Assembly (NCBI GenBank): GCA_021823685.1
Contig: JAKANL010000001.1
Location: 38,831 to 102,830, forward strand
Direction: 5' to 3'
From: a bacterium
Lineage (GTDB): Bacteria > Babelota > Babeliae > Babelales > UBA12409
DNA: 64,000 bases
Part shown: positions 1 through 64,000 of the stretch, one piece after another
Position numbering within the stretch: position 1 is the first letter of the stretch
Layout: each line of letters opens with the position of its first letter
Made by a program: the position numbers and the translations under genes
The notes under the pieces: generated by a model
Databases searched by the model: none
The model's input: the letters and a program-made list of their open reading frames with translations, nothing else
What the model was told of the DNA's origin: nothing

Positions 1-404
1 AACAAACCTTGTCCATCTGGGAAGATGGTGTGGCTCCATTCATCTTCCGGTAACACGATGGTTCCTGTCGACACGGGTGAAGCGGGGTCAATGTCGGCAT
101 TAATCATGACTTCTATGGGATTGCCAAGAGTCTTTTTTCTCGTACGTGGTTGTGGCCAAGTTTTGACAAGTGGCGGTGAATGCCGTTCAGGAACTTCGAT
201 GTGTAACGGGAGCATGGTAAAAGGTTTTTGTGTAGAAAAAACAGGCGTCGGATGCGGAGATGCCCAAGGTGTTGTTGGTGAGCTTACTTCTATGCGTGGC
301 ACATGAGTAAAACGCGGAAGATCATCGTGCTTTTCGCATCCAAAAACGTATGCATCAATGATACACGGCGCGCAAACATAAATCAGCCAAACGTTTCTCT
401 GCAT
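1..404 (-). CDS. hypothetical protein, 5' part only (runs off the window start)
   Basis: My own minus-strand translation from ATG 404..402 (MQRNVWLIYVCAPCIIDAYVFG...) is stop-free to position 1. AAGGAGG lies at 414..408. It is absent from the ORF track because no stop lies in the window; the + ORF 25..306 is its antisense shadow. Confidence 0.5.
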   Translation of the reverse strand, partial: MQRNVWLIYVCAPCIIDAYVFGCEKHDDLPRFTHVPRIEVSSPTTPWASPHPTPVFSTQKPFTMLPLHIEVPERHSPPLVKTWPQPRTRKKTLGNPIEVMINADIDPASPVSTGTIVLPEDEWSHTIFPDGQGL

Positions 405-571
405 GTCCCTCCTTTGCCATATGATCTCCTCTATTCTTAATGATGGATTATGCTTTTGTCCAGAATTGATCGTATTTTGTTGGATATTGAGTTCGCAAAA
501 TTCATTGCATGTTGAAAGGTAATTTTGGTCTGGAGGTGGGCAAAATTAAACGTTTGAGGTATACTAAAAAT

Positions 572-1636
572 ATGAAAATTGCATTATTACTTTCTGGCGG
601 GGTTGATAGTTCAGTTGCCCTTGCCAGACTCATTGAAGACGGTTGCGAAGTAACCGCTTTTTATCTTAAAATTTGGCTTGAAGATGAGCTTGCGCATCTT
701 GGTTCTTGCCCTTGGCAGGAAGATCTTTCATATGTGCGTGCTACGTGCCAAAAGCTTAACGTGCCCTTAGAAATTATTTCGCTACAAAAGGAGTATTGGA
801 ACGAGGTTGTTGCATACACTATTGCGCAGATTAAGGCAGGATTGACGCCAAATCCCGACGTGATGTGTAACCAGTGCATTAAATTCGGGGCTTTTATGCG
901 TGCCATTGGCGACGATTACGATGCGATAGCGACGGGGCACTATGCACAAACGGTTGGTGAAAATGGGCTGGTGAAGCTTAAACGGGCGCCTGACCCCATA
1001 AAAGATCAGACCTATTTTCTGGCGCATCTGAGTCAGGCACAGTTGCGTAGAGCATGGTTTCCCATCGGCCATTTACATAAAAAGCAGGTGCGCGAGCTGG
1101 CATACGCGTACGATCTGCCAACCAAAGACCGCAAAGATAGCCAGGGCATTTGTTTTTTGGGAAAGCTCAAATTTAGTGAATTTGTACGCCATCACGTTGG
1201 TACTAACAGCGGTAATTTTATCGAGTATGAAACGGGCAAAATAGTTGGCAGACACGAAGGCTTTTGGTTTTTTACCATTGGTCAACGCCAGGGGATGAGG
1301 CTTGCGGGCGGGCCGTGGTACGTCGTTGCCAAACAGCCGCAGACCAATACGGTTTATGTTTCGCGTAACTATCACGCGTCCGATAAAGTAAGAAAAACAT
1401 TTCGTGTAACCAATTTTAACTGGATTTCTGGTATTGCGCCGCAGGACGGCCAGTTTTTAATCAAATTACGCCATGGTCCCGGTATTGTTTCTGGTTCTAT
1501 GCAGTTTGACGATCAAGGTGGTACGGTCACTTTGCAGGAACGCGATCAGGGAATCGCCCCGGGCCAATTTGCCGTTTTTTATCATGACGATATATGCCTG
1601 GGATCCGCCGTTATTGCGCAAGGAGACGTTACGTGA
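572..1636 (+). CDS. mnmA: tRNA 2-thiouridine(34) synthase MnmA
   Basis: N-terminal PP-loop LLSGGVDSSV, then CNQCIKFGAF, TGHYA, KDQTYFL and KDSQGICFLG, collinear with the MnmA family. The ORF opens at 509, but MKIALLLSGGVDS at 572 matches the family N-terminus. Confidence 0.9.
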   Translation: MKIALLLSGGVDSSVALARLIEDGCEVTAFYLKIWLEDELAHLGSCPWQEDLSYVRATCQKLNVPLEIISLQKEYWNEVVAYTIAQIKAGLTPNPDVMCNQCIKFGAFMRAIGDDYDAIATGHYAQTVGENGLVKLKRAPDPIKDQTYFLAHLSQAQLRRAWFPIGHLHKKQVRELAYAYDLPTKDRKDSQGICFLGKLKFSEFVRHHVGTNSGNFIEYETGKIVGRHEGFWFFTIGQRQGMRLAGGPWYVVAKQPQTNTVYVSRNYHASDKVRKTFRVTNFNWISGIAPQDGQFLIKLRHGPGIVSGSMQFDDQGGTVTLQERDQGIAPGQFAVFYHDDICLGSAVIAQGDVT

Positions 1637-2196
1637 AGAATGAAAAATTACGGGTTTTTACGGTTGCAACTGGTGTAACGTTCGTACGTTTGTTACTGGT
1701 GCCAGTGATTATGAGTTGCCTATACTATGCCCAATGGCGATGGGCGGCAGTACTTTTTGTTGTGACTGGGGTGACCGATTATCTTGATGGATTTATTGCA
1801 CGGCGATACAACCAGGTAACAACATTTGGCGCTTTTTTTGATGCATTAACCGATAAAATACTTATGGTTGGCATCTGGGGGATGTTGCTTACCGTACATT
1901 TTCCCCTCTATTTGCCCGTGTATCCCCTGTGGTTTTTATTGGGTAAAGAACTTCTTATTGTTTTTGGCGTTGTGTGGTTGTGGTTGCTGCGGCGGCTCGT
2001 GACTATACAGCCGGCAGTCACGTGGAAAATGACTGGCGTTATTGCCATGGGCGTGACCGGTTGGGCAATGTTAGCCGCTGGATTTGATTTTGTCTTTTTA
2101 CCGGCAAGTTTATGGGTGGCTGCGGGATGTGCGATTCTCGGGTTGATTGGCTATGCTCGGCAATTTATTGAATTGATTAGCGATGGGAGGCCATAG
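1633..2196 (+). CDS. pgsA: CDP-alcohol phosphatidyltransferase (PgsA-like)
   Basis: Motif DYLDGFIARR...GAFFDALTDK (DG-x2-AR-x8-G-x3-D-x3-D) and several hydrophobic helices. GTG 1633 overlaps the mnmA stop (GTGA), with AGGAG at 1621..1625. Confidence 0.8.
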   Translation: MKNEKLRVFTVATGVTFVRLLLVPVIMSCLYYAQWRWAAVLFVVTGVTDYLDGFIARRYNQVTTFGAFFDALTDKILMVGIWGMLLTVHFPLYLPVYPLWFLLGKELLIVFGVVWLWLLRRLVTIQPAVTWKMTGVIAMGVTGWAMLAAGFDFVFLPASLWVAAGCAILGLIGYARQFIELISDGRP

Positions 2197-2198
2197 CG

Positions 2199-2735
2199 AT
2201 GTGGTATCTGGTAATAGTTTTTAGTTTTTGCGGTACGTTGATTGGCGAACAAACGAAAGTGCCGATTACTGATTCTAACGAATCTGAAGACAATGAGTTT
2301 GTCGTTGTTGCCCCACGCAAAAGGGTAACTGAGGAGCGCTCGGAACTTCGTAGTCAATTGGCAGAATATGCGCGTGATATCTTGCATGGTTGTAACCAGG
2401 CTGGCCTGGATCAAGCAGAATTATTGGAGGCTAAGGGCGGTGCGCAATACTGTTCATCCGTTGCTCAAACAATCAAACATATCTGTTGGGTAACCGAACA
2501 GCTCGAAGATAAAATTGAACAGGTTATGCGCGGCGATAAAGATGGTTTGTGGGCGCATATGACGGCGCAGCAGTTAGCGCATGCGCGTGACGTGATGAAA
2601 GAGATATCAGAGACCGTGGTTGACCAGGGTTGCCTGCCAGACGGTGATATCGGATCGATAAAAAAACACGTGAGTCGATTAAGGCTGTGGTGGGCCAAAA
2701 CGCATGACGCTATGGTCGAGGTGTGTGGCGAATAA
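2199..2735 (+). CDS. hypothetical protein (N-terminal hydrophobic segment)
   Basis: 178-aa ORF starting 3 nt after the pgsA stop, with no recognisable motif. N-terminus is MWYLVIVFSFCGTLIG. Confidence 0.55.
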   Translation: MWYLVIVFSFCGTLIGEQTKVPITDSNESEDNEFVVVAPRKRVTEERSELRSQLAEYARDILHGCNQAGLDQAELLEAKGGAQYCSSVAQTIKHICWVTEQLEDKIEQVMRGDKDGLWAHMTAQQLAHARDVMKEISETVVDQGCLPDGDIGSIKKHVSRLRLWWAKTHDAMVEVCGE

Positions 2736-2789
2736 TTTTGTGGTAAACTGAGTGTCGATTACGTTTTTATACCAAAAGGATGTTGTGCA

Positions 2790-3362
2790 ATGGCGGGCTT
2801 CAATCGCGTGATCATTATGGGCAACTTAACTCGTGACCCTGATCATAAACAATTATCGTCTGGACAAGTGGTGTGTCGATTGGGATTGGCATCTAATCGC
2901 CAGTATCGCAATCGGCAGTCAGGAGAGTTGGTACAAGAAGTTTGTTATGTGGATATTGACGTTTGGGGACCGCAAGCCGAAAGTTGTCGTCAATATTTGG
3001 CAAAAGGGCGGCCAGTACTTGTTGAAGGACGCCTGAAATTTGATAGTTGGCAGGATCAAGAAGGCAATATGCGGAGCAAACACTCGATTGTTGCTGATCG
3101 CGTTGTTTTTATGTCTTCTTCTCAGCCATCCGTTGGTGAAGATATCGGCGTCTCCGCTGGTGCCGACGTAGAACGTATGCAAAGCGCGATGTTGGACCAG
3201 GCGCAAGCGACGGCGGGCAAGAAGCCGCGAAGCAAAAAATCGGATGAATTTGCAGCGGCAAAAACTGAGCATAAAAAATCTTCGTCAACCGCGGATGTGG
3301 CTCAAGGCGGCGAGGTAACGCTTCCCGACGATCCGCCATTTCAGGATGATTTGCCCTTTTAA
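2790..3362 (+). CDS. ssb: single-stranded DNA-binding protein
   Basis: OB-fold N-terminus MAGFNRVIIMGNLTRDP...VEGRLKFDSWQD, a disordered linker, and the canonical acidic tail ending DDLPF. Confidence 0.92.
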   Translation: MAGFNRVIIMGNLTRDPDHKQLSSGQVVCRLGLASNRQYRNRQSGELVQEVCYVDIDVWGPQAESCRQYLAKGRPVLVEGRLKFDSWQDQEGNMRSKHSIVADRVVFMSSSQPSVGEDIGVSAGADVERMQSAMLDQAQATAGKKPRSKKSDEFAAAKTEHKKSSSTADVAQGGEVTLPDDPPFQDDLPF

Positions 3363-3446
3363 GTTAGATATTTTACTCAAAGCTTCGCCGTGTCTTCGCC
3401 AAAACCGCGTACTTTAGTGCGAGCGATTGGTGCGGCAATAAGTTAT

Positions 3447-3481
3447 AAAAAAGCTCTAGCCGTAAAAAGCCGGAGCTTTTT
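3447..3481. terminator. possible bidirectional terminator between convergent genes
   Basis: AAAAAGCTC ... GAGCTTTTT inverted repeat (9 bp, 17-nt loop) with A/T runs on both sides, between ssb (+) and the 3481..4755 gene (-). Confidence 0.3.
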
Positions 3482-4755
3482 TACCAAAACCATTCGATAT
3501 CAAGGCCGATGTAAGCGCCAAAGAGAATGGTTTCAAACACCCGTTTGCCACAGAATGTCTTATCAATCGTAAATGCTATGCGTGGGAGGTTTGGGTGCCT
3601 GTAGGTTGCTGAGTCAAACTCCATCACAAAATGAAAATTATTCGATTGCCATGCCTGTAAACGTTCGTCGGTGTTAACGATGGCGTAATCAAAGCGAGTA
3701 GTATCGCATGGATATAGATATGAGCGATTTGCATGATCGTGCGAAAACCCGAAAATAAAAGAAAAGTTTTCAACAAAGTGGTCGAATTTGATGAATTCAT
3801 CGATGTGCCACGTTAACCCGCGCTTTTCCTCAGCGTTTCCGCGGGCTAAACGTATCCAACCGCGTTGTTCGAGCGCGGTTTTCATTGGAACGGCAACTCG
3901 CCTGTTGGCTAACCAGAGTACGCCGCCTTGTACACCGACGGTGAGCCAATCAAAAGCGCCGATTGAAAGAGAAGCTATCGCCGGAATTCCCCAGTGGCCA
4001 TTATAACCAAGCGGCAAACTAAATACGCAATTGGGCATTTGTTTTTTTCCGGTTGGGAAATTAACTCCCGCGGTTAGCGTAAAATCTACATAATCTAAAT
4101 CTTTAGTGTCTTCGTAATTAAGCGCCCATCCGCCATACAGCTGAATATCGCCCAGGCCGCTCGATCGCCATTTGCCCAAGCGTACATCGTAGTATGCAAG
4201 CTGTTGCTCTAAATCATTAAACCATTGTTGCCATTGGACATATGAAATGGCGTGTCCGCCGCCATGCAAAGGTGTTTGGTCATAGTACGAAAGATCTTTG
4301 ATAGATGCCGACTTGACCGGGATCGTAAGGGTTGCAAAAAATCCGTATTTAAAGTGTTGAGTTAGTGTTGGAAGAAATTCGACCAGCGAATATGATCCAG
4401 TAATAGTTGTTTGGCCAAAGGTATTGGCTATTGGTTTTTTTCCCCATAAATCATTGATAAGGCTCGATGGATTACGATCGAGAATGCAGGCCGGAACACC
4501 CTTGGCTAACGCAAACAAGTTTTCATTGCCGTAGATATTGAGTATGTCACCGCTGTACCCACAGCCATTGAATCCTTTGTTTGCGTGGCCGCCGCGCAAA
4601 TCGAGCATGAGACTGGTCATCCAATCCTTGCCCAACAGGGGTTCGGCGCAGAACATGCGGGGGTGGGTAAAAGTGGGATAATAGTGCATGGCGATAATCG
4701 AGGAGTTAATCAAGCACAGAGACGTGGCAATTAAAGAGAGGCGTTTACTCAACAC
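3481..4755 (-). CDS. putative outer-membrane beta-barrel protein
   Basis: Signal peptide MLSKRLSLIATSLCLINSSIIA, alternating hydrophobic and polar strands rich in Gly and aromatics, and an aromatic C-terminus ...GLDIEWFW as in OM beta-barrels. Confidence 0.55.
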   Translation of the reverse strand: MLSKRLSLIATSLCLINSSIIAMHYYPTFTHPRMFCAEPLLGKDWMTSLMLDLRGGHANKGFNGCGYSGDILNIYGNENLFALAKGVPACILDRNPSSLINDLWGKKPIANTFGQTTITGSYSLVEFLPTLTQHFKYGFFATLTIPVKSASIKDLSYYDQTPLHGGGHAISYVQWQQWFNDLEQQLAYYDVRLGKWRSSGLGDIQLYGGWALNYEDTKDLDYVDFTLTAGVNFPTGKKQMPNCVFSLPLGYNGHWGIPAIASLSIGAFDWLTVGVQGGVLWLANRRVAVPMKTALEQRGWIRLARGNAEEKRGLTWHIDEFIKFDHFVENFSFIFGFSHDHANRSYLYPCDTTRFDYAIVNTDERLQAWQSNNFHFVMEFDSATYRHPNLPRIAFTIDKTFCGKRVFETILFGAYIGLDIEWFW

Positions 4756-4873
4756 CGTTATCTTCCTTTCTTAGGTTTCTATGGTGAAACATTGAGCGGT
4801 TCTTGCGGTTGTGGTACACTCTAAAGCATGCACCGTGTGGCTTCACATCGTATGTAAAGACAAGGGCAAGCCT

Positions 4874-5449
4874 ATGAAATCAGACCACCCAACATTGCCG
4901 CAAAATCATGCAGATCATCCTAACAAGAAAAAGAACGATGCTCAAGCCTTCACATGGCTCAGACGCAAGTTTTTCGGAGTTTCTGCTGCTTCAAAATCAG
5001 AGAGCTCGGCTGGTGGAAAAGAAATTGTTGCACTTAAAGAAAAGCTTGTTCGCTTAACGGCCGATTTACATAATATGCAGACGCGTATGGCAAAGGAGCG
5101 TGTGCAATCTGCCCAGGATGCGCAGATTGCTTTGCTGCAAGGGGTTTTGGATGTTGTTGATGATTACCAGCGTGCATTGCGTGAGTATGAAAAACAAGAG
5201 CGGGACGAGCGGCTTAACGTGTGGTTTGAAGGTTTTGGACTCACCATAAAACGGTTACAGCAATTTTTGGCGGCCAAGGGTGTACGAGAAATTGATTGTT
5301 CAGGATCATTCGATCCCCGATTTCACGAGGCGGTTGCCCATGTTGGCGGCACCGAGTTTCCCGCGGGCGCAATCATAGAAGTCTTGCAGCAAGGATATAC
5401 GCTTGGCGATCGCGTTATACGACCAGCGCGCGTAGCCGTTGCTCAGTAA
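4874..5449 (+). CDS. grpE: nucleotide exchange factor GrpE
   Basis: Coiled-coil N-terminal half, then FDPRFHEAVAHV...GYTLGDRVIRPARVAVAQ, typical of the GrpE C-terminal domain. ATG 4874 is chosen inside the ORF that opens at 4811. Confidence 0.85.
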   Translation: MKSDHPTLPQNHADHPNKKKNDAQAFTWLRRKFFGVSAASKSESSAGGKEIVALKEKLVRLTADLHNMQTRMAKERVQSAQDAQIALLQGVLDVVDDYQRALREYEKQERDERLNVWFEGFGLTIKRLQQFLAAKGVREIDCSGSFDPRFHEAVAHVGGTEFPAGAIIEVLQQGYTLGDRVIRPARVAVAQ

Positions 5450-5469
5450 TTTTTTATTCTAACTTTTTC

Positions 5470-6168
5470 TTATTCGAGCTTTTTATTGTTTACAATAACA
5501 TTGCTTTTCAGTGCTTTACCCAGTGATGAGCTGGTTATGGTGTCTGGATTTTCTGTAAAAATAACATCAGTGAGCTTTGCGTGATCAAATGAGGTATCGG
5601 TAACGGCTTTTTCAAATACGCTGTCTTTGAGATTGATTGAATCGAAGACGGTTTTGGTGACGGGGCCTTTGAATGTCAGATTTTGAACCAATTTTTTTTC
5701 TGCTCGTGCTGGTTGATCATTAACAAATGAAGCGTTGGTAACTGCGTCATTGAAGGTGATGCCCGTCCCCTTTTTTTCTGTTGCTTTCGCTTGAATATCA
5801 TTGAATTTTGACTTAGTTACTTTGCCATTAAACGTTGTTTCGTTAAATTCAGCTTGATTAAAAGAACTATCACTTACCGCGTCTTTGAATATGCAATTGC
5901 TGAATTTTGATCCAATCATGCTCGCATTTTTAACCTCACGTTCGAATGTTACATTTTCAAACGTGTTGTAGCTCAAGTCAATGGTGCCTTCAAGGGGCGT
6001 TTGGAACGCAATGTCTTTTATTGTTTTATGTTCTATTTTTTTTATTTTCGTTGATAACTTGAGATGGTTTAATAAATCCTCAGTTGAACGAAGCGCCGTG
6101 ATAGCCGATATGTTGAACGGTATGATTAAAAGAGCAAGTGTCGTGAACCTCGCAAACATTTCCTTCAT
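5470..6168 (-). CDS. secreted pentapeptide-repeat-like protein
   Basis: Signal peptide MKEMFARFTTLALLIIPFNISA. Long runs have a 5-residue period with central F/L/V (SDSSF NQAEF NETTF NGKVT KSKFN ...). Confidence 0.5.
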   Translation of the reverse strand: MKEMFARFTTLALLIIPFNISAITALRSTEDLLNHLKLSTKIKKIEHKTIKDIAFQTPLEGTIDLSYNTFENVTFEREVKNASMIGSKFSNCIFKDAVSDSSFNQAEFNETTFNGKVTKSKFNDIQAKATEKKGTGITFNDAVTNASFVNDQPARAEKKLVQNLTFKGPVTKTVFDSINLKDSVFEKAVTDTSFDHAKLTDVIFTENPDTITSSSLGKALKSNVIVNNKKLE

Positions 6169-6210
6169 AGAATCTCCTTTTTGATATATCTATCGGTAAC
6201 ATACCAAAGT

Positions 6211-7257
6211 CTATTTGAATATGCCAAGAATTAGCTCGATAAGAATGAGGATGATGATGAGTGTCTCAAGCATCTCGGCGCGCACCGTTTCGATGCGGTT
6301 GTAATAGACCGTACTGACCTCTTTGATGATATCAAATTTGCGATCGATTGAGCGTTTCCATCCTCTGATATCCAAACGCTCGACGAGAAGCTCATAAATC
6401 TCGTTGATATAGGGTTCGTTGGCAAGCTTGATGCTGCCTTGGAGTTGTTCTGTAATAACTGAAATATCCGCTTTGAGCCGGCCTAATTCGGCAACGGGTG
6501 TTTTAGTGAGTCCGGCAAGCGGGATTAACTCTCGTTTAGGGACGATCGTTTCGCGTCGTTCGTAGAGCTGATTGAGGCGTTCAGCGAGTAATTTGTCAAA
6601 ATATTTGAGCTCAAGGTGTTGGATGTTGCTGAACTCGAACAATCCAAGCAGTTCTTCATATCCTTCATCATAAACAAACGCTGCTTCATTATCGACGATG
6701 ATAAAATCACCACGATAATAACCGACAGCAGAATCTAGCAGATCTTGCTTTTGGTAATCGGCAAGCGTTTCGGTTTCAAAGCGCACGAGCTCGGCAATGG
6801 TGTTGCCGTATTTTTCGCTGAGTTCTTTGGAATCGATATTGGCATCATAATCGAGTTGAATGATGGTATATGATGTGCGCAAATGGAAAAAGCGTGGTTG
6901 CTTTACCAGGTGTTGGATTTTGTCAAAAATGACCTGTGCGTCACTTGATGCCTGTTCCTGATATTTGTTGCCAAGTGCCTCCATGTTGGTGCGTAAATCT
7001 TCCAGCGTTTGCCTGAATGGGATTTTATACGTGAGCGATATAACGCCAAATTCATGGATTTTGCTCGAAAGATATTCCGTCGCGTGTGGTGTCGGAAGTT
7101 CGATAGCCAATGGTGTTTGATAATTTTTAAAATAACGCGGGACAGTTTGCGGGACGCGGGCAAATATCTGTTCGTCTTCAATGGTGGTTAACGCGATATC
7201 CTCGCCAATATCAAAGGCATGGAAAATATATATGTTGCCGGAAAAGATCTTACTCAT
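6211..7257 (-). CDS. DUF155 / RMND1-family protein
   Basis: Soluble N-terminal domain, a coiled-coil, and a single C-terminal helix. The ending ...RAEMLETLIIILILIELILGIFK resembles the conserved RLEW-hIhLI-IE tail of RMND1/Rmd1 proteins. Confidence 0.5.
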   Translation of the reverse strand: MSKIFSGNIYIFHAFDIGEDIALTTIEDEQIFARVPQTVPRYFKNYQTPLAIELPTPHATEYLSSKIHEFGVISLTYKIPFRQTLEDLRTNMEALGNKYQEQASSDAQVIFDKIQHLVKQPRFFHLRTSYTIIQLDYDANIDSKELSEKYGNTIAELVRFETETLADYQKQDLLDSAVGYYRGDFIIVDNEAAFVYDEGYEELLGLFEFSNIQHLELKYFDKLLAERLNQLYERRETIVPKRELIPLAGLTKTPVAELGRLKADISVITEQLQGSIKLANEPYINEIYELLVERLDIRGWKRSIDRKFDIIKEVSTVYYNRIETVRAEMLETLIIILILIELILGIFK

Positions 7258-7338
7258 GATAGCCCACCTTTACCATTGTGCATGCGTTATCCCCTCCATT
7301 GTACCGCGCCCCTCTTTTTTTGCACATGCCCTTACGCT

Positions 7339-8187
7339 TTACAATATCAAGTCACTTGAAATTGGGGCAGGCTCACTGCTGGGCGAGGTTCGCTGTGAGC
7401 TGGGCGAGGAGCTTGAGCTTTCCGTTTTCAGTTGTGACTCAGTGGCGATGGGAGCAAATTCGTCTTCGTGAGTAGGTGAGGTTACTGGCGGTATTGACGA
7501 AGAGCTTCCCGCGCTTGCCATGCCGCCTGCTCCGTTCGTTTCTTGCTGTGGAGATGGCGGTGCCGATGTCGGATGTTCCTTGGGAGCAGAAGGGGCTGCA
7601 GGCTCGCTGTTTAATGGAAGTAATTTAGGCGACCTACGATTTGGGCGCTGCCCGGTAATTTTTTCGACAACATTATCTGCATAGAGCTGCACATCGCGCG
7701 GTGTTGGATGGTGGTATGACGTTGCCTTGTTGTGATAAAGCCATAGGCATTTGCGGTCGGCATATTCTTTTTCGGTCGTTGGCATGAGAATGGGATTTGT
7801 TCGGTTGCCGCAATAGTGAAGAACAAAATCCGTTGCCGTTAATGGTACCGTCTTTTCGTAATAAAAACTTTTTTTGTGGCAGAGTTGAACGTTGGGAATA
7901 GTTGATAGATAGTCATTTTTTGTGTTCTGCGTAGCAATAATGGGGAGCGAGCATCTATTAAGGTCGCTTTCTACCAACGAAAGAGCGTCATTAATGATTT
8001 TTAGTTCGCTGGTGGACCACCACATATTGGCGATATTGTCAGTATCGTGTGGATCTGACGAATAGGCGAGCGGATCGGTCGCGTTATGAGCGCCAACCGA
8101 GCGTTGACACGCATGATACGACACGTGCGCTTGCAGCACCGGTACGCCCAGGGCCGCGAATACACCGACTACCTGATAAATACGCAT
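7339..8187 (-). CDS. hypothetical secreted protein with Ser/Pro-rich C-terminal tail
   Basis: Signal peptide MRIYQVVGVFAALGVPVLQA, a Cys-containing globular part, and about 100 aa of low-complexity S/P/E tail. No family recognised. Confidence 0.6.
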   Translation of the reverse strand: MRIYQVVGVFAALGVPVLQAHVSYHACQRSVGAHNATDPLAYSSDPHDTDNIANMWWSTSELKIINDALSLVESDLNRCSLPIIATQNTKNDYLSTIPNVQLCHKKSFYYEKTVPLTATDFVLHYCGNRTNPILMPTTEKEYADRKCLWLYHNKATSYHHPTPRDVQLYADNVVEKITGQRPNRRSPKLLPLNSEPAAPSAPKEHPTSAPPSPQQETNGAGGMASAGSSSSIPPVTSPTHEDEFAPIATESQLKTESSSSSPSSQRTSPSSEPAPISSDLIL

Positions 8188-8371
8188 GGTTAATCTCCTA
8201 TTTTCTACTTTTCTTTATCCTAACACAATTTTCTATTTGAAATAAAGGGTTAGCTATATACCGTGCGCATTTGGTACAAAAATGTGTCTCCTGGCGCAGT
8301 TGTCATGGCACTATTGCCCGATACCTGCGTAGCAAGCTTCTATGCGGTATTTGTCGGTATATTTCGGGTAA

Positions 8372-11300
8372 TCAGAGGGTAATCTGAACCGTACAGTTCA
8401 TTTTTTCAAGCAATGCGATAAGCGTTGGGTCAATCGTGACAGTTGCACGTGTTTTAAGCTGCAGTGTTTTGTCGTTTTCTTGGTATTGGAGTGCGAGCTG
8501 TGTATCGCCACGTTTGAGCTGTTTTTTAAGATCGGCCAATATTTCTGTCGATGGATTTGCCGGTAATTGAATAACCAGACGGTGAGCTTTGAGTGTGTCT
8601 TGGAAAAGTATTTCGATGGGCGTAAACATATTGGCTTTTATGCGGCACTGGTCGGTTGAGGTATCCAGCGTGCCCTTAACTACAAACACGTGGTATGACT
8701 CGAGCCATTGCTCGATAGTGGCGAAAAGTTTAGGGAAAATAACAATATCAGCCGTTCCGGATAAGTCTTCTATCTGCGCAAAAGCCATGCGATCACCCTT
8801 TTTGGTGAACATAATGCGATGCGATTTTAAAAAACCACAGCAGGTGACAAAAATTTCTTTTTCGCCTTGTGCTTTATTTGCGCTACGTGCCTGAATGATA
8901 GGTGTGCTATCAAGTCGCCCCATTGAATCGCGGTAACTATCAAGAGGGTGCGCACTCAAATAAAAACCAATAACTTCTTTTTCATGACTGAGCTTTTCCT
9001 GAATCGGCCAGTCGGCGAGTGGCTGGAAGGCAAAGAGCTGTGGATCGTTCATTTTTTTGGTGCCGCCAAAAAGACCCATCTGGCCGGTTGCGCAACTTTT
9101 TTTGTGTTCGAGCGCATGTTCCAAGATTGTTTCAAGCTCGGCGATTTTTTGAGCGCGATTGCCCAAGAGCCCGTCAAGCGCGCCGGCGTATACGAGATTT
9201 TCGATGACACGTTTGTTGACCGTGCGCAAATCAACACGCGCGCAAAAATTAAGGAGATCAGCAAATGGTTTTTTCACACGTTCGGCCATGATATTTTCAA
9301 GAGCTGTTTGCCCAACATTTTTGATACCTTGGAGGCCAAATAAAATTGCGCTATTTTCAACGCTAAAAACGATTTCTGAGCGATTAATATCGGGTGGCAA
9401 TATGCCAATGCCGAGCGTTTTTGCTTCTTCCAAATAAAAAGACATTTTTTCTGGATCACTCACTTCCAAGCTGATTAAGCACGCCATAAATTCTGATGTG
9501 AAATTGGCCTTCAGATAAGCTGTTTGGTAAGCAATTTTTGCATAGGCGGCCGAGTGTGATTTATTAAACCCGTAACCAGCAAAATAGGCCATCAAGTCGA
9601 ACAGTTCACCCGCTTTTTTTGCGTCAAAACCGCGCTCTTTGGCGCGGGTTAAAAATATTTCGCGCTGCTGCGCCATGACCTCGGCTTTTTTCTTTCCCAT
9701 AGCGCGCCGTAAAATATCAGCCTCACCGAGCGAATATCCGCCAATAGCCGACGCAATTTTCATGACTTGCTCTTGATAAACGATGACGCCGTACGTTTCT
9801 TTTAAAATAGTTTCGAGCTCGGGAAACACATACACAATCTGCTGACGGCCGTGGCGGCGTTCAATATAATCATCGACCATGCCGGAGCCCAGGGGGCCGG
9901 GGCGATAAAGCGCGTTGACGGCGATAATATCTTCGAATTTATCTGGTTGTAGCCGTCTGAGAACATCCTTTAATCCGTCTGATTCTAATTGGAATACGCC
10001 CGATGTTTTACCTTGGCAGATGAGTAAAAAAGTGGCGGCATCATTAAGAGCTATATCTTCGATGTCGATCAAGATGTCGCGTTTTTTTTGGATTAATTTT
10101 ACAACGCGATCAATGAGCGTTAAGTTTTTAAGTCCCAAAAAATCGATCTTTAAAAAACCAAGATGTTCTAGTTCGGTCATAGCATATTGCGTTACCAGCT
10201 CATTACTTTTTGCTGGTACATAAACCGGGAGCAAATCGTCGACTGGTTGGGGGCAAATAACGATTCCAGCAGCATGTTTTGATGCGTGACGCGTGATGCC
10301 TTCCAGGCGAAACGCAAGATCAAAAAGTTGCGCGACTTTGGGGTTGCTTTTTTTAAGCGCCTCCAAACGCGGCTCTTGCTTGAGCGCCTCTTCTAAAGAT
10401 ACTTTGAGTTGATCGGGAACAAGGTTGGTAATGGCGTTGGCATCATCGAAGGGAAGGCCAAGCGCGCGGGCGACATCTTTGAGCACACCTTTTGCTGCCA
10501 TCGTACCAAAGGTAATGATATTGCAGACGTTATCGTGTCCATACTTATCGCGCACGTAGGCTATAACCTTATCGCGCCCCTCGATGCAAAAATCGATATC
10601 GATATCGGGCATGCTGATACGTTCAGGGTTTAAAAAACGTTCGAAAAGCAGATTATATTTGAGTGGATCAAGATTGGTAATTTCCATGGCCCAAGCAACG
10701 AGTGATCCCGCAGCTGAGCCACGGCCAGGACCAACGGGTACGTTGTTGCGGCGCGCCCAACGAATAAAATCACTGACGATGAGAAAATAACCGACAAAGC
10801 CCATTTTGGTAATGAGTTCAATTTCTTCTTCGAGACGTGATTGGTAGAGCGCAAGATGCTCTGAGGGAATTCTTCTTGCATCAATGAGCGCCTGAAATCC
10901 CTGATGGCACAGATGCGAAAAGTAACTTTCTTGCGTATGTTCTTGGGGCACTTCATAGAGCGGAAAAATAAGTTTGCCCGTTTGGAAGTTGAACGAACAT
11001 TGATCAACAATTTTTTGGGTGTTCCATAACGTTTCTTCGTGCCCCTTAAAAACTTCGAGCATTTCTGGCATGCTGCGCAGCCAGGGCTTACACGATCCAA
11101 ACGTCATGCGGTCTTTATCAGTGATCTTATGGTGTGTTTGAATGCACAGCATGACTTCGTGCGCTTCGCGATAATCATATGTTGGATAGTGGGCGTCGGT
11201 TGTGGCAATTATATCCAAGCCATATTTGGGGCCCATCTCATACATAAAATTATTGACGACGGTTTGTTCTGGCTGATCTTCGGGCTGTACTTCTAAAAAA

Positions 11301-11809
11301 AATCGTTGTTTGCCAAAAACATTCATAAACCATCGGATGCGTTCTTCGGCTTGTTCGCGTTGATTACTCAAAACAAGTGACGGGATGTGCCCGCCTAGGC
11401 ACGCCGTTGAAGCGATGAGTCCCTCGTTGTATCTTTCGAGGGCGGCATAATCGATGCGTGGCTTAAAATAGAAGCCGTCTTTGAAAGAAAAAGAGATGAG
11501 TTTGCATAAATTTTTGTACCCGATTTCATTTTGTACGAGCAGGAGAATGTGATAATACTTGTCCTCGGCATTTTTGATCGCTACGTCTTGCGTCATGTAG
11601 GCTTCCATGCCCAGAATGGGCTTGATGCCATTTTTTTTGCATAGCTCAAAAAACTTAACGGCACCAAAAATATTGCCATGATCGGTGAGCGCCACCGAGC
11701 TCATGCCGCATTCTTTTGTGCGTTCAACGAGCTGCTCGAGGCGTGTTGCGCCGTCCAGAAGCGAGTATTCAGAATGTACGTGTAAATGGGTAAAATGTTG
11801 ATCAGCCAT
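8372..11809 (-). CDS. dnaE: DNA polymerase III alpha subunit
   Basis: 1145 aa. PHP domain HLHVHSEYSLLDG, palm GRGSAAGSLVAWAMEITNLDP, and FAGYGFNKSHSAAYA, collinear with DnaE. Confidence 0.95.
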   Translation of the reverse strand: MADQHFTHLHVHSEYSLLDGATRLEQLVERTKECGMSSVALTDHGNIFGAVKFFELCKKNGIKPILGMEAYMTQDVAIKNAEDKYYHILLLVQNEIGYKNLCKLISFSFKDGFYFKPRIDYAALERYNEGLIASTACLGGHIPSLVLSNQREQAEERIRWFMNVFGKQRFFLEVQPEDQPEQTVVNNFMYEMGPKYGLDIIATTDAHYPTYDYREAHEVMLCIQTHHKITDKDRMTFGSCKPWLRSMPEMLEVFKGHEETLWNTQKIVDQCSFNFQTGKLIFPLYEVPQEHTQESYFSHLCHQGFQALIDARRIPSEHLALYQSRLEEEIELITKMGFVGYFLIVSDFIRWARRNNVPVGPGRGSAAGSLVAWAMEITNLDPLKYNLLFERFLNPERISMPDIDIDFCIEGRDKVIAYVRDKYGHDNVCNIITFGTMAAKGVLKDVARALGLPFDDANAITNLVPDQLKVSLEEALKQEPRLEALKKSNPKVAQLFDLAFRLEGITRHASKHAAGIVICPQPVDDLLPVYVPAKSNELVTQYAMTELEHLGFLKIDFLGLKNLTLIDRVVKLIQKKRDILIDIEDIALNDAATFLLICQGKTSGVFQLESDGLKDVLRRLQPDKFEDIIAVNALYRPGPLGSGMVDDYIERRHGRQQIVYVFPELETILKETYGVIVYQEQVMKIASAIGGYSLGEADILRRAMGKKKAEVMAQQREIFLTRAKERGFDAKKAGELFDLMAYFAGYGFNKSHSAAYAKIAYQTAYLKANFTSEFMACLISLEVSDPEKMSFYLEEAKTLGIGILPPDINRSEIVFSVENSAILFGLQGIKNVGQTALENIMAERVKKPFADLLNFCARVDLRTVNKRVIENLVYAGALDGLLGNRAQKIAELETILEHALEHKKSCATGQMGLFGGTKKMNDPQLFAFQPLADWPIQEKLSHEKEVIGFYLSAHPLDSYRDSMGRLDSTPIIQARSANKAQGEKEIFVTCCGFLKSHRIMFTKKGDRMAFAQIEDLSGTADIVIFPKLFATIEQWLESYHVFVVKGTLDTSTDQCRIKANMFTPIEILFQDTLKAHRLVIQLPANPSTEILADLKKQLKRGDTQLALQYQENDKTLQLKTRATVTIDPTLIALLEKMNCTVQITL

Positions 11810-11900
11810 ATCTATAGTATACGGAAAACTTAACCGTGCGTTAATGTGTTTTTCATCTAAAACACATTACGGTGATTTTTGAAATTTTCTAAACTTAATT

Positions 11901-12794
11901 TTAAACGATATTTTGAACCTGTTCGCGGCACTTTTCAATTTCAACTTTGATCGTAATAGCAAACGTGCTGATTGGTGAATGGGGGCACTTGGAAACAATG
12001 GTATTTATCTCGCGTGCCAATTCCTGCAAAATGAAATCAAGCTGGCGGCCCTTTTCATCTTGTTTGGCTTCCAAGAGCGTAGCAAAGCTTTTCAAATGCG
12101 TATTAAAGCGGACAATTTCTTCGTGAATGTCGATCTTATCCAGCTCGCTGTAGAGCATGAGCCCTTGTATTGCCGTATGATCAACGCCAGATTGGTTGAC
12201 GGTTGTCAGTTTTGTTTCAAGATCTTTTTTCGCTTGTTGGTGTACAATCTCAAATGCTTTTTCGATGGCCGTGATGTGTTCAGCCATGATGGCGGTGCGC
12301 TTTTTAAAATCAATTAAAAGCGAGGCGCCTTCAGCGGCGCGCGTTTTATTGAGAGCGTGGAGTGCTTGGGTAAAATCGTCCATGATTTGCTTGCGTACGG
12401 CATCGTTTACCGGCAGTTCTTCGCTAATGAAAACGTTGGGTATGTGAAGTATGTCGCTTACGTTAACTGACCCGGAAAGGCCAAATACTTTTTGTGCTTT
12501 GGTGAGCGAATCGAGGTAGCCTTTGACCGTAGAAAGTGAGAGGGTAACATCGCTTTTGAAGCAGTTCGGATTGCTCACATTCATGGTTAAATACATATGC
12601 CCACGGCTGAGAATTTCTTTGCCGCGTTTGATAAGGTCCGTTTCCAGTGAGCTTAGTACGGGTGTGAGCCGACACGTCGATTCAAAAAAACGCGAGTTAA
12701 GCGTTTTTATTGCTATGGTGAGCTGTACCGTTTCACTCGGTGATACCGACAAATTGAGTGTACGAGAAACAAATCCAGTCATGCTTGAAAGCAT
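11901..12794 (-). CDS. YicC-family protein
   Basis: N-terminus MLSSMTGF and C-terminus ELAREINTIVSKC...EIEKCREQVQNIV match the YicC N- and C-terminal family signatures. Confidence 0.8.
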   Translation of the reverse strand: MLSSMTGFVSRTLNLSVSPSETVQLTIAIKTLNSRFFESTCRLTPVLSSLETDLIKRGKEILSRGHMYLTMNVSNPNCFKSDVTLSLSTVKGYLDSLTKAQKVFGLSGSVNVSDILHIPNVFISEELPVNDAVRKQIMDDFTQALHALNKTRAAEGASLLIDFKKRTAIMAEHITAIEKAFEIVHQQAKKDLETKLTTVNQSGVDHTAIQGLMLYSELDKIDIHEEIVRFNTHLKSFATLLEAKQDEKGRQLDFILQELAREINTIVSKCPHSPISTFAITIKVEIEKCREQVQNIV

Positions 12795-12826
12795 AGGGCT
12801 CCTTTTCGTTGTGCGTTCTGGGCGCG

Positions 12827-13543
12827 TTATGCAAGGTTTGAATAAATATTTTGCACGTCATCGAGCTCTTCGATGTGCTCCAAAAACGCAATTACTTTTT
12901 CCTCTTTTTCCGGCGATAACGATATGGTATTTTTTGCTACTTTTTCAACTTCAGCCGCTTCAACGGTGTATCCGGCGTCGAGCAATACCTTTTTTACCAC
13001 TTCGAGTTGTTTGGGCTGTACCGTGATGGATGCTAAATTATCGCTTACATCGATATCGTCGATATCATAGTCGATCAAAAGTTCAATGAAATCATCTTCA
13101 CTCTTGCCATTGGCGGGTACGCGGATAACGCCCCTTTTTTCAAACATCCAGCTGACGGCGCCGGCCTCAGCGAGCGTCCCGTTATTTGCAGAAAACGCGT
13201 GCCGCATGTCGGCTACCGTACGATTTTTATTATCGGTAAGGCATTCAACTAAGACAGCAACGCCCTCTGGCGCGTAACCTTCGTACGTCTGTTCTTCATA
13301 ATTAACCCCAGGGAGTTCGCCGGTGCCGCGCTTGATGGCTCGCGAAATGTTTTCAGCGGGCATATTAGCCGCGCGTGCCTTATCAACAATGGTGCGTAGG
13401 CGAAAATTTGAGTTAATATCACCGCCGCCATGCTTGGCTGCAATGGTTATTTCTTTGCCGAAACGTGTGAAAATTTTACCTTTTTTGGCATCTTGGGCTG
13501 CTTTGCGGTGTTTGATATTTGCCCATTTTGAATGGCCTGACAT
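12827..13543 (-). CDS. YebC/PmpR-family DNA-binding regulator
   Basis: MSGHSKWANIKHRKAAQDAKKGKIFT... is the invariant N-terminus of the YebC family. The 238-aa length is typical. Confidence 0.9.
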   Translation of the reverse strand: MSGHSKWANIKHRKAAQDAKKGKIFTRFGKEITIAAKHGGGDINSNFRLRTIVDKARAANMPAENISRAIKRGTGELPGVNYEEQTYEGYAPEGVAVLVECLTDNKNRTVADMRHAFSANNGTLAEAGAVSWMFEKRGVIRVPANGKSEDDFIELLIDYDIDDIDVSDNLASITVQPKQLEVVKKVLLDAGYTVEAAEVEKVAKNTISLSPEKEEKVIAFLEHIEELDDVQNIYSNLA

Positions 13544-13636
13544 GCGGTCTCCACGTGATTTTCAATCTTTTCATGTATATACAATTTTAGTATAACCGGC
13601 GGGGCTTGTTTTGCCAATGCCATCTTATTGCACCGT

Positions 13637-14665
13637 TTAAGTAGTTTGTTGCTCGAATAGTTTTGTTTTCAGCTTAAGCTGCATAAGTGGTGGAATTTGT
13701 CGGCCGCGGGGGGTTTTTTCCAGGTATCCTTTGCGCATGAGAAACGGTTCGTAGACCGTTTCGATGGTGTCGCTATCTTCACCGATAAGTGAGGCGATGG
13801 TCTCAATGCCAACCGGCCCGCCGCCGAAATGGCGCATGATTTTATGTAGAATTAGGTTGTCTACCGTGCTCAGGCCGTCTTCGTTAATACCCAAAAATTC
13901 CAGTGATTGCTTAACCAATTCGTCACCCACGCTTTGTACGTTACGTACTTGTGAAAAATCGCGCACACGGCGGCACAATTTTTTGGCAACGCGCGGTGTT
14001 CCTCGTGCCGATTGTGCAATGCGTAGAGCGCCGCTCGGTTCTATGCTCAGTTGTAGGAATTGTGCGTATTGTTGGACAACTTCTTGCAGTTCGGTGTCGG
14101 TGTAAAAATCGAGGCGTTCAGTAATGCCAAAACGGCTGCGCAGTGGTGCGCTCAGAAGTCCTGACTTGGTTGTTGCGCCAATAAGAGTGAATGCGTTGAT
14201 GGGTAAATTAACCGTTTTTGCGCCTGCACCTTGGCCGATGATAACATCAACGCGAAAATGTTCCATGGCGCTATAGAGTACTTCTTCTACCGTTTTTGAC
14301 ATGCGATGAATTTCATCGATAAATAAAATATCGCGCGGGCTGAGTCCAGATAAAATAGCGACTAAATCTCCGGTACGTTCTAACATGGGGCCGCTGCAAA
14401 TTCTGATGCCAACTTCCATTTCGTGTGCCATGATTTGTGAAAGCGTTGTTTTACCCAGTCCTGGCGGTCCTGAAAAAAGAATATGATCAACGGCTTCACC
14501 GCGCATTTTGGCGGCTTTGGTGTATATGCTTAGTTTTTCTTTGAGTGTGCATTGCCCAACGAATTGCCCAAAGCACGTAGGCGTAAAATCGTGCACGAGT
14601 TCTTCAGGCTGGTCTTGAAGTGTTATGATGTCGATGGCATTGGCAAATGGATTAAATTCGGTCAT
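13637..14665 (-). CDS. ruvB: Holliday junction branch migration ATPase RuvB
   Basis: Walker A GPPGLGKTTL, Walker B LFIDEIHR, sensor IGATT, and arginine finger RSRFG. 342 aa. Confidence 0.93.
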   Translation of the reverse strand: MTEFNPFANAIDIITLQDQPEELVHDFTPTCFGQFVGQCTLKEKLSIYTKAAKMRGEAVDHILFSGPPGLGKTTLSQIMAHEMEVGIRICSGPMLERTGDLVAILSGLSPRDILFIDEIHRMSKTVEEVLYSAMEHFRVDVIIGQGAGAKTVNLPINAFTLIGATTKSGLLSAPLRSRFGITERLDFYTDTELQEVVQQYAQFLQLSIEPSGALRIAQSARGTPRVAKKLCRRVRDFSQVRNVQSVGDELVKQSLEFLGINEDGLSTVDNLILHKIMRHFGGGPVGIETIASLIGEDSDTIETVYEPFLMRKGYLEKTPRGRQIPPLMQLKLKTKLFEQQTT

Positions 14666-14712
14666 CGCGCTCTCCGATACAGCGTTAGTATACTCGTGCC
14701 CGTGGCGTAACT

Positions 14713-15819
14713 CTAGCTTGTTTCTAGCGAGAAGCGTCGCATAATGATGCCGTTAATCCAACCGAGTGCTGCATAGGTAATCCAGGAATGGCTTAATCCA
14801 TAGCTCATGAGCGGTAACGGAATGCCAACGACGGGCAGAAGATCTGTTACCATGCCGATGTTAATAATAATGGAAAAAGCTACTGGCGCTAAGAGTCCGA
14901 TTGCCAGAAGTTGGGCAAAAAAGGCTCTTAGCCGTTGAATGGTTAAAAGTATGCGAATAATAAGAATGGCGTAGAGGAGCATGAGAATGCTCGCGCCAAC
15001 CAATCCCCACTCTTCGCAAAAAACGGAGAAAATAAAGTCGGTACGGCGTTCGGGCAAAAAAGCGAGTCGGTTTTGCGTGCCTTGTAAAAATCCTTTGCCC
15101 CACATGCCGCCTGAACCAATAGCAATTTTCGATTGTTCCACTTGATAGCGTTCTACGCGATCCGAGCCAGCGCCAAGAAAAACTTCAATGCGTTTTTTTT
15201 GATATGGCTTGAGGCAGGCATAGAGGAGCGGTGCTGCGAGGGCCGAGAGATTGATCTGCCAGAAGAAAAATTTTTTGGCGATGCCGGCATACCAGAGCAT
15301 TATAATGGCGGAAAATAAGATGATGAGTGCGGTGCCCAAATCTGGTTGTTTTAAAATGAGCAAAAGGCTGATGGCCATGACGATCAAGATGGGAATAAAT
15401 GTTTGAAAGGTGAATTCAGTGCCATCGTCGGCTTCCAAATAGTATACGACGAATGCGGGCAAAAAAAGTTTTGCAAGTTCTGAGGGCTGAAATTTGATAA
15501 CTTTAAGATCGATCCAGCGTTGTGCGCCCATGCCAACACTTCCCTTGATGAGTGCAAAAATGAGCAGCCCGAGTGTGGCAAAGTAAAGGAAGTAGCCCCA
15601 ACGGCACAGGAGCTGAAAATCGATGACGCAAAAAGCGGCATAAATGCCTAGGCCGATGAGTGTTCCGGTAAGCTGTTTGGTGAAGTAGGGTGAATACGGC
15701 TGTGCATTAGTGTACGTTGCGCTATATACGCAGGCAAGGCCAATGCCTGCGATGGTAGTTGTGATGAACAGACTGAGCCAGTCAATGTGTTTTAAGTAAC
15801 GTAGGTGAAAGGTGGCCAT
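14713..15819 (-). CDS. SEDS-family peptidoglycan glycosyltransferase (RodA/FtsW)
   Basis: About 10 predicted TM helices. Motifs are ERRTDFIFSVFCEEWG, NIGMVTDLLPVVGIPLPLMSYG. Confidence 0.85.
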   Translation of the reverse strand: MATFHLRYLKHIDWLSLFITTTIAGIGLACVYSATYTNAQPYSPYFTKQLTGTLIGLGIYAAFCVIDFQLLCRWGYFLYFATLGLLIFALIKGSVGMGAQRWIDLKVIKFQPSELAKLFLPAFVVYYLEADDGTEFTFQTFIPILIVMAISLLLILKQPDLGTALIILFSAIIMLWYAGIAKKFFFWQINLSALAAPLLYACLKPYQKKRIEVFLGAGSDRVERYQVEQSKIAIGSGGMWGKGFLQGTQNRLAFLPERRTDFIFSVFCEEWGLVGASILMLLYAILIIRILLTIQRLRAFFAQLLAIGLLAPVAFSIIINIGMVTDLLPVVGIPLPLMSYGLSHSWITYAALGWINGIIMRRFSLETS

Positions 15820-15821
15820 AA

Positions 15822-16211
15822 TCAGTTGCGCTGGTAAGCATTAGGGAGCAAATCGCCTAATTCATGCGTTTCATACGAACCATTTTTAGCGATTAAAATG
15901 GGTATTGATCCGCACATATCCAGCAATACCTGCCGGCAGGTGCCGCATGGTGTTTGGCCATCAGGGGTTGCCAGAGCAAGCGCGATAATCTTTTTCTTAC
16001 CTTTGGCTAGTGCGCTGAATAGTGCAACGCGTTCCGCGCAGCAGGCCAGTCTGCCTGACGGCGTTTCTATGTTGCAGCCGATAACGATACTGCCGTCGCC
16101 GGTAAGTACGGCAGCGCCGACGGGATATTTCGAAACGGGCGATAAACCTGGGTTAATAGCCGAACGGGCATGTGCGATAAGCTGTGTGATCAGATCCTGA
16201 GATAGTTTCAT
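15822..16211 (-). CDS. cdd: cytidine deaminase
   Basis: Zinc motifs CAERVALFSA and PCGTCRQVL. ATG 16211 (MKLSQDLITQ...) gives a typical 129-aa Cdd; the ORF opens at 16292. Confidence 0.85.
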   Translation of the reverse strand: MKLSQDLITQLIAHARSAINPGLSPVSKYPVGAAVLTGDGSIVIGCNIETPSGRLACCAERVALFSALAKGKKKIIALALATPDGQTPCGTCRQVLLDMCGSIPILIAKNGSYETHELGDLLPNAYQRN

Positions 16212-16310
16212 AGCAATCTTTCGATTTGATCCTTGAACGTTCATCAGTGTATCGCGAAAGGATGATGCATGCAAAAGTTGCACGCAAAGCATGTTTTTAA
16301 AAAATCAGAC

Positions 16311-16338
16311 TTGTAAAAAATTGATTTTTTGGTATAAT
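16311..16338 (+). promoter_or_regulatory. sigma70-like promoter
   Basis: TTGTAA (16311..16316), a 16-nt spacer, and perfect TATAAT (16333..16338), 13 nt upstream of ATG 16351. Confidence 0.4.
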
Positions 16339-16350
16339 TAATATATCAAA

Positions 16351-16905
16351 ATGGCCATGGAGGTTATTGTGCACAAAAAAATACTTTTTTTGCTTTTATC
16401 TATCGGTTTGGCGGTTGTTATTCAGCCCGTCCAGCTACGCGCTTCATCACGGATGGCGAAGGCTTGCTGGTGCGTTGGGGTTGCGAGTGCTGCCGTTTAT
16501 GTCCTTAAGGCTCATTGGTTTGAAAAGATTTTTTGTTGCGGCTTTGTTTCGCTGGCTTACCTGAGCGTATATCGGTACTTATTTCGCGAAAAATATCCGG
16601 TAATTCATGCCAAAGAATGGGAGCTTTTTCGGCGTAATGATGGCGGCTATCTCTTTGTTGCATTTAATTTATTGCCCAACGGCTGTCTGTTGCAGCGGCT
16701 ATATCAATGCGATAGGCAAGGGGCTATACAGGATCTATCAACAACGGTTGCTTTGGATGGTGACCGTGCGTTTGACCAGAGGTTTAGGCAGGCCCTTGGT
16801 GAACGCGGGGTGCTTATTGAGTCGGCTGCGAGTGTCGATCAAGATATCAATCCCGTAATATTTATCGCCGAACGTGTCGCACATGACTTACATTTGCAGC
16901 GTTAA
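16351..16905 (+). CDS. hypothetical membrane protein
   Basis: Three N-terminal hydrophobic segments (ILFLLLSIGLAVVIQPV, CWCVGVASAAVYVL, CCGFVSLAYLSVY). No known motif. Confidence 0.55.
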   Translation: MAMEVIVHKKILFLLLSIGLAVVIQPVQLRASSRMAKACWCVGVASAAVYVLKAHWFEKIFCCGFVSLAYLSVYRYLFREKYPVIHAKEWELFRRNDGGYLFVAFNLLPNGCLLQRLYQCDRQGAIQDLSTTVALDGDRAFDQRFRQALGERGVLIESAASVDQDINPVIFIAERVAHDLHLQR

Positions 16906-17688
16906 TCCGGTCAACGCTAATTCTGTTGGCCGCCAGGCTGGCGATGTCGGTAGTTGGTGGGCCGTTGGATTTATGCGTGTATAGATCGCTTCAACAGCGG
17001 TTTTCATGGCGGGGTTAAGAAGATTTCGCGCCTGATAAGCGCGTTGATAGCATTCTTTGGCAAATGTTGCTTGCAGTCCATTAAGGGGTATTGATGCAAA
17101 ATAGCTGGTCAACCACGCATAAACGTGCGCCTGTTGGATAGGCGTGAGCTTATTGATATCGTTGTTTCTCACGATTGTGGCGTAGGAGTGGTATGTTTCG
17201 GCTGGCACGCAGGTAAAGTACCCGGATAGAAAACAGGCGAGCGGAAGGTTATGTGGATCGATGTAGCGGCTGCGATATGCCGCTTGGGAAAGCAGCGCGT
17301 GTGGATCGATGTTGAGCATAAATTGGGGATAGTGGTGGATAGCTTCTACGGTAAGTTCGGCTAGGCTGAGCAAAAAATTCGTTTTCATGTATTCGTTGGT
17401 CATTGCGTTGATTGATCTTTCCAGAACGGTAAATGCTCCGGATAAATCTTCCAGCTGACCATTCTCGATATACGTGCATGCGTTTTTGAAATACGTGCAT
17501 ACATAGGTAAATTCACTCATGCCGGTAGGTGATCCGATTGGGCTTCGCGATGGCTCGAATATGGATGAATCCATGGCATTGAGGCGCACGATGGTTAGGC
17601 AGACGGCAAACAATTTTTTACGATCCATAAGAATTCCTTTAGGATAAAAAAGTAGCATAAATATAGCGAAAAAAAGCTTTTGTTTCAA
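16888..17688 (-). CDS. hypothetical protein
   Basis: 266-aa ORF with hydrophobic N-terminus MKQKLFFAIFMLLF. Its 3' end overlaps the convergent 16351..16905 gene by 18 nt. No motif recognised. Confidence 0.55.
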   Translation of the reverse strand: MKQKLFFAIFMLLFYPKGILMDRKKLFAVCLTIVRLNAMDSSIFEPSRSPIGSPTGMSEFTYVCTYFKNACTYIENGQLEDLSGAFTVLERSINAMTNEYMKTNFLLSLAELTVEAIHHYPQFMLNIDPHALLSQAAYRSRYIDPHNLPLACFLSGYFTCVPAETYHSYATIVRNNDINKLTPIQQAHVYAWLTSYFASIPLNGLQATFAKECYQRAYQARNLLNPAMKTAVEAIYTRINPTAHQLPTSPAWRPTELALTGLTLQM

Positions 17689-17710
17689 CGCTTTTTGCGT
17701 AAACAGCCGC

Positions 17711-17738
17711 TTGACATTTTTTCAATTTGCATTATAAT
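17711..17738 (+). promoter_or_regulatory. consensus sigma70-type promoter
   Basis: Perfect TTGACA (17711..17716), a 16-nt spacer, and perfect TATAAT (17733..17738), upstream of the lipoprotein gene. Confidence 0.55.
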
Positions 17739-17790
17739 TAATGATAGATATTTATTTATTTTGATAACAATGAAAATAAGGAGTCAGGGG

Positions 17791-18234
17791 ATGGCTTTGA
17801 TTCGTTTCCTCATACTAACAATGGCCGTAATGGCCGGAATATCGGTAAATAGTTACGCTGGATGTGGTGTAAGTAAACCGCTTCAACAGTCTATGGTTCG
17901 TTCTAAGTCCGCCGATCAGGCTTCGGCGCAGCTGGCAGTCAAAAAACGTGGTGCTATGCCTCGCACAGTATCATGCGTTGTCGAATCGTTACAATTTTAC
18001 TACATGGTAAAACGTGACGGGCTTAGGGATTTTAGTGAATGTGCTGCAAATCGTCTTGCTCAGAGCGGGAAAACGATTATTCGTTTCGAGCTCGCCGGGC
18101 AAACCATTGCCGCTCTCGTGGCCTCTGGTTTGAGTTATGATGAGGCCGCCAAGCTTGTCTGGCAAGCGCGAAGAGCGAGCTCTGGTGAAGTGAGTGGGCT
18201 GGAACAAGCATCCGAGACCAGCACTGATGCATAA
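17791..18234 (+). CDS. putative lipoprotein
   Basis: AAGGAG (17778..17783) lies 7 nt before ATG 17791. MALIRFLILTMAVMAGISVNSYAGC carries a lipobox-like YAGC. The ORF opens at 17680, but that region holds the promoter. Confidence 0.6.
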   Translation: MALIRFLILTMAVMAGISVNSYAGCGVSKPLQQSMVRSKSADQASAQLAVKKRGAMPRTVSCVVESLQFYYMVKRDGLRDFSECAANRLAQSGKTIIRFELAGQTIAALVASGLSYDEAAKLVWQARRASSGEVSGLEQASETSTDA

Positions 18235-18261
18235 GTATAATTATTTTTAGATCATCAAAAC

Positions 18262-18296
18262 AAAAGAGACCGGTTTTTCAACCGGTCTCTTTTGTT
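18262..18296. terminator. bidirectional rho-independent terminator
   Basis: AGAGACCGGT / ACCGGTCTCT perfect 10-bp stem with a 6-nt loop, flanked by CAAAAG and TTTTG. It lies between the lipoprotein gene (+) and tRNA-Pro (-). Confidence 0.7.
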
Positions 18297-18352
18297 GTTA
18301 CTTCTGCTGCACAATGCGCCGGCTTGGAAACCCGGCGTGCGCTGCATTTTTC

Positions 18353-18429
18353 TGGTCGGGGCAGCGAGACTCGAACTCACAACCCCTCGCTCCCAAAGCG
18401 AGTGCGCTAGCCAATTGCGCCATGCCCCG
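18353..18429 (-). tRNA. tRNA-Pro (anticodon UGG), CCA encoded
   Basis: The reverse complement folds as a cloverleaf: acceptor CGGGGCA/TGCCCCG, anticodon arm CTCGC-TTTGGGA-GCGAG, T arm GTGAG-TTCGAGT-CTCGC, 3' ACCA. Confidence 0.9.
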
Positions 18430-18483
18430 ACAAAACTTTCAATGTGCTTTTATGATAGTTGTTTTTTGACCTGTTGGCAAGCG

Positions 18484-19908
18484 TTAATGGATCATTTTGG
18501 CCGATTTTTTAACCGGGCAAACACCCATGCCGATGTAGGTAAAGCCGTTCTGTTCGGCGGTTGCGCGATCTATGATATTGCGCAAATCGAGCAGGCGTTT
18601 GGTGCGGCAAGCTTGCGCCAGGTTGGCGACATTGAGCGTTTTAAATTCATTCCATTCCGTGATGATTACGATTAAATCAGCTCCTTGTACGGCTGCTTCA
18701 AGGGTAGGGCCATAACTGACTTGTGGGAACAGCGTGCGCATATTATCCATGCCCTGCGGATCATAGGCACTTACGTGTGCATTGTGGGCTAATAAGTACG
18801 CAATGGCATCAATGGCGAACGAATCGCGGATGTCATCAGTGTTTGCCTTGAAGGCGAGGCCGAGTAATGCTACTTTTTTGTCGGTAAAATCACCGATGAG
18901 TTTATCGATTTGTTTGAGAATTGCTTTTTTGTGAGCGACGTTCGAGCGATAAATAGCGTTAATGAGCGTGGCGCCAATTTTTTTGTTTTTCATGATATAA
19001 GCCAGTGCTTTGGTGTCTTTAGGAAAACACGAACCGCCAAATCCGGGTCCAGGGACCAAAAATGCTGTTCCAATACGTTTATCCATGCCCATGCCAGCAG
19101 CAACGTCGAGTACATTGGCGCCTACTTTATCGCACAGGCGTGCCATTTCATTAATAAACGTTATGCGTGTGGCCAACATGGCGTTAGATGCGTATTTGAT
19201 TAATTCTGATGTCTCAAGTGACGTGATTAAGTATGCAGAGCCTTTATCGATAAGCGGCTGATAGAGCGATTTGATAATTGTCGTTGCCCGGGGGTTGCCG
19301 CCGATAATAATGCGATCGGGGTTCAGCGAGTCTTGGACGGCCGTTCCCTCACGGAGAAATTCTGGATTTGAGACAATGTCGAACAAATCTTTGTTAATGC
19401 CCTTGGCAATGAGCGCATCTCGAACGTGAGCACAGGTGCCGACGGGTACCGTGCTTTTGATGCAAATAATTTTGTAGCTTGTAATTGCTTTGGCTAAATC
19501 TTCAACAACCGCATCGATGGCGCGTAGATCGGCGGCACCGTTTTTCGACATCGGTGTGCCAACGGCTATAACAATGATCGATGCTCGTTGCATATGTGAG
19601 AGGACATCCGTGGAAAACGTGAGGCGACCGCTTTTAATTGGTTCCTGCAGCAGTTGTTCGAGTCCCGGTTCAAAAATAGGCAGCCTTCCGTTGTTGATTT
19701 GTGCAATCTTTTCTGAAAGTACGTCGACGCATGCTACATGATTACCAAAAGAGCTTAGAATGCCTGCTGTTGGGAGTCCAACGTATCCCGTGCCAACGAT
19801 GCAAACACGCGGTTTTTCGGGCGCTTGTTCATCGCTATAACTATTAAAAACGGTGGTCGAAAGTAGGGTGCATAACAACATATATGAAACTTGAGGGAAA
19901 CGGCACAT
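18484..19908 (-). CDS. UDP-glucose/GDP-mannose dehydrogenase-family enzyme (UDP-glucose 6-dehydrogenase-like)
   Basis: Rossmann motif VCIVGTGYVGLP and catalytic GFGGSCFPKDTKAL. AAAGGAG (19922..19916) lies 7 nt before ATG 19908. About 30 aa of hydrophobic leader (MLLCTLLSTTVF) precede the Rossmann fold. Confidence 0.8.
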   Translation of the reverse strand: MCRFPQVSYMLLCTLLSTTVFNSYSDEQAPEKPRVCIVGTGYVGLPTAGILSSFGNHVACVDVLSEKIAQINNGRLPIFEPGLEQLLQEPIKSGRLTFSTDVLSHMQRASIIVIAVGTPMSKNGAADLRAIDAVVEDLAKAITSYKIICIKSTVPVGTCAHVRDALIAKGINKDLFDIVSNPEFLREGTAVQDSLNPDRIIIGGNPRATTIIKSLYQPLIDKGSAYLITSLETSELIKYASNAMLATRITFINEMARLCDKVGANVLDVAAGMGMDKRIGTAFLVPGPGFGGSCFPKDTKALAYIMKNKKIGATLINAIYRSNVAHKKAILKQIDKLIGDFTDKKVALLGLAFKANTDDIRDSFAIDAIAYLLAHNAHVSAYDPQGMDNMRTLFPQVSYGPTLEAAVQGADLIVIITEWNEFKTLNVANLAQACRTKRLLDLRNIIDRATAEQNGFTYIGMGVCPVKKSAKMIH

Positions 19909-19995
19909 ACACGAACTCCTTTGTATAATTTGATAAAAAATCACGAACGGTTTACACAAAGTCTCGCATTGATGCCAAGAAATTTTTTATTTTTC

Positions 19996-20072
19996 TGGGG
20001 TGAGTGGTGGGAGTTGAACCCACGACCCTCAGAGCCACAATCTGATGCTCTACCAACTGAGCTACACTCACC
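19996..20072 (-). tRNA. tRNA-His (anticodon GUG) with encoded G-1 and CCA
   Basis: Reverse complement is G-GTGAGTG...TCAGA-TTGTGGC-TCTGA...GTGGG-TTCAACT-CCCAC-CACTCAC-C-CCA. The extra 5' G opposite discriminator C is the His identity feature. Confidence 0.9.
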
Positions 20073-20104
20073 ATTACACTGTTTTTAGTATACGCAAAGT
20101 GGGG

Positions 20105-21136
20105 TCAAAACGCAAAGAGCTCTTGGAGATCTTTTTCTGGTTCAATGAACTGGTTTGCCAGATATGCATAAAGGGCGGGCATATTTTTGTCGTTTTTGCT
20201 GTGCTCGAACGGCGTCACGAGGGCGGTGGATGGTACATGGCTGGCGCAGATCCAGAGGCGATTGAATTTATCGAGTGGGACGAGTTTATCGTCCGAACCG
20301 TGTAAAAAAAGAATCGGCGTATCGCGTAGTTGCTTGAGGGTATCGCCAATATCAATGGCTGGTAAGGTCAGCCAACAGAGGCCGTATACCGGCAGATAGC
20401 AGATGCGCGTAAGAATTTTGAGTACAAGCGGGGCGCCTCCTTTGCCCCAGCGCCATAGCAGATAGGGATCTTTAATAATCGCATCAGCAAAAGCATCCAG
20501 TGAGAGCCAACAGCTATCCAAAATGAGTTTGTCAAAACATGCGGTGCCATCTTTTTGTGCTTGCCTTTGGGCAAGAACAAAGAGCCCGGCGCCAAAGCAT
20601 ACGCCGTGACCAATGACGCGTTTATACCCGTGTTGGTGGGCATAGGCAAGTATTGCTGCCACATCTTTTGTGCAATCAAGAATGATTGTTGTGAAGGGGT
20701 GGAGAATCGTTTGTTGACGATGAAAGTAGTTGGGTTGTGCCCAGCGAAAATCAAAAAGTATGACGTCGCAGTGTTCAAAAAGAGCCGTTGCGTTGATCAT
20801 GACTTCTTTGTTTGTGGGGAATCCGCCAGCGGTGATGACCAGCGTTGGGGATCCCCGTTTGAGGTGATATGCCTCTATCGCGCATTTATCTGCGGTTTCA
20901 AGCGTTATTTTTTGTGCGCCCAGTTTGATAAGTTCGGTGCGTGCTTTGGATAGGCTTAAGCGAATGTTGTTCGTACAACATGGGTTTCGGGGTACGTGGC
21001 CATAGTGGTTTTGAGCGTATTCTATTACGCTTTGGGGAAGGGGTGCATCGCAGGAGCCGTGTCTTTTGATTGTGTAATCATGCGCGTGGCACGTTGATAC
21101 GATTAAATAAATAGTGGCGACAATTCGTAGAGTCAT
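20105..21136 (-). CDS. secreted alpha/beta hydrolase with Cys in the nucleophile-elbow position
   Basis: Signal peptide MTLRIVATIYLIVSTCHA, nucleophile elbow GHGVCFGAG (G-x-C-x-G), then LHGSDDKLVP and FEHSKND as candidate Asp and His. Confidence 0.6.
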   Translation of the reverse strand: MTLRIVATIYLIVSTCHAHDYTIKRHGSCDAPLPQSVIEYAQNHYGHVPRNPCCTNNIRLSLSKARTELIKLGAQKITLETADKCAIEAYHLKRGSPTLVITAGGFPTNKEVMINATALFEHCDVILFDFRWAQPNYFHRQQTILHPFTTIILDCTKDVAAILAYAHQHGYKRVIGHGVCFGAGLFVLAQRQAQKDGTACFDKLILDSCWLSLDAFADAIIKDPYLLWRWGKGGAPLVLKILTRICYLPVYGLCWLTLPAIDIGDTLKQLRDTPILFLHGSDDKLVPLDKFNRLWICASHVPSTALVTPFEHSKNDKNMPALYAYLANQFIEPEKDLQELFAF

Positions 21137-21253
21137 GTGCGTTGATTCGCGCTTAACAAAACCGGCATTTTTTGATACAATTTTAAGTATAAACACTTTT
21201 GCTAAAAAATAAATCTTTTCAAAGCGTACAAGTTAACGTAGATCATAAAAGAT

Positions 21254-23824
21254 ATGGAAACAAAGCACCGCGGTGCTATTTGCGTCTTCGGGGCGCGGGA
21301 GCACAACCTAAAAAATATCTCAGTCGAGATTCCAAAAGAATCTTTGACGATTATTACTGGCCCATCTGGATCGGGCAAAAGTACCTTGGCGCTCGATATT
21401 TTATACGCCGAAGGCAAACGTCGTTATATTGAATCGCTTTCTTCGTACGCGCGTCAATTTTTAGGGGCAGCGGGCAAGCCAGACGTTGATCGTATTGTTG
21501 GGCTGTGCCCATCGATTGCCATTGAACAAAAAACGGTGAGTATGAATCCCCGTTCTACGGTTGGTACTATCACTGAAATTTATGATTATCTACGCGTGCT
21601 TTTCGCACGCCTTGGCAAACCGCATTGTCCGCAGTGCGGGAAACGCATCAGCCAGGAGTCACCTGAAAACATTAGGCACCTACTCTATAACCAATTTTTA
21701 GATCAATACGTAACGATTGCCGCTCCGCTTGCGCACGAGCGTAAAGGCGAATTTTCCAATGTGCTTGCGCAGCTTTTTGCTCAGGGGTATTTTCGTTTTC
21801 GCATTGATGGCCAACAACATCGTTTCCAATCGCCTGATGAACTTAAGGCGCTCAATCTTAAGAAAACATTTAAACACACCGTTGATGTGCTTATTGACCA
21901 CGTCCAGGTAACCGGAGAGGAAAAGCAGCGTGTTGAAGAGGGTATTGAAAAAGCGTTTGCGTTGGGTTCCGGCAGTGCCAAAATTATTGTTGGTAGTACC
22001 GAATTTGTTTATTCATCACAGCGTATGTGTATTGATTGTACGTTATCGTTTCCTGAGTTAGAGCCGCGTTTGTTTTCGTTTAATTCTCCGATTGGCGCCT
22101 GCACAACCTGCCATGGTATCGGACAAATTCATAATTGGCCATGGCAAGAAAATGATCCTAATGCCTGGAAGGCTGAGTACCCAGAATTTTTCGGCACATA
22201 TGCCACTATTTTTACCTGTGCAGCGTGTAACGGTAAACGATTAAATCCACATGCGTTGGCGGTTACTATTGGCGATTGTTCGATCGATGATCTAGCACAA
22301 ATGCCCATCAAGCGTTTATTACCGTGGTTTAAGGCGTTAACGTTGCCTGAACATGAAGAACAAATTGCGCGCACACTTCTTAAAGAAATAGTAAATCGGT
22401 TAACATTTTTAGATGACGTTGGGCTTGCGTATTTAACGCTGGGGCGCGGATCGAGAACGCTTTCTGGCGGTGAAGGCCAACGTATTCGTCTGGCTACACA
22501 AATAGGTTCGGCTTTATCTGGCGTGCTCTATATTTTGGATGAACCAAGTATTGGCTTGCACCAACGCGATAACGATCGATTGATTACTACATTGCGCTCG
22601 CTGCGCGATCAGGGCAATACCGTGCTGGTGGTTGAACATGATATTGATACTATTAAGGCGGCTGACCATGTGATTGATATGGGGCCTGCTGCCGGCGTTC
22701 ATGGCGGGCAGGTGTGTGCCTTTGGTGCACCGCATGAACTTGCCAATAATGAACAGTCCCTTACTGGGGCATATCTAGCTGGCCGGCGCGCAATAGCAAT
22801 TCCTGATATGCGGCGATCGCCGCGTTCATGGTTGACGCTGCGTGGTGCACGAGCCAATAATTTATGCATCGATGAGCTCAAGGTACCGCTCGGCGTTCTT
22901 TGTGGGGTATCCGGGGTTTCTGGATCGGGCAAAAGTAGTTTGGTTATGGAAGAATTGGTTCCGGCCGTGCATCGGGCGCTCACCCGTCCGGGAAAAATGG
23001 GTGAACATATTTCCATGCCCGAAGGAAGTATTGAAGGGTGTGAGGCGTTATTAAATTGCGTGGTGGTAGACCAATCTCCCATCGGCCGCACGCCACGATC
23101 AAATCCTGCCACGTATTTGGGTATTTTTGATGATATACGCGACCTTTTCGCTGGATTGCCCGAAAGTAAAGCGCGTGGATACGGGCCGGGGCGGTTTAGT
23201 TTTAACGTGGCCGATGGCCGCTGTTTTGAATGCCAGGGCGATGGCGAAATTACGGTAAGCATGCACTTTTTGCCCGATATCACCGTTGCGTGCAAATCAT
23301 GCAAAGGGCGGCGTTATAATGCCCAGACCCTGGAAATCACCTACAAAGGCAAAAATATTTATGACGTTTTATCCATGACGGCCAGTCAGGCGCGGGCATT
23401 TTTTGGTGCGCATACGCCGCTGCTAAAGCGATTACAGCTTTTGTGTGAAGTTGGCTTGGATTATGTTGCGCTGGGGCAGCCGGCAACGACATTGTCGGGC
23501 GGCGAGGCGCAGCGAGTTAAATTGGTCAAGGAGCTGGCCAAACGTGGTTCGCGAACATTATATATTTTAGACGAGCCGACAACGGGGCTACATAATAGTG
23601 ATATTGAAAAATTGCTTGCCGTTCTTAATCGTTTAATTGATAAGGGAAATTCGGTTATTACGATTGAGCATAATCTAGATTTTTTGAAAACCGTTGATTA
23701 TTTGATCGATCTGGGGCCAGAAGGCGGCGACGAGGGTGGGCGTGTGGTTGCCATCGGAACACCACATCAAATTGCCAAAGAGAAAAAAGGCCATACGAGC
23801 CGCTATCTTGCGCATTATTTTTAG
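21254..23824 (+). CDS. uvrA: excinuclease ABC subunit A (short form)
   Basis: Two ABC modules (GPSGSGKST / LSGGEGQR; GVSGSGKSS / LSGGEAQR) and zinc modules (CPQC, CIDC, CTTC, CAAC, CFEC..CKSC). At 856 aa it is about 85 aa shorter than typical UvrA. Confidence 0.9.
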   Translation: METKHRGAICVFGAREHNLKNISVEIPKESLTIITGPSGSGKSTLALDILYAEGKRRYIESLSSYARQFLGAAGKPDVDRIVGLCPSIAIEQKTVSMNPRSTVGTITEIYDYLRVLFARLGKPHCPQCGKRISQESPENIRHLLYNQFLDQYVTIAAPLAHERKGEFSNVLAQLFAQGYFRFRIDGQQHRFQSPDELKALNLKKTFKHTVDVLIDHVQVTGEEKQRVEEGIEKAFALGSGSAKIIVGSTEFVYSSQRMCIDCTLSFPELEPRLFSFNSPIGACTTCHGIGQIHNWPWQENDPNAWKAEYPEFFGTYATIFTCAACNGKRLNPHALAVTIGDCSIDDLAQMPIKRLLPWFKALTLPEHEEQIARTLLKEIVNRLTFLDDVGLAYLTLGRGSRTLSGGEGQRIRLATQIGSALSGVLYILDEPSIGLHQRDNDRLITTLRSLRDQGNTVLVVEHDIDTIKAADHVIDMGPAAGVHGGQVCAFGAPHELANNEQSLTGAYLAGRRAIAIPDMRRSPRSWLTLRGARANNLCIDELKVPLGVLCGVSGVSGSGKSSLVMEELVPAVHRALTRPGKMGEHISMPEGSIEGCEALLNCVVVDQSPIGRTPRSNPATYLGIFDDIRDLFAGLPESKARGYGPGRFSFNVADGRCFECQGDGEITVSMHFLPDITVACKSCKGRRYNAQTLEITYKGKNIYDVLSMTASQARAFFGAHTPLLKRLQLLCEVGLDYVALGQPATTLSGGEAQRVKLVKELAKRGSRTLYILDEPTTGLHNSDIEKLLAVLNRLIDKGNSVITIEHNLDFLKTVDYLIDLGPEGGDEGGRVVAIGTPHQIAKEKKGHTSRYLAHYF

Positions 23825-23938
23825 GCCGGTGCGCGCTTCTTTTTTTGCTTAAAAAACAAAATTGCCGTAAACTTAAACCATAGAAAGGGGCTTTTTGGGG
23901 TCCCCTGTTTTGTCTGAAATTGTCTGGAGTTTTGTTTA

Positions 23939-25246
23939 ATGATTAATCAATCAGCGCGCGTGCGCGGCATAATCGTGTTGGCTGGAAGTTTGTGGGTGTC
24001 CGGGGCTTGTGCCGATAATGGGCTCGGATTGGATCGTTTGCTTCTGGGAATGGGGGCTACGGAATATAATAAGCTTACATTTTTACAAACCATTTACGTG
24101 GGCTGCATGAGCGGCATGAGTGATTTTATTCATCATTATTTTCTTGATGCTGGGGCTGCCGTCGTAGGCAAATTGCAAGAAGCCAACCATGTCGTAGGCA
24201 CGCTGTTAAAGCGTAATATTCGCGGAAGTGCCAGCTTTGAAGTTGAAGAATTGATGGGCGCGCGCTGGATGATCGATCGCAATAAAGAACGTTTTTGTGA
24301 TATGGCCAAGGGCGCAAAAGTGGTGCGTGCGCATGTATTAGAATTGCAGCCTACTTCCCCGTCGGGTCAGCCATCAGAACCAGGCGCGCAACCAACCCAG
24401 CCAGTGATAGCTACCCAGCCATTTAGTATTGCCATGATCAAGCGCGATATTGATTATCTTACTGATTATCTAGAATTACGGCTGCCAACCTACCAAAGTA
24501 AGATTGTTCAGAAACGCGTGATTGAAAAAGTTCTTGATCGGTCAGCCGCCGTTGGATTAGGCGTTGCCGGCCTTTGGGCTACCTATGCATGGTTGTGTTG
24601 GCTTAATCCTGCTGGAAAAAGTTCGCCGATGGATCAGCTTAGTTTAGAGGCTTTGCGTGGTGAACAAGCGTTAAATGGCTTTAAAGCGCTGACGGGCAAC
24701 CCCGATGCTTTACGATTGTTCAAAGAAGATCATGCGACGGCAGCGGCGATTCATAGCGCGGCGCAAGCTGTGGCCAGTCAAGTAGCAACATTGACGGCGC
24801 GAACGGTAGTAAATGCTCCCGTTGTTCAACCTGTGGTTGCTGGGATGCCTGCGTGGAAAAATTGGCGGGTGTATGTTCCGTGCACCATTGCCGCACTATC
24901 GTTGGCGCGATTGGGTCACTGGGTGTGTTCGCCACGCGCGGCAGTTGCCTTTGATCAGTTGAGCTTGATGGATCGAGCTGCTATTGCGCATTTAACACAG
25001 CAATTAATCAGCAGTTTGAAGCATTTATCTATGTTATGCCAAAATATCAACAATGATAATGATATTGCGCGCGCCAAAGATGAATTTGAGGGAATCAGTA
25101 AGCAGTGTAGCGAGATGTTGGTGCAAATCGCCTATAACATTGATGCCGAACGCGCCGTGAAATTGCGTGGATGGGGCAAGCCTGGTCAGAATGCACAGTC
25201 ATTAACGCAAGCGTTGGCCGGTATGGGCGGCATGCCACATCTATAA
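23939..25246 (+). CDS. hypothetical exported/membrane protein (orphan operon gene 1)
   Basis: Signal-like N-terminus IIVLAGSLWVSGAC, a Pro/Gln-rich linker and the internal hydrophobic segment AAVGLGVAGLWATYAWLCWL. No family recognised. Confidence 0.65.
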   Translation: MINQSARVRGIIVLAGSLWVSGACADNGLGLDRLLLGMGATEYNKLTFLQTIYVGCMSGMSDFIHHYFLDAGAAVVGKLQEANHVVGTLLKRNIRGSASFEVEELMGARWMIDRNKERFCDMAKGAKVVRAHVLELQPTSPSGQPSEPGAQPTQPVIATQPFSIAMIKRDIDYLTDYLELRLPTYQSKIVQKRVIEKVLDRSAAVGLGVAGLWATYAWLCWLNPAGKSSPMDQLSLEALRGEQALNGFKALTGNPDALRLFKEDHATAAAIHSAAQAVASQVATLTARTVVNAPVVQPVVAGMPAWKNWRVYVPCTIAALSLARLGHWVCSPRAAVAFDQLSLMDRAAIAHLTQQLISSLKHLSMLCQNINNDNDIARAKDEFEGISKQCSEMLVQIAYNIDAERAVKLRGWGKPGQNAQSLTQALAGMGGMPHL

Positions 25247-25295
25247 GATTGATGTGCGGTACGTGAAAAGTAATGGGATGTACGGAGGTTTTTGC

Positions 25296-26447
25296 ATGGT
25301 GCGTTCGATTTGTTTGTGGGCTGTTCTTTTGGTTGCTAGCGTAGTACACGCCGATGCGCCGAGAACATCAATCAAGACTTTAGACGATTCAGTGCTTACG
25401 CTGGCCGAAGAAGCGGTCAAGAAAGATTTTGATGGTATTTATGTGCAGCGCAGGCGTGTAACGGCTTGTGCGGCCACGGCGGCGCTTGCCGTGGGGGCCG
25501 TATGTGCCTATCGCTGGGCGCGCGGTTCAACTGCGCATAAAATAACCCTTGATGCGAAAGCGCTCGATAAAATTAACGAAATTATTCACGATTCAGGCAA
25601 AACTTTCAGCGAAAATAAACCGGACACCCAGGCGCAGCCTGCGCAGGAACATGAGAGTATCGGCAAGCGTATGCTCTCGTGGGTCAAGACAAATTTTGTT
25701 GGGGAAAAGGCACATGGCAGTTTGCCGGCCGATCCAAAGATGGGCGGCATGGTCAAAAGAAGTTTGTTATGGGCCGGCGAGGGTCTTTTTGGTCTTTCAA
25801 AATTGCTTGTGTTGCCGCTGGCATTTAATGGGGTTGCGCAATTTGCGATGGAGCGCGCCATGCGTTTTTACCGCACATTAGATTGGGCGTGGTTATTGAG
25901 TTCGCGAACGCATTTGCCGACTTATTTTGATCAGTTGAAAGCTGCTGCAGCCGTGCTTGATGCGCGTTCAACGCTTTTTGAAACATGTGCGCACATCACC
26001 ATTAATGCTGACCAGAGTGTTGCTACGCGTGGTGATACGCAGGTGTGGCCAATGGCTTCGTTGGATGAAATTCTGCGCTTAAAAACAATTGCGCAACGTG
26101 GCAGTGTTGCAGATTTCGATCCGACGCTTTATGAAAATCAGCTTATTCGTTTATGGAACGCCTATATTGATGCGCTTGCTTATGCCGTTGCTTTTGTGCG
26201 TTACGGCATGGCACACCATGCCGATGCATCATACTTTGATAAAAATCAAGCGCAGACCTTTGTCGATGATGTGATTGTGCATACGCGTGCTGTCGCCGCG
26301 CAATTGCCGGCGCTCATTGATGCATGCGTGGTCAAACGATCACAACCAACATCAGCTGGATTGCTTGCGTGTATGCATGAGTATACGTATACCGTGCAAC
26401 GAAACTGTTCAGACCTAGAATTCAATGAGATTGTGCAGGGAGGGTGA
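25296..26447 (+). CDS. hypothetical exported/membrane protein (orphan operon gene 2)
   Basis: MVRSICLWAVLLVASVVHA signal peptide and a second hydrophobic segment ACAATAALAVGAVCAY. The ORF opens at 25254, 8 nt after gene 1. Confidence 0.65.
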   Translation: MVRSICLWAVLLVASVVHADAPRTSIKTLDDSVLTLAEEAVKKDFDGIYVQRRRVTACAATAALAVGAVCAYRWARGSTAHKITLDAKALDKINEIIHDSGKTFSENKPDTQAQPAQEHESIGKRMLSWVKTNFVGEKAHGSLPADPKMGGMVKRSLLWAGEGLFGLSKLLVLPLAFNGVAQFAMERAMRFYRTLDWAWLLSSRTHLPTYFDQLKAAAAVLDARSTLFETCAHITINADQSVATRGDTQVWPMASLDEILRLKTIAQRGSVADFDPTLYENQLIRLWNAYIDALAYAVAFVRYGMAHHADASYFDKNQAQTFVDDVIVHTRAVAAQLPALIDACVVKRSQPTSAGLLACMHEYTYTVQRNCSDLEFNEIVQGG

Positions 26448-27286
26448 TCATGCTCCGCAACGCATTTTTGTGCGGTTGTTTATTGTGTGGTGTGCATTAC
26501 GCGTGTGCCGTAGATGACGAAAATTCTGCTCAATTATCGCGTGCGTTGAGCGCACACAGTTTGTGTCCGACAGACCGCGAAAATGTGCGGGAATCGGTGC
26601 GTGGAGTGCAGTCATTTGCCAACGACATAACCCATTTTTATTGTTCGTCAGGATGGATTTGTAAGGCGTTTTCTCAGATGAGCGTCCCGGTATTTTCATT
26701 GTGTTGGCAGCAGGTCGCCAGCCTTATCGGGTCACCTGAGCAACGTTGGTTTTACGCGCACGAAAATGATCTGACGTACGTGCAGCGCCTGAATACCCAT
26801 TATCGAACGTATGAAGATTTTATGCGCGGTAGCATTGAGGTTGAGTGGTTAAAGCAGTGTGCTGAGTATCACGCCTTTATTGAGAAACATTTAATAAATG
26901 ACAATCAAATAATCGATTTAGATCCGGAGCTTGAAAAGAGTCCTGATTTTGACCGATCGCTTGAAGTCGGCGTGTCTGAAGTCGTGTGGGGTATGGCGGG
27001 CGAGGCAACGGCGGCATTTTATGCATTTTATTTTGAGTGTTTGATTAACGTTATCTACAAAAAACTTGCCTTTGTTGATTCTGAGAAAGATTCAGCGTGG
27101 GTATATTTGGCGTCGGTATTGCAGGACAAACAAACGTTAAAAAATATTTATACGATTTGTGTGCATAAAATCAAGCAACTAACGCCAGAGCAGTCACGTG
27201 CATTTGCGTACAATTATCGTCGTGTGGATGAAGTGCTCGCAACGGTTTTATGCGATATGGTACGGCCCCTTAAAGATTCAGATTAG
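26444..27286 (+). CDS. hypothetical exported protein (orphan operon gene 3)
   Basis: GTG 26444 overlaps the gene 2 stop (GTGA), suggesting translational coupling. Signal peptide is MLRNAFLCGCLLCGVHYACA; the protein is Cys-rich and helical. Confidence 0.65.
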   Translation: MIMLRNAFLCGCLLCGVHYACAVDDENSAQLSRALSAHSLCPTDRENVRESVRGVQSFANDITHFYCSSGWICKAFSQMSVPVFSLCWQQVASLIGSPEQRWFYAHENDLTYVQRLNTHYRTYEDFMRGSIEVEWLKQCAEYHAFIEKHLINDNQIIDLDPELEKSPDFDRSLEVGVSEVVWGMAGEATAAFYAFYFECLINVIYKKLAFVDSEKDSAWVYLASVLQDKQTLKNIYTICVHKIKQLTPEQSRAFAYNYRRVDEVLATVLCDMVRPLKDSD

Positions 27287-27296
27287 GAAAGGCGAG

Positions 27297-30068
27297 ATGA
27301 TCGTGGTACGAAAACTACATAAGCTCTTGTTGGTCGCATGGATAAGCGGTTATTGGTTGAGCTGCTTTTCGGTTGAAACAAACACGTTTAAGCCATTTTG
27401 CCAGAGTTTTATCGACGGCTTATCGTTTAATCCTGAAAGCCGTTTTGTTCACGAATATCATCCATATCTATTGGCCAAAACACAGGATTCGCTTCATCAA
27501 TTAGAATCGTATATCACGCAACAAGGGTTTGTATCGGCGCATCGCTTGGTCATTTTAGGCTATGAACAATACGCGGTTCCGCAGTATTTTGATTGTTTAT
27601 CACAACAGCACATTGACGATGAAGCGGCTATTAAGACGAAGGGAAGCTGGGAATTTACCCCCGGCAATGTGTGCGGTTTTTTGACCGGCTATTTGTTTAA
27701 AGATGCCAACATGACATCCCAGCACGTTGTTGAACATATCGTGCCGGAATGCGTTGAACTGTTTGGTGAAAATACTGAGGTTTTGAAAAAACATGCGTTT
27801 GGCGATTGGAACGATACGCTTGCTGGATATCAGGAAGTCGTGCAAAAAAATTTACAGGATGGTGATGTTGCGTCGGCCATGGCGCGTGTGGTCGATTTTT
27901 GGCAATACATTTACGAAAGCCGTGAGCAATGTGGCCAGCAATATCGTGCGACGCAGGATTTATTATTTTCTTTTTATTACGTCAAATACCTGCTTAATTC
28001 TGCTATTCCATTCAAAAAAATATTTGTAGGACCAGATGTTACCTATCCTATCGAAGTAACCGAACGCCAACCGGCCGAGGTAACGCGCAATGCGCAAACG
28101 TTTGTGCAACGATTTATTCAGGAATTAAAGCCGGTTAATGGGCAAAAAACGGCGTATATCTTTTGCAGTTTTGTCGATGGTGTTGGGAAAAGTACGTTAC
28201 TGGGCAATATCTGCAATTGGCAAAAATATGGCACTGACTTTTCTGCATATACGCATGTAAGTAACGCTTCATCGCAAAGCGCGACGCTCTATCACTTTAA
28301 CGATCAAGTTTGCATTGTCGATTTGCCCGCACAAATTAGCCATTATTGCGCAAAACCCGATGGTTGCGTGTATATCGATTTGGGATTTAGTACGCTGACG
28401 TCTTCTGAAAAAAAAGCTGTTCAGACGTATGTGAGCAAAAATTTTGAGGCGATACGTTCTGCTCAGCCGCCAGCTTCGAATACGATTGGCGCAACTCCTG
28501 AAGAACAAGTGTGGCACAATATAATGCTTATCGGATCGTCATCGTGGCGGCCATGTGCGTTTGACGGCAAACATTACGCGATCAGCCTGCGTGATCCGCG
28601 GCACATTCGCGTGCTCGTTCCCTTTGATCAGGTGCATTCACAGGGGCTTAAAATTAAAGAACCCGAACTCATGATTTTTGATAGGGGGCTGGCGATTCCC
28701 ATGAATTACCAGGTCTTTTTGGCCGATCTTACCAAACAAATGAAAAATGCCGGGGTGGAACAGGTGGTCTTCGTTGATTTTGCGAGCTTGTATCCACGTA
28801 CTTCTCGCGAGACCGTGCGTATTAACTATATGGTGCAATTGCTCAAGCAATTTTATGGTGACGAATTTGATTTAATGAGCAGCATGTATCGTCCGTTTGG
28901 CCATGCACATGAAGTGTATCCGCTCTTTTTCCAGCAACGTGATGCCTTTGAGCGTGGTGTCTTTTTGGAGGCGTTGTTACGTTATGTGATTCACGATGTT
29001 ATTATGCAGGCTTCGCGTGATGGCATTGCGTTTATGACGAGCTACGAAGTTCAGCAACAATTACGCGCACGTATTAAACAGCTCTATGGTAATTGCCAGG
29101 CAACCGTTGATGACGTGCTCCGTGCCGTCCGCCGGCGCGTCGATCAAGAGCTTCCACAGGTAGCGATATATCAATACAGTAAATTTTACGAGGCCGTATC
29201 GCGCTTTTCCGTCAAACGGATGGCACAGTTGAGCGATTTAGTGCAGCAATTTGTGGCGCGATATCATCCCGATGATTCGGTTCGAATTGCGTGGAATCGA
29301 TATGCCGCCGATATTGAGTCGTTTTCTTCTGACCACAAAAAAGCGATTTTGACTAACGGTGTGCAGCTGGAGATGGTGCGGCCGCTTCAGGCGCATGAAT
29401 TGGATCAACCGCTGCTGGAAGTGTTTGCGCACACGTTGCGCAAATCGTGGTATGACCAAATTGTCGGTGTCGTTGTGAGCGAACTTGCGCAGGCATATGC
29501 GCAGGCATGGCTCATCAAAAAAGATGCGCAGGGCGATTGGTATTTGTTGCATCAGGTTCTTTTTAAAACCGATGAGCGCCCGCTCACATTGCTTGATGAA
29601 GTATCAACCTTCGATATGGGAAACCATACGTGGTACGACGACGATGGCGCGTATATGCCGACGTGCATTGATCGTATACGCAAAGAATTTTTTTCCAAGC
29701 AGATTGGCAATGCCGTCTATGACCTTTTTATTCCAACGTCAGCGGTGTGCGCTGAGCTTGATAACCAAAATGCATGGGCGGCTGCGGGTAATCGTACGCG
29801 TAAGATGATTTTGCCTAAAATTGAGCACGTTTCGCGCGAAACGCTGCAATTACTCGTGCGTATGCTCGCCACCATGCATACTATTCTGAAAAATCCGCGC
29901 GATGAAATCATGGTGCGCTGTGGTAACCAGGAAGATTTTATTGCGTGTGTACGGTTACTTGAAGATTTGATCGTGCCAAAATATTTTGACCTGCCGCTTA
30001 AAGAACGGCTCTTTGACGATTATACTACTATTGTGCCGTTAATTGGTGAGTCTGTATCCAAAGCATAG
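27297..30068 (+). CDS. large exported/anchored P-loop NTPase-like protein (orphan operon gene 4)
   Basis: GGAAAGG then ATG 27297, 11 nt after the gene 3 stop. N-terminal anchor LLLVAWISGYWLSCF. Walker A-like AYIFCSFVDGVGKSTLLGN about 330 aa in, and a possible Walker B QVVFVDF. The remaining roughly 550 aa are unassignable. Confidence 0.65.
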   Translation: MIVVRKLHKLLLVAWISGYWLSCFSVETNTFKPFCQSFIDGLSFNPESRFVHEYHPYLLAKTQDSLHQLESYITQQGFVSAHRLVILGYEQYAVPQYFDCLSQQHIDDEAAIKTKGSWEFTPGNVCGFLTGYLFKDANMTSQHVVEHIVPECVELFGENTEVLKKHAFGDWNDTLAGYQEVVQKNLQDGDVASAMARVVDFWQYIYESREQCGQQYRATQDLLFSFYYVKYLLNSAIPFKKIFVGPDVTYPIEVTERQPAEVTRNAQTFVQRFIQELKPVNGQKTAYIFCSFVDGVGKSTLLGNICNWQKYGTDFSAYTHVSNASSQSATLYHFNDQVCIVDLPAQISHYCAKPDGCVYIDLGFSTLTSSEKKAVQTYVSKNFEAIRSAQPPASNTIGATPEEQVWHNIMLIGSSSWRPCAFDGKHYAISLRDPRHIRVLVPFDQVHSQGLKIKEPELMIFDRGLAIPMNYQVFLADLTKQMKNAGVEQVVFVDFASLYPRTSRETVRINYMVQLLKQFYGDEFDLMSSMYRPFGHAHEVYPLFFQQRDAFERGVFLEALLRYVIHDVIMQASRDGIAFMTSYEVQQQLRARIKQLYGNCQATVDDVLRAVRRRVDQELPQVAIYQYSKFYEAVSRFSVKRMAQLSDLVQQFVARYHPDDSVRIAWNRYAADIESFSSDHKKAILTNGVQLEMVRPLQAHELDQPLLEVFAHTLRKSWYDQIVGVVVSELAQAYAQAWLIKKDAQGDWYLLHQVLFKTDERPLTLLDEVSTFDMGNHTWYDDDGAYMPTCIDRIRKEFFSKQIGNAVYDLFIPTSAVCAELDNQNAWAAAGNRTRKMILPKIEHVSRETLQLLVRMLATMHTILKNPRDEIMVRCGNQEDFIACVRLLEDLIVPKYFDLPLKERLFDDYTTIVPLIGESVSKA

Positions 30069-30073
30069 GTGGC

Positions 30074-32671
30074 ATGCCAATGTCAGATGCCATTACGCAA
30101 TCTGTTCAACCGTCTACAGTTTCGGGTCGCGTTACGCCCTTGATGGAACAATATTTTGCCATTAAAAGTGCCTATCGGCAGGCGCTTGTTTTTTTTCAGG
30201 TCGGTGATTTTTACGAATTATTTTTCGACGACGCCAAAAAAGCTTCAGCTGTGTTGGGCATTGCGCTGACCAAACGCGGTACGCACAATGGCGATCCGGT
30301 GCCGCTGTGCGGCGTTCCTATCCACGTTTTGGAGCACCATTTAACGAAATTAGTAAAAGCCGGCTTTCACGTCGCTATTTGCGACCAACTTGACCAAGCC
30401 CGCCCAGGCATAGTGGTTAGACGTGGCGTAACGCGCGTATTAACGCCAGGGACGCTGACGGATAGTAAATTATTAGACGCAAAACGAGCTTCGTATTTAT
30501 GTGCGCTTTTAATTGATGGGCACGTGATTGCGCTCGTTTTTGCAGAACTTTTAACCGGACAGCTCATGGCAACGCTCCTGAAAGCCGACGACATGCGTGG
30601 TCTGGAAACGCAATTGCAGCGCTTTATGCCCGATGAAATAGTCGTTGGCGGTGCGGCGCGTGCTGGTTGGCAGAAACGTTTGCAGCAGATGGGCTTTGCT
30701 GTTAGTGAACCGGTGAGCGTATCAGATGGTGGCGGGGGTGCATGGGCTGCAGCGGTGTGCGCCAATCAATCGGCTATTCTTGAACGCAGTGCCGCGCTTA
30801 AATTCGCGCTTGAAGAATTGTATGCGTACCTGAAAAAGAATCAAGAAGCCGCGCTGGGGCAATTCAAAACGATTCAATGCTATCGCAACGAAGATTATAT
30901 GGTGCTCGATGCCGCAACGCAGCGTAACTTGGAACTGGTTTCCAATGCGCATGATGGCGGTATTTTGCATACGCTCTGTTGGGTGCTTGATCATGCCGTG
31001 ACCCCGATGGGATCGCGTACCATAAAAAAATGGTTAAACAGTCCGTTCATTAATCAAGCACAGATCAATCATCGGCTTGATGCTGTTGCAGCGCTCGTGC
31101 GTGATATTGCAACTACTCAGCAACTCGTTGAACGGCTTGCCGGTGTGGGCGATATTGAGCGTGTTGTTGGGCGCATAGCGCTTGAGCGAACGCAGGTATA
31201 TGACTATGTCCATTTGACGGCCGCCTTGAAAGTTTTACCCGCTATCCGTTCGCTGGTCCGAGCGTTGCCACAAAGTACCTTGCTCGAACGTATTGGCGCT
31301 GCATTGGGCGATTTTTCTTCGCTGCATGCGTTGCTTCATGCCGCTATCAACGACGATTCAGCCCATGATTGGCTGATCAAGCCCGGATTTGATGCGCAGC
31401 TTGATCAATTGCGTGAAACGTTGAGCCATGAGCATGAAAAATTGATGGCATTAGAACGCGCCGAGCAAGAAAAAACAGGAATAACATCGCTCAAAGTGCG
31501 CTACAACCAGGTGCATGGGTATTATATAGAGGTTACCAAGCCCAATGTGCATCTGGTGCCCGATTATTACCGCAGGCATCAAACATTAGTCAATGCTGAA
31601 CGATTTACGACGCCGGATTTAGAAAATCTTGAGCATCAGCTGGTAAAAGCTCGAACGCAGTTGAATTACCTTGAACAAGAAGTATATAACCGGGTTAAGG
31701 GTGAAGTTTTTACCGCGCTTTCTGGCCTGCGCCAGACGGCCTACGCCTTGGCGCATATTGATGCGTTAGTCGGCTTTGCCTTAACGGCCTATGATCAGGG
31801 TTACTGCCGGCCAACCATTGAGCCGGAGGGTGATATTGTTATTGTCGGGGGCAAGCATCCGGTCGTGGGAAGTCTGTTGGGGGTTAATTTTATTGCAAAC
31901 GATACGGCACTGACCCAAGCTGAGCGGCTATGGCTCGTGACTGGCCCGAATATGGGCGGCAAATCAACGTATTTGCGTCAAGTCGCGCTTATATGCGTTA
32001 TGGCTCAGTGTGGCTCATTTGTTCCCGCCACATCGGCCCAATTGCCTATTTTAGATCGCGTGTTTACTCGTGTTGGTGCTGGCGATCATTTGGCCGAGGG
32101 GAAAAGTACGTTTTTGGTTGAAATGGAAGAAACGGCGACTATTTGCCGGCAAGCAACAGCCAAAAGTTTAGTGATTTTAGATGAGGTTGGTCGCGGAACG
32201 AGCACGTACGATGGTCTGGCGATTGCCCAGGCCGTCGTTGAATATTTGCACCAGGTTGTTAAAGCACGCTGTTTGTTTGCAACGCATTATCATGAGCTAA
32301 CGCACCTGCCTGGCGTTATGCCCGGGATTGCCAATTACCACGTGGCCAGCCGTCAGGGAGCCAATGGGATCATCTTTTTACACAAAATGGTCTCCGGGGC
32401 AGCGACGGGGAGCTTTGGCCTCGAGGTGGCTCAATTAGCGCAGCTGCCGGCGACTCTGGTTGCCCGTGCACGCCATATTTTGCGCGAATTAAATGCTGGG
32501 CAACATCGAGCACACTGCGGTGAGCCCGAAGACCCAGAAATGGGTGCGGCTGGGCCGGCTGCTGACTGGCTTAGTGATGAAATCAAGCTGCTGGATATCG
32601 ATAATCTCACGCCACGTCAGGCGCATGAACTGCTTGGCCGGTTCAAAGATCGCCTCAAAAACGTGCCCTGA
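30074..32671 (+). CDS. mutS: DNA mismatch repair protein MutS
   Basis: TPLMEQYFAIKSAY...GDFYELFFDDA mismatch-binding domain, Walker A GPNMGGKSTYLRQ, and DEVGRGTSTYDG. 865 aa. Confidence 0.95.
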   Translation: MPMSDAITQSVQPSTVSGRVTPLMEQYFAIKSAYRQALVFFQVGDFYELFFDDAKKASAVLGIALTKRGTHNGDPVPLCGVPIHVLEHHLTKLVKAGFHVAICDQLDQARPGIVVRRGVTRVLTPGTLTDSKLLDAKRASYLCALLIDGHVIALVFAELLTGQLMATLLKADDMRGLETQLQRFMPDEIVVGGAARAGWQKRLQQMGFAVSEPVSVSDGGGGAWAAAVCANQSAILERSAALKFALEELYAYLKKNQEAALGQFKTIQCYRNEDYMVLDAATQRNLELVSNAHDGGILHTLCWVLDHAVTPMGSRTIKKWLNSPFINQAQINHRLDAVAALVRDIATTQQLVERLAGVGDIERVVGRIALERTQVYDYVHLTAALKVLPAIRSLVRALPQSTLLERIGAALGDFSSLHALLHAAINDDSAHDWLIKPGFDAQLDQLRETLSHEHEKLMALERAEQEKTGITSLKVRYNQVHGYYIEVTKPNVHLVPDYYRRHQTLVNAERFTTPDLENLEHQLVKARTQLNYLEQEVYNRVKGEVFTALSGLRQTAYALAHIDALVGFALTAYDQGYCRPTIEPEGDIVIVGGKHPVVGSLLGVNFIANDTALTQAERLWLVTGPNMGGKSTYLRQVALICVMAQCGSFVPATSAQLPILDRVFTRVGAGDHLAEGKSTFLVEMEETATICRQATAKSLVILDEVGRGTSTYDGLAIAQAVVEYLHQVVKARCLFATHYHELTHLPGVMPGIANYHVASRQGANGIIFLHKMVSGAATGSFGLEVAQLAQLPATLVARARHILRELNAGQHRAHCGEPEDPEMGAAGPAADWLSDEIKLLDIDNLTPRQAHELLGRFKDRLKNVP

Positions 32672-32779
32672 GGGGCCTTCGGTATAACAATACGCTTTGA
32701 TTGGTGTCTTCCTATAGACAGATTGAGCGAATTTGATACAATTATTCATATACACATACATGTTAAAAAGGTATTTGGG

Positions 32780-33217
32780 ATGGTGGAAAAAAAATCAACA
32801 GCGCAATCAAAAAAATCGGTCAAATCGGCGCAACCGAAGGTGAAAAAGGGAGCTGCAAAAAAAGTTGTCGCAACGGACGAGTCTGTATTTCCCGTAGCTT
32901 CGTTTCCTGAGTATGCCATTTTTCAAACGGGTGGTAAGCAATATCAAGCCATTCCAGGCAAGACGGTAGCCATCGAAAAACTCGATGCGCAAGCCGGTGA
33001 TAACGTTGAATTTAAAGAAGTTCTTTTCCGCAAAACAGGTGACGGTAAATTTGAAATCGGCCAACCGTTTGTTGAAAAAGCAATTATCAAAGCATCCATT
33101 GTTAAACAAACGCTCGAGCCAAAAGTAGTCGTCTTTCACTTCCGCCGCCGCAAAAAATCCCGCGTTAAACGCGGCCACCGCCAACCAGCAACGGTGGTGC
33201 GCATCGAAGCAATCTAA
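32780..33217 (+). CDS. rplU: 50S ribosomal protein L21 with Lys-rich N-terminal extension
   Basis: YAIFQTGGKQYQAIPGKTVAIEKL...RRKKSRVKRGHRQP is the L21 core. It is preceded by about 45 aa, MVEKKSTAQSKKSVKSAQPKVKKGAAKK. Confidence 0.88.
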   Translation: MVEKKSTAQSKKSVKSAQPKVKKGAAKKVVATDESVFPVASFPEYAIFQTGGKQYQAIPGKTVAIEKLDAQAGDNVEFKEVLFRKTGDGKFEIGQPFVEKAIIKASIVKQTLEPKVVVFHFRRRKKSRVKRGHRQPATVVRIEAI

Positions 33218-33242
33218 GTTTTTTTACTAAGACACAATGTTA

Positions 33243-33271
33243 AAAGCCGCTCAAATGAGCGGCTTTTTTTT
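33243..33271 (+). terminator. rho-independent terminator after rplU
   Basis: AAAGCCGCTC-AAAT-GAGCGGCTTT stem-loop followed by a T run. Confidence 0.75.
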
Positions 33272-33374
33272 GTTCGTTTGGCTTTGTGCGCCCAGTAATA
33301 TTAAATTTTAGGTTGCACGCCATTTTTTTTTATGGTAGTTATAGTTACGTTTAATCTTTGTGAAAGGAGTTTGA

Positions 33375-34568
33375 ATGAGCGCTTGCAGATCTTTGACCGT
33401 CACCGGTCTTTTCTTATTATTTTTTGGAATCATGCGATCTGATATCGTAAAAAATGATAATAATATTTCTATTTTAGGTCTCGGCCGCCTTGGCTTTTGT
33501 ACCGCTTTGTGTTTGGAAAAGGTTGGTTATAACGTGTTGGGTGTCGACATTTTGCCTTCCTATATCGATCAAATTAATAATAAAACCTTAAGATCTCCTG
33601 AGCCATTCGTTGAAGAATATCTGAAAGCAAGTAAAAATTTACGTGCGACGACGTCGTTGGATGAGGTGCTTAATTTTTCCGATACGTATTTAATTATTAT
33701 TGCAACGCCTTCAACTCCTTCCAAAGAAGCATATGACCATTCGGCGCTGAGCCGGTTACTGGCTGAAATTAATAAGCGTCGGGTAAAAAATAAGCACGTT
33801 GTTATCTGTTGCACCATTTTCCCGGGATATATCAAAAACGTAGCGCGCTTGCTGCTCAAAGATTGTGAGAATACAAGCGTAAGCTATAACCCAGAGTTTA
33901 TTGCGCAGGGATGTATTGTGAGCTGGTTTGAAAAGCCTGATATGGTTTTGATCGGTGAGGGATCAAAGGCGGCCGGCGATCGTTTGGAAGCGATATATCG
34001 CCGTATGTGCACCAATGAGCCGCGCATTTGCCGTATGAGTCCTGAAAGTGCTGAGATTACGAAGCTCTCAGTTAATTGCTTTATAACGACCAAGATTGCT
34101 TACGCTAACATGGTTTCTGATATTGCGGATGCGACGCCAGGAGCTAATAAATACGATATCCTGCGCGCTGTTGGCGAAGACAAGCGCGTTGGTACCAAGT
34201 GCCTGAATCCAGGATATGGCTTTGGCGGTCCATGTTTCCCGCGGGATAATCGTGCACTTGGTTCGTATGCCCAAATGATTGGCATTGAGCCAATTATTCC
34301 ACAAGCCACGGATAAATCTAATGCGCAGCATGCACAGCTGATGGCACAGCGATTGTTGGAGCAAAATTTAGCTGAATATGCTTTTACTGACGTTAACTAT
34401 AAAGATAAGTGTCCGGTGGTCATTTTGGAAGAATCGCAAAAGTTGGCCGTTGCCGAAATTTTGGCCAAGGCCGGCAAAAACGTGATTATTCGTGATCGCA
34501 TAGCCGTTCTTGAGGAGGTAAAGCAAAAGTTTGGCAATTTATTTGTCTACGAAACGCTTGCTGCATAG
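33375..34568 (+). CDS. nucleotide-sugar dehydrogenase (UDP-glucose/GDP-mannose dehydrogenase family)
   Basis: GAAAGGAG RBS. Hydrophobic leader LTVTGLFLLFFGIM, then Rossmann ISILGLGRLG and catalytic GFGGPCFPRDNRAL. Confidence 0.75.
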   Translation: MSACRSLTVTGLFLLFFGIMRSDIVKNDNNISILGLGRLGFCTALCLEKVGYNVLGVDILPSYIDQINNKTLRSPEPFVEEYLKASKNLRATTSLDEVLNFSDTYLIIIATPSTPSKEAYDHSALSRLLAEINKRRVKNKHVVICCTIFPGYIKNVARLLLKDCENTSVSYNPEFIAQGCIVSWFEKPDMVLIGEGSKAAGDRLEAIYRRMCTNEPRICRMSPESAEITKLSVNCFITTKIAYANMVSDIADATPGANKYDILRAVGEDKRVGTKCLNPGYGFGGPCFPRDNRALGSYAQMIGIEPIIPQATDKSNAQHAQLMAQRLLEQNLAEYAFTDVNYKDKCPVVILEESQKLAVAEILAKAGKNVIIRDRIAVLEEVKQKFGNLFVYETLAA

Positions 34569-34595
34569 ATTTTTAATTTTTAAAGAGGGTTTGTT

Positions 34596-35675
34596 ATGAA
34601 AAGGATGCTAAAAAGCCTGTTATTGCTGAGTACGTTGTGTGCGGTGGTAACCGGGTTACAGTGCGCAAAAGTTAAGCCTGAATCTTTTGCCAAAAGAGCA
34701 CTCGTATGCGGTGCGGGAGGTTTTATCGGTTCGCATTTGGTGGAACGTTTAAAAAGTGAGGGGTATTGGGTGCGCGGTGTTGATCTAAAATTACCCGAGT
34801 TTTCCCAAACAGCTGCCCACGATTTCATTTTAGGTGACTTACGCAATCCAAAGACCTGCGAAAAAGCCACTTTGATTGGCGATGTTCCCGTTGACGAAAT
34901 TTATCAATTGGCTGCTGATATGGGTGGCATTGGTTTTATTTATGAGCACGACGCGCAAATTTTGCACAACTCGGTTTTGATTAACGTTAATATGGCTGAA
35001 GCAAGCCGTAAATTAGGTGTAAAACGTTTGTTTTATTCGTCATCGGCTTGTGTTTATCCCGAACGTAATCAATTAACGCCAGACCATCCGGTGTGCGCAG
35101 AGTCTTCAGCGTATCCAGCAGCTCCTGATAGCGAATATGGCTGGGAAAAATTATTTAGTGAACGGCTATATAAAGCCTTTGAAAAAGATCATAAAGTTAC
35201 TATTGTGCGTATCGCTCGTTTCCATAATATTTTTGGACCCGAAGGTACGTGGGAAGGCGGTCGCGAAAAGGCGCCAGCAGCATTGTGCAGAAAAGTTGCT
35301 CTAGCCCAAGACGGTGGCGTGATTGAAATCTGGGGCGACGGCTTACAAACACGTTCATTTTTATACGTCGATGAATGTGTTACGGGTATTTTAAAACTTA
35401 TGCGTTCAGAGGTCGACGTTCCACTCAATATCGGTTCAGAAGAAATGGTTACAATTAATCAACTAGCCCAAATGATTATCGATATTTCGGGCAAGAAGTT
35501 AACGATTAAGCATATACCAGGAACGCAGGGTGTTCGTGGGAGAAATTCCGATAACCACCTGGTTCGCGAAAAATTGCAATGGGAACCATCATCAAAATTA
35601 TGTGATGGGCTCGTTGTAACGTATAAATGGATTGAACAACAGGTAGCGCAAAAATACGGTGCTGCCAAAAAATAA
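34596..35675 (+). CDS. GDP-mannose 3,5-epimerase-like NAD-dependent epimerase
   Basis: GAGGFIGSHL, LAADMGGIGFI, SSSACVYPE, FHNIFGPEGTWEGGREKAPAALCRK, WGDGLQTRSF and GVRGRNSDN are collinear with plant-type GME as I recall it. An N-terminal hydrophobic leader, MKRMLKSLLLLSTLCAVVTG, precedes the fold. Confidence 0.7.
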   Translation: MKRMLKSLLLLSTLCAVVTGLQCAKVKPESFAKRALVCGAGGFIGSHLVERLKSEGYWVRGVDLKLPEFSQTAAHDFILGDLRNPKTCEKATLIGDVPVDEIYQLAADMGGIGFIYEHDAQILHNSVLINVNMAEASRKLGVKRLFYSSSACVYPERNQLTPDHPVCAESSAYPAAPDSEYGWEKLFSERLYKAFEKDHKVTIVRIARFHNIFGPEGTWEGGREKAPAALCRKVALAQDGGVIEIWGDGLQTRSFLYVDECVTGILKLMRSEVDVPLNIGSEEMVTINQLAQMIIDISGKKLTIKHIPGTQGVRGRNSDNHLVREKLQWEPSSKLCDGLVVTYKWIEQQVAQKYGAAKK

Positions 35676-35682
35676 GTAGTAG

Positions 35683-35710
35683 AAGGGGCCGCGTTAATAA
35701 GCGGCCCCTC
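35683..35710 (+). terminator. GC-rich hairpin after the epimerase gene (weak terminator or attenuator)
   Basis: AGGGGCCGC / GCGGCCCCT 9-bp stem with an 8-nt loop and no immediate T run. Confidence 0.25.
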
Positions 35711-35742
35711 AGTAAGCAATCTTTTTACACAGGGAGTTTGTA

Positions 35743-36681
35743 GTGATTTGTAAGTGGGTAACTTCGATTCTTTGCTGTTTGGGTGCAGCAATTTTAGCTA
35801 ATGCATCTGATAACCAGAAGTTTTTTGAACCATTATCAGACGAAAACGTATTGTGTGATTTTTCGAATGTGCCCATCAAAACAGTTCAGAATTTTTGGGA
35901 TAGCCGGCCTTGCAATATTAGGCATTCGGCGAAGGAGTTTGGCACACGTGAATATTTTGATGAAGTTGAATCACGAAAATATTTTGTAGAGCCGCATATA
36001 CGTGAATTTGCTGAGTTCGAAAAATGGAACGGGAAGAAAGTGCTCGAAATTGGATGTGGCATTGGTACAGAGGCCGTAAATTTTGCACGTGCTGGGGCCA
36101 AGCTAACCGCACTCGAACTATCCCCGAAAAGTTTAGAAATAGCGCGTAAACGTTTTGATGTTTATGGGTTACAGGCACAGTTTGTTCTCGGTAATGCCGA
36201 AGAGCTCGATAAACTTTTACCTGCGGGCGAAAAATTTGACTTAATATGGTCCTTTGGCGTGATTCATCATAGCCCGTACCCAAAAAGAATTATTGAGCAT
36301 TGCAGAAAATTTTTGAAACCTGATGGCGAATTACGCATTATGGTTTACTCAAAAGTGAGCTATAAATTATTTTTTTTGATGCGCGAGACGGGGATGTGGG
36401 ATTTTAGTAAAATTGATTCGCTTATCGCAAAATATTCTGAAGCGCAGACCGGCTGTCCGATTACATATACCTACACAAAAAAGACCGTTGGAGATCTGTT
36501 AAAAAACTTTAGGTTGCTGGAGGTTAAAAAAGCGCACATTTTCCCTTACAAAATAAATGAATATGTAAAAAAAGTGTATGAAAAAGAAGATTGTTGGTTG
36601 CATGTTACCGCAGCGGCTTTTAGTCAGTTGGAAGATGAATTGGGCTGGCACCTACTTGTGAGAGCGAAAATAAGATGTTAG
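35743..36681 (+). CDS. class I SAM-dependent methyltransferase
   Basis: Motif [13 protein letters not shown] and acidic LELS. GTG start after GGGAG. Hydrophobic leader [16 protein letters not shown]. Confidence 0.7.
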
Positions 36682-36713
36682 TAAAAGACACGAATGATTT
36701 TGGAGTAAATATA

Positions 36714-37451
36714 ATGTTAAAAAATGGACTATTGGCAGCGAGTTTTCTGTTTTTTGGAACAAACCTTTCCGGTTTTAAAAAAGTTGACTCGGTTCCGTGG
36801 GAACACCCAGTTTCTCCCTATAAAAGTCAATTTGGGCAAGATAAGTATGCACATGAACAATTTTTTAAAGGGCAGAAAGGTTTTTTCGTTGAAATCGGGG
36901 CTGCCGACGGTGAAAAATGTAGCAACACATATTTTTTTGAAAAAATATTGGGATGGAATGGTCTTTGTATTGAACCATTGCCTCATTTGTATGCGCGTTT
37001 ATGTGCAAATAGAAGGTGTAAATGCATAAGTTGCGCTCTAGGAAAAGCTGAAGGCACGAGATGCTTTTTGTGGGCGAAAAACGAGTTAGAAGGCTTTAGC
37101 GGTTTTGTTGACACCTACCACCCGGAGCATTTTATTTTGTTGCAACAAGTAGCAAAAAAGTTAAAAGTTTCTGCAGATTTTACCCTTCTTGATGTTCCTG
37201 TGCGAAAACCTATGTCTGTTTTTGAAGAATGCCATATTTCAAAAATAGATGTGCTTAGCCTGGATACCGAAGGCTCTGAGTTAGAAATTTTGAGTGGTAT
37301 TGATTTTTCGAAGATTACGATAAATGTGATTGTCGTTGAAAATATGCGCAATATTGAATTGATCAGAAACTTTTTGAAGAATAAAGGATTTTTATTCGTT
37401 GAGCGCTTGGTAATTGATGATATTTTTGTGCGACATGGGTTTGCTTATTGA
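36714..37451 (+). CDS. FkbM-family methyltransferase
   Basis: FVEIGAADGEKCSNTYFFE...GLCIEP...DVLSLDTEGSELEIL matches the FkbM pattern. Leader is MLKNGLLAASFLFFGTNL. The ORF opens at 36675, overlapping the upstream stop. Confidence 0.75.
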   Translation: MLKNGLLAASFLFFGTNLSGFKKVDSVPWEHPVSPYKSQFGQDKYAHEQFFKGQKGFFVEIGAADGEKCSNTYFFEKILGWNGLCIEPLPHLYARLCANRRCKCISCALGKAEGTRCFLWAKNELEGFSGFVDTYHPEHFILLQQVAKKLKVSADFTLLDVPVRKPMSVFEECHISKIDVLSLDTEGSELEILSGIDFSKITINVIVVENMRNIELIRNFLKNKGFLFVERLVIDDIFVRHGFAY

Positions 37452-37487
37452 GTTAAGTTGCCGTTGGTTTTTGTGGGAAGGGTTTTT

Positions 37488-38417
37488 ATGGTTGGAATAA
37501 TTTGCAGGGCTTGTGCCATATTGTGCGTAATCTCGCCGATTGTGCCGAATATTAAGCAGGTACCTTTTGAGGAATCGATGCGCTTTACTGCACGTTGGCA
37601 TGGCGAATTTAAGGCGAGTGTTGGTTCGTTTGCAAATGTTGCTCGTTTTATTTATCCAGAAGCTGGCAGTGCGTCTGGATATTATGACTTTCTTAAAAAA
37701 CAATACGAAGATGGGATGAAAGTTGCGCAAAGCAGTGAAAATAAAGTGCGTATCCCCAAAATTTTGCATCAAATATGGATGGGATCGGGAAGTAAAATTC
37801 CAGCGAATTTACTGGAATTGCGTAAAACTTTTCTCGATAATCATCCTGGCTGGCAGCATAAATTGTGGACTGATGATGATTTGAAGAAATTTGATTTTGT
37901 AAATAAGGAACTATTTTTTGCTGCAAAGACGTATGGTGAGCGTTCAGATATCTGGAGATATGAGATTTTATATAAATTTGGCGGCGTATATGCGGATATG
38001 GATTTTATTTGTTATAAGCCACTTGACGATTTTAACAAAGCGTTTGATTTTTATGTGGGCATTCATCCCGTAGATGGTGCTTTTATTGGCCTGAATAACG
38101 CTTTTATTGCCTGTGTGCCAGGTCATCCAATTTTAAAATATGCTATCGATTATTTCCCAACAATGAAGGCACAAGAAAAAATAATCCGTAGCGAAATTTC
38201 GCCTCATATTTATGCTTCAGGGCCAGTTCTCATTACGCGTGCTTTTTACATGGCTTATGGTACCGGTAATTATCGTAATATAGCCTTGCCAACTACTTAC
38301 TTTTATCCTATGGGATTGAGTGAGCGGCGCCAAAGTCCGAGCATTTTTGAGCGGCCAGAGAGTTATGTCATGCATTTGTGGCATGGAACATGTCATAGGG
38401 CGTCCAAAAAAGATTAG
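37488..38417 (+). CDS. GT32-type glycosyltransferase (Och1/Gly_transf_sug-like, DXD)
   Basis: ILHQIWMG, RSDIWRYEILYKFGGVYADMDFIC (DxD) and LNNAFIAC. N-terminal anchor is MVGIICRACAILCVISPIV. Confidence 0.7.
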   Translation: MVGIICRACAILCVISPIVPNIKQVPFEESMRFTARWHGEFKASVGSFANVARFIYPEAGSASGYYDFLKKQYEDGMKVAQSSENKVRIPKILHQIWMGSGSKIPANLLELRKTFLDNHPGWQHKLWTDDDLKKFDFVNKELFFAAKTYGERSDIWRYEILYKFGGVYADMDFICYKPLDDFNKAFDFYVGIHPVDGAFIGLNNAFIACVPGHPILKYAIDYFPTMKAQEKIIRSEISPHIYASGPVLITRAFYMAYGTGNYRNIALPTTYFYPMGLSERRQSPSIFERPESYVMHLWHGTCHRASKKD

Positions 38418-38466
38418 TTGGTTTTGTCCTTCGATGGGGTCCGTGTTTTATTTTACGAGGTTGTTT

Positions 38467-39663
38467 ATGGTTAAAGGATGTAGGTGGTTAATGGTTAGGT
38501 TGACGATTGTTTTATCTTTTTTTTGCCTAGGTTCGGAGCCGATAATCTATCTGGTTCCATTTGGGCATTGTGGTGCATTAGATTCCGACATATTTTTCAG
38601 CGCATTTGCTGAAAAATCTCAAGTTGTCAACTGGGATGGTTTTATGGTACAGCACGTTATGTTGAAAAATACGTTGACGAAATTGGGTTATAAATTCTTT
38701 ACCACGTTTGATCCAGATAATGTTGAACATAGAGATGTCGCGCAGGCTTTTGTTTTTTACAATATTTCCGTCGATAAATTTGGGAAGCCTTTTTTGTTAA
38801 ATCGAGCTTTGCGGGTACCCAAAAGCAAGCTGAGCGTTATTTTGTGGGAACCCCCAATTAAACCATTTGTAAATAATTTTAATAGCTCTTTACAACAGCG
38901 CTTCGGGAAGGTTTTAACATGGGATGACGAATTGTTGGATTGTAAGCATTTTTTTAAATTTTATAATGACACGCGGTGGATGATTTGCGATATGAAAAGG
39001 GATGATTCGGTGCCCTTTGAAAAAAAACGGTTGGTTGCAATGGTGGCTTCGATACCCTATAGCGTTCACCCGGCCGAATTGACCTCTTTGCGTAGGCGAT
39101 TTATTGAATATGTGGATGGGGTTGCTGATCCCAATGAATTTGGGTTGTATGGCCGTGGATTAGAGGGGTGCCGCTATAGGTGTTATCGCGGGGCGATTAC
39201 CAAAAAATGCGAAGGGTACAGGAATTTTAAGTTCGCGGTGTGCTATGAAAATTGTCGTTGGTCGGGTTATATTAGCGAGAAGATTTTTGAGGGCATGATG
39301 GCCGGGTGTGTGCCAATCTATTATGGGGCTCCAAACATTACCAAATATATTCCAAAAGGATGCTTTATCGATTACGCTGATTTTGGATCAGAGGAGAAGC
39401 TTTACGCATATATTAAAAATATGGGAAAGGATGAGTATATGCGTTATATTAAAAATATCGATCTGTTCTTGAAATCGACTAAGGCCCATCTTTTTTCGCT
39501 TGAAAATTGGGTTGATACCTTTATAACGACCATTTTAGGGCCTTATGATCTAGGCATTTGGGATTCTGATGTTCGTGAAGAAATTAAGAAACTTCGATTG
39601 TTAAGGGAAGAATTGGGGGGTTACAGGCTCCATAGAAACGCTTTTTGCATGGGGGATTGGTAA
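38467..39663 (+). CDS. GT10-family alpha-1,3-fucosyltransferase-like glycosyltransferase
   Basis: FKFAVCYENCRWSGYISEKIFEGMMAGCVPIYYG matches the GT10 motif (compare CFEN..GY.TEKI....IPIY.G of H. pylori FucT as I recall it). GAGG lies 6 nt before ATG 38467. Anchor is LMVRLTIVLSFFCLG. Confidence 0.7.
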   Translation: MVKGCRWLMVRLTIVLSFFCLGSEPIIYLVPFGHCGALDSDIFFSAFAEKSQVVNWDGFMVQHVMLKNTLTKLGYKFFTTFDPDNVEHRDVAQAFVFYNISVDKFGKPFLLNRALRVPKSKLSVILWEPPIKPFVNNFNSSLQQRFGKVLTWDDELLDCKHFFKFYNDTRWMICDMKRDDSVPFEKKRLVAMVASIPYSVHPAELTSLRRRFIEYVDGVADPNEFGLYGRGLEGCRYRCYRGAITKKCEGYRNFKFAVCYENCRWSGYISEKIFEGMMAGCVPIYYGAPNITKYIPKGCFIDYADFGSEEKLYAYIKNMGKDEYMRYIKNIDLFLKSTKAHLFSLENWVDTFITTILGPYDLGIWDSDVREEIKKLRLLREELGGYRLHRNAFCMGDW

Positions 39664-39706
39664 AACCAATCCCCCATGTATAGAAAGGTAATTGGGGTTT
39701 AAAAAG

Positions 39707-40681
39707 ATGAAAGGCGTGGTCGTGAGAGTTTGGTGTTGTCTTTTTGTGTTTTTAGCCACAGGTGTTATGCATTGTGCCAGGGCTGGAAAGATGCATAGAA
39801 ATTCATTTATAACATCTGATTCACTTGTTTTTTGTACAGCGGCTGATTCACGATATTATGGTCCGCTGCTTTGTTTAATTGGATCGATACATCGATTGCA
39901 TTATGACGATTTGGGTGAAGTTTCGGTGTATAATTTGGGGCTTTCAAAAGAAGAGGTTTCAACATTAAAAAAAATAAAAAAGGTACAGGTCTATGAAATT
40001 GAGCGCGTACATCCCGATTTGTTAAGGAGCTTTTATTCCGGACGGTCTAAGCATGTTATAGGGTGGTTTGCCTGGAAGCCTGTGGTTATCAAGCAAGAGC
40101 TAGAACGATATCCATATTTTTTGTATGTGGATGCAGGAACCCTCATTCTAAATTCAGTAAAAAATCTGTTCGGTTATATTAAGGAGAAGGGCTCTTTTTT
40201 TATTGATACCGATGTAACTTTTGATGCATTTACCACCAAGCCGGTAAAACAATTTTTTGGTTTGAGTGATAATTGGTTGCAAACGCATCGTATGATACTT
40301 GCAGGGTTTCAGGGAATTTCTAGAGAGTTGGCCGATCAATATGTTATTCCTATGTATCACATGGCGAGAGATCATTTCGATTTATTTATTGATGATGGTA
40401 GTGCTGGTAGCGGCTTGGGATGGGGGAGACATGATTTGGTTTTATTTAGTTATTTTGTTAACACACTAAATTATAAAATATATCAAGGAAAACAGGCAGA
40501 TCTCGGAAAATATGGAATAATTTCTTTCAACAAAGGTGTTCCAACATTGGTTGAGGCTGCTCCGGGTTCATCATCTTACCCTCAATGTACGATTTATAAT
40601 TCTCGATGCAATGTGTGGTCAACCTTTAAAAAATATATAAGATATGGTGCGGCTGATCAAAGCGCAATTACTGTTATCTGA
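39707..40681 (+). CDS. putative GT-A-like glycosyltransferase (DUF1647-like), paralog of 42455..43645
   Basis: Anchor VVVRVWCCLFVFLATGV. Shared blocks are AADSRYYGPLL..SI, VSVYNLGLS, WFAWKPVVIKQEL..YPYFLYVDAG and LAGFQGIS. The family assignment comes from memory of the WKP and DAG/S blocks only. Confidence 0.45.
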   Translation: MKGVVVRVWCCLFVFLATGVMHCARAGKMHRNSFITSDSLVFCTAADSRYYGPLLCLIGSIHRLHYDDLGEVSVYNLGLSKEEVSTLKKIKKVQVYEIERVHPDLLRSFYSGRSKHVIGWFAWKPVVIKQELERYPYFLYVDAGTLILNSVKNLFGYIKEKGSFFIDTDVTFDAFTTKPVKQFFGLSDNWLQTHRMILAGFQGISRELADQYVIPMYHMARDHFDLFIDDGSAGSGLGWGRHDLVLFSYFVNTLNYKIYQGKQADLGKYGIISFNKGVPTLVEAAPGSSSYPQCTIYNSRCNVWSTFKKYIRYGAADQSAITVI

Positions 40682-40708
40682 AAAAATCAAATATTTAAGG
40701 AGTTTCGA

Positions 40709-41407
40709 ATGATGAGGGAAAAATGGTTCAGTCCTTTAGTTTTTGTTTTTTTTATATTTTTCAAATGTAGCGGCGTTGGTAGTCCCGAAGGCGGATATTC
40801 AATTTTTCAGATTATTTATCAAAATAATTGGTGGGGAGGGAAAGAATCTGTTTCTGGGGTCGGGTCAGATTCAGAACAGACCAAAATCATAAAAATCGAA
40901 GTTCCGAAATTACTTAAGTTATTTAATGTTGAGACGATGCTTGATTTGCCCTGCGGAGATTTTAATTGGATGAAATGCATCGATCTCTCAATTTTAAAGT
41001 CATATGTAGGGGGAGATATTATTTCAGATCTCATCGAAAAAAATAATAAACTTTACAAAAAAAATAATGTGTCTTTTGTCGTTATGAATATTATAACGAG
41101 CAGTATTCCACGGGTTGATCTTATCATGTGTCGCGATTTGTTTGTTCATATGCCCTTTAAAGACATAAAACTTGCGTTAAAAAATTTGAAATCAAGCGGT
41201 TCGACGTTTTTGCTTATAACGACAAATCCAAGCCGGACGACCAATATAGATACTGGCGTTGGCGGTTGGAGACGACTGAATTTCGAGGTAGCGCCGTTCT
41301 GCTTTCCAAAGCCGCTATACATAATAAATGAGGGATGCACAGAACGGGAAGGTCAGGATAGCGATAAAAGCCTGGCTCTTTGGAAGTTGAATGATTTGCC
41401 CCTTTGA
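40709..41407 (+). CDS. class I SAM-dependent methyltransferase
   Basis: AAGGAG RBS. Leader FSPLVFVFFIFFKCSG. MLDLPCGDFNWM motif I variant and DLIMCRDLFVHM. Confidence 0.6.
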   Translation: MMREKWFSPLVFVFFIFFKCSGVGSPEGGYSIFQIIYQNNWWGGKESVSGVGSDSEQTKIIKIEVPKLLKLFNVETMLDLPCGDFNWMKCIDLSILKSYVGGDIISDLIEKNNKLYKKNNVSFVVMNIITSSIPRVDLIMCRDLFVHMPFKDIKLALKNLKSSGSTFLLITTNPSRTTNIDTGVGGWRRLNFEVAPFCFPKPLYIINEGCTEREGQDSDKSLALWKLNDLPL

Positions 41408-41480
41408 CTGAATCTCAAAACACAATCGTGGCAATCTAGCGCTTGAAAGATAGTATGTAAGCCGAATTTTGGTTGTAAAA

Positions 41481-42125
41481 CTATTTTTTTGTTGCTATGA
41501 CGGTCTGTCCCCAAAATTCTCGCTTGTCATTGTAGTGAGAGATGATTTTAAAGTAGCAGTTTATATATCGTTTGAATTCACAAAAACTCCATTCTCGCGT
41601 GTGTGCTGGGTTTACCGGTGGGCCAGTTTGGCTTTGGTTAGTTTTCTGGACCGTTAGCAATTTCGGTCTGTCGGGGGTAGAAATAATTAAATATTTAAAG
41701 TTTAGCCGATTTATAAAATTGAGTAATTCATCAGGGTCTACTAAGTGTTCTATAACGTCGGAGCATATTATTAAATCTGTGTTAAATTCTGGTGGCGTTT
41801 CGCTTAATTTGCTAGTTTGCCACCGCCGATTTGGATATTTGTTTTTTAAAAAAGTGAGCGTTGGCTCTATTTCATAACCAACTGTTTCGTACGAGCTAAA
41901 GTATTTGAGTAATTTATAACCAGATCCGCAACCGATATCAGTAATATGTTTGAGATCATGCAGTTTAGCAAACATATATGCGGCAAAATATACCTCATCC
42001 TGACATTCATCTGTACATGGTCTATCATCGAAATGATGGTATTGATCTCTAGAGATATAATCCTTGCTGATAAAATAATTTTCTTTTTTGAATGATAGAT
42101 TTTGAGCGAAGATGTGGCCGGTCAA
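41481..42125 (-). CDS. class I SAM-dependent methyltransferase
   Basis: ITDIGCGSGYKLL (motif I), GYEIEP and DLIICSDVIEHLVDP. TTG start at 42125. The in-frame upstream codons (..EKVFIAVF) are hydrophobic but have no canonical start. Confidence 0.65.
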   Translation of the reverse strand: MTGHIFAQNLSFKKENYFISKDYISRDQYHHFDDRPCTDECQDEVYFAAYMFAKLHDLKHITDIGCGSGYKLLKYFSSYETVGYEIEPTLTFLKNKYPNRRWQTSKLSETPPEFNTDLIICSDVIEHLVDPDELLNFINRLNFKYLIISTPDRPKLLTVQKTNQSQTGPPVNPAHTREWSFCEFKRYINCYFKIISHYNDKREFWGQTVIATKK

Positions 42126-42454
42126 AAAAACGGCAATGAAGACTTTTTCAGAAGTGATCTGTCTTTTGATAAAGCACCCCCTATCTATAACATTCTATGA
42201 AAACATATCATAAGTGAGATGAGAGAAACAATATGTTTTATGAAAAAATTGTTTAATTGTTGTTTGGTGCGGCAGCTTAACAAGTTATAGCGGGAGATTG
42301 AGGCTTTGCTTTTAGATAATTGTTTATGGCAAGGTTTCAAATAATTAGTTGCCGTTCCAGCAATGAAAAAGCGCGACGATTAAAGCTTATAACCTAATCC
42401 CGGTTGCAGACGCTAGGTCCGGCTCAAAATTGCTGTTGTGCTATATGAGAGGCG

Positions 42455-43645
42455 TTATTTAAAACTTCGTTTTGTTGCACGTATCTGTGGATGGATTTTT
42501 GATTGCCCGTGGCTTCGGCCAGCAGCCCTGTTTTTTATTTGGGCAAAGTGGGCGGTTTTTTTCACGCGGAGCTTCTTTATGACTTGTGCAACAGGCGAAT
42601 TTTTTGGTTCAGGTTTTGCTGGCGTTGTAACCGGTTCTTTTTTCTTTTGCACAGTTTTTCCGCTTGTTTTGTCTTGCTCGTCCGGGGTGCCTTTTTTGTC
42701 GTCTTTTTCTTCAATGGTTGTTTTTTCTGGCTGTGGGGGTGGTGGCGTCGGTATAAAGCCGTGGGTTGCTAGTTCTTTTTTCGCTATTTCGCATAGTGTT
42801 GCAAGATCTTTTTTGCCGTGTGTGCGTTTGGTGAGCCAGGTGAAGTAGTGGACTGAGTGTACTTTGAATCCAAGTTTTCTGACCAGGATGCTGAAGAGCG
42901 GTTGGTCGTTACGGCTGTAGTCAAATCCGCCCGGGCAGCCCGGATCACTTTGGAAATATTCTATATTTTTTGCCAGCTGGTAGATCGGTAGTACATACGA
43001 TTTATAAATGTGGCCACTTACTCCTTGATAGCCGGCCGATATGCCCGTTTCTTGCCCGTATTTTTCAAATTCATCTTTGAAGAGCTCCATAATTTTGGGC
43101 GGTGACATGATCATTATCGGGTGGCTTTCAGAACAGGCGGCGAAAAAGTAGCCGTCGCGCTCAATGCAGGCAAACGGGTAGCTGAGCGGCGCTTGTAACT
43201 CGAGTCCGGCGTCGATATACATACAATAGGGGTATTTATCGAGCGCCATTTTGAGCGCAACCGGTTTCCAACTGTAGTAGCCGCGCGCCGTTCGGCCATT
43301 TTGGCGGACGGGAAATGGCGTGAGCATAGAGGGGTTTACTTGCTCAAGGGTATCGACGTGAACATTGGGGAGCGTTGTGATTTCCGTTCGCTGTTCCGGC
43401 GTAAGCCCGAGGTCATAAACGGTGATTTCCCACGGCGTGTTAGCATGGTGTTTATAAATCGAATTAATCATGACAAGCAGGCAAGGATAAAACTCACTGT
43501 CTGCTGACGTGGCAAAATAGAGTTTTTCAAATGTTGCTTGCGTATTGATTATCCATAGCATGATTACGACATAGATGAGGCGGTGCCGCATAGGCGTGGA
43601 AACTTTCTTGGCGTGCATATTTTTACTCCACATGGGCTTCATCAC
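42455..43645 (-). CDS. putative GT-A-like glycosyltransferase (DUF1647-like) with Lys/Pro-rich basic tail
   Basis: Paralog of 39707..40681 (SADSEFYPCLL..SI, ITVYDLGLT, YYSWKPVALKMAL..YPYCMYIDAG, SAGYQGVS). Anchor is LIYVVIMLWII. The C-terminal roughly 110 aa is K/P/T-rich. Confidence 0.45.
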   Translation of the reverse strand: MMKPMWSKNMHAKKVSTPMRHRLIYVVIMLWIINTQATFEKLYFATSADSEFYPCLLVMINSIYKHHANTPWEITVYDLGLTPEQRTEITTLPNVHVDTLEQVNPSMLTPFPVRQNGRTARGYYSWKPVALKMALDKYPYCMYIDAGLELQAPLSYPFACIERDGYFFAACSESHPIMIMSPPKIMELFKDEFEKYGQETGISAGYQGVSGHIYKSYVLPIYQLAKNIEYFQSDPGCPGGFDYSRNDQPLFSILVRKLGFKVHSVHYFTWLTKRTHGKKDLATLCEIAKKELATHGFIPTPPPPQPEKTTIEEKDDKKGTPDEQDKTSGKTVQKKKEPVTTPAKPEPKNSPVAQVIKKLRVKKTAHFAQIKNRAAGRSHGQSKIHPQIRATKRSFK

Positions 43646-43751
43646 CTGTTGTGCCTAGTATAGGCAGATATTGCGGCATTCGTGAATTTTTTTGTTTTGG
43701 ATTAAAAAGGAGCTTCTATTGTGACTTTTTAACTAAAATGGCAGCTCACAA

Positions 43752-43788
43752 AGTAATCTACCACCGACAGGGTCGGTGGCAGATTACT
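43752..43788 (-). terminator. long hairpin after the 43804..44130 gene
   Basis: 17-bp inverted repeat AGTAATCTACCACCGAC / GTCGGTGGCAGATTACT (1 mismatch) with a 3-nt loop, 16 nt past the stop. The T run is weak. Confidence 0.45.
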
Positions 43789-43803
43789 TGATACTTAACT
43801 GGA

Positions 43804-44130
43804 TTAGTTGACGGTCATTCGCCAAAAGTGCGGACGTTCGCCATTAGGTGATTCGAAGCATACACCCTCGGTTTTCCCTTTTTCGAGAGCAGTTACATTT
43901 TGACCATCTACCGTTAGCGTGTTGTTGCGTGTTGCATATAAGACATCTTCGCCTGGAACACGACAGTGGCTAATTTTTGCCGACAACGACGCCAATGAGC
44001 AGGTGCTTCCCTTGTTCATTTTGAATTGGTAATATTGCCCGTCCTCAAAAGGCGTATTCTCGCTGCAAAATGGTACCGCATTTACCGCCGCGAAACTTCC
44101 GGCAAGTAAAACTAACACGAGCTTCTTCAT
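43804..44130 (-). CDS. small secreted Cys-containing protein (paralog A)
   Basis: AAGGAGGAATC-ATG. Signal peptide MKKLVLVLLAGSFAAVNA. Four Cys positions are conserved with 44962..45369, and both share YQFKM and the C-terminal W-RMTV(N/S). Confidence 0.75.
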   Translation of the reverse strand: MKKLVLVLLAGSFAAVNAVPFCSENTPFEDGQYYQFKMNKGSTCSLASLSAKISHCRVPGEDVLYATRNNTLTVDGQNVTALEKGKTEGVCFESPNGERPHFWRMTVN

Positions 44131-44175
44131 GATTCCTCCTTTTATTTGAGAAGAAGTTAAACTGTTAATTTACAG

Positions 44176-44206
44176 TTTATACTACTACTACTACTACTAC
44201 TTGCAA
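44176..44206 (-). promoter_or_regulatory. sigma70-like promoter whose spacer is a (GTA)7 triplet repeat
   Basis: Minus strand reads TTGCAA (44206..44201), a 19-nt spacer made of GTA repeats, and TATAAA (44181..44176), about 45 nt upstream of ATG 44130. Confidence 0.45.
44180..44200. repeat. (TAC)7 microsatellite
   Basis: Seven perfect TAC units read directly in the sequence. Confidence 0.95.
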
Positions 44207-44230
44207 GGGTTTAGGTAAAATATTTTTGCG

Positions 44231-44458
44231 TTAGCGTAAAAAGCAGCAGCTGATGAAGAAAATGGCGGTGAGGACAGCGGCGATGTAATTGAAGTAACCA
44301 CTGAGTATCTGTTGGAAGTTCTGGCCGTAGCGGCGGGCAAGCAGTGCTATACCAAAAAAGCGGATTGAGCGGCCCATAAGTAGGCAGATATTGCGGCATT
44401 GAAATTTTTTGATGATGCGGCCGAGAGGGGCCATACATTGATCAGTTGATGTGGCCAT
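44231..44458 (-). pseudogene. chimeric 3' fragment of a DedA/YqaA-family gene
   Basis: Residues MGRSIRFFGIALLARRYGQNFQQILSGYFNYIAAVLTAIFFISCCFLR align with the C-terminus of 45720..46289. Homology stops near 44379, where a 20-nt copy of 43661..43680 begins. Confidence 0.7.
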
Positions 44459-44487
44459 TAGAAAATTTCGAATGGCTTTCGGGAAAT

Positions 44488-44802
44488 TTATTCTTTTTCG
44501 GTTCCTGAAGTTTTCATGCCAACGAGTTCGATGCGCCCTGGTTTGAGCGAAATAAGATACACGTTGAGTGAATCGGCATTTTCATCGGCGGGGCCGATCA
44601 TGGTGACCGATGCGTTGGGGGAGATTTTGATCTCTTCTCCATGATTAATTACTTTGCTAAAGGTATGGTTAATGCCGTCTTTCCAGGATGACCACTCGAT
44701 ATGTATTGGTAGTTCTGTTTTATTACTAATTATGGTAGCAAAAATAGACGGGGAGCTACCAAGCGTTATCAGTGCGGTGAGTGTTAATAAGAGTTTTTTC
44801 AT
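44488..44802 (-). CDS. small secreted protein
   Basis: Signal peptide MKKLLLTLTALITLGSSPSIFA, 104 aa. It shows no similarity to paralogs A or B. Confidence 0.6.
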   Translation of the reverse strand: MKKLLLTLTALITLGSSPSIFATIISNKTELPIHIEWSSWKDGINHTFSKVINHGEEIKISPNASVTMIGPADENADSLNVYLISLKPGRIELVGMKTSGTEKE

Positions 44803-44910
44803 ACGATTTCCTTTGGTTTTAAACTCTCATGAAGTCTAAGTTACGGCCGTTGCACATTTCAATGGTTTTACGTAAGTCATGGTAGCCGACGATAAATGGG
44901 GTGAGGGCGC

Positions 44911-44940
44911 AAAAAAGGGGCGAAAACAGTCGCCCCTTTT
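44911..44940 (-). terminator. rho-independent terminator after 44962..45369
   Basis: AAAGGGGCG / CGCCCCTTT stem with an 8-nt loop and a T run on the minus strand (A6 at 44911..44916). Confidence 0.7.
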
Positions 44941-44961
44941 TCTTTTTGATCCTTAAATGAA

Positions 44962-45369
44962 TTAGGAAACTGTCATTCTCCAGACAAATTGTTGGGGTCG
45001 ACAGCGGTCCGTTTGTTTATCGAAACATACGCCCACGGTTGTTCCTTTCGATCTAGCTGTTACGTTCTCATTAACACCCGCTTGGATTATTTTATTCTCT
45101 GTACTATACCGCGAGAAACCAGTTTGGACTAGACAGCGCTCAATTTTGTCAGACAGCGCCCCCAATGAACACTCTTGTCCCTCCTTCATTTTGAACTGGT
45201 AGATGGTTTCGTAACCGGGGCCGCTATTATCTTCGTAAGGTGTGTTTTTCTCGCAGTTTTTTATTAGTAGCGCACGTACCGCCGCGGAACTTCCGTCAGG
45301 CTTTGGTACTACTACCGCATTTACCGCCGCGAAACTTCCGGCAAGTAAAACTAACAAGACCTTCTTCAT
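44962..45369 (-). CDS. small secreted Cys-containing protein (paralog B)
   Basis: Same RBS and signal peptide (MKKVLLVLLAGSFAAVNA) as paralog A. It has an internal duplication of the signal-peptide-coding segment (GSFAAVNA / GSSAAVRA) and ends WRMTVS. Confidence 0.75.
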   Translation of the reverse strand: MKKVLLVLLAGSFAAVNAVVVPKPDGSSAAVRALLIKNCEKNTPYEDNSGPGYETIYQFKMKEGQECSLGALSDKIERCLVQTGFSRYSTENKIIQAGVNENVTARSKGTTVGVCFDKQTDRCRPQQFVWRMTVS

Positions 45370-45412
45370 GATTCCTCCTTTTATTTTAGAAGAAGTTAAA
45401 CTATCAATTTAA

Positions 45413-45442
45413 AGTATACGCTACTACTACTACTACTTGCAA
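45413..45442 (-). promoter_or_regulatory. sigma70-like promoter whose spacer contains (GTA)5
   Basis: Minus strand reads TTGCAA (45442..45437), an 18-nt spacer (GTA x5 + GCG), and TATACT (45418..45413), about 45 nt upstream of ATG 45369. Confidence 0.45.
45422..45436. repeat. (TAC)5 microsatellite
   Basis: Five perfect TAC units at the position equivalent to the (TAC)7 tract of the paralogous locus. Confidence 0.95.
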
Positions 45443-45497
45443 GGGTTTGTGTAAACATTTTTGTGTTAGTGGAGAAGATAGCAGCTGGTGATGAAAG

Positions 45498-45680
45498 GTC
45501 CCTTGGCCCTAACCGGGCGGGTGGAAAGAGCCTGCCGCCTGGCTCTTTCCAATCTCGGCGCCAAAGGAGGGCCTTTGGAAACCCTGCGCCTGCATGGCAC
45601 CCTCTCGCCTGCGAGTTCAAGATGAATGTTTAAACGAGCGGCTGCGGAGTGCAACAACAGGCGCGAATGCCTGGTTTTTT
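45498..45680. other. GC-rich structured insert (candidate ncRNA or repeat element)
   Basis: About 180 nt, visibly more GC-rich than its flanks. Perfect hairpins are GGAAAGAGCC(8 nt)GGCTCTTTCC at 45523..45550 and CCAAAGG-AGGG-CCTTTGG at 45561..45578. It ends in CAGGC-GCGAAT-GCCTG + GT6 on the + strand. Confidence 0.4.
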
Positions 45681-45719
45681 AGAAACTATCAAGATTAGGG
45701 CTGTAAAAGCGTGTGTTTT

Positions 45720-46289
45720 TTAGTGCAGGATATAGCAACTGGCGATGAAAATCGCGGTGAGGGCGGCGGCGATGTAGTTAAAATACCCGCGCAGGAGCTG
45801 TTGGACCTGAGCGCCAAAGCGGTTGGCAAAAAGCGCTATGCCAAAAAAACGAATCGAGCGGCCCATAATTGCGCTCAGAACAAAGGGAAGAAATGCGATG
45901 TGGCAGAACCCCGCGCTTAGGGTGAGTAATTTGTAAGGGAACGGGGTTAAACTTGCGATAAAGATTGCGCAGCCGCCGTGTTCTTGATATAAGCACATGA
46001 GCCGACTGAGTGTGCCATGAGGTGAAAGATGGTTGATAAACGATGTGCCGATATAACAAAGGAGTAGTGAACCGAGCCAATAGGCCAAAATACCGCCCAG
46101 CACTGAAGCGATTGTGGCGCCAAGGGCATAGCGGAGCGATTTTTTTGGTTGTTCCAGACAAAAAATGGTGAGAAGCGTACCTGCCGGCATAAAAATAACG
46201 GCCTCAACGAAAACGGCGACCAAAAAGAGCGGGAACGCCCACCGGTGATTGGTGTGTCCAGTTAACGCTCGATACATGCGCTGCATCAT
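45720..46289 (-). CDS. DedA/YqaA-family membrane protein
   Basis: 189 aa with 4-5 hydrophobic helices. The layout FPLFLVAVFVEAVIFMPAG...GRSIRFFGIALF is typical of the small YqaA/DedA family. Confidence 0.65.
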   Translation of the reverse strand: MMQRMYRALTGHTNHRWAFPLFLVAVFVEAVIFMPAGTLLTIFCLEQPKKSLRYALGATIASVLGGILAYWLGSLLLCYIGTSFINHLSPHGTLSRLMCLYQEHGGCAIFIASLTPFPYKLLTLSAGFCHIAFLPFVLSAIMGRSIRFFGIALFANRFGAQVQQLLRGYFNYIAAALTAIFIASCYILH

Positions 46290-46309
46290 AAAACCTCCAT
46301 GCCAGATTG

Positions 46310-47614
46310 TTATATTACTGCTGCGTTTTTGATTATTTCTTCGATGCGCTCGAGCGCAACGCGTTCTTGCTGCATACTATCGCGGTAACGCACGGTTACC
46401 GTATTGCTTGCCTGGCTTTCAAAATCATAGGTAAAGCAGAACGGCGTGCCAATTTCATCTTGGCGGCGATAGCGCTTGCCAATCGAGCCGGTCTGATCAA
46501 ATTGTACCGCATAACCCTTTTTCTTGAGTTCAAAATAGAGCTTGAGCATGGGCTTAGATAATTGCTTGCTCAGTGGTAAAAGTGCGGCGGTTACGGGCGC
46601 AATGGCTGGATGTAATTTTAAAACTACGCGCACATCGTCATCAACTTTTTCTTCGTTGTAGGCGTCGCACAAAAGCGCGAGCATGAGACGATCGCTACCC
46701 ACCGAACATTCAACGACATGCGGGGTATAGGATATCTGCGTTTCCTCGTCGAAAACCTTTAAATCTTTTTTAGATTGCGTTGCATGCTGCGTTAAATCAA
46801 AGTCACCGCGGTTGGCGATGCCTTCAAGCTCCTTCCAGCCAAACGGGAACTGGTATTCAACGTCCGTGCAGCCCTTGGAATAGTGCGCCAATTCTGTTTT
46901 TTCATGCGCGCGGAAGCGGATATTGACCATATTAAAGCCGAGCGCCTTGTAAAATGCTTGGCGTTGATCGAGCCAGTATTGAAACGCATCGCAGGCTTCT
47001 TCTGGCTTGCAGAGCCACTCCATCTCCATTTGCTCAAATTCGCGCGTTCTGAACAAAAATTGTTTTGGCGTAATTTCGTTACGAAATGCTTTGCCAACTT
47101 GTGCGATACCAAAAGGGATTTTAACGCGATTGGATGACATAACGTTTTTTACGTTAATAAAAATCGATTGTGCGGTTTCTGGTCGTAAATACGCTATGGA
47201 TGACTCATCGCTGACGGCGCCAACCTGTGTTTTGAACATGAGGTTAAATTCGCGGGGGGCCGTCCACTCTTTTTTGCCGCACGAAGGGCACGGTTCATCT
47301 AAACTTAATTCGTCGGCTCGATAACGCTTTTTACAGTTCATGCAATCGACCATCGGATCGTGGAAATTATCGATATGCCCTGACGCTTTCCAGACGGCTG
47401 GACCACCGAGAATTGACCCCTCAAAAAAGACGACGTCTCGTTCGGTTGCATTAAGGCTCTTTTTCCAAAAATTTCTGATATTGGTTTTCATGAGGCTTCC
47501 CAGTGGCCCAAAATCATAGACGCCATTGAGGCCGCCATAGATTTCCGACGATGGGTATACAAAACCGCAACGTTTGCACAGTGCGCTTATTTTTTCCAGG
47601 GTAACCACGGGCAT
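46310..47614 (-). CDS. glyQS: glycine--tRNA ligase (dimeric class II type)
   Basis: N-terminus ...CKRCGFVYPSSEIYGGLNGVYDFGPLGSLMK, class II motifs FRNEITP and SVGSDRLMLAL, and an anticodon-binding C-terminus. Confidence 0.92.
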   Translation of the reverse strand: MPVVTLEKISALCKRCGFVYPSSEIYGGLNGVYDFGPLGSLMKTNIRNFWKKSLNATERDVVFFEGSILGGPAVWKASGHIDNFHDPMVDCMNCKKRYRADELSLDEPCPSCGKKEWTAPREFNLMFKTQVGAVSDESSIAYLRPETAQSIFINVKNVMSSNRVKIPFGIAQVGKAFRNEITPKQFLFRTREFEQMEMEWLCKPEEACDAFQYWLDQRQAFYKALGFNMVNIRFRAHEKTELAHYSKGCTDVEYQFPFGWKELEGIANRGDFDLTQHATQSKKDLKVFDEETQISYTPHVVECSVGSDRLMLALLCDAYNEEKVDDDVRVVLKLHPAIAPVTAALLPLSKQLSKPMLKLYFELKKKGYAVQFDQTGSIGKRYRRQDEIGTPFCFTYDFESQASNTVTVRYRDSMQQERVALERIEEIIKNAAVI

Positions 47615-47690
47615 CCTTTTTGCTTTGGATCTTTAGATTCAAAAAGCTCTCTGATACCCTCATTATACGCTAAAAACGCGTTTTTGCCAA

Positions 47691-47785
47691 CCCTGTCTAC
47701 GCCTCGTGGGCGCTCTATCCTCCTGCGGAGGACCGTCGAAGAACCTCTCGGCTTCCAGCCTTCGCTGGCGCTACGCTTGTGCGTA
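47691..47785. repeat. GC-rich modular intergenic repeat (copy b)
   Basis: Contains CGGCTTCCAGCCTTCGCT (47749..47766), the exact reverse complement of 52288..52305, and a GACCGTCGAAGAAC module related to 50385..50400. Confidence 0.7.
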
Positions 47786-47883
47786 TTAGATGATACTGTT
47801 TAGCTGATTTTGTGCATGACAATCATGATCTAATCGGGTAAACTATGCGATGTAATCGATTTTTTGGTTAGAGAAAGTAGTGC

Positions 47884-49587
47884 ATGAATAATAAAGAAGC
47901 GTGGATTTATCGTATTGTTCTTGGTTTTTTATGTTTTTGTCTTATTGCTGTGGGTGTGGGGCTTTATGTCTTTTACGTGCATCAGCAGGCGTTAGAAGCG
48001 CTTTTGGGCAATCTTAAAACTTCCGAGCTTTGCCAATCCAAAACGGCCCAGTGTGGTCCATGCAGTGTAATTATTGATCGAGCTCGTCCATGGGCGCGCA
48101 TGCAACAAAAAGTCAAAAATACCGTTGTGCAGGTGATTGTGCAGGCGGCACAGTTTAATTGGCTTGAACCCTATGCAACGCCTGAGCAGGGTGAAGTTGC
48201 CGGAAGCGGTTTTTTCATTAATGATCGCGGCCATTTTATTACCAATGCGCATGTGGTTTCGCAGGGAAAAGCATTTGCGATTCAGGTGCCTGGATTAGGC
48301 AAAGAGCGGCTTGATGTGAGCGTTGTTGGCGTGTGCTTTGATCGCGATATTGCGTTGATGAAAGTGAGCGATGATGGCTTGGCCATGATGCGCAAAGAAT
48401 TTGGGAAGCTTTCGTACTTGAGGTTAGGTGACTCAAACACGGTCAATCGTGGTGATGAAATTATGGCGCTTGGCTACCCGCTTGGCCAAGAGGGGATTAA
48501 GAGCACCGTTGGCGTGGTGAGCGGACGTGAAAATATGGATCATCGCCAGTATATTCAGATTGATGCAGCGATTAATCCTGGCAGTTCTGGTGGGCCATCG
48601 CTCAATTTGGCGGGATATGTTATTGGGATTAACACGGCTGGTGTTGTTGGTGCACAAAATGTCGGGTACATTATACCGGCCAATGAGCTTAAACTGGTAT
48701 TGGACGACCTGTTTGAACGTGGACACACGACGTCAAAAATTGTGCGCAAGCCACTTTTGGGTATCGTCTACAACCAATCAAGCCCGGCGATGGCGCAATA
48801 TTTGGGCAACGCACACACCGGAGGGGTCTACATATCCAGTGTTTTCAAAGGCAGTGTTTTTGACCGCGCCGGCGTCAAGAAGGGTGATATGCTTTGTGAA
48901 ATTAACGGGCATGCCATTAATTCATATGGTGAGCTCAAAGTTGATTGGTCAGAAGAGAAAATTCCGCTGGAAAATTACGCCTTTTACTTAAAGACCGGTG
49001 CTCCGGTAAGCGTTGTGTTGTATCGTGGGGGGAAACGCGTCGATTTGCACGTTACCTTTAACGATGACAGTTTGCCGCCCGTGCGTATGAAATACCCCGA
49101 ATATGAAGACATTGAATACGAAGTGATAGGCGGATTGGTGTTGATGGAGTTAGCCAGCAATCATCTTCCGTTGTTGCTGGAGCGGGTTCCTTCGTTGATT
49201 AGCTACGGTCATCCTAAAAATCACTACAAGCCTGCTATTGTGGTAACGCATGTTATCCCTGATTCCTGTGCGCAACGAGCGCGTGTCATTTATCCGGGGC
49301 GGCGCTTGAAAGAGCTTAACGGGGTAAAAATCCATGATCTTGACGATGTACGTATCGCGTTGCAAAAAAGTGTAAAAACCGGGTTTGTGCATGTGCGGTG
49401 TGATGACGGCAATGTTGCCGTATTTTCGCTGGCACAAGTATTACTCGATGAACCACGGCTGTCACAGATTTACCGTTATCCTATATCGCAAAGTATTATT
49501 AGTTTAATGCCAACGGCGTATGATCATGAACAAAAAAAGACTCGACTTATTGGTCCATTCTCGTTTGCCCCATCTCAGCCGCACTAA
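47884..49587 (+). CDS. HtrA/DegP-like trypsin-fold serine protease with PDZ region
   Basis: N-terminal TM IVLGFLCFCLIAVGVGLYVF. Catalytic triad context is TNAHVV (His), DIALMKV (Asp) and NPGSSGGPSLN (Ser). A PDZ-like region (GGVYISSV...GDMLCEINGHAI) follows. Confidence 0.85.
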   Translation: MNNKEAWIYRIVLGFLCFCLIAVGVGLYVFYVHQQALEALLGNLKTSELCQSKTAQCGPCSVIIDRARPWARMQQKVKNTVVQVIVQAAQFNWLEPYATPEQGEVAGSGFFINDRGHFITNAHVVSQGKAFAIQVPGLGKERLDVSVVGVCFDRDIALMKVSDDGLAMMRKEFGKLSYLRLGDSNTVNRGDEIMALGYPLGQEGIKSTVGVVSGRENMDHRQYIQIDAAINPGSSGGPSLNLAGYVIGINTAGVVGAQNVGYIIPANELKLVLDDLFERGHTTSKIVRKPLLGIVYNQSSPAMAQYLGNAHTGGVYISSVFKGSVFDRAGVKKGDMLCEINGHAINSYGELKVDWSEEKIPLENYAFYLKTGAPVSVVLYRGGKRVDLHVTFNDDSLPPVRMKYPEYEDIEYEVIGGLVLMELASNHLPLLLERVPSLISYGHPKNHYKPAIVVTHVIPDSCAQRARVIYPGRRLKELNGVKIHDLDDVRIALQKSVKTGFVHVRCDDGNVAVFSLAQVLLDEPRLSQIYRYPISQSIISLMPTAYDHEQKKTRLIGPFSFAPSQPH

Positions 49588-50254
49588 AATTGCTAGCCTG
49601 ATTATGCAAGGCAGGGTAACGGTTGAAGGTGCCGTTGCGACCAAAGCTGGTGCGTTGGTTGTTGAAGATGCGCATATTGTGGTTGATGAGTCAGCCGATC
49701 GCTTTGTGAGCCGCGCTGGCTATAAGCTCGAGCATGCGCTGGTGCATTTTGCCATCGATGTGCACGGGCTGATAGCCCTTGATGCAGGACTTTCAACGGG
49801 TGGCTTCACTGACTGTTTATTGCAACGGGGAGCCAAGCATGTGTACGGCGCTGACGTTGGTTACGGGCTGGTACACGAAAAAATACGCAGTGACGAGCGC
49901 GTAACGGTTATTGAACGTACGAACATTCGTTATCTACGCCAGCTGCCTGAACTCGTTGATCTGGTAACGCTCGATTTATCATTTATTTCGGTGCTCAAAG
50001 TCTTGCCCAACATTCTTACTTTGATGAAAAGACACGCACAATTGGTTGTGCTCATTAAGCCGCAATTTGAAGCTGAGCGGCATGAGGTACGTGCTGGCGG
50101 TCTGATTATCGATCCTGCTGTTCATGAAGCGGTGATTGAAAAAGTAACGTCTGGTATCCAGTCTCTTGGCTTTACGTATAAAGGCGTTACTCCCTCGCCC
50201 ATTTTGGGGGCAACAGGCAACCAAGAATTTTTGGCCTATTTTGTGCGTGATTGA
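49526..50254 (+). CDS. tlyA: TlyA-family rRNA 2'-O-methyltransferase
   Basis: S4-like N-terminus MNKKRLDLLVHSRL..SRTKIASLIMQGRV, then FVSRAGYKLEHAL and DAGLSTGGFTDCLLQRGAKHVYGADVG. Confidence 0.88.
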   Translation: MNKKRLDLLVHSRLPHLSRTKIASLIMQGRVTVEGAVATKAGALVVEDAHIVVDESADRFVSRAGYKLEHALVHFAIDVHGLIALDAGLSTGGFTDCLLQRGAKHVYGADVGYGLVHEKIRSDERVTVIERTNIRYLRQLPELVDLVTLDLSFISVLKVLPNILTLMKRHAQLVVLIKPQFEAERHEVRAGGLIIDPAVHEAVIEKVTSGIQSLGFTYKGVTPSPILGATGNQEFLAYFVRD

Positions 50255-50257
50255 ATT

Positions 50258-50600
50258 CTACCGCCTTCCGCTCACCCTGAGTTTATCGAAGGGTGCGCTT
50301 GGCGACGGCGGGAGTTTATCTGTCTTCGCCTACGCAGGTATGTCATTGGTGTTGAACTAGGCTACGAACGGCCGCGGCCCATCTGAGCCGGTCGAAGGGC
50401 GTTTCCCATTCTTTCCACACCAGTCAAACACGACATTCTTCGACAAGCTCCCAGCCTTCGCGTGAAGCTTCGGCGGGCAGGCAGAATGAGCGGGGTGTGG
50501 TGGCTTAGAATGAGCCGGTGCGGCTCGGCATGAGCCCGGGGGATTTTCTTTACTTTCGCGAACCGCCACGCGTACGCTGGGGGCAGAAATTGAAAGGATT
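50258..50600. repeat. GC-rich modular intergenic repeat cluster (copy c)
   Basis: Modules are CTGAGTTTATCGAAGGG and CTGAGCCGGTCGAAGGG, CGCCTACGCAGGTATGTC (50327..50344), CATTCTTCGACAAGCTCCCAGCC (50434..50456) and three subrepeats AGAATGAGC(C)GG about 23 nt apart. The track ORFs here are translation artefacts. Confidence 0.75.
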
Positions 50601-50604
50601 GGGT

Positions 50605-51846
50605 ATGCGTACAAAAATTTTAATCGTTCTTGCGTTGGGCATTGCCATAAATACACAGGCCAACGATATCGAAACAAATAAGGCGCTGGCTGATCATATT
50701 AAAAGTGGTTCGCTTACACTGGCGTGGCTTGATAAACAGCAATTTACTCATGATCAACTTAACACACCCATTGAACGTGGGCTTACACCGCTTGGATTGG
50801 CCATTGAGCAAGATATGCCGCAAGCAATTGATTATTTAATAGCCGCGGGCGCCAATGTGCATACGATGACCAATGGGTTAACCCCGCTTGAATTTGCCGC
50901 GCACCGTTCGTATGTTTTACTTATGCAGCAGCTCATGATTGCCGGTGCGCAACTGACGGTTCCGCTGTGTCGCCGTGCTCCCGAGCTGTATCCGGTTTTT
51001 TACTATTTATTACGCATTTTTAAACCAATTAAATTTGGCAATCAGTACGATGGTGACAATTGTTTCGGGTTGACCCGTGCGCGTGTTGATGAATGTTTGG
51101 ATAATATGCTCTTGCATGTTATTGACGATCGCGAGTTGGTCCAGTTGCTTGAGATGGGCGCACATGTTGAGTTTCGCGATGAACTGGGCAAAACCGCGCT
51201 TGATTATGCCGTTGAAAATTGTCATTGGAAAATTGCAGCAATTTTGCTAGGGCATGGATCTCCGGAAGCGCGCAATTATGCACTGTCTGGCGCTTGTAAG
51301 GAGCTTGGACAGGCGACGACGCTTGAACGAACGTTTGCCTGTGCGAATACCGCTCAGTTATTGCGTCAGCGGGTACCTGTTGATAGTGTTTATCGCGAAT
51401 TGTTAGTGCATATACAACATAAAACGCTGACGCCGGAATTTTTGGGTACATATTTTGTTGGGCTTAATCGGCTGAATATTAACCGTACCTATTCGTCACA
51501 TGGCGGGGCGGACGCGCTCTTTTTTGCCGTGCAAGCCGGCGACTATGACACGATCTTGTGGCTTTTGGTATATGGTGCTCGTCCGCATCTTAAGGCGCTT
51601 GCATGGGCGCTTGAACATAGCCCAAAGCGCATTGTTCGACTGCTCGTATCGCGCGGTGCACGATTGTTCCGCATCAAAGATTTCCTTACGCGTGTTATCA
51701 TGCACAATCCGGACGCGTGTGAGATTGTTGCATGGTTAGCGCCGTTGGTTGGTCGGCAACAACGCAACCAGGCATTACGATTAGCCAAACAGCGCGGGTG
51801 TTTGGAAATGGTCGAAGCGCTTGAAAATGCGGGTGCACACGCATAA
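50605..51846 (+). CDS. secreted ankyrin-repeat protein
   Basis: GAAAGGA RBS then ATG 50605. Signal peptide MRTKILIVLALGIAINTQA. ANK units include GLTPLGLAIEQDMPQAIDYLIAAGANV, GLTPLEFAAHRSY..LMIAGAQL and GKTALDYAVENCHWKIAAILLGHG. Confidence 0.85.
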   Translation: MRTKILIVLALGIAINTQANDIETNKALADHIKSGSLTLAWLDKQQFTHDQLNTPIERGLTPLGLAIEQDMPQAIDYLIAAGANVHTMTNGLTPLEFAAHRSYVLLMQQLMIAGAQLTVPLCRRAPELYPVFYYLLRIFKPIKFGNQYDGDNCFGLTRARVDECLDNMLLHVIDDRELVQLLEMGAHVEFRDELGKTALDYAVENCHWKIAAILLGHGSPEARNYALSGACKELGQATTLERTFACANTAQLLRQRVPVDSVYRELLVHIQHKTLTPEFLGTYFVGLNRLNINRTYSSHGGADALFFAVQAGDYDTILWLLVYGARPHLKALAWALEHSPKRIVRLLVSRGARLFRIKDFLTRVIMHNPDACEIVAWLAPLVGRQQRNQALRLAKQRGCLEMVEALENAGAHA

Positions 51847-51895
51847 CCGCATTGTAACTTTTTGCATGTTCATAGTATACTTGAAAAGTAACGCT

Positions 51896-51972
<77 letters not shown>

Positions 51973-52030
51973 GTTTTCGCTTACGCAGGTATGTCTTCGA
52001 AGAAATGCTAAGCTACGACGGGCTGGCGCA
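51973..52030. repeat. GC-rich modular repeat (copy d) abutting the tRNA-Arg(UCG) 3' end
   Basis: CGCTTACGCAGGTATGTC (51978..51995) matches 50327..50344 at 17/18. It ends CTACGACGGGCTGG+CGCACTCT, which resembles the end of copy e plus a tRNA 3'-end fragment. Confidence 0.7.
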
Positions 52031-52144
52031 CTCTACTGATTCCTTATCAGTGTCCGTGATAATGTTTTTAAGCCTGCCAGTCTTTTCCAACTTTTCGTCA
52101 GCGGTCGAATTCTTTGGTAATATAATCTTATATGATTGCGTGAT

Positions 52145-52218
52145 GCGCCCGTAGCTCAGTTGGATAGAGCGACAGATTCCTAATCTGTAGGCCGCAGGTT
52201 CGATCCCTGTCGGGCGCA
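52145..52218 (+). tRNA. tRNA-Arg (anticodon CCU), no encoded CCA
   Basis: GCGCCCG-TA-GCTC-AGTTGGATA-GAGC-G-ACAGA-TTCCTAA-TCTGT-AGGCC-GCAGG-TTCGATC-CCTGT-CGGGCGC-A. The acceptor stem is identical to the upstream tRNA-Arg. Confidence 0.9.
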
Positions 52219-52336
52219 CTCTTTTCGCAGGACTGCGAGAGAGCGCTAGGCTGTGACCGTACCCGCCATCCTGTCCGCCGTAGCTTTAGCGAAGGCTGGA
52301 AGCCGGGGCGACGGCTGGGTCGGGCGCACTCTTTTC
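52209..52336. repeat. 18-bp direct repeat of the tRNA-Arg(CCU) 3' end flanking a 92-bp GC-rich element (copy e)
   Basis: GTCGGGCGCACTCTTTTC occurs at 52209..52226 (tRNA 3' end plus trailer) and again at 52319..52336. The 92 bp between them contain AGCGAAGGCTGGAAGCCG (52288..52305). Confidence 0.85.
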
Positions 52337-52348
52337 TTAGGGATTTTT

Positions 52349-53119
52349 ATGAACCAATTAACAAAAATGTTCGTTATAGCGGTGCTCGTTACGCAAACAA
52401 TGCTGGCTATGGATCAAGCGAGTAATTCGGTACCTGGCTTGGCGGGGTCGGCGACGCCTGAAAGCATCGCTCCAGAAAGCGATGGCGTGGCGGTTACATC
52501 TGCGCTGAAAATAACGCACATTGATCAAGTTTCCGGACTTTGTGCTGCGTTTATGCGGCAATTGGCCGCGCAGACTAAAGATCCTTTATTCAGTGTTAGC
52601 GTAGTTGATGGGGATCTGTGCAGCTTTATGGCAGAAAATGCCGAAGAGGCCTTTGGGCTACAAAATTGGCGCGTGGAATGTCGTGATTATTTTCCATCAT
52701 TGTGCGTGAAGCGGTTCGATATAAAAAAGTTGCGGTGTGAATTGCGATTGGCGGCCGATAATGCATTTAAGCCGTGTTCCCTTGATCAATTACAATCGGC
52801 TTATGCGCGAGTTATGCAAAGACTCAAAAGTGATTGGGTGTTTGCGGGGCGGCAGGCGTGTTCGGTCAATTTACTCTTTGGACCCGCGCCGGAGTGCCTT
52901 CGCTTTGTGAAAAATAGTACGCTTATCGAGGAGGCTAAGGCTATACGAATTTTGGTGAGTAAATTGGGCATGGGAAAAGACGTGCAGTGTTTTTCTTACC
53001 CGCTTGAAGCAAAAATGGACTACACGTATGGATATTGTGATCGGATTTTTGTGTGGGTACGTGAGGATGCCTTTGAAGCTTTCCAAAAAGCTTTTGGCCT
53101 AGATATAACGTGGTCGTAA
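52349..53119 (+). CDS. hypothetical secreted protein
   Basis: ATG 52349 gives MNQLTKMFVIAVLVTQTMLA, a signal peptide. The ORF opens at 52253 inside the repeat element. No motif recognised. Confidence 0.6.
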   Translation: MNQLTKMFVIAVLVTQTMLAMDQASNSVPGLAGSATPESIAPESDGVAVTSALKITHIDQVSGLCAAFMRQLAAQTKDPLFSVSVVDGDLCSFMAENAEEAFGLQNWRVECRDYFPSLCVKRFDIKKLRCELRLAADNAFKPCSLDQLQSAYARVMQRLKSDWVFAGRQACSVNLLFGPAPECLRFVKNSTLIEEAKAIRILVSKLGMGKDVQCFSYPLEAKMDYTYGYCDRIFVWVREDAFEAFQKAFGLDITWS

Positions 53120-53296
53120 AATAAGCTTCTTGAAGAAACCAGGGCGTTGGTTACGACGCCGTTTTCTTGATCAGTTCTTCGTCTAGGAACGATCACGGTG
53201 CAGGACGGTGTTATTTGTGCGCATGTGTCGATTGAGAGCTTTTTCTCTGGCGCAATTTCAGATTGCAATTTTATGCTTTTCTGCTATACTTAAAAT

Positions 53297-54397
53297 ATGA
53301 TCAAAATGGAGGCTTCTATGGTTAATTTTTCAAAAAAATTAATGATGGCGGTAATGTTTTTGGCTGTATCAGCGCATGGCATGAGTAGCGTTGATTCAGG
53401 AATTGCTGAGGTACTTGCAGCTGCCGAAGAAAACTGTACGTACATGTCACCTTCGACGCAGGCTGTTGTTTCGGGTGTTCCTGCCGTTGATTCTGCAGTT
53501 TCTACAGGCATTTTTTCTCGTGTGTGGCGAGCAATGCCCAAAAAGACGATTTTAGGGGGGCTTGTAGTTTTCGCTGCGTATAAGTGGTTTATTCCGGATA
53601 AATTTAAAATGAATGCGTTAGCCAGGTCGCTGGATGCTCCGTGGCTGCGTTCGAATAATCCCCCAGATAAAATATATTTATGGGCGCTGGAAGATTATCC
53701 GCGGTTTACTCCAGAAAATACCGTTAATGCGCTGAAAGCACTTAATGCGCGTGTTGGCGGACACCGTGTTTTTGATGCTCGCGGTGCGCTTGTACGCGAT
53801 GCCAATCGTAATGAAGTACGTGTAGAATTCAGAGTCCATGAAAATAGCGTTGAAATCCAGAAACGCACGCAACATATTTTGCTTGATGTTATCGATGGTG
53901 AGATGAACGAAGTTAATGCGGCCATGGATAGTGTATGCTATTTGAGCACGGGTAGCGCATTGAGCAAAGTTAACGTGTGTTGCGACGTTGTTTTTGGTGC
54001 ACCACTTTTTGAATGTTATGCCGGATGGCTGAGTGAGAAATTTATTGTGAGCGATGTTCTTGGGTTTGAGCCGCCACACAATTCGCGCGAAGCCGTGGTA
54101 AATGCGTTTTTGCGTGAGCTTGGCGAAAGAGGTTTTCGTGAAATATGCGCTCGTACTGACGCACGTGCCATTGAATTCAAGAATCTTGATCATTCACGTA
54201 TGCCCGCCTGGATCGCGACGATGGTTCCGGGGTCTCGCCGTCTAACTGCCAATCAGGTGCTTAAAGTAAATGTATATGTGCTTGGTGCGTTACGCCTTGC
54301 GCGTTTGAAACAGGTACGTGATCTTATCGCCAATGCGGTGACGTATGGTGATGAGACATTTCCTCACGGACGTTTTGCGCTTGAATGGGTTGTGTAA
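53297..54397 (+). CDS. hypothetical secreted/membrane protein
   Basis: Signal-like LMMAVMFLAVSAHG and a second hydrophobic segment ILGGLVVFAAYKWF. No motif recognised. Confidence 0.6.
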   Translation: MIKMEASMVNFSKKLMMAVMFLAVSAHGMSSVDSGIAEVLAAAEENCTYMSPSTQAVVSGVPAVDSAVSTGIFSRVWRAMPKKTILGGLVVFAAYKWFIPDKFKMNALARSLDAPWLRSNNPPDKIYLWALEDYPRFTPENTVNALKALNARVGGHRVFDARGALVRDANRNEVRVEFRVHENSVEIQKRTQHILLDVIDGEMNEVNAAMDSVCYLSTGSALSKVNVCCDVVFGAPLFECYAGWLSEKFIVSDVLGFEPPHNSREAVVNAFLRELGERGFREICARTDARAIEFKNLDHSRMPAWIATMVPGSRRLTANQVLKVNVYVLGALRLARLKQVRDLIANAVTYGDETFPHGRFALEWVV

Positions 54398-54417
54398 TAC
54401 TAAAAGTAAAAGATACA

Positions 54418-54562
54418 TGGGGGGCGTAGCCCCCACTAAACCCCCAACATTCTTCGACACGCTCCCGGCCGTCGCCCATGTGGGCTATGGCGGGCACGCA
54501 GGATGCACGGAAGTATGAGGTCAGGATGCGTGGAATATAGCGGACGCACGGAGTACGGGGTT
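54418..54562. repeat. GC-rich modular intergenic repeat (copy f)
   Basis: CATTCTTCGACACGCTCCCGGCC (54448..54470) matches 50434..50456 at 21/23 on the same strand. It is followed by three subrepeats GGAYGCRYGGARKAY (54501, 54524, 54542), parallel to the subrepeats of copy c. Confidence 0.75.
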
Positions 54563-54563
54563 T

Positions 54564-55796
54564 TTACGCTTGCGCGGGGAGCCCGTTATTATTTTTTTCG
54601 TATATCGAGCGTAATTTTAATATTGTTACCGGAAGTTGGGCGATAACGTTTCCCTTGGCATCAAGCCGATCAACCGGGTTTTTAGTGAAATGTGCTTGGA
54701 GTACATCATGCATGGTGTGCGTTTGCGCAAATATTTTTTTAATGGGCAGTTCATGAACTCGGCCATACCCATGGGTTTGTGTGCGCGCCTCAACAATACG
54801 ATTTCGATGCGGATCAACAATCACCATCACGTGCCCGCGAATAGAAATAATATCGCCCGGTTCAATGCGTTCACCGTTTTTGAGTGGACGTAACACGTTA
54901 TTAATGGCGAGCGTATTACGATAATAAAAGGGCAATCCGGCTATCTGCGCCAAACGCATAATCAGAGAAGAGCAATCAAAGCCGCTGTGCGGGCCTTCGT
55001 GCGGTTTTTTAACCGAGATATACGCGTACTGATTATTTTTTGTTTTAACGGTCTTTTCCTGATAGTCGGAGGTGTAGAAATCCGTCGCGCTCATACCGCC
55101 CCATGCGTACGGGATATACCCAACATCGGGATGTGCATATTCTTTTAATAAGCGCACAAAAAGTGCAATATGTTCGTCGGCGGTTAAATTTCCCGTTTGC
55201 AGGGCGATGCGTTTAGGGATACGTGTTACTGCGGATTTTTTCTGGTCAGTGAAACGATACACGGTGTAATACGAAGAATATTTCTTTTGATCGGGACAAA
55301 GTCTAAATCGTGTGCCTGCGGCGTAACGTTGGTGTGTGACTTTGTCAAACCATGGTTGGCTGAGGGTGATTACGGCAGCATGGTCTGATGGCGTTCGGTA
55401 ATCGATTGGCGTGGGTAGTTGGTTACTCTTGAGCTGACCAAGCGGGATAAGATTTTTTTTCAACATCCAATAGGTATTTCGTGGCGTTGAATCAAAAAGC
55501 GTGCAGTAATAGTGTTGCGTAAGGCGCACGCAGACCTCGTCTTCGTGGTGCGGTTCAGGCTGATCAACGATGGTAACGATTTCATTGAATAATAATTGGC
55601 TGATGCGATTGACGACAACGGGGTCGCCATTGATGGGGAATGTTTGGTAGTAATGTGCCGGATTGTGTTTGATATGATGTGCGCTCAACGGTTCGCCGAT
55701 AAGATCAGCCACGGGAACAGAACAAACAGCATGTTGGTCAGCTTTCAGACCAATCACGTACGGACCAATCGCCATCAGTACAAAAAACTTCTTCAT
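54564..55796 (-). CDS. NlpC/P60-family cysteine peptidase
   Basis: Signal peptide MKKFFVLMAIGPYVIGLKA. C-terminal domain has GFDCSSLIMRLAQIAG (Cys) and GDIISIRGHVMVIV (His). Confidence 0.75.
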   Translation of the reverse strand: MKKFFVLMAIGPYVIGLKADQHAVCSVPVADLIGEPLSAHHIKHNPAHYYQTFPINGDPVVVNRISQLLFNEIVTIVDQPEPHHEDEVCVRLTQHYYCTLFDSTPRNTYWMLKKNLIPLGQLKSNQLPTPIDYRTPSDHAAVITLSQPWFDKVTHQRYAAGTRFRLCPDQKKYSSYYTVYRFTDQKKSAVTRIPKRIALQTGNLTADEHIALFVRLLKEYAHPDVGYIPYAWGGMSATDFYTSDYQEKTVKTKNNQYAYISVKKPHEGPHSGFDCSSLIMRLAQIAGLPFYYRNTLAINNVLRPLKNGERIEPGDIISIRGHVMVIVDPHRNRIVEARTQTHGYGRVHELPIKKIFAQTHTMHDVLQAHFTKNPVDRLDAKGNVIAQLPVTILKLRSIYEKNNNGLPAQA

Positions 55797-55985
55797 GAAA
55801 TACCCCCTTGATGGTTTGTGCTTTGTCTAAGTGTATCCAAAGAGCTCTTTTTAACGGAACAGTCTTTGGTCAAAAGGCCTAAAAAGCCAGTCTTTTATGT
55901 TATACTTGGCAAATTTTTGAAAAAGCTTTGAGTTTGGCATTCAGCGTGTGGTAATCTGAGGAGGTTAAGGGATAGGGGGTGCGTG

Positions 55986-57059
55986 ATGAACAAAGCACTA
56001 TCGGCGCGTTTTTTGATAATGGGTATGCTCGTTACTGGTGCATCGGTTGGTCGGTTAGCGGCCGATATTGCGCAGTGGTCACGTCTTTACTATCACAATC
56101 TTTCCAATGCTGAACGTGCCCAGCTTCAAACCCGATCAAAAAATGTGTTTATTAAAGAATTTCGCTTTCCTGTAACGCAAATGTTACTTTCGTGGAATGC
56201 TCTTCGTCCGCATCATGGCTATTTAAGTTTTTCCATACAGGTTCGTGACCAGGCGACGGGGCGGTGGAGTGATTGGATGCATGCGGCAGAATGGGGAGCT
56301 GGCGTGCAACGATCGTTCCATACAGAGCCTCTTTTTGGGCCGACCTTTAATAATGTGCGCTTAGATATGCCGTCACATCATTTGGCTGACGCGTGTCGTG
56401 TTGCCGTTCAAGCGCATGGGGGTGCTTCGCTTGCGTTGCTCTACCGTATTTCGGTAGCGGCAGCCGATTTTTATCGTTTTACCTCAGAAGTTAATCGTCA
56501 CATTAATGCGCCGTCGATCGACATCAAGGGGATACCGCTTATTTCTCAAATGCGCCTTGATCATGCCGATCGCCACCGTATCTGTTCGCCGACATCGCTG
56601 TGTATGGTGGTTTCATATCTTAATGACCATCAAGAAAACCCCGAACAATTTGCTGATGGCGTTTATGATTATGGGCTTGCGCAGTACGGAAGTTGGCCAT
56701 TTAATGTTGCTCATGCCTTTAGCCGCGTTGCTGGGCGTGCCTATTTTTCGGTGGTACGGCTCAATTCTTTTGAACAGTTGTATGCGTACTTGCGCAAAGG
56801 GCTTCCCGTTGTGGTCAGTGTTCGTTTGCGCGGGAGGCAGCGCCTACCTGGTATGCCGCAGGGTCATACGTACCATGATGGGCATCTGATGGTCGTCGTT
56901 GGCTGGGATAATGTTCATAAATGTGTGCGTTGTCTGGATCCAGCGCAACCGCAAAATAACCGTGTGCCGACGTGTTATCCACTAAAAAATTTTCTTGCTG
57001 CGTGGGAAAATCCGGCATCGCCACGGCTTGCTTATGTTGCCGATTGGCGTGAGGAATAA
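55986..57059 (+). CDS. C39-like (papain-fold) peptidase domain protein
   Basis: Signal-like N-terminus. ICSPTSLCMVVSYL (Cys) and YHDGHLMVVVGWD (His) follow the pattern of Peptidase_C39-like/YvpB-type proteins. Confidence 0.5.
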   Translation: MNKALSARFLIMGMLVTGASVGRLAADIAQWSRLYYHNLSNAERAQLQTRSKNVFIKEFRFPVTQMLLSWNALRPHHGYLSFSIQVRDQATGRWSDWMHAAEWGAGVQRSFHTEPLFGPTFNNVRLDMPSHHLADACRVAVQAHGGASLALLYRISVAAADFYRFTSEVNRHINAPSIDIKGIPLISQMRLDHADRHRICSPTSLCMVVSYLNDHQENPEQFADGVYDYGLAQYGSWPFNVAHAFSRVAGRAYFSVVRLNSFEQLYAYLRKGLPVVVSVRLRGRQRLPGMPQGHTYHDGHLMVVVGWDNVHKCVRCLDPAQPQNNRVPTCYPLKNFLAAWENPASPRLAYVADWREE

Positions 57060-58258
57060 TCTTTTTCGTAGAGCGTGATTATACGCGGCCATGGTTTATA
57101 TAAAAAATATGGTTTTGCTTTTTCATAAAATTTTTTGAGATCTTCGTTGATCGTAAGCGCCAGTGTTGCGCGGTCGCAATCGCCATGCATAAAACGGCAT
57201 ACACCATCGGTTCCCATCGCTGTCTCAAACGCCGGTTTAAACGTAAGATGCACGTTGTGCGCATGTAAATATGACAACAGATCAACAAGTGCGTTAAACG
57301 AAGAAACCTTTGCAATGGTCGGAATTTCAATGTGAAGCCCGGTGTAGGTGATGCCATGTTCGTTGCGTGTTGTCGGTGTGCTTGATACATGGTATGCGTG
57401 GAGTATTTTTTGTACCTGGTTCCAGTGCTGGGGGGTAACGCCGCTGGCAGCATCAAGCATGAGATATTGAAATGGTTTTTGCGTATCGCCCGCTTTGAAT
57501 GCTTCAGCTATTTCTTCAAAGAGCCCTAAGAAACTGTATCCAAAGCACGAAGCCAAGCGCGGTATGCGCGGCGAGAGCGGCGTAATGAGCTGTTTGAGCT
57601 GCTCTGAACGACGAAATTCTTTCATGCGTACAATAGTTAGGTCGGGAGATGGTTTTTCTACCAGCGAGTTGAAAAAAAGCGCTAATTCGCCAATGGTCAT
57701 GGCGTGACGAAGGGGGATCGGGGCGATAGAAATAAACGAATGATGCGTGCTATCGACGAGTGGACCTTCCATGATATCTCCCAGCGGATTTGGGCGATCG
57801 AAAACAACAATAGGCTTGTCTTGTTCTAAGAGGTGATAGAGCGTTGATATATACGTATAGTGCCGCATGCCTGAATCTTGGATGTCGAAAAAAATAACAT
57901 CGATCGTATCAAGCCGTTCTTTAGTGATGGGAAAGGTTCGATCGCCTCCCTGATAGAGACTGATGACGGGCAGGCCGCTCTGCGCATCGATTGAATCGTG
58001 CACACTTTTTTCGGCCATTATGGTTCCATCAAGACCATGTTCAGGTGCAAAAAGTGCAACGAGGTTATAGTTTTTTTCTCTCAGGAGATCGATAGTACGT
58101 TTTTTGTCCTGCAAACAACCGCTTTGATTGGTTACTAAGCCAATGCGGAGCGTGCGATATTTTTCCAATGTTGGTGGCAGCGCCTCTATGCCGAGTTTGA
58201 ATGCGTGAAGTGGCAGAGAGCAGAGTCCGCTCAGGAAGATATATGGTATCAATTTCAT
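57032..58258 (-). CDS. DUF1343 / NamZ-like exo-beta-N-acetylmuramidase family protein
   Basis: Signal peptide MKLIPYIFLSGLCSLPLHA. LRIGLVTNQSG...LFAPEHGLDG...DIQDSGMRHYTYIST is collinear with DUF1343. Confidence 0.7.
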   Translation of the reverse strand: MKLIPYIFLSGLCSLPLHAFKLGIEALPPTLEKYRTLRIGLVTNQSGCLQDKKRTIDLLREKNYNLVALFAPEHGLDGTIMAEKSVHDSIDAQSGLPVISLYQGGDRTFPITKERLDTIDVIFFDIQDSGMRHYTYISTLYHLLEQDKPIVVFDRPNPLGDIMEGPLVDSTHHSFISIAPIPLRHAMTIGELALFFNSLVEKPSPDLTIVRMKEFRRSEQLKQLITPLSPRIPRLASCFGYSFLGLFEEIAEAFKAGDTQKPFQYLMLDAASGVTPQHWNQVQKILHAYHVSSTPTTRNEHGITYTGLHIEIPTIAKVSSFNALVDLLSYLHAHNVHLTFKPAFETAMGTDGVCRFMHGDCDRATLALTINEDLKKFYEKAKPYFLYKPWPRIITLYEKDYSSRQSAT

Positions 58259-58389
58259 TGAAAAACCCCTTTTCAAACATATGCTTTATTCAAGCATAGA
58301 CAGCGCGCAGACGTGCATACAAGAGTTCAACTCTGTATTTGAAGGCTTGTGGTGCGCTATGCTTGTAGCATAAAAACATAAGGGGGCCC

Positions 58390-59370
58390 ATGAATAAAAT
58401 GTTTTGTGTGTGGGGTTTATCTTTTATAACTATGGTTGGTGCACTATCTGCCCAATCAGCCATTACTGACGTCTTTTTTCATCATGGCAAGCAGCGGGAT
58501 CGGCTTGTGTGGTATTTTTCAGATGCTTTCCGCATGCAACGAACTGATACCGTGCGCGACAATCTTCATATAACGCAGCTCACGCTTAACGATATTATTT
58601 TTGACGATTCCACCGTGCGCACAAAAGCATTGGCGAAACATTTTGATGATTATTTTTCGATACGGGTACAGCTTACGCATGGGCACCTTCGTTATACGAT
58701 CACTTATGATCCAAAAAATATCGCGCTATCGCTTGACCAGACGCGCAATATCCGCGGTATGCCCATGTTAGCATTAACGCTTCAACGTTTGGTAACGCCT
58801 GCGCGGGTACCAGGAACGTTTACGGTCTTTATTGACGCTGGTCATGGCGGGTTACAAACGGGTGCCCAGGCCAATCGTGTAACGGAAAAAACGAGCACTT
58901 TGCGCTATGCCAAAGCTTTAAGAGATTGTTTGAAAGAAAAGGGCTATCAAGTTTTGATGACGCGCACGCATGACCAGGGCGTTGATTTAGATAAGCGTAC
59001 GAGCAAAGCGAATATGGCCGAAGCCGACGTGTTTATCTCGTTGCACCATAATTTTTCACCAACCAACAGCGAAATGCGGGGTATCCAAATTTTTTACACG
59101 CACGACGAGAGTCGAACCCTGGCCGAGCATATGCGCACGGCGTTGCACGGAACGGTCTTGGGCGGCAATGCTGTCGGTGACATTGCCATCAAGCGGGCTG
59201 TGGCGCAGGTGACGTACGGCACAGAAATGCCTGCAGTTCTCATTGAACTGGGATATTTGAGTAATCAGCATGATGCGGCTTGGATTGTGCAGCCAGCAAG
59301 TATCGTAACTATCGTGCAACGTTTGTGTCAGGCGCTTGATTCGTTTGTTGCCGGGACGATTGGCCGATAG
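58390..59370 (+). CDS. N-acetylmuramoyl-L-alanine amidase (Amidase_3)
   Basis: Signal peptide and an N-terminal AMIN-like region, then FIDAGHGG, ADVFISLHHN and IELGYLSN (zinc ligands H, E, H). Confidence 0.8.
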   Translation: MNKMFCVWGLSFITMVGALSAQSAITDVFFHHGKQRDRLVWYFSDAFRMQRTDTVRDNLHITQLTLNDIIFDDSTVRTKALAKHFDDYFSIRVQLTHGHLRYTITYDPKNIALSLDQTRNIRGMPMLALTLQRLVTPARVPGTFTVFIDAGHGGLQTGAQANRVTEKTSTLRYAKALRDCLKEKGYQVLMTRTHDQGVDLDKRTSKANMAEADVFISLHHNFSPTNSEMRGIQIFYTHDESRTLAEHMRTALHGTVLGGNAVGDIAIKRAVAQVTYGTEMPAVLIELGYLSNQHDAAWIVQPASIVTIVQRLCQALDSFVAGTIGR

Positions 59371-60043
59371 CATTGAGCATTTTTTGCGCTGGTTCATGAT
59401 CAGGATTAATGGTTAAAATGGTCAAAAAGTGTTCGCGTGCTTGTTCTGGTTGATTGAGCGCCACAAGCGCCCGCCCGAGATAAAAATGTGCATCAATAAA
59501 TTCACGCGAAACACCAATGGCGCTGGTGAAATATTGCGCGGCAGCGTGGAGGTGTTCTTGCATGACCGTGGGTTGCTGTTGGTATGACGCTTGCCCTGCT
59601 TCATTGAGTTCGGCATAGCCGAGATTAAAAAATGCCAGTTCGGGGCTTATGTAATGCGGATTTTGAGATAAGCCGATCCACAGGCGTTTGGCTTGCTCAG
59701 TTTTGCCCAAACGATAAAGGGCCGTTGCCCAATTATTTTGCATGTCTGCACGCTTGGCTTTAGGAACGGCTTTGTTGGGAACAATTTGCTCAAAAATAGC
59801 ATTGCTGGCTTGTAGTTCGTTGAGCTGGAGCAAAATAGTCGCTTTCAATGCCAGGCTATTGGTGGTTACGTACTCGGCCAAAGATTTATCGATACTATTG
59901 AGCGCTTTATGTAACGAGTTGACATCGCCATCTTTTGCTTCCAGCGATGCTTGTTTAAATAAAATTTGTGCCGTTTGTTTCTTTTTCATGCGGTTTGTGG
60001 CACACCCTGCCAATAGAACGAGAAGTAAAAGATTTCGCTTCAT
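59309..60043 (-). CDS. TPR-repeat lipoprotein
   Basis: Lipobox LLVLLAGC, then several 34-aa TPR-like units (W..A..LYRLGK..QA, AHFYLGRALVALNQPEQA). The 3' end overlaps the amidase gene by 62 nt. Confidence 0.65.
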   Translation of the reverse strand: MKRNLLLLVLLAGCATNRMKKKQTAQILFKQASLEAKDGDVNSLHKALNSIDKSLAEYVTTNSLALKATILLQLNELQASNAIFEQIVPNKAVPKAKRADMQNNWATALYRLGKTEQAKRLWIGLSQNPHYISPELAFFNLGYAELNEAGQASYQQQPTVMQEHLHAAAQYFTSAIGVSREFIDAHFYLGRALVALNQPEQAREHFLTILTINPDHEPAQKMLNAIGQSSRQQTNQAPDTNVAR

Positions 60044-60125
60044 AACGTTACGTTTCCTTTGGGTACCGACTTTTATTTTTTCTGAGTTCCTACTATCTTA
60101 AATAGGGGATAGTTAAAGTGCAATT

Positions 60126-61508
60126 GTGCGCCAAAAAAGTAAGGGTACGGGTCTGGTGACAAATCACATATGGTCTGATTTTTTATCTATTGCACAGCAC
60201 GAAGTCGGTGTCCGCGTTGTTGAGACGTGGCTTAAGGCCATTGAGCTCATACGCTGGGATGCTCGCCAGCAGGTGGTATACCTGCGCGCGCCCAATGCCT
60301 TTGTTAAAGATTGGGTAAGCACGCACTACATGATGCTTTTTTATACACATCTGACGCGGTTGTTAGGCGTCAATAATGTAAGCGTTGTTTTTGTTGATAG
60401 CCAGCCCGTTGCTGAGGCGGCGATCATTCCTGCGCGCTTGGTGACCACCGAGCAAGATCTTACCGCAACGAGCGTGGTACGGCATAGTCCGCAGATTCAT
60501 GCGACCTACCAATTTAACACGTTTGTCGTTGGGCCGAGTAATTCGTTATCATATGCAGCAGCATTGGCTGTGACCGAAAGGCCAGGGTTAGTTTACAATC
60601 CTTTATTTGTGTACGGTTCATCCGGGTTGGGCAAGACGCATCTTTTGCATGCCATTGGCAACGAAATCAGGCATCGTTTTAAAAAATTAATGGTACTTTA
60701 CCAGCCAGCCGACCGCTTTGTTAACGAATTTATTCATGCTATTCGATTTAATAAAATTGACGTTTTCAAAGATAAATATAAAAAAATCGACGTTTTGCTT
60801 ATTGATGATATTCAGTTTATGGCGCATAAAGATCAGACGCAGGAAGCATTTTTCCATATTTTTAATACGCTGTATGAATCATCCAAGCAAATTGTCTGCT
60901 CAAGCGATTTGTATCCGCGTGATCTTCAAGGTATTGCGCAGCGGCTGCGTTCGCGGCTTGAATGGGGTTTGGTGACTGATGTGCAAACGCCTACCATTGA
61001 AGAAAAAATAGCTATCGTTAAGCGCAAGGCGGTCTTAAGTGGGCAGGAGATTACCGACGAAGTTGCTGAATTTTTGGCGCAGCAGGCACCGCATAATATT
61101 CGCGAGCTCGAGGGCGCTCTTATTCGCGTGTGTGCTTTTGCGTCACTAACGCAGCAGTCATTAACTTTTGAACTGGTCCGCAAGGTGTTGGTCAGGCCGA
61201 TACTCACCAATGAAAAAAAGACCATTACCCTGGAAGCGGTAGCTGGCGTTGTGGCCAAACAATATGGCTATACGTTGGCAGATTTACGTTCAAGTTCGCG
61301 TAATCGCGATATTGCCTTATCGCGCCATGTGGCCATGTACCTCATGAAGCGCGTGACGGATAAATCATTGCAAGAAATCGGCGCTTTTTTACGACGCAGT
61401 GATCACACCACCGTGGCACATGCGATTATTAAGGTTCAGCAGTTAGTGCTCAACAACGAGCCGCTCAATGCACTTTTGTGCAAAATGGAGCAGCAGATTC
61501 GCTCTTAG
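60126..61508 (+). CDS. dnaA: chromosomal replication initiator DnaA
   Basis: Walker A GSSGLGKTHLL, Walker B LLIDDIQF, and sensor and box VII regions. C-terminal HTH is SRHVAMYLMKRVTDKSLQEIG..DHTTVAHA. The start codon (GTG 60126) is uncertain. Confidence 0.9.
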   Translation: MRQKSKGTGLVTNHIWSDFLSIAQHEVGVRVVETWLKAIELIRWDARQQVVYLRAPNAFVKDWVSTHYMMLFYTHLTRLLGVNNVSVVFVDSQPVAEAAIIPARLVTTEQDLTATSVVRHSPQIHATYQFNTFVVGPSNSLSYAAALAVTERPGLVYNPLFVYGSSGLGKTHLLHAIGNEIRHRFKKLMVLYQPADRFVNEFIHAIRFNKIDVFKDKYKKIDVLLIDDIQFMAHKDQTQEAFFHIFNTLYESSKQIVCSSDLYPRDLQGIAQRLRSRLEWGLVTDVQTPTIEEKIAIVKRKAVLSGQEITDEVAEFLAQQAPHNIRELEGALIRVCAFASLTQQSLTFELVRKVLVRPILTNEKKTITLEAVAGVVAKQYGYTLADLRSSSRNRDIALSRHVAMYLMKRVTDKSLQEIGAFLRRSDHTTVAHAIIKVQQLVLNNEPLNALLCKMEQQIRS

Positions 61509-62535
61509 GCGACCAATAATAATTTTTCGTTGAACGCCACTTTTCATAACGTTCCCATTTGTACGATCCAACTTTAGATTTGAGATATTTCCCGGCCAAT
61601 TGTAGATACCAAGCAACATGTGAATCGCGCCCATCGATTTTTTCCGTGTATCCCATAATGATGGGAAATAATTCGGTGTCGATAAGCGCAATTTTACCCG
61701 TTCCCTTTTCGATAAAAAAATTTTTTGCATGTGGGTCTATGCGGTGTTCAGAAAACTTTGAAAGATTCATGAGTTCGGCATAATCGGTTTCTTTTTCTTT
61801 GTCTTCGTGGAGTTCATCGGCAATAACACCGTAAATGGCCGGCATGACGGCATGATCGGTTGTCCGTGGTCCCAGGTTGTGCGTTTGAATATGGAGCCAT
61901 GCGGGGTCTTTGGGCAACCAGAACCACTTTCTTGGCAGGCTGACGCGGTTACGCCAGTGTTCATCCCGAGCGATACGTTTTTTGAGGCAGGAGAGCGTTT
62001 TTATGCGCGTGAAGCCAAGTGCATGACGAAATGATCCACCCGCAACAAAGACGTTGCACATTTCAAAGCCCTTGTCGTATGGATTGATAAAGCTTTTTGG
62101 GTTTTCAATAAAAAATTTAAAAACGAATGGGTAGTCTTTAAACTTGAGAATAATAAGACCACATTTTTTTTGCCGAATAAAGCCGCTTTCTTTGAGGATG
62201 ATGAAATCGCGGTAGGCATGCTTTTTTTGCTTAATTTCGTCCAAAAAATGTTCAATAAGCGCATTGATTTTTTCTTTCGTGATCTGTTTATCCCCATAGG
62301 CGATACCGGTGTCAGGAACGAGGTGTTTTTCAAAGTGCTTGTGGCGAAAAGACTGTAAAATGGGGGTTGGTTTGAGGTGGCCGTCGATTAATCGTTGCCG
62401 ATCGTGGGGGTTATCGCTACTCCATACGATGATGCTTGGCAAGTGCGGATCGTGCGGTCGGTGCGGACTCCGCTGCGCGGTGGTAAATATACTTTGGCTT
62501 ATAATAAACACAAAGAGCGGTACGGTGTGCTTCAT
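61465..62535 (-). CDS. hypothetical secreted protein, possibly protein-kinase-like fold
   Basis: Signal peptide MKHTVPLFVFIISQSIFTTA. RIDPHAKNFFIEKGTGKIALIDTELF resembles the catalytic loop (D-x-H-x-x-N) plus metal-binding Asp of Kdo/WaaP/APH-like kinases. The 3' end overlaps dnaA by 44 nt. Confidence 0.35.
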   Translation of the reverse strand: MKHTVPLFVFIISQSIFTTAQRSPHRPHDPHLPSIIVWSSDNPHDRQRLIDGHLKPTPILQSFRHKHFEKHLVPDTGIAYGDKQITKEKINALIEHFLDEIKQKKHAYRDFIILKESGFIRQKKCGLIILKFKDYPFVFKFFIENPKSFINPYDKGFEMCNVFVAGGSFRHALGFTRIKTLSCLKKRIARDEHWRNRVSLPRKWFWLPKDPAWLHIQTHNLGPRTTDHAVMPAIYGVIADELHEDKEKETDYAELMNLSKFSEHRIDPHAKNFFIEKGTGKIALIDTELFPIIMGYTEKIDGRDSHVAWYLQLAGKYLKSKVGSYKWERYEKWRSTKNYYWSPKSESAAPFCTKVH

Positions 62536-62718
62536 AACATCCTTTTTTACATCGAGCAACTTCCCGTAATTTTAGCAATGGAACTTGCGCTTAGACAAGT
62601 CTACAATTGAATGTTGCTTTTCAAGATGGCTGTTTGATACGCTACCCCCGACAGCGGGAGTTAGACCACCAGCTGATTGTGTATGGTGAGTGTGGGAAAA
62701 GGGAGGAGTGTAGGTCTC

Positions 62719-63252
62719 ATGAAAAGTAATGAAACTTTTGAACGGCAGCGTCGTGTGCTTGGCTGTTTGAGCAGCCTACCTCGCAAAATCATGTCGGTGC
62801 ATGAACGAGAAAATGTTCCCGAATTTATTCTGCATGATATATGCAACGAACATTGTTTTAATATTATTCGAGCCGCATATTTTGTTGAAAATCCTGATTT
62901 TAAGTGCGTTAAAGGAGTTGCCGGTTTTTGCCGCGAAGAAGCATATAACGCACTCGATCATGTGTGGGACGATCCACAGGCCTTTGCACAGTTCATGAAA
63001 AATTCTTTGTTTAATCAAAAAGTTCGTTCATTGATGTTCGATCATTTGGCTTCCGATGATGCGTTATCTCAACATGTTCAACAACATATTGCCCCCCAGT
63101 TGGGATTTGCACATCCATCGTGGTGTACCTGGGATTTGAAACATTATAATCATGGGCTTATTGTGTACGAAAAAGCTGATTTGCAGGACGAAGTGTTTGA
63201 TCAACATTTTATGAATAGTTTGTATTTGCTCGGTTTTTGCGCCATTTATTAA
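62719..63252 (+). CDS. hypothetical protein
   Basis: GGGAGGAG RBS then ATG 62719 (MKSNETFERQ...), 177 aa with no signal peptide. No motif recognised. Confidence 0.55.
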   Translation: MKSNETFERQRRVLGCLSSLPRKIMSVHERENVPEFILHDICNEHCFNIIRAAYFVENPDFKCVKGVAGFCREEAYNALDHVWDDPQAFAQFMKNSLFNQKVRSLMFDHLASDDALSQHVQQHIAPQLGFAHPSWCTWDLKHYNHGLIVYEKADLQDEVFDQHFMNSLYLLGFCAIY

Positions 63253-63268
63253 AAACGATGAGGGGGTC

Positions 63269-63427
63269 ATGAAACCACAAAGAATGCGTTTGCGAGCTCG
63301 GGAAAAAGATTTGGAACGTCGTAACGCGCAGTTTGAGAAATTAACGCGCGGATATACGCCGCATCCACAAGGCATGAGAACGCGTAATAGACATAAGCAG
63401 GTACCGAACGCACGTAAGGCGAGTTAG
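63269..63427 (+). CDS. small basic protein (52 aa), hypothetical
   Basis: My own translation: GAGGGGG then ATG 63269, MKPQRMRLRARERDLERRNAQFEKLTRGYTPHPQGMRTRNRHKQVPNARKAS, stop at 63425..63427. It falls below the ORF-track size cutoff. Confidence 0.35.
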   Translation: MKPQRMRLRAREKDLERRNAQFEKLTRGYTPHPQGMRTRNRHKQVPNARKAS

Positions 63428-63462
63428 TAGAAGTTTAATCGTACCAAAAGAAAGAAAGGGAT

Positions 63463-63663
63463 ATGATGAAACGTATGGTATGGTTCTTGGTGTTGGCGGG
63501 TTTTGCTGTCGGTTTTGCCGGTTGCCATAAAAATGACAAAAAAGCGGAACCGCACAAGACGCACGTGAAGAAAGAACGCGTAAAGAAAGAGCGTGTAAAA
63601 AAAGAACATAAAGTCAAAGCACGACGCGAAAAGAAACAACATAAAGTTGTTGACGAGGCATAA
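63463..63663 (+). CDS. small Lys-rich lipoprotein
   Basis: MMKRMVWFLVLAGFAVGFAGC (lipobox FAGC), then three tandem 15-nt repeats encoding VKKER/VKKER/VKKEH. A terminator follows. Confidence 0.6.
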   Translation: MMKRMVWFLVLAGFAVGFAGCHKNDKKAEPHKTHVKKERVKKERVKKEHKVKARREKKQHKVVDEA

Positions 63664-63680
63664 AAATCTTACAGCCATGA

Positions 63681-63711
63681 AGAGGTCGGTGGAAAGCCGG
63701 CCTCTTTTTTT
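63681..63711 (+). terminator. rho-independent terminator
   Basis: AGAGGTCGG-TGGAAAG-CCGGCCTCT stem-loop (one G-U pair) followed by T6. Confidence 0.7.
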
Positions 63712-63771
63712 GTTGCTTTAGATGCGGTCAATGGCGTATTTTTGTAATAAGGGGTATGTGAAGGGGGAATG

Positions 63772-64000
63772 ATGAAACGATTGATAGCATTGGGTAGTGT
63801 TGTAGGTTTTACGCTGGGGCTTGGTTTTTTTGTTATTTCACAAAACCAGCAGTCACTTGTTGAGCGTAGTATGCCAATAACAGCCAATATCGTTGATCAG
63901 GGTGAATCTATGGTTGAACGGGCCGTCCTGGATGAATCAAAACTCGAACCCTGTGTGCGCGAGGGCGAATTTGTGTGTCGTTTAGGCGACGCCAATTACG
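63772..64000 (+). CDS. hypothetical membrane-anchored protein, 5' part only (runs off the window end)
   Basis: My own translation: GGGGGAATG-ATG 63772, MMKRLIALGSVVGFTLGLGFFVISQNQQ..., stop-free to position 64000. Confidence 0.5.
   Translation, partial: MKRLIALGSVVGFTLGLGFFVISQNQQSLVERSMPITANIVDQGESMVERAVLDESKLEPCVREGEFVCRLGDANY

Follow-up and report, generated by a model that had tools for sequence, protein, structure and literature searches.

The closest described counterparts of the gene cluster considered here are Wzx-dependent loci such as L016, from a Planctomycetia MAG, and L100. [quoted passage not shown] However, signal peptides are missing from the enzymes of these loci, and the gene directly after them encodes a Polysacc_synt (Wzx) flippase. 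By contrast, every enzyme of our cluster has an export-type N-terminus (MT4 only if it starts from ATC), while scans of the cluster and of ORFs of the window, that is, the whole 64-kb stretch of DNA that was analysed, revealed no flippase, no polymerase, and no priming transferase.

Other systems resemble the cluster in organisation. Giant viruses (chloroviruses and mimiviruses), likewise intracellular parasites, encode glycosyltransferases, enzymes that modify sugar nucleotides, and methyltransferases for sugars, and bypass the usual lipid carrier by drawing on precursors from the host cytosol, as we propose for the cluster; however, their enzymes are not known to be exported via Sec, and the likeness noted here is one of organisation. 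Golgi type II glycosyltransferases, among them GT10, GT32, and GT8-like families, have a single hydrophobic stretch at the N-terminus, ahead of a GT-A or GT10 domain that is non-cytoplasmic, as proposed for the cluster enzymes. Still, Golgi anchors are uncleaved and about 20 aa long, while the hydrophobic cores in the cluster comprise 9–15 aa, mostly with signal-peptidase-type sites; moreover, eukaryotes keep the Rossmann enzymes GME and UGDH in the cytosol, and the nearest sequence relatives of the cluster are bacterial. Legionella SetA/Lgt and the clostridial TcdA/B type are also DXD GT-A enzymes using host cytosolic UDP-sugars, SetA being the best, albeit weak, solved relative of our GT32, but each of them acts alone, modifying host proteins after type IV secretion or toxin uptake, and not in a multi-enzyme pathway with Sec signals. 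Finally, the obligately intracellular Chlamydia trachomatis secretes GlgA, a Leloir glycosyltransferase, and makes glycogen in the inclusion lumen, outside its own cytoplasm, from host UDP-glucose (PMC4829429). It relies on type 3 secretion without Sec signal peptides, and its product is one storage polymer, made without methylation or any tailoring of nucleotide sugars. The cluster would instead depend on Sec, either alone or followed by type II secretion, and includes a sugar-nucleotide-modifying SDR and a dehydrogenase.

Gene content of the cluster

The most likely source of the window is a Dependentiae (TM6/Babeliales) bacterium that lives inside protists as an obligate parasite. Its gene cluster spans positions 33375–43618, with ORFs at the coordinates originally given, and is bounded upstream by a terminator-like hairpin. 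It contains ten genes, not the eleven of the original prediction, whose own itemised list also sums to ten. An additional dehydrogenase lies outside it.

33242..33267, forward strand: strong intrinsic-terminator-like hairpin after rplU (11-bp stem, 6 GC pairs, T-run)
33375..34568, forward strand: DH, nucleotide-sugar dehydrogenase (TIGR03026; PF03721 and PF00984)
34596..35675, forward strand: GME, GDP-mannose 3,5-epimerase (match to Arabidopsis GME 2c59)
35743..36681, forward strand: MT1, class I SAM methyltransferase (several SAM-methyltransferase Pfam models, ~70 bits)
36714..37451, forward strand: FkbM-family methyltransferase (PF05050, 65 bits; TIGR01444)
37488..38417, forward strand: GT32-type DXD glycosyltransferase (PF04488, 52.6 bits)
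38467..39663, forward strand: GT10 fucosyltransferase-like enzyme (PF00852, 50.8 bits)
39707..40681, forward strand: GTa, divergent GT-A (GT8-like) glycosyltransferase-like protein (AF2 model, Foldseek, weak PF01501 in the family)
40709..41407, forward strand: MT3, probable SAM methyltransferase (sub-threshold PF13649 match)
41481..42125, or ..42170 from ATC, reverse strand: MT4, SAM methyltransferase (PF13489, 42 bits)
42455..43618, reverse strand: GTb, paralogue of GTa (27% identical in alignment)
18484..19908, reverse strand: outlying UDP-glucose 6-dehydrogenase (TuaD-like, 440 bits; PF03721, PF00984, and PF03720 all match)

Profile and structure searches recovered all the enzyme families proposed originally, except that the four SAM methyltransferases became three clear ones and MT3, which is graded as probable because its only methyltransferase match, to PF13649, is sub-threshold (21.6 bits against 27, E 3.5e-4). 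The expectation that no polytopic protein, exporter, or priming enzyme is encoded was borne out: none of the ten proteins has internal transmembrane segments, and flippase, polymerase, ABC exporter, and priming-transferase domains were not found in the cluster by a Pfam/NCBIfam scan, nor, with Pfam or NCBIfam, in about 50 scanned ORFs of the window, which include most of the larger ones. The lack of a flippase is a local one; close relatives have a Wzx-like gene beside the dehydrogenase homologue. Since the analysis covered 64 kb of the genome, genes for ManC, for a priming transferase, or for Wzx may be located elsewhere. The GC content is 36–40% across MT1–MT4, compared to 45.6% for the window.

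DH is a nucleotide-sugar dehydrogenase (230 bits against the TIGR03026 cutoff of 189.8) in which the domain scan did not detect PF03720. The closest solved structures are UDP-Glc dehydrogenase (4e-40) and GDP-Man dehydrogenase (3e-37), and the sugar substrate is not assignable. The outlying dehydrogenase has the canonical three-domain form, also with a signal-peptide-like N-terminus (MCRFPQVSYMLLCTLLSTTVF...) and AAGGAG 7 nt upstream of ATG 19908.

The second gene encodes a true GME, as proposed from its collinearity with the plant enzyme: it matches Arabidopsis GME at E 1.6e-101 and 52% identity, the motifs quoted originally are present, and all eight signature residues are kept (S143, C145, Y174, K178, N203, K217, R243, and R306). 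Its identity as a UDP-hexose 4-epimerase, which the original prediction had named as evidence against itself, is rejected.

GT32 has its DXD motif as DMD at residues 170–172, and its best matches among solved structures, all weak, are Legionella SetA and a Photorhabdus toxin glycosyltransferase; Och1 is also weak. GT10 matches fucosyltransferase structures at ~1e-10 and contains YEN...GYISEK...VPIYYG; the E, R, and YEN..GY.TEK motifs are invariant among its homologues. The model of GTa (AF2, pLDDT 86) suggests a GT-A fold for GTa and GTb, closest to GT15, GT8, and GT24 structures (Foldseek E ~3e-7, TM-score ~0.5), and PF01501 weakly matches 8 of 21 GTa-family members. GTb ends in a Pro/Lys-rich tail of ~110 aa.

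A recurrent bacterial cassette

GME, a dehydrogenase of the DH subfamily, and MT1 form a recurrent bacterial cassette with MT1 as its third member. GME shares 62–70% identity with bacterial homologues that number in the hundreds (548 and 591 matches), and in ten other bacterial loci GME adjoins an MT1 homologue, 50–63% identical, that begins near query residue 29–45 and thus has no signal peptide. In L016 and L100 the cassette stands directly beside Wzx-type flippases, so that the nucleotide-sugar module, at least, does occur with the standard machinery from which the original prediction had set the cluster apart. The cassette originates in conventional bacterial loci. Its orthologues in L016, L056, L070, and L100 have no signal peptide, and among 126 other bacterial GME loci none has one, the median possible extension being 9 aa; hence, the signal peptide is a derived trait. 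For GT10, GT32, and GTa, too, the closest relatives come from bacteria (Babeliales, Chlamydiota, Verrucomicrobiota, and Paenibacillus). Given these relatives, and GME being closer to bacterial enzymes than to the plant one, the label "eukaryote/virus-type" does not fit.

N-terminal export signals

A positive stretch followed by a hydrophobic core of 9–15 residues is found at the N-terminus of nine of the ten proteins from canonical starts, and of the tenth, MT4, from ATC. All n-flanks are net positive, with the charge at least that of the c-flank, and small-x-small sites are mostly present, although DH and GT32 have no clear cleavage site. These features point to cleavable Sec-type signal peptides, not to 20-residue Golgi-type anchors, and the N-termini resemble those of the periplasmic-type amidase and NamZ in the window and differ from the 22-aa HtrA anchor. 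A single hydrophobic stretch per protein had been foreseen, but for ten proteins of eleven, and as type II signal-anchors, which the short cores contradict.

DH has a 15-residue core (MSACRSLTVTGLFLLFFGIM) ahead of the Rossmann motif, with AAGGAG 6 nt upstream of its ATG and an in-frame stop just before; an internal ATG at 33432 would yield a typical short N-terminus. About 95 of 120 relatives (Dependentiae/Babeliales) have signal peptides, as open, ATG-initiated extensions of 20–35 aa. Among 99 extended homologues, the median core is 12 aa, the n-region is positive in 82, and in 89 a small-x-small site lies 3–6 aa ahead of the first Rossmann strand; eukaryotic-looking homologues (~60% identity) start directly at the fold. 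GME has an additional 30-residue signal-peptide-like N-terminus (MKRMLKSLLLLSTLCAVVTGLQCAKV...) preceded by AGAGGG; ahead of GAGGFIGSH, no other possible start has a ribosome-binding site.

In the remaining proteins, the predicted signal peptides are as follows: 21 residues before SD in MT1 (GGGAG); MLKNGLLAASFLFFGTNLSG before FKK in FkbM (GGAG ahead of 36714, alternative ATG at 36675); MVKGCRWLMVRLTIVLSFFCLG before SEP in GT10 (GAGG); a segment ending in HCARA before GK in GTa; MMREKWFSPLVFVFFIFFKCSG before VG in MT3 (AAGGAG); and MHAKKVSTPMRHRLIYVVIMLWIINTQA before TF in GTb (GGAG ahead of ATG 43618). GT32 is hydrophobic from 37488, but ATG 37578 also has a GAGG site. From the canonical TTG at 42125 MT4 has no signal peptide, in agreement with its original description as the exception; it may instead start at the in-frame ATC at 42170, 6 nt past AGGGGG, which would yield MKRQITSEKVFIAVFLTGHIFA before QN.

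The long N-termini had been taken as real, and both ribosome-binding sites and homologues back this, notably those of DH and GTa (signal peptides in 20 of 20 GTa homologues). Strong sites precede the long starts of DH, GME, MT1, MT3, and GT10, but GT32 and GTa are ambiguous, as the NCBI annotation of the same contig gives them shorter, plausible starts. Hydrophobic N-termini are also seen in ~15 of 21 GT10 homologues, and the GT32 homologue of L084 has a signal peptide. In related loci, FkbM genes beside GTa- or DH-family genes (L082, L084, L085, L088, and L089) and neighbouring GT2, GT25, GT32, GT4, STELLO, FkbM, and SDR enzymes also have signal peptides, while the second FkbM copy of L085 (10799–11458) and the GT9, GT4, and ManC of L084 have none. 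L091 has a signal-peptide-bearing GDP-mannose dehydratase beside a GDP-fucose-synthase-like (Fcl-like) enzyme without one and a Wzx-like flippase, and in L088 a Wzx-like gene lies 5 kb from the dehydrogenase.

Such N-termini occur in ~26 of 45 other ORFs of the window (~58%), so that their number in the cluster is, for this genome, nothing out of the ordinary and enrichment is statistically not strong. What is unusual is which enzymes have them, namely, normally cytoplasmic ones. In the cultured Dependentiae C. destructans, 44% of CDS have signal peptides; this bacterium, which multiplies in the cytoplasm of its host, has two membranes but lacks LPS genes (PMC6561590).

Interpretation

The reading we favour, with about even confidence, is that an ordinary gene set for a methylated polysaccharide has been retargeted to the periplasm, the cell surface, or the host cytosol. 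That the enzymes would act outside the cytoplasm is retained from the original prediction, on the strength of the signal peptides. The gene identities, the signal-like N-termini with their conservation in relatives, and the descent of the cassette are shown by the comparisons above; the scheme, from peptide cleavage and final enzyme location to substrate source, acceptor, and glycan structure, is what we infer. Each enzyme would have acquired its own Sec signal peptide and, after export across the inner membrane, would act in the periplasm, at the surface, or, if released by type II secretion or in vesicles, in the host cytosol around the cell, on host-derived GDP-mannose, UDP-sugars, NAD+, and SAM. 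DH would oxidise a nucleotide hexose to a uronic acid; GT10, GT32, and the two GT8-like enzymes would transfer sugars, and the methyltransferases would O-methylate them. Assembly outside the cytoplasm would need no lipid-carrier priming enzyme or flippase in the cluster. Since fucosyltransferases accept GDP-L-Gal (PMC8787198), the methylated L-galactose- or fucose-type glycan predicted from GME and GT10 is reasonable.

Several observations count against export. Since Sec delivers unfolded protein, the enzymes would have to take up NAD+ after leaving the cytoplasm; DH requires a reduced catalytic cysteine and has 13 Cys. The Wzx-like genes of L091 and L088, the mixed enzyme pair of L091, the absent cleavage sites of DH and GT32, and the ambiguous starts of GT32 and GTa weigh in the same direction. 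The Wzx-like genes, the mixed pair, and the absent cleavage sites favour the main rival, which we consider unlikely: uncleaved tethers would keep the enzymes together in an assembly complex on the cytoplasmic side of the inner membrane, and the lipid-carrier glycan would be flipped by a Wzx encoded elsewhere. The cassette normally belongs to Wzx-dependent loci, and the cytoplasm is where nucleotide sugars, NAD+, and SAM occur as metabolites. However, the cores fall short of membrane-spanning length, a translocated C-terminal domain is predicted by the positive charge on the N-side, small-x-small sites stand just ahead of the mature fold in most dehydrogenase homologues, and obviously exported proteins of the window (amidase, NamZ, and an ankyrin protein) share this type of N-terminus.

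Alternatively, the enzymes could be effectors, secreted via Sec and type II or vesicles, that convert or deplete host nucleotide sugars and have proteins or glycans of the host as targets of glycosylation or methylation, rather than making a coat for the bacterium. Ankyrin proteins with signal peptides in Babela are predicted to enter the amoeba cytoplasm via type II, its only secretion system (PMC4378268), and the weakly matching effector and toxin relatives of GT32 and the basic, low-complexity tail of GTb agree with this. It is nevertheless quite improbable: ten enzymes with sugar-nucleotide tailoring and four methyltransferases resemble synthesis of a defined glycan rather than a toxin, the core cassette comes from polysaccharide loci, and a multi-step pathway would be inefficient if diluted in the host cytosol. 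Over-extended start codons, which would make the enzymes ordinary cytosolic ones, are suggested by the NCBI starts of GT32 and GTa and by the internal ATG of DH, but are very improbable given the conserved, open extensions of 20–35 aa in DH and GTa homologues, the absence of a usable GME start past the hydrophobic segment, and strong SD sequences before the long starts and none before the internal ones in DH, GME, MT1, MT3, and GT10. Hardly credible is transfer from a eukaryote or giant virus with inherited Golgi-type anchors, as originally framed. The lowered GC content, the eukaryotic-looking dehydrogenase homologues, and GT10, GT32, and GT8-like folds common in the Golgi would fit, but the nearest relatives of GME, MT1, GT10, and GTa are bacterial, the eukaryotic dehydrogenases lack the N-terminal segment, the cores are shorter than signal anchors, and the signal peptides of GME and UGDH cannot be inherited anchors, as both enzymes are cytosolic in eukaryotes.

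Under the favoured reading of retargeted polysaccharide enzymes, export signals on normally cytoplasmic enzymes suggest that the parasite may use activated sugars of its host to build a methylated glycan beyond the confines of its own cytoplasm.

Gene content of the cluster

The region 33375-43645 comprises ten ORFs, one fewer than the eleven consecutive genes initially proposed. Eight lie on the plus strand with intergenic gaps of 27-67 nt, and two on the minus strand. The ORFs, the preceding hairpin and a further dehydrogenase of the window are located as follows:

18484-19908 (-), canonical three-domain UDP-glucose 6-dehydrogenase (TuaD-like, 440 bits), 15 kb upstream of the cluster
33242-33267, strong terminator-like hairpin after rplU, followed by the cluster ORFs
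33375-34568 (+), nucleotide-sugar dehydrogenase (DH)
34596-35675 (+), epimerase (GME)
35743-36681 (+), class I SAM methyltransferase (MT1)
36714-37451 (+), FkbM methyltransferase (FkbM)
37488-38417 (+), GT32 glycosyltransferase (GT32)
38467-39663 (+), GT10 fucosyltransferase-like enzyme (GT10)
39707-40681 (+), glycosyltransferase-like protein (GTa)
40709-41407 (+), weak methyltransferase-like protein (MT3)
41481-42125 (-), or from an ATC at 42170, methyltransferase (MT4)
42455-43618 (-), paralogue of GTa (GTb)

From MT1 to MT4, the GC content is 36-40%, compared with 45.6% in the whole window, and GC3 has its minimum (0.31) within 35700-42100. The values for DH and GME (43%) and for GTb (47%) are nearer to the background. 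The low GC is compatible with lateral or separate acquisition of the MT1-MT4 part. At 90% identity, every protein of the cluster is a singleton.

Several neighbouring ORFs are unusual in their own right. The rplU (L21) ORF at 32723-33217 (+) has a Lys-rich N-terminal extension of ~60 residues; the public gene call is 145 aa long. Just upstream of mutS is a 956-aa ORF (27198-30068, +) that has a P-loop-like motif and matches no Pfam or NCBIfam family, and ahead of it are three signal-peptide-bearing ORFs without known family (23939-27286, +). Directly downstream of the cluster are three small proteins that have signal peptides and match no Pfam family (43804-44130, 44488-44802 and 44962-45369, all on the minus strand), the first and the third of which are paralogues (MKK.LLVLLAGSFAAVNAV ... 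RMTV). A DedA/VTT-family membrane protein is encoded 2 kb away from the cluster (45720-46289, -); DedA/VTT proteins are implicated in the recycling of the undecaprenyl-phosphate carrier lipid.

The epimerase aligns over its full length with the Arabidopsis GDP-mannose 3,5-epimerase (2c59) at 52% identity (E 1.6e-101). It is an extended SDR with the GAGGFIGSH (GxxGxxG) motif and the conserved S143/Y174/K178 triad. Eight residues separate GDP-mannose 3,5-epimerase from GalE and GDP-fucose synthase, the acid-base pair being Cys145/Lys217 in the former enzyme and His and Lys in GDP-fucose synthase (PMC8787198). All eight (S143, C145, Y174, K178, N203, K217, R243, and R306) are retained in the window enzyme, whose segments SSSACVYPE, GGREKAPAA, GVRGRNSDN, LQTRSF, and FHNIFGP align to the diagnostic residues. 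Moreover, the GDP-fucose synthase model scores 104 bits, far below its cutoff of 500. This excludes both GalE and GDP-fucose synthase, and by its sequence the protein is a GDP-mannose 3,5-epimerase.

DH is matched by TIGR03026 (230 bits, above the cutoff) and by PF03721 and PF00984, the N-terminal NAD domain and the central domain; its catalytic-Cys motif GFGGPCFPRD (GGxCxxxD in the family) is invariant in the alignment of DH homologues (A3). The C-terminal nucleotide-sugar-binding domain, PF03720, was not detected in DH, which is ~70 aa shorter than its orthologues in the bacterial cassettes described below. Among solved structures, UDP-Glc dehydrogenase and GDP-Man dehydrogenase score about equally; a GDP-sugar substrate is hinted at by the conserved position of the gene beside GME.

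GT10 matches PF00852 (50.8 bits, cutoff 23.9) and has the FxxxYEN...Y[IV][TS]EK motif, with E128, R209, E261, N262, E271, and K272 invariant in the alignment of GT10 homologues (A2), one of which belongs to Babeliales/Dependentiae. Fucosyltransferases are its matches among solved structures (about 1e-10). As fucosyltransferases accept GDP-L-Gal (PMC8787198), GT10 could use it as well. GT32 matches PF04488 (52.6 bits, cutoff 23) and has the DXD motif in the form of DMD at residues 170-172. GTa and GTb, which are 27% identical, have no Pfam family and form a small family with 20 other members. GTa adopts a GT-A fold in its AF2 model (pLDDT 86), and the Foldseek matches of the model are GT15 Ktr4, GT8 LgtC and glycogenin, and GT24 UGGT (E ~3e-7, TM-score 0.4-0.5). 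PF01501 was sought and not found in GTa and GTb, weak matches being present in 8 of 21 family members, and the conserved motif of the family is D-A-G, not DXD. Hence we rejected the assignment to GT8 proper; judging from the predicted structure, the family is GT8-like with the GT-A fold. At its C-terminus, GTb has a basic, low-complexity tail of ~110 residues rich in Pro and Lys (42455-42790, -), which all homologues lack.

Profile searches identified MT1 as a class I SAM methyltransferase, FkbM as an FkbM methyltransferase and MT4 as a further methyltransferase; MT3 scored below the threshold. Neither MT3 nor MT4 had a significant match among solved structures. The original prediction had named a GDP-mannose 3,5-epimerase, a GT10 fucosyltransferase-like enzyme, an Och1-like GT32 enzyme with DXD, two paralogous glycosyltransferase-like proteins and four SAM methyltransferases, one of them FkbM-type. 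These assignments hold, for the paralogous pair with the support of the GTa model, except that MT3 is methyltransferase-like at a sub-threshold score.

The N-termini resemble Sec-type signal peptides

Hydrophobic segments precede the catalytic folds in nine of the ten proteins translated from canonical starts, as had been anticipated. MT4 is indeed the exception: read from its TTG, it has no such segment. Were translation to begin at the in-frame ATC at 42170, which lies 6 nt behind AGGGGG, the protein would open with MKRQITSEKVFIAVFLTGHIFA followed by QN. The long starts had been thought to be backed by strong ribosome-binding sites, and we observed such sites at the long and not the internal starts of seven genes: DH (AAGGAG), GME (AGAGGG), MT1 (GGGAG), MT3 (AAGGAG), GT10 (GAGG, 38467), FkbM (GGAG, 36714), and GTb (GGAG, 43618). 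In GME, there is no usable start codon between the hydrophobic segment and GAGGFIGSH. For GT32 and GTa, the start is ambiguous. Both are shorter in NCBI's annotation of the contig (279 and 296 aa); the hydrophobic segment is kept in the homologues of both. That the hydrophobic N-termini are mis-called starts is therefore very improbable, given the seven ribosome-binding sites.

The hydrophobic cores are 9-15 residues long, with net positive n-flanks and equally or less positive c-flanks, and most N-termini have small-x-small sites such as ANA/SD, ARA/GK, and TQA/TF; DH and GT32 have no clear cleavage site. A simple charge and hydrophobicity screen for Sec criteria (positive n-region, core of 7-15 residues, small residues at -3/-1) fits 9-10 of the 10 cluster proteins. 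The segments are similar to the N-termini of a periplasmic-type amidase and NamZ from the same window, and unlike the 22-residue anchor of HtrA. Together, these features suggest that, by such simple rules, the N-termini are Sec-type signal peptides and not Golgi-like signal anchors. The layout of type II Golgi enzymes, suggested earlier, requires an uncleaved helix of ~18-25 residues, while the cores in the cluster and in the DH family (median 12) are shorter; inheritance of Golgi anchors is thus scarcely credible. We rejected GME and MT3 as lipoproteins, since their N-termini have no canonical lipobox, and also Tat export, as there is no twin-arginine motif.

Similar signal-like N-termini are found in ~26 of the 45 other ORFs of the window (~58%). 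The second dehydrogenase, 18484-19908 (-), also has a signal-like N-terminus (MCRFPQVSYMLLCTLLSTTVF...), which follows an AAGGAG ribosome-binding site. With this background, nine of ten is not in itself unusual for the genome, and we dropped enrichment as a statistical argument. It is the kind of enzyme carrying a signal peptide that stands out, not the number. The window is rich in signal-peptide ORFs without Pfam families and encodes one signal-peptide-bearing ankyrin protein. This fits published descriptions of Dependentiae: Chromulinavorax destructans, which has two membranes and replicates in the host cytoplasm, has signal peptides in 44% of CDS and no LPS genes were found in it (PMC6561590), and signal-peptide ankyrin proteins of Babela massiliensis are thought to reach the amoeba cytoplasm via type II, its only secretion system (PMC4378268).

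Signal peptides on glycan enzymes of related bacteria

Of the best 120 DH homologues (57-79% identity), a strict signal-peptide screen accepts 89, and ~6 more clearly carry a signal peptide. The named close homologues (59-66% identity) all come from Babeliales/Dependentiae MAGs; with the signal-peptide content described above, they make Dependentiae the probable source of the window, which has no rRNA gene. In the 99 homologues with N-terminal extensions, the hydrophobic core has a median of 12 residues, the n-region is positive in 82, and a small-x-small site lies 3-6 residues ahead of the first Rossmann strand in 89 (...LQA/QNNITVIG...); the simple Sec screen used for the cluster fits 82-89 of them. 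Some 24 homologues without a signal peptide begin at the fold; most are on short mRNA-like contigs or belong to eukaryotic transcriptome sets. P0109, P0116, P0120, P0143, and P0137 (~60% identity, no signal peptide), known from short mRNA-like contigs or from transcriptomes and genome models in EukProt, are eukaryotic-looking homologues and hint at gene exchange between protists and Dependentiae.

Every one of the 20 GTa homologues has a signal peptide, and so do products of neighbouring genes, namely GT2, GT25, GT32, GT4, STELLO, DUF1796, FkbM, and an SDR epimerase. One such locus, L084, is on a Chlamydiota-like contig with a chlamydial TopA-SWIB fusion at 4733-7297. Its cluster (7827-17200) has signal peptides on GT2, GT32, GT25, DUF1796, FkbM, and the GTa-family protein, and none on GT9, GT4, and ManC. 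Judging from this contig, signal-peptide glycan enzymes extend beyond Dependentiae. In other Dependentiae loci, signal peptides occur on two SDRs, Methyltransf_24, FkbM, and a GDP-mannose 4,6-dehydratase-like enzyme. In one Babeliales genome (L089, 11272-12069), an MT1 homologue beside a signal-peptide dehydrogenase is split into two fragments and is possibly a pseudogene.

The high signal-peptide content of Dependentiae is known already. For signal peptides on their nucleotide-sugar enzymes and glycosyltransferases, we found no earlier descriptions in the literature.

The cluster core is a bacterial polysaccharide cassette

GME is common in bacteria: genome and metagenome scans gave 548 and 591 confirmed matches, at 62-70% identity at best. 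None of 126 bacterial GME loci encodes a signal peptide, the longest possible N-terminal extension having a median of 9 residues. This suggests that the signal peptide of the window GME is a lineage-specific addition. Closer relatives with signal peptides were sought in the same scans, and the best matches (62-70%) were all leaderless; a search of 50%-identity representatives, which collapses close relatives, is uninformative on signal peptides.

In at least 10 further bacterial GME loci, GME and an MT1 homologue (50-63% identity) share a strand and lie no more than 2 kb apart, directly adjoining in several; in at least 15, a dehydrogenase of the short subfamily of DH (33-39% identity) lies within ~3 kb of GME. 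These counts are lower bounds, as many contigs are short. The cassette of GME, short-type dehydrogenase and MT1-like protein occurs in free-living bacteria as diverse as Planctomycetia, Actinomycetes and Neomarinimicrobiota, among others (L016, L096, L100, L102, L070, L093, L053, and L056), beside Wzx or ABC exporters. In L016, from a Planctomycetia MAG, it is directly followed by a Wzx-type flippase (Polysacc_synt), a GT4-methyltransferase fusion and GT2, and in L100 by the same type of flippase and methyltransferases including an FkbM; the enzymes are leaderless. No N-terminal export-type segments are seen in the cassette orthologues of L016, L056, L070, and L100. The product of the cassette is probably an uncharacterised activated sugar, for which a methylated L-hexuronic acid is one possibility.

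The recurrence of the leaderless cassette beside Wzx indicates that the cluster is built around an ordinary polysaccharide cassette of bacteria. Together with the bacterial GME matches, it led us to reject a eukaryotic or viral island, and the view of the enzymes as eukaryote/virus-type has to be abandoned. Occurrence of the gene set beside standard Wzx machinery, which the original prediction had named as evidence against itself, is seen in L016 and L100 for the nucleotide-sugar module. Its other statement, that the cluster has no polytopic protein, exporter or priming enzyme, was borne out: no internal hydrophobic segment was found in the ten proteins, none of which is polytopic, and Pfam and NCBIfam searches found no flippase, polymerase, ABC exporter or priming phosphoglycosyl transferase in the cluster or the scanned ORFs of the window. 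A conventional Wzx/Wzy or ABC locus, by contrast, has a priming enzyme, an exporter and a polymerase in or beside it. Moreover, conventional loci encode leaderless cytoplasmic nucleotide-sugar enzymes and glycosyltransferases, whereas all enzymes of the cluster, counting MT4 from its ATC, have export-type N-terminal segments.

A model of glycan synthesis outside the cytoplasm

Our model starts from the gene identities, the signal-like peptides and their conservation, all of them shown above, and from these predicts cleavage, location, substrate source, acceptor and product. Sec would export the enzymes, and their site of action would be the periplasm, the cell surface or the host cytosol, with host GDP-mannose, UDP-sugars, NAD+, and SAM as substrates. 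DH would produce a uronic acid, and the methyltransferases would decorate the product. A precedent is Chlamydia trachomatis, where GlgA is secreted and host UDP-glucose is consumed outside the bacterial cell (PMC4829429). There are difficulties: an exported dehydrogenase must keep its catalytic cysteine reduced, exported SDRs must acquire NAD+ outside the cytoplasm, cleavage sites in DH and GT32 are not clear, and the view of the genome is limited to 64 kb. In our judgement, the case for export and extracytoplasmic action on host sugars, NAD+, and SAM is about evenly poised.

The N-terminal segments might instead be membrane tethers, with cytoplasmic chemistry and a flippase encoded elsewhere. 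This is in line with the closest DH homologue (79% identity, locus L091), which directly follows a Wzx-like gene, and with the mixed topology of the same locus (383-5070), where a signal-peptide GDP-mannose 4,6-dehydratase-like enzyme is beside a GDP-fucose-synthase-like partner without one; in L088, a Wzx-like gene is 5 kb from the dehydrogenase. The short cores and small-x-small sites are those of Sec-type peptides, and we consider tethering rather unlikely. The cluster enzymes could also be host-directed effectors; as an account of the cluster, this is distinctly unlikely.

Bacterial surface glycans are assembled from nucleotide sugars inside the cytoplasm or from lipid-linked donors beyond it, and nucleotide-sugar-modifying enzymes are regarded as cytoplasmic. 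Here, export signals are present on the whole pathway including GME and two sugar dehydrogenases, and for DH they are conserved in ~100 relatives from the phylum. As a broader and more doubtful proposal, Dependentiae and some Chlamydiota-like bacteria may perform complete Leloir-type glycosylation outside the cytoplasmic membrane on host GDP-mannose, UDP-sugars, NAD+, and SAM, without lipid-carrier priming or flippases. Such a pathway would span nucleotide-sugar interconversion (dehydrogenase, GME, GDP-mannose dehydratase, and other SDRs), glycosyl transfer and O-methylation. The cassette of many free-living bacteria is itself a lead to an uncharacterised activated sugar. If the enzymes are active outside the cytoplasm, these energy parasites also exploit the host pools of activated sugars, NAD+, and SAM for their coat or for host modification. 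The pathway would then be a new mode of glycan assembly, a host-powered bacterial counterpart of the Golgi lumen; it would explain the glycan genes in a phylum reported to have no LPS genes, and would provide testable targets in cultured Babela, Chromulinavorax, and Vermiphilus.

Follow-up and report, generated by a model that had tools for sequence, protein, structure and literature searches.

Do two GTA repeats that lie between promoter-like hexamers in an uncultured Dependentiae (TM6) bacterium act as a mutational switch for the small secreted-type proteins encoded behind them? The repeats are found on the minus strand of the window, which here means the whole 64-kb stretch of DNA analysed, and each stands upstream of one of two paralogous genes, A and B. 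The Dependentiae are widespread and almost wholly uncultured, and the few members that have been characterised live inside protists. We know of nothing on the regulation or variation of host-facing proteins in this phylum, and a search of the full-text literature returned no paper on phase variation in Dependentiae. The original prediction for this locus was a phase-variation switch, a reading that is partly supported by the analysis described below.

Architecture of the two predicted promoters

All elements of both promoters are on the minus strand. At locus B, the -35-like hexamer TTGCAA (45437..45442) is followed by an 18-nt spacer (45419..45436), composed of (GTA)5 at 45436-45422 and GCG at 45421-45419, and by the -10-like hexamer TATACT (45413..45418). 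The RBS AAGGAGG lies at 45374-45380 and the ATG at 45369. A consensus promoter scan found the same TTGCAA-18-TATACT, with 9/12 matches, just as the locus had been read originally. At locus A, TTGCAA (44201..44206) precedes a (GTA)7 tract of 21 nt (44180..44200), and the RBS AAGGAGG is at 44135-44141 with the ATG at 44130. Both tracts were called by Tandem Repeats Finder. Three -10-like hexamers are available to locus A, namely TAGTAT (44179-44184, 16-nt spacer), TATAAA (44176-44181, 19-nt spacer) and TAAACT (44174-44179, 21-nt spacer). The TTGCAA-(GTA)7 part of the predicted promoter A was borne out, but the choice of TATAAA at 19 nt as its -10 was not, as this hexamer lacks the conserved final T and the homologue of TATACT of B is TAAACT.

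In both loci the predicted -35, repeat and -10 are arranged 43-45 nt 5' of the ATG, which confirms the common layout proposed for the two signal-peptide paralogues. A simple-sequence repeat thus separates the predicted -35 and -10 hexamers, the arrangement expected of a promoter-spacer contingency locus. The counts of 7 and 5 repeats are right, but the aligned lengths of the paralogues differ by one unit and not two: promoter A is longer than promoter B by exactly 3 nt, and the GCG of B is replaced by GTA in A. Both tracts derive from one duplicated unit and are therefore not independent of each other. Other readings of the sequence were rejected. As coding sequence, the tract carries TAG in one frame and has no substantial ORF across it. 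By eye, a sigma-54 promoter fails for want of GG at -24 and for wrong spacing, sigma-32 and ECF-type promoters fail with CGTA occurring only in GCG alleles, and NtcA and LexA boxes have wrong spacing or half-sites.

Genes A and B and their duplication

Gene B (44962..45369, minus strand) encodes 135 aa with the N-terminal signal-peptide-like MKKVLLVLLAGSFAAVNA and four conserved Cys. Gene A (43804..44130, minus strand; 108 aa) is its paralogue, 44% identical to B and sharing its signal peptide. Between them lies M104 (44488..44802, minus strand), a small signal-peptide protein of 104 aa unrelated to A and B, which has its own promoter-like site, TTGAAA-18-TAGACT, at 44833-44862. A terminator-like hairpin with a 12-bp stem is found 3' of gene B (44912..44941, minus strand); the scan listed it on the plus strand, and the stem has A/T runs to either side. 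The hairpin suggests that B is a separate transcription unit. Rfam gave a sub-threshold match on this terminator and nothing else over 43000-46500.

The duplication can be traced around the promoters. Alignment shows that the 3' end of a VTT/DedA-family membrane protein gene (45720..46289, minus strand; Pfam VTT_dom) accompanies the promoter in each duplicated unit. A short remnant of it is found at 45467-45496, directly 5' of promoter B, and a pseudogene fragment (44234..44380, minus strand) that copies the same 3' end forms the start of duplicated unit A; it is identical to 45734-45868 at 69% of amino-acid and 75% of nucleotide positions. The tandem-duplication junction (44381..44411, minus strand) copies 43661-43694, which directly adjoins unit A on its downstream side; self-blastn puts this match at 88% over 34 nt. 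The block of promoter, 5'UTR and signal peptide is 88% identical in A and B, the adjacent pseudogene 75% and the mature proteins 44%. By this sequence evidence, A and B are orphan, putatively secreted paralogues from an old tandem duplication.

Homologues of A and B were sought widely. Among 5.8 billion proteins they matched each other only, and among 1.84 billion representatives each other and, weakly, one SprB-repeat protein; Pfam gave no family matches. A profile of A and B run against genome contigs of GTDB representatives, a set that excludes the species of the window, returned 599 pattern matches and 0 confirmed ones. A JGI scan with the repeat-independent flanks AACCCTTGCAA N20-50 AGTTTAACTTCTTCT gave no matches. 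The GlyRS-VTT synteny is kept in about 20 Dependentiae loci, none of which has A, B, M104 or any repeat. The 387-aa product of the downstream gene had no record in the look-up, and an AlphaFold model of B from a two-sequence alignment was unusable (pLDDT 38).

Recurrence of the cassette in other bacteria

The two tracts are the only trinucleotide repeats of at least 4 units in the 64 kb. The window has two occurrences of TTGCAA(GTA)5, against none in 100 dinucleotide-preserving shuffles. No trinucleotide repeat of at least 5 units was found in 80 other loci (about 0.9 Mb), and no further cassette, with 4 mismatches allowed, in the 961 kb formed by the window and those 80 loci. A metagenome scan for TTGCAA(GTA)5 gave 72 matches, most of them resembling eukaryote-type microsatellites, and among the 72 were two independent bacterial loci with the cassette, in the uncultured species T and S. 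TTGCAA and at least 5 GTA units in these organisms were demanded by the search pattern. Beyond the pattern, both loci have TAnnCT, then an RBS and then a signal-peptide ORF, so that TTGCAA-(GTA)n-TAnnCT with RBS and signal-peptide gene is present in three organisms, with unrelated small proteins downstream. TAnnCT is found in all cassette copies, as is an identical TTGCAA, although the latter was required by the search. TAnnCT follows the tract directly in species T and after GCG in species S; the (GTA)nGCG form is thus common to locus B and species S (n=6 in S).

Tract length differs within both of these species. In species T, n is 6 in four contigs (L177, L178, L181, L184) and 7 in one (L180), and over 3,469 aligned columns the variation consists of one SNP and the 3-nt tract indel. 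Species S has (GTA)6GCG in 7 contigs, (GTA)7 in 4 and (GTA)5 in 1, which makes a tract of 21 nt in 11 contigs and of 15 nt in 1, and the flanks are identical but for one RBS SNP. Whether paralogues, strains or species are compared, tract lengths always differ by multiples of 3 (15, 18 or 21 nt). Since whole-unit differences occur between samples in T and S while the flanks are almost invariant, the GTA tract is length-unstable. Hence the variation of repeat number expected among related strains or MAGs is borne out by the homologous cassette of these two species, where it takes the form of whole units. A dominant allele is nevertheless evident in each, 21 nt in 11/12 S contigs and 18 nt in 4/5 T contigs, a sign of modest mutation rates or of stabilising selection.

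Within the species of the window itself, the predicted length variation did not appear. The window, GCA_027347085.1 and ERZ27237538 all have 7 and 5 units. Identity among the three is 100% across 2.8-4.4 kb, and they may be one population. In a different sample, contig L005 breaks off at 44183, precisely where the sixth unit of tract A is complete, which is no more than suggestive; L174 and L175 are further contigs that end in or beside a tract.

The proteins behind the cassette also share a character. All four cargo proteins are orphans that begin with MKK or MKR and a hydrophobic signal-like N-terminus, and the cargo of species S is mosaic and highly polymorphic. Surface or secreted proteins of the host-interaction type are therefore the likely cargo, with secretion predicted from the N-termini. 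Secreted, orphan and, in species S, polymorphic downstream genes are typical contingency-locus cargo.

Spacer geometry and predicted promoter strength

The upstream regions of Dependentiae are enriched in TTGnnn/TAnnnT pairs at 16, 17 and 18 nt (13, 14 and 10 observed, respectively, vs about 3 in shuffles). A change of one unit shifts the hexamers by 3 nt across this spacing, as had been proposed, and the spacing is now seen to be one that the phylum prefers. A secondary bump at 21-22 nt in Dependentiae promoters was dismissed as mostly secondary hexamers beside a 16-17 nt partner, or noise. The commonest spacing of the cassette overall is 21 nt, and 15 nt is also present. A simple model in which 16-18 nt means ON fails to predict the 21-nt alleles unless they are OFF or use TAGTAT.

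A rough position-weight sketch bears on this point. At locus A, TAGTAT at 16 nt outscores TATAAA at 19 nt, and pure (GTA)7 read as TTGCAA-16-TAGTAT scores about as well as (GTA)6. The 21-nt alleles may hence be active through TTGCAA-16-TAGTAT. Each unit is predicted by the sketch to change the score by 2-4 bits, n=7 does not come out as clearly OFF, and the effect of unit number on expression may be small.

Comparison with known systems

Repeats between -35 and -10 are known from mucosal pathogens. For example, porA of Neisseria meningitidis has poly-G between these hexamers, and hifA/hifB of Haemophilus influenzae has (TA)n in an overlapping promoter spacer (review PMC3899988). The GTA cassette is like them in having a simple-sequence repeat between -35 and -10 where a unit change alters the spacing, in its putatively surface or secreted cargo, and in a tract length that differs between strains. 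It is unlike them in its trinucleotide unit, which moves in 3-nt steps and skips intermediate spacings, and in its short tract (5-7 units), which makes its own -10-like TAGTAT at the junction. The host also differs, being an uncultured Dependentiae bacterium and not a mucosal pathogen, and switching is here a candidate property read from sequence.

The vlhA (pMGA) genes of Mycoplasma gallisepticum carry a (GAA)n promoter repeat and are reported to be active only at n=12; this repeat is placed outside the spacer, some 40 nt before the transcription start (PMC6258824). The original prediction that a trinucleotide repeat would be unusual is fair for a spacer, but vlhA is an earlier case of a gene family with a trinucleotide repeat at its promoters (PMC6258824). 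In both systems a trinucleotide repeat is associated with the promoters of paralogous genes for exported or putatively exported proteins, with flanks conserved whatever the unit number, and a unit number that varies among paralogues and strains. The differences are of size and placement. The GTA tracts have 5-7 units as against 12 in active vlhA, vlhA is a family of numerous genes as against two paralogues here with unrelated cargo in other species, and the GTA tract is the -35/-10 spacer itself rather than an element upstream of the core promoter.

Over-long spacers are also a feature of MerR-type promoters, in which a 19-20 bp spacer is remodelled by an activator and the operators are dyad-symmetric. 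Several GTA alleles resemble these in their -35/-10 spacing of 21 nt. However, the length of the GTA spacer is variable (15, 18 or 21 nt) and not fixed, and (GTA)n is a direct and not an inverted repeat. No MerR-family gene was found adjoining the cassette.

Alternative explanations

The GTA tract could instead be a conserved sequence-specific cis-element, either an array for a regulator or a spacer read by sigma or an activator, in which case its sequence and preferred length would be under stabilising selection and unit changes would be mildly deleterious or neutral noise. Such an element would account for a cassette kept in three organisms with unrelated cargo, as for a shared regulon signal, for the single length prevailing within each species, for the commonest overall length of 21 nt, which is two helical turns, and for the GCG interruption shared by locus B and species S; moreover, CTTGCAAG, present in the window and species T, is an 8-bp palindrome. 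On the other hand, no regulator is known, the tract lacks the dyad symmetry of MerR-type long-spacer operators, the dominant length is 18 or 21 nt by locus so that no single geometry is kept, and the cassette occurs only twice in the 64 kb and is missing from the 0.9 Mb that the other loci make up. The near-clonal species T, where the tract change is one of two differences in 3.5 kb, speaks rather for raised mutability. We regard the cis-element as unlikely, though worth keeping in mind.

A neutral microsatellite in a duplicated intergenic segment, with hexamers that arose by chance or to which the tract is irrelevant, appears improbable. It draws on the single origin of both window tracts in one duplication, on the lack of excess in the region's promoter-like matches (7 vs 5.1 in shuffles), and on the fact that an intact 15-nt stretch is not improbable at 88% identity. 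It does not readily explain why tract, hexamers, RBS spacing and cargo type recur in two organisms amid unrelated surrounding genes, why comparable repeats are missing from the rest of the window and the other loci, or why the promoter block is better conserved than its flanks. The lowest probability of all is given to transcription of A and B from elsewhere, by read-through from VTT or M104 or from TTTACA (B) and TTTACC (A), with the tract in the 5'UTR or irrelevant. These hexamers do lie 7 nt 5' of TTGCAA, with TAGTAG 17 nt downstream, but TAGTAG does not end in the T that is critical to a -10 hexamer, and TTTACA, unlike TTGCAA and TAnnCT, is not kept in species S or T. As for read-through, A is preceded by a pseudogene fragment and B by a 225-nt spacer, and the species T cassette sits within a divergent intergenic region, which leaves no read-through from an upstream gene.

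A proposed promoter-spacer switch

That the GTA tracts are sigma-70-type promoter spacers acting as a heritable mutational tuning or contingency switch for secreted proteins is, in our judgement, an evenly balanced proposition. The cassette, [AAACC]-TTGCAA-(GTA)5-7[GCG]-TAnnCT followed by a 5'UTR of about 40 nt and an RBS, would drive small lineage-specific signal-peptide proteins in this Dependentiae (TM6) bacterium. Slipped-strand gain or loss of whole GTA units would mutate the tract, and each step would shift TTGCAA by 3 nt relative to TAnnCT and to TAGTAT, the junction hexamer created by the repeat itself. With TTGCAA so moved relative to the -10-like hexamers, unit number would set promoter strength, and the tract would be a reversible, heritable tuning or contingency switch whose mutability selection may maintain. 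As a mutational expression switch the tract is plausible but unproven.

The rate of switching is probably modest. The window encodes a full-length MutS, and MutS is expected to repair 3-nt loops; this and the short tract argue for a modest rate. On the same two grounds we guess that switching would be a slow process at the level of populations and not a quick ON/OFF alternation. Only tentatively do we suggest the broader reading that Dependentiae-like intracellular bacteria keep, by selection, a portable trinucleotide-repeat contingency switch in which the repeat would be both spacer and alternative -10, would toggle between 18 and 21 nt, and would vary fast-evolving secreted effectors in protist hosts.

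Implications for Dependentiae

A conserved repeat-in-spacer promoter that changes its unit number between natural populations offers a concrete handle that can be put to the test. Existing metagenome reads allow the tract to be genotyped, and the cassette is small enough for E. coli reporter assays. Likewise, the cassette marks its cargo genes as candidate host-interaction factors. If the proposed switch is true, it would add a trinucleotide repeat with a self-made second -10 to the mono- and dinucleotide repeats known in promoter-spacer switches, and would be the first known case of a trinucleotide repeat that forms a spacer and the first known phase-variation system in the phylum.

Architecture of the GTA cassettes

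The two GTA tracts lie on the minus strand, between the predicted -35 and -10 hexamers of two paralogous signal-peptide genes, A (43804..44130) and B (44962..45369). Locus B comprises the -35-like TTGCAA (45442-45437), the spacer (GTA)5GCG (45436-45419), the -10-like TATACT (45418-45413) and a 43-nt leader with the RBS AAGGAGG (45380-45374) ahead of the ATG at 45369. Likewise, locus A carries TTGCAA (44206-44201), (GTA)7 (44200-44180), the -10-like TAAACT (44179-44174) and a leader with the identical RBS, and its ATG is at 44130. The layout described in the original prediction is confirmed by the sequence, by Tandem Repeats Finder, which detected both tracts in the window, by a regular-expression census, which found no other trinucleotide repeat of at least four units in the 64 kb, by the occurrence of TTGCAA(GTA)5 twice in the window against none in 100 dinucleotide-preserving shuffles, and for locus B by a consensus promoter scan, which called TTGCAA-18-TATACT.

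The difference of seven versus five units noted originally holds for the counts as read, but in the promoter alignment locus A is longer than locus B by exactly one 3-nt unit and shows a GTA opposite the GCG of B. The TATAAA at 19 nt, formerly taken as the -10 of A, lacks the conserved last T, and the homologue of the hexamer of B is TAAACT, at a spacer of 21 nt. The tract junction of A also contains TAGTAT, 16 nt from TTGCAA. A perfect 6-bp inverted repeat, AACTGT-AAATTA-ACAGTT (44153-44179, minus), overlaps TAAACT and the likely start site of A and could be an operator; it is kept only partly in B (TACTTT-AAATTG-ATAGTT). In addition, CTTCTTC in the leader could pair with GAAGAAG of codons 2-3, placing the RBS in the loop.

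Host, gene products and duplication

The source of the window is a bacterium of the Dependentiae (candidate division TM6, Babeliales-like). Its GlyRS (46310-47614, minus) shares 74% identity with that of TM6 GW2011_GWE2_36_25, and most of the next ~35 best GlyRS loci bear the title TM6, Dependentiae or Babeliales or belong to unclassified MAGs. The GC content of the window is 45.6%. Proteins A (108 aa) and B (135 aa) share 44% identity, a signal-peptide-like N-terminus, MKK(L/V)(V/L)LVLLAGSFAAVNA, and four conserved cysteines. Apart from each other, no relatives were found in 5.8 billion proteins or 1.84 billion cluster representatives, no Pfam family matched either, and an AlphaFold model was unusable (pLDDT 38). 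Codons 19-21 of gene B (45307-45315, minus) are (GTA)3, encoding Val-Val-Val directly after the signal peptide, and A has a single GTA there, which is a second, in-frame difference in GTA unit number between the paralogues.

The A/B region is recognisable as an old tandem duplication. Each duplicated unit begins with 3'-terminal sequence of the VTT/DedA membrane-protein gene that lies upstream; the full gene (45720-46289), a 3' fragment of 49 codons (44234-44380) and a 30-nt 3' remnant (45467-45496) are present, and the junction at 44381-44411 repeats 43661-43694, just downstream of unit A. A block of 188 nt with the promoter, 5'UTR and signal peptide is 88% identical between A and B, against 75% in the neighbouring pseudogene and 44% in the mature proteins; hence the block is under constraint or else has been homogenised by gene conversion. 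A GC-rich, hairpin-containing spacer of 225 nt (45497-45719, minus) separates the VTT stop codon from the VTT 3' remnant, which repeats the last 30 nt of VTT. The first 40 nt of the spacer weakly resemble the cassette (TTTACA...CTTGATAGT). Rfam gave no match to this spacer, nor does it show protein similarity to A or B; it could represent a third copy of the unit that has decayed, or an inserted element.

In the scan, a strong terminator-like hairpin (44912-44941) follows gene B, and between both units lies M104, a gene for an unrelated small secreted protein, with a promoter-like site of its own. Downstream of A, a 396-aa protein (42455-43645, minus) with a weak match to Glyco_transf_8 and a tail rich in lysine and proline has the promoter-like site TTCACG-18-TATACT and a paralogue of 32% identity 3 kb away on the opposite strand (39692-40681, plus). 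The window also encodes UvrA (21254-23824), DnaE (8372-11809) and a 442-aa ankyrin-repeat protein (50518-51846, plus); ankyrin repeats are a eukaryote-like domain of the kind associated with intracellular symbionts.

Spacer geometry and predicted promoter strength

Spacer lengths were surveyed in 280 non-coding upstream regions of the window and ~40 Dependentiae-like loci, pairing TTGnnn (at least 4/6 matches) with TAnnnT (at least 5/6). Spacers of 16, 17 and 18 nt gave 13, 14 and 10 pairs versus ~3 in shuffles, which points to canonical sigma-70 geometry in the phylum and means that a step of 3 nt traverses the range of permitted spacings. A smaller bump at 21-22 nt was mostly secondary hexamers or noise on inspection.

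A rough position-weight sketch, which uses textbook consensus frequencies, serves for inference only and assigns no ON or OFF state, puts the maximum for locus B at its present five units (TTGCAA-18-TATACT, 12.1 bits), with 10.1 bits at four (TTGCAA-15-TATACT) and 8.6 bits at six (TTGCAA-16-TAGCGT). For a pure tract, the same rough sketch gives 7.9-8.8 bits at five units (TTGCAA-15-TAnnCT), 9.9-10.8 at six (TTGCAA-18-TAnnCT), 10.2 at seven (TTGCAA-16-TAGTAT) and 8.2 at eight (TTGCAA-19-TAGTAT). The repeat supplies its own -10-like hexamer at the tract junction, which could explain why 21-nt alleles are frequent, as in window A, in most of species S and in one species T contig. The cassette may act as a two-state toggle or a rheostat, not as a clean ON/OFF switch.

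The cassette in other bacteria

Since a protein-based search reached no relatives of the locus, none of the 80 GlyRS loci examined for synteny carried A, B or a repeat, and a repeat-independent flank search gave no relatives, JGI metagenomes were scanned for TTGCAA(GTA)5, a pattern that itself demanded TTGCAA and five units. The 72 matches, most of which resembled eukaryote-type microsatellites, included two independent bacterial loci, from the uncultured species S and T. Beyond the search pattern, both have TAnnCT directly after the tract (after GCG in S), a ~40-nt leader, an RBS and a small signal-peptide-like ORF. Six aligned sequences read AAAC(C/T)(C/G)-TTGCAA-(GTA)n[GCG]-TA(A/T)(A/G)CT, then an A-rich hexamer, and AGTTTAACTT within the leader is common to species T and the window. 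The cargo proteins of S and T are unrelated to A, B and each other.

In species S (37% GC), the cassette is flanked by an EamA gene and an AdoMet-decarboxylase gene. Twelve cassette contigs from JGI, ENA, NCBI and Logan samples carry (GTA)6GCG (seven contigs, 21 nt), (GTA)7 (four, 21 nt) or (GTA)5 (L164, 15 nt); the flanks, 45 nt upstream and ~50 nt downstream, are identical except for one RBS SNP. With the divergent allele L162 excluded, a 3.4-kb alignment holds only a handful of indel events, including a 6-nt tract deletion. The cargo (L098, 4479-4877) is a 132-aa protein with a C-X2-C-X4-H-X4-C motif (CLRCSSPNHKWANC), which has the spacing of a CCHC zinc knuckle. Its alleles P0004-P0008 are mosaic: they differ at the C-terminus and in whether a (Q/P)QSQGG repeat block is present, so the cargo is hypervariable in its own right.

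In species T (41% GC), the cassette precedes a 70-aa protein and is divergent from a ParB_N-like gene, whose only named relative among the top matches is from Candidatus Dependentiae HGW-1. Four contigs (L177, L178, L181, L184) carry (GTA)6 with an 18-nt spacer and one (L180, the same contig as L095) carries (GTA)7 with 21 nt. In the 3,469 columns to which two or more of the eight contigs contribute, this 3-nt unit and one SNP are the sole differences; a random single indel would land in the 21-nt tract with a probability of ~0.6%. Directly beyond the cargo gene, L177 (1-1993) encodes a group II intron reverse transcriptase (RVT_1 + GIIM) and a Y1 transposase fragment, hence the locus borders mobile elements.

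Every tract length difference, whether between paralogues, strains or species, is a multiple of three, and both species with multi-sample data combine whole-unit polymorphism with a near-invariant background. The variation among strains expected from the original prediction is thus found in species S and T, that is, by proxy and not in the window's species. For the latter, exact-protein look-ups recovered the locus in GCA_027347085.1 and ENA assembly ERZ27237538, where no tract variation was seen: both have seven and five units and match the window at 100% identity over 2.8-4.4 kb. The window and these two may be one population, which makes this a weak negative. A short contig from another sample (L005, ERZ27237541) stops exactly past the sixth GTA of tract A (44183). 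A de Bruijn graph branch between six and seven units would fit, and so would low coverage, as the other end of L005 and both ends of contig L006 fall in unique sequence. In species S, the first base of contig L174 is the last G of GCG and that of L175 is the final A of the tract, so that three contigs from three samples break in or 1 nt inside a GTA tract; within-sample haplotype branching (GCG versus GTA, or six versus seven units) may underlie these breaks. In GCA_027347085.1, contigs DAIERD010000022.1 and DAIERD010000001.1 end and begin at the same base (window 44918), inside the hairpin after B, which resembles a break in the assembly, or a split scaffold, between the paralogues.

Switch, conserved element or neutral repeat

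A neutral microsatellite is unlikely, as the tract recurs with the same flanks, while repeats of at least four units are absent from the rest of the window, those of at least five from the other loci, and a degenerate cassette from 961 kb. Transcription of A and B from another start is also unlikely, because conservation is limited to TTGCAA and TAnnCT and the cassette of species T sits in a divergent intergenic region. A conserved cis-element under stabilising selection is a reasonable alternative: the cassette is kept in species whose cargo is unrelated, one tract length is modal within each of them and the GCG interruption is shared. However, the tract has no dyad symmetry and the modal length differs among loci.

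For a switch, slippage of GTA units at a moderate rate, acting at the population level, would be favoured over fast switching, because the tracts are short (5-7 units), MutS is present and one allele dominates per species. MutS-dependent repair deals with loops of 1-4 nt. The full-length MutS of the window (30074-32671, plus; domains I, III, IV and V) suggests that mismatch repair is probably intact, which bears on the possible instability of a 3-nt repeat.

The layout is that of a promoter-spacer contingency locus with a predicted promoter, and the strain variation that marks such loci is seen in the sister organisms only. In mechanism it would resemble Neisseria meningitidis porA (poly-G) and Haemophilus influenzae hifA/B ((TA)n), in which the repeat is within the promoter spacer (PMC3899988). 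Similarly, the vlhA genes of Mycoplasma gallisepticum have a trinucleotide repeat, (GAA)n, on paralogous exported-protein genes; it is reported to be active at 12 units only, through a mechanism still to be explained (PMC6258824). However, the vlhA repeat is ~40 nt upstream of the transcription start, and the present layout is neither of this kind nor MerR-type. In the literature searched, no case of a trinucleotide repeat as the promoter spacer itself was found, and no paper linked Dependentiae to phase variation, the lone co-mention being a review of bacterial methyltransferases. The phase-variation interpretation, partly supported here, would add a trinucleotide variant to the promoter-spacer type of switch, in a phylum with nothing comparable known.
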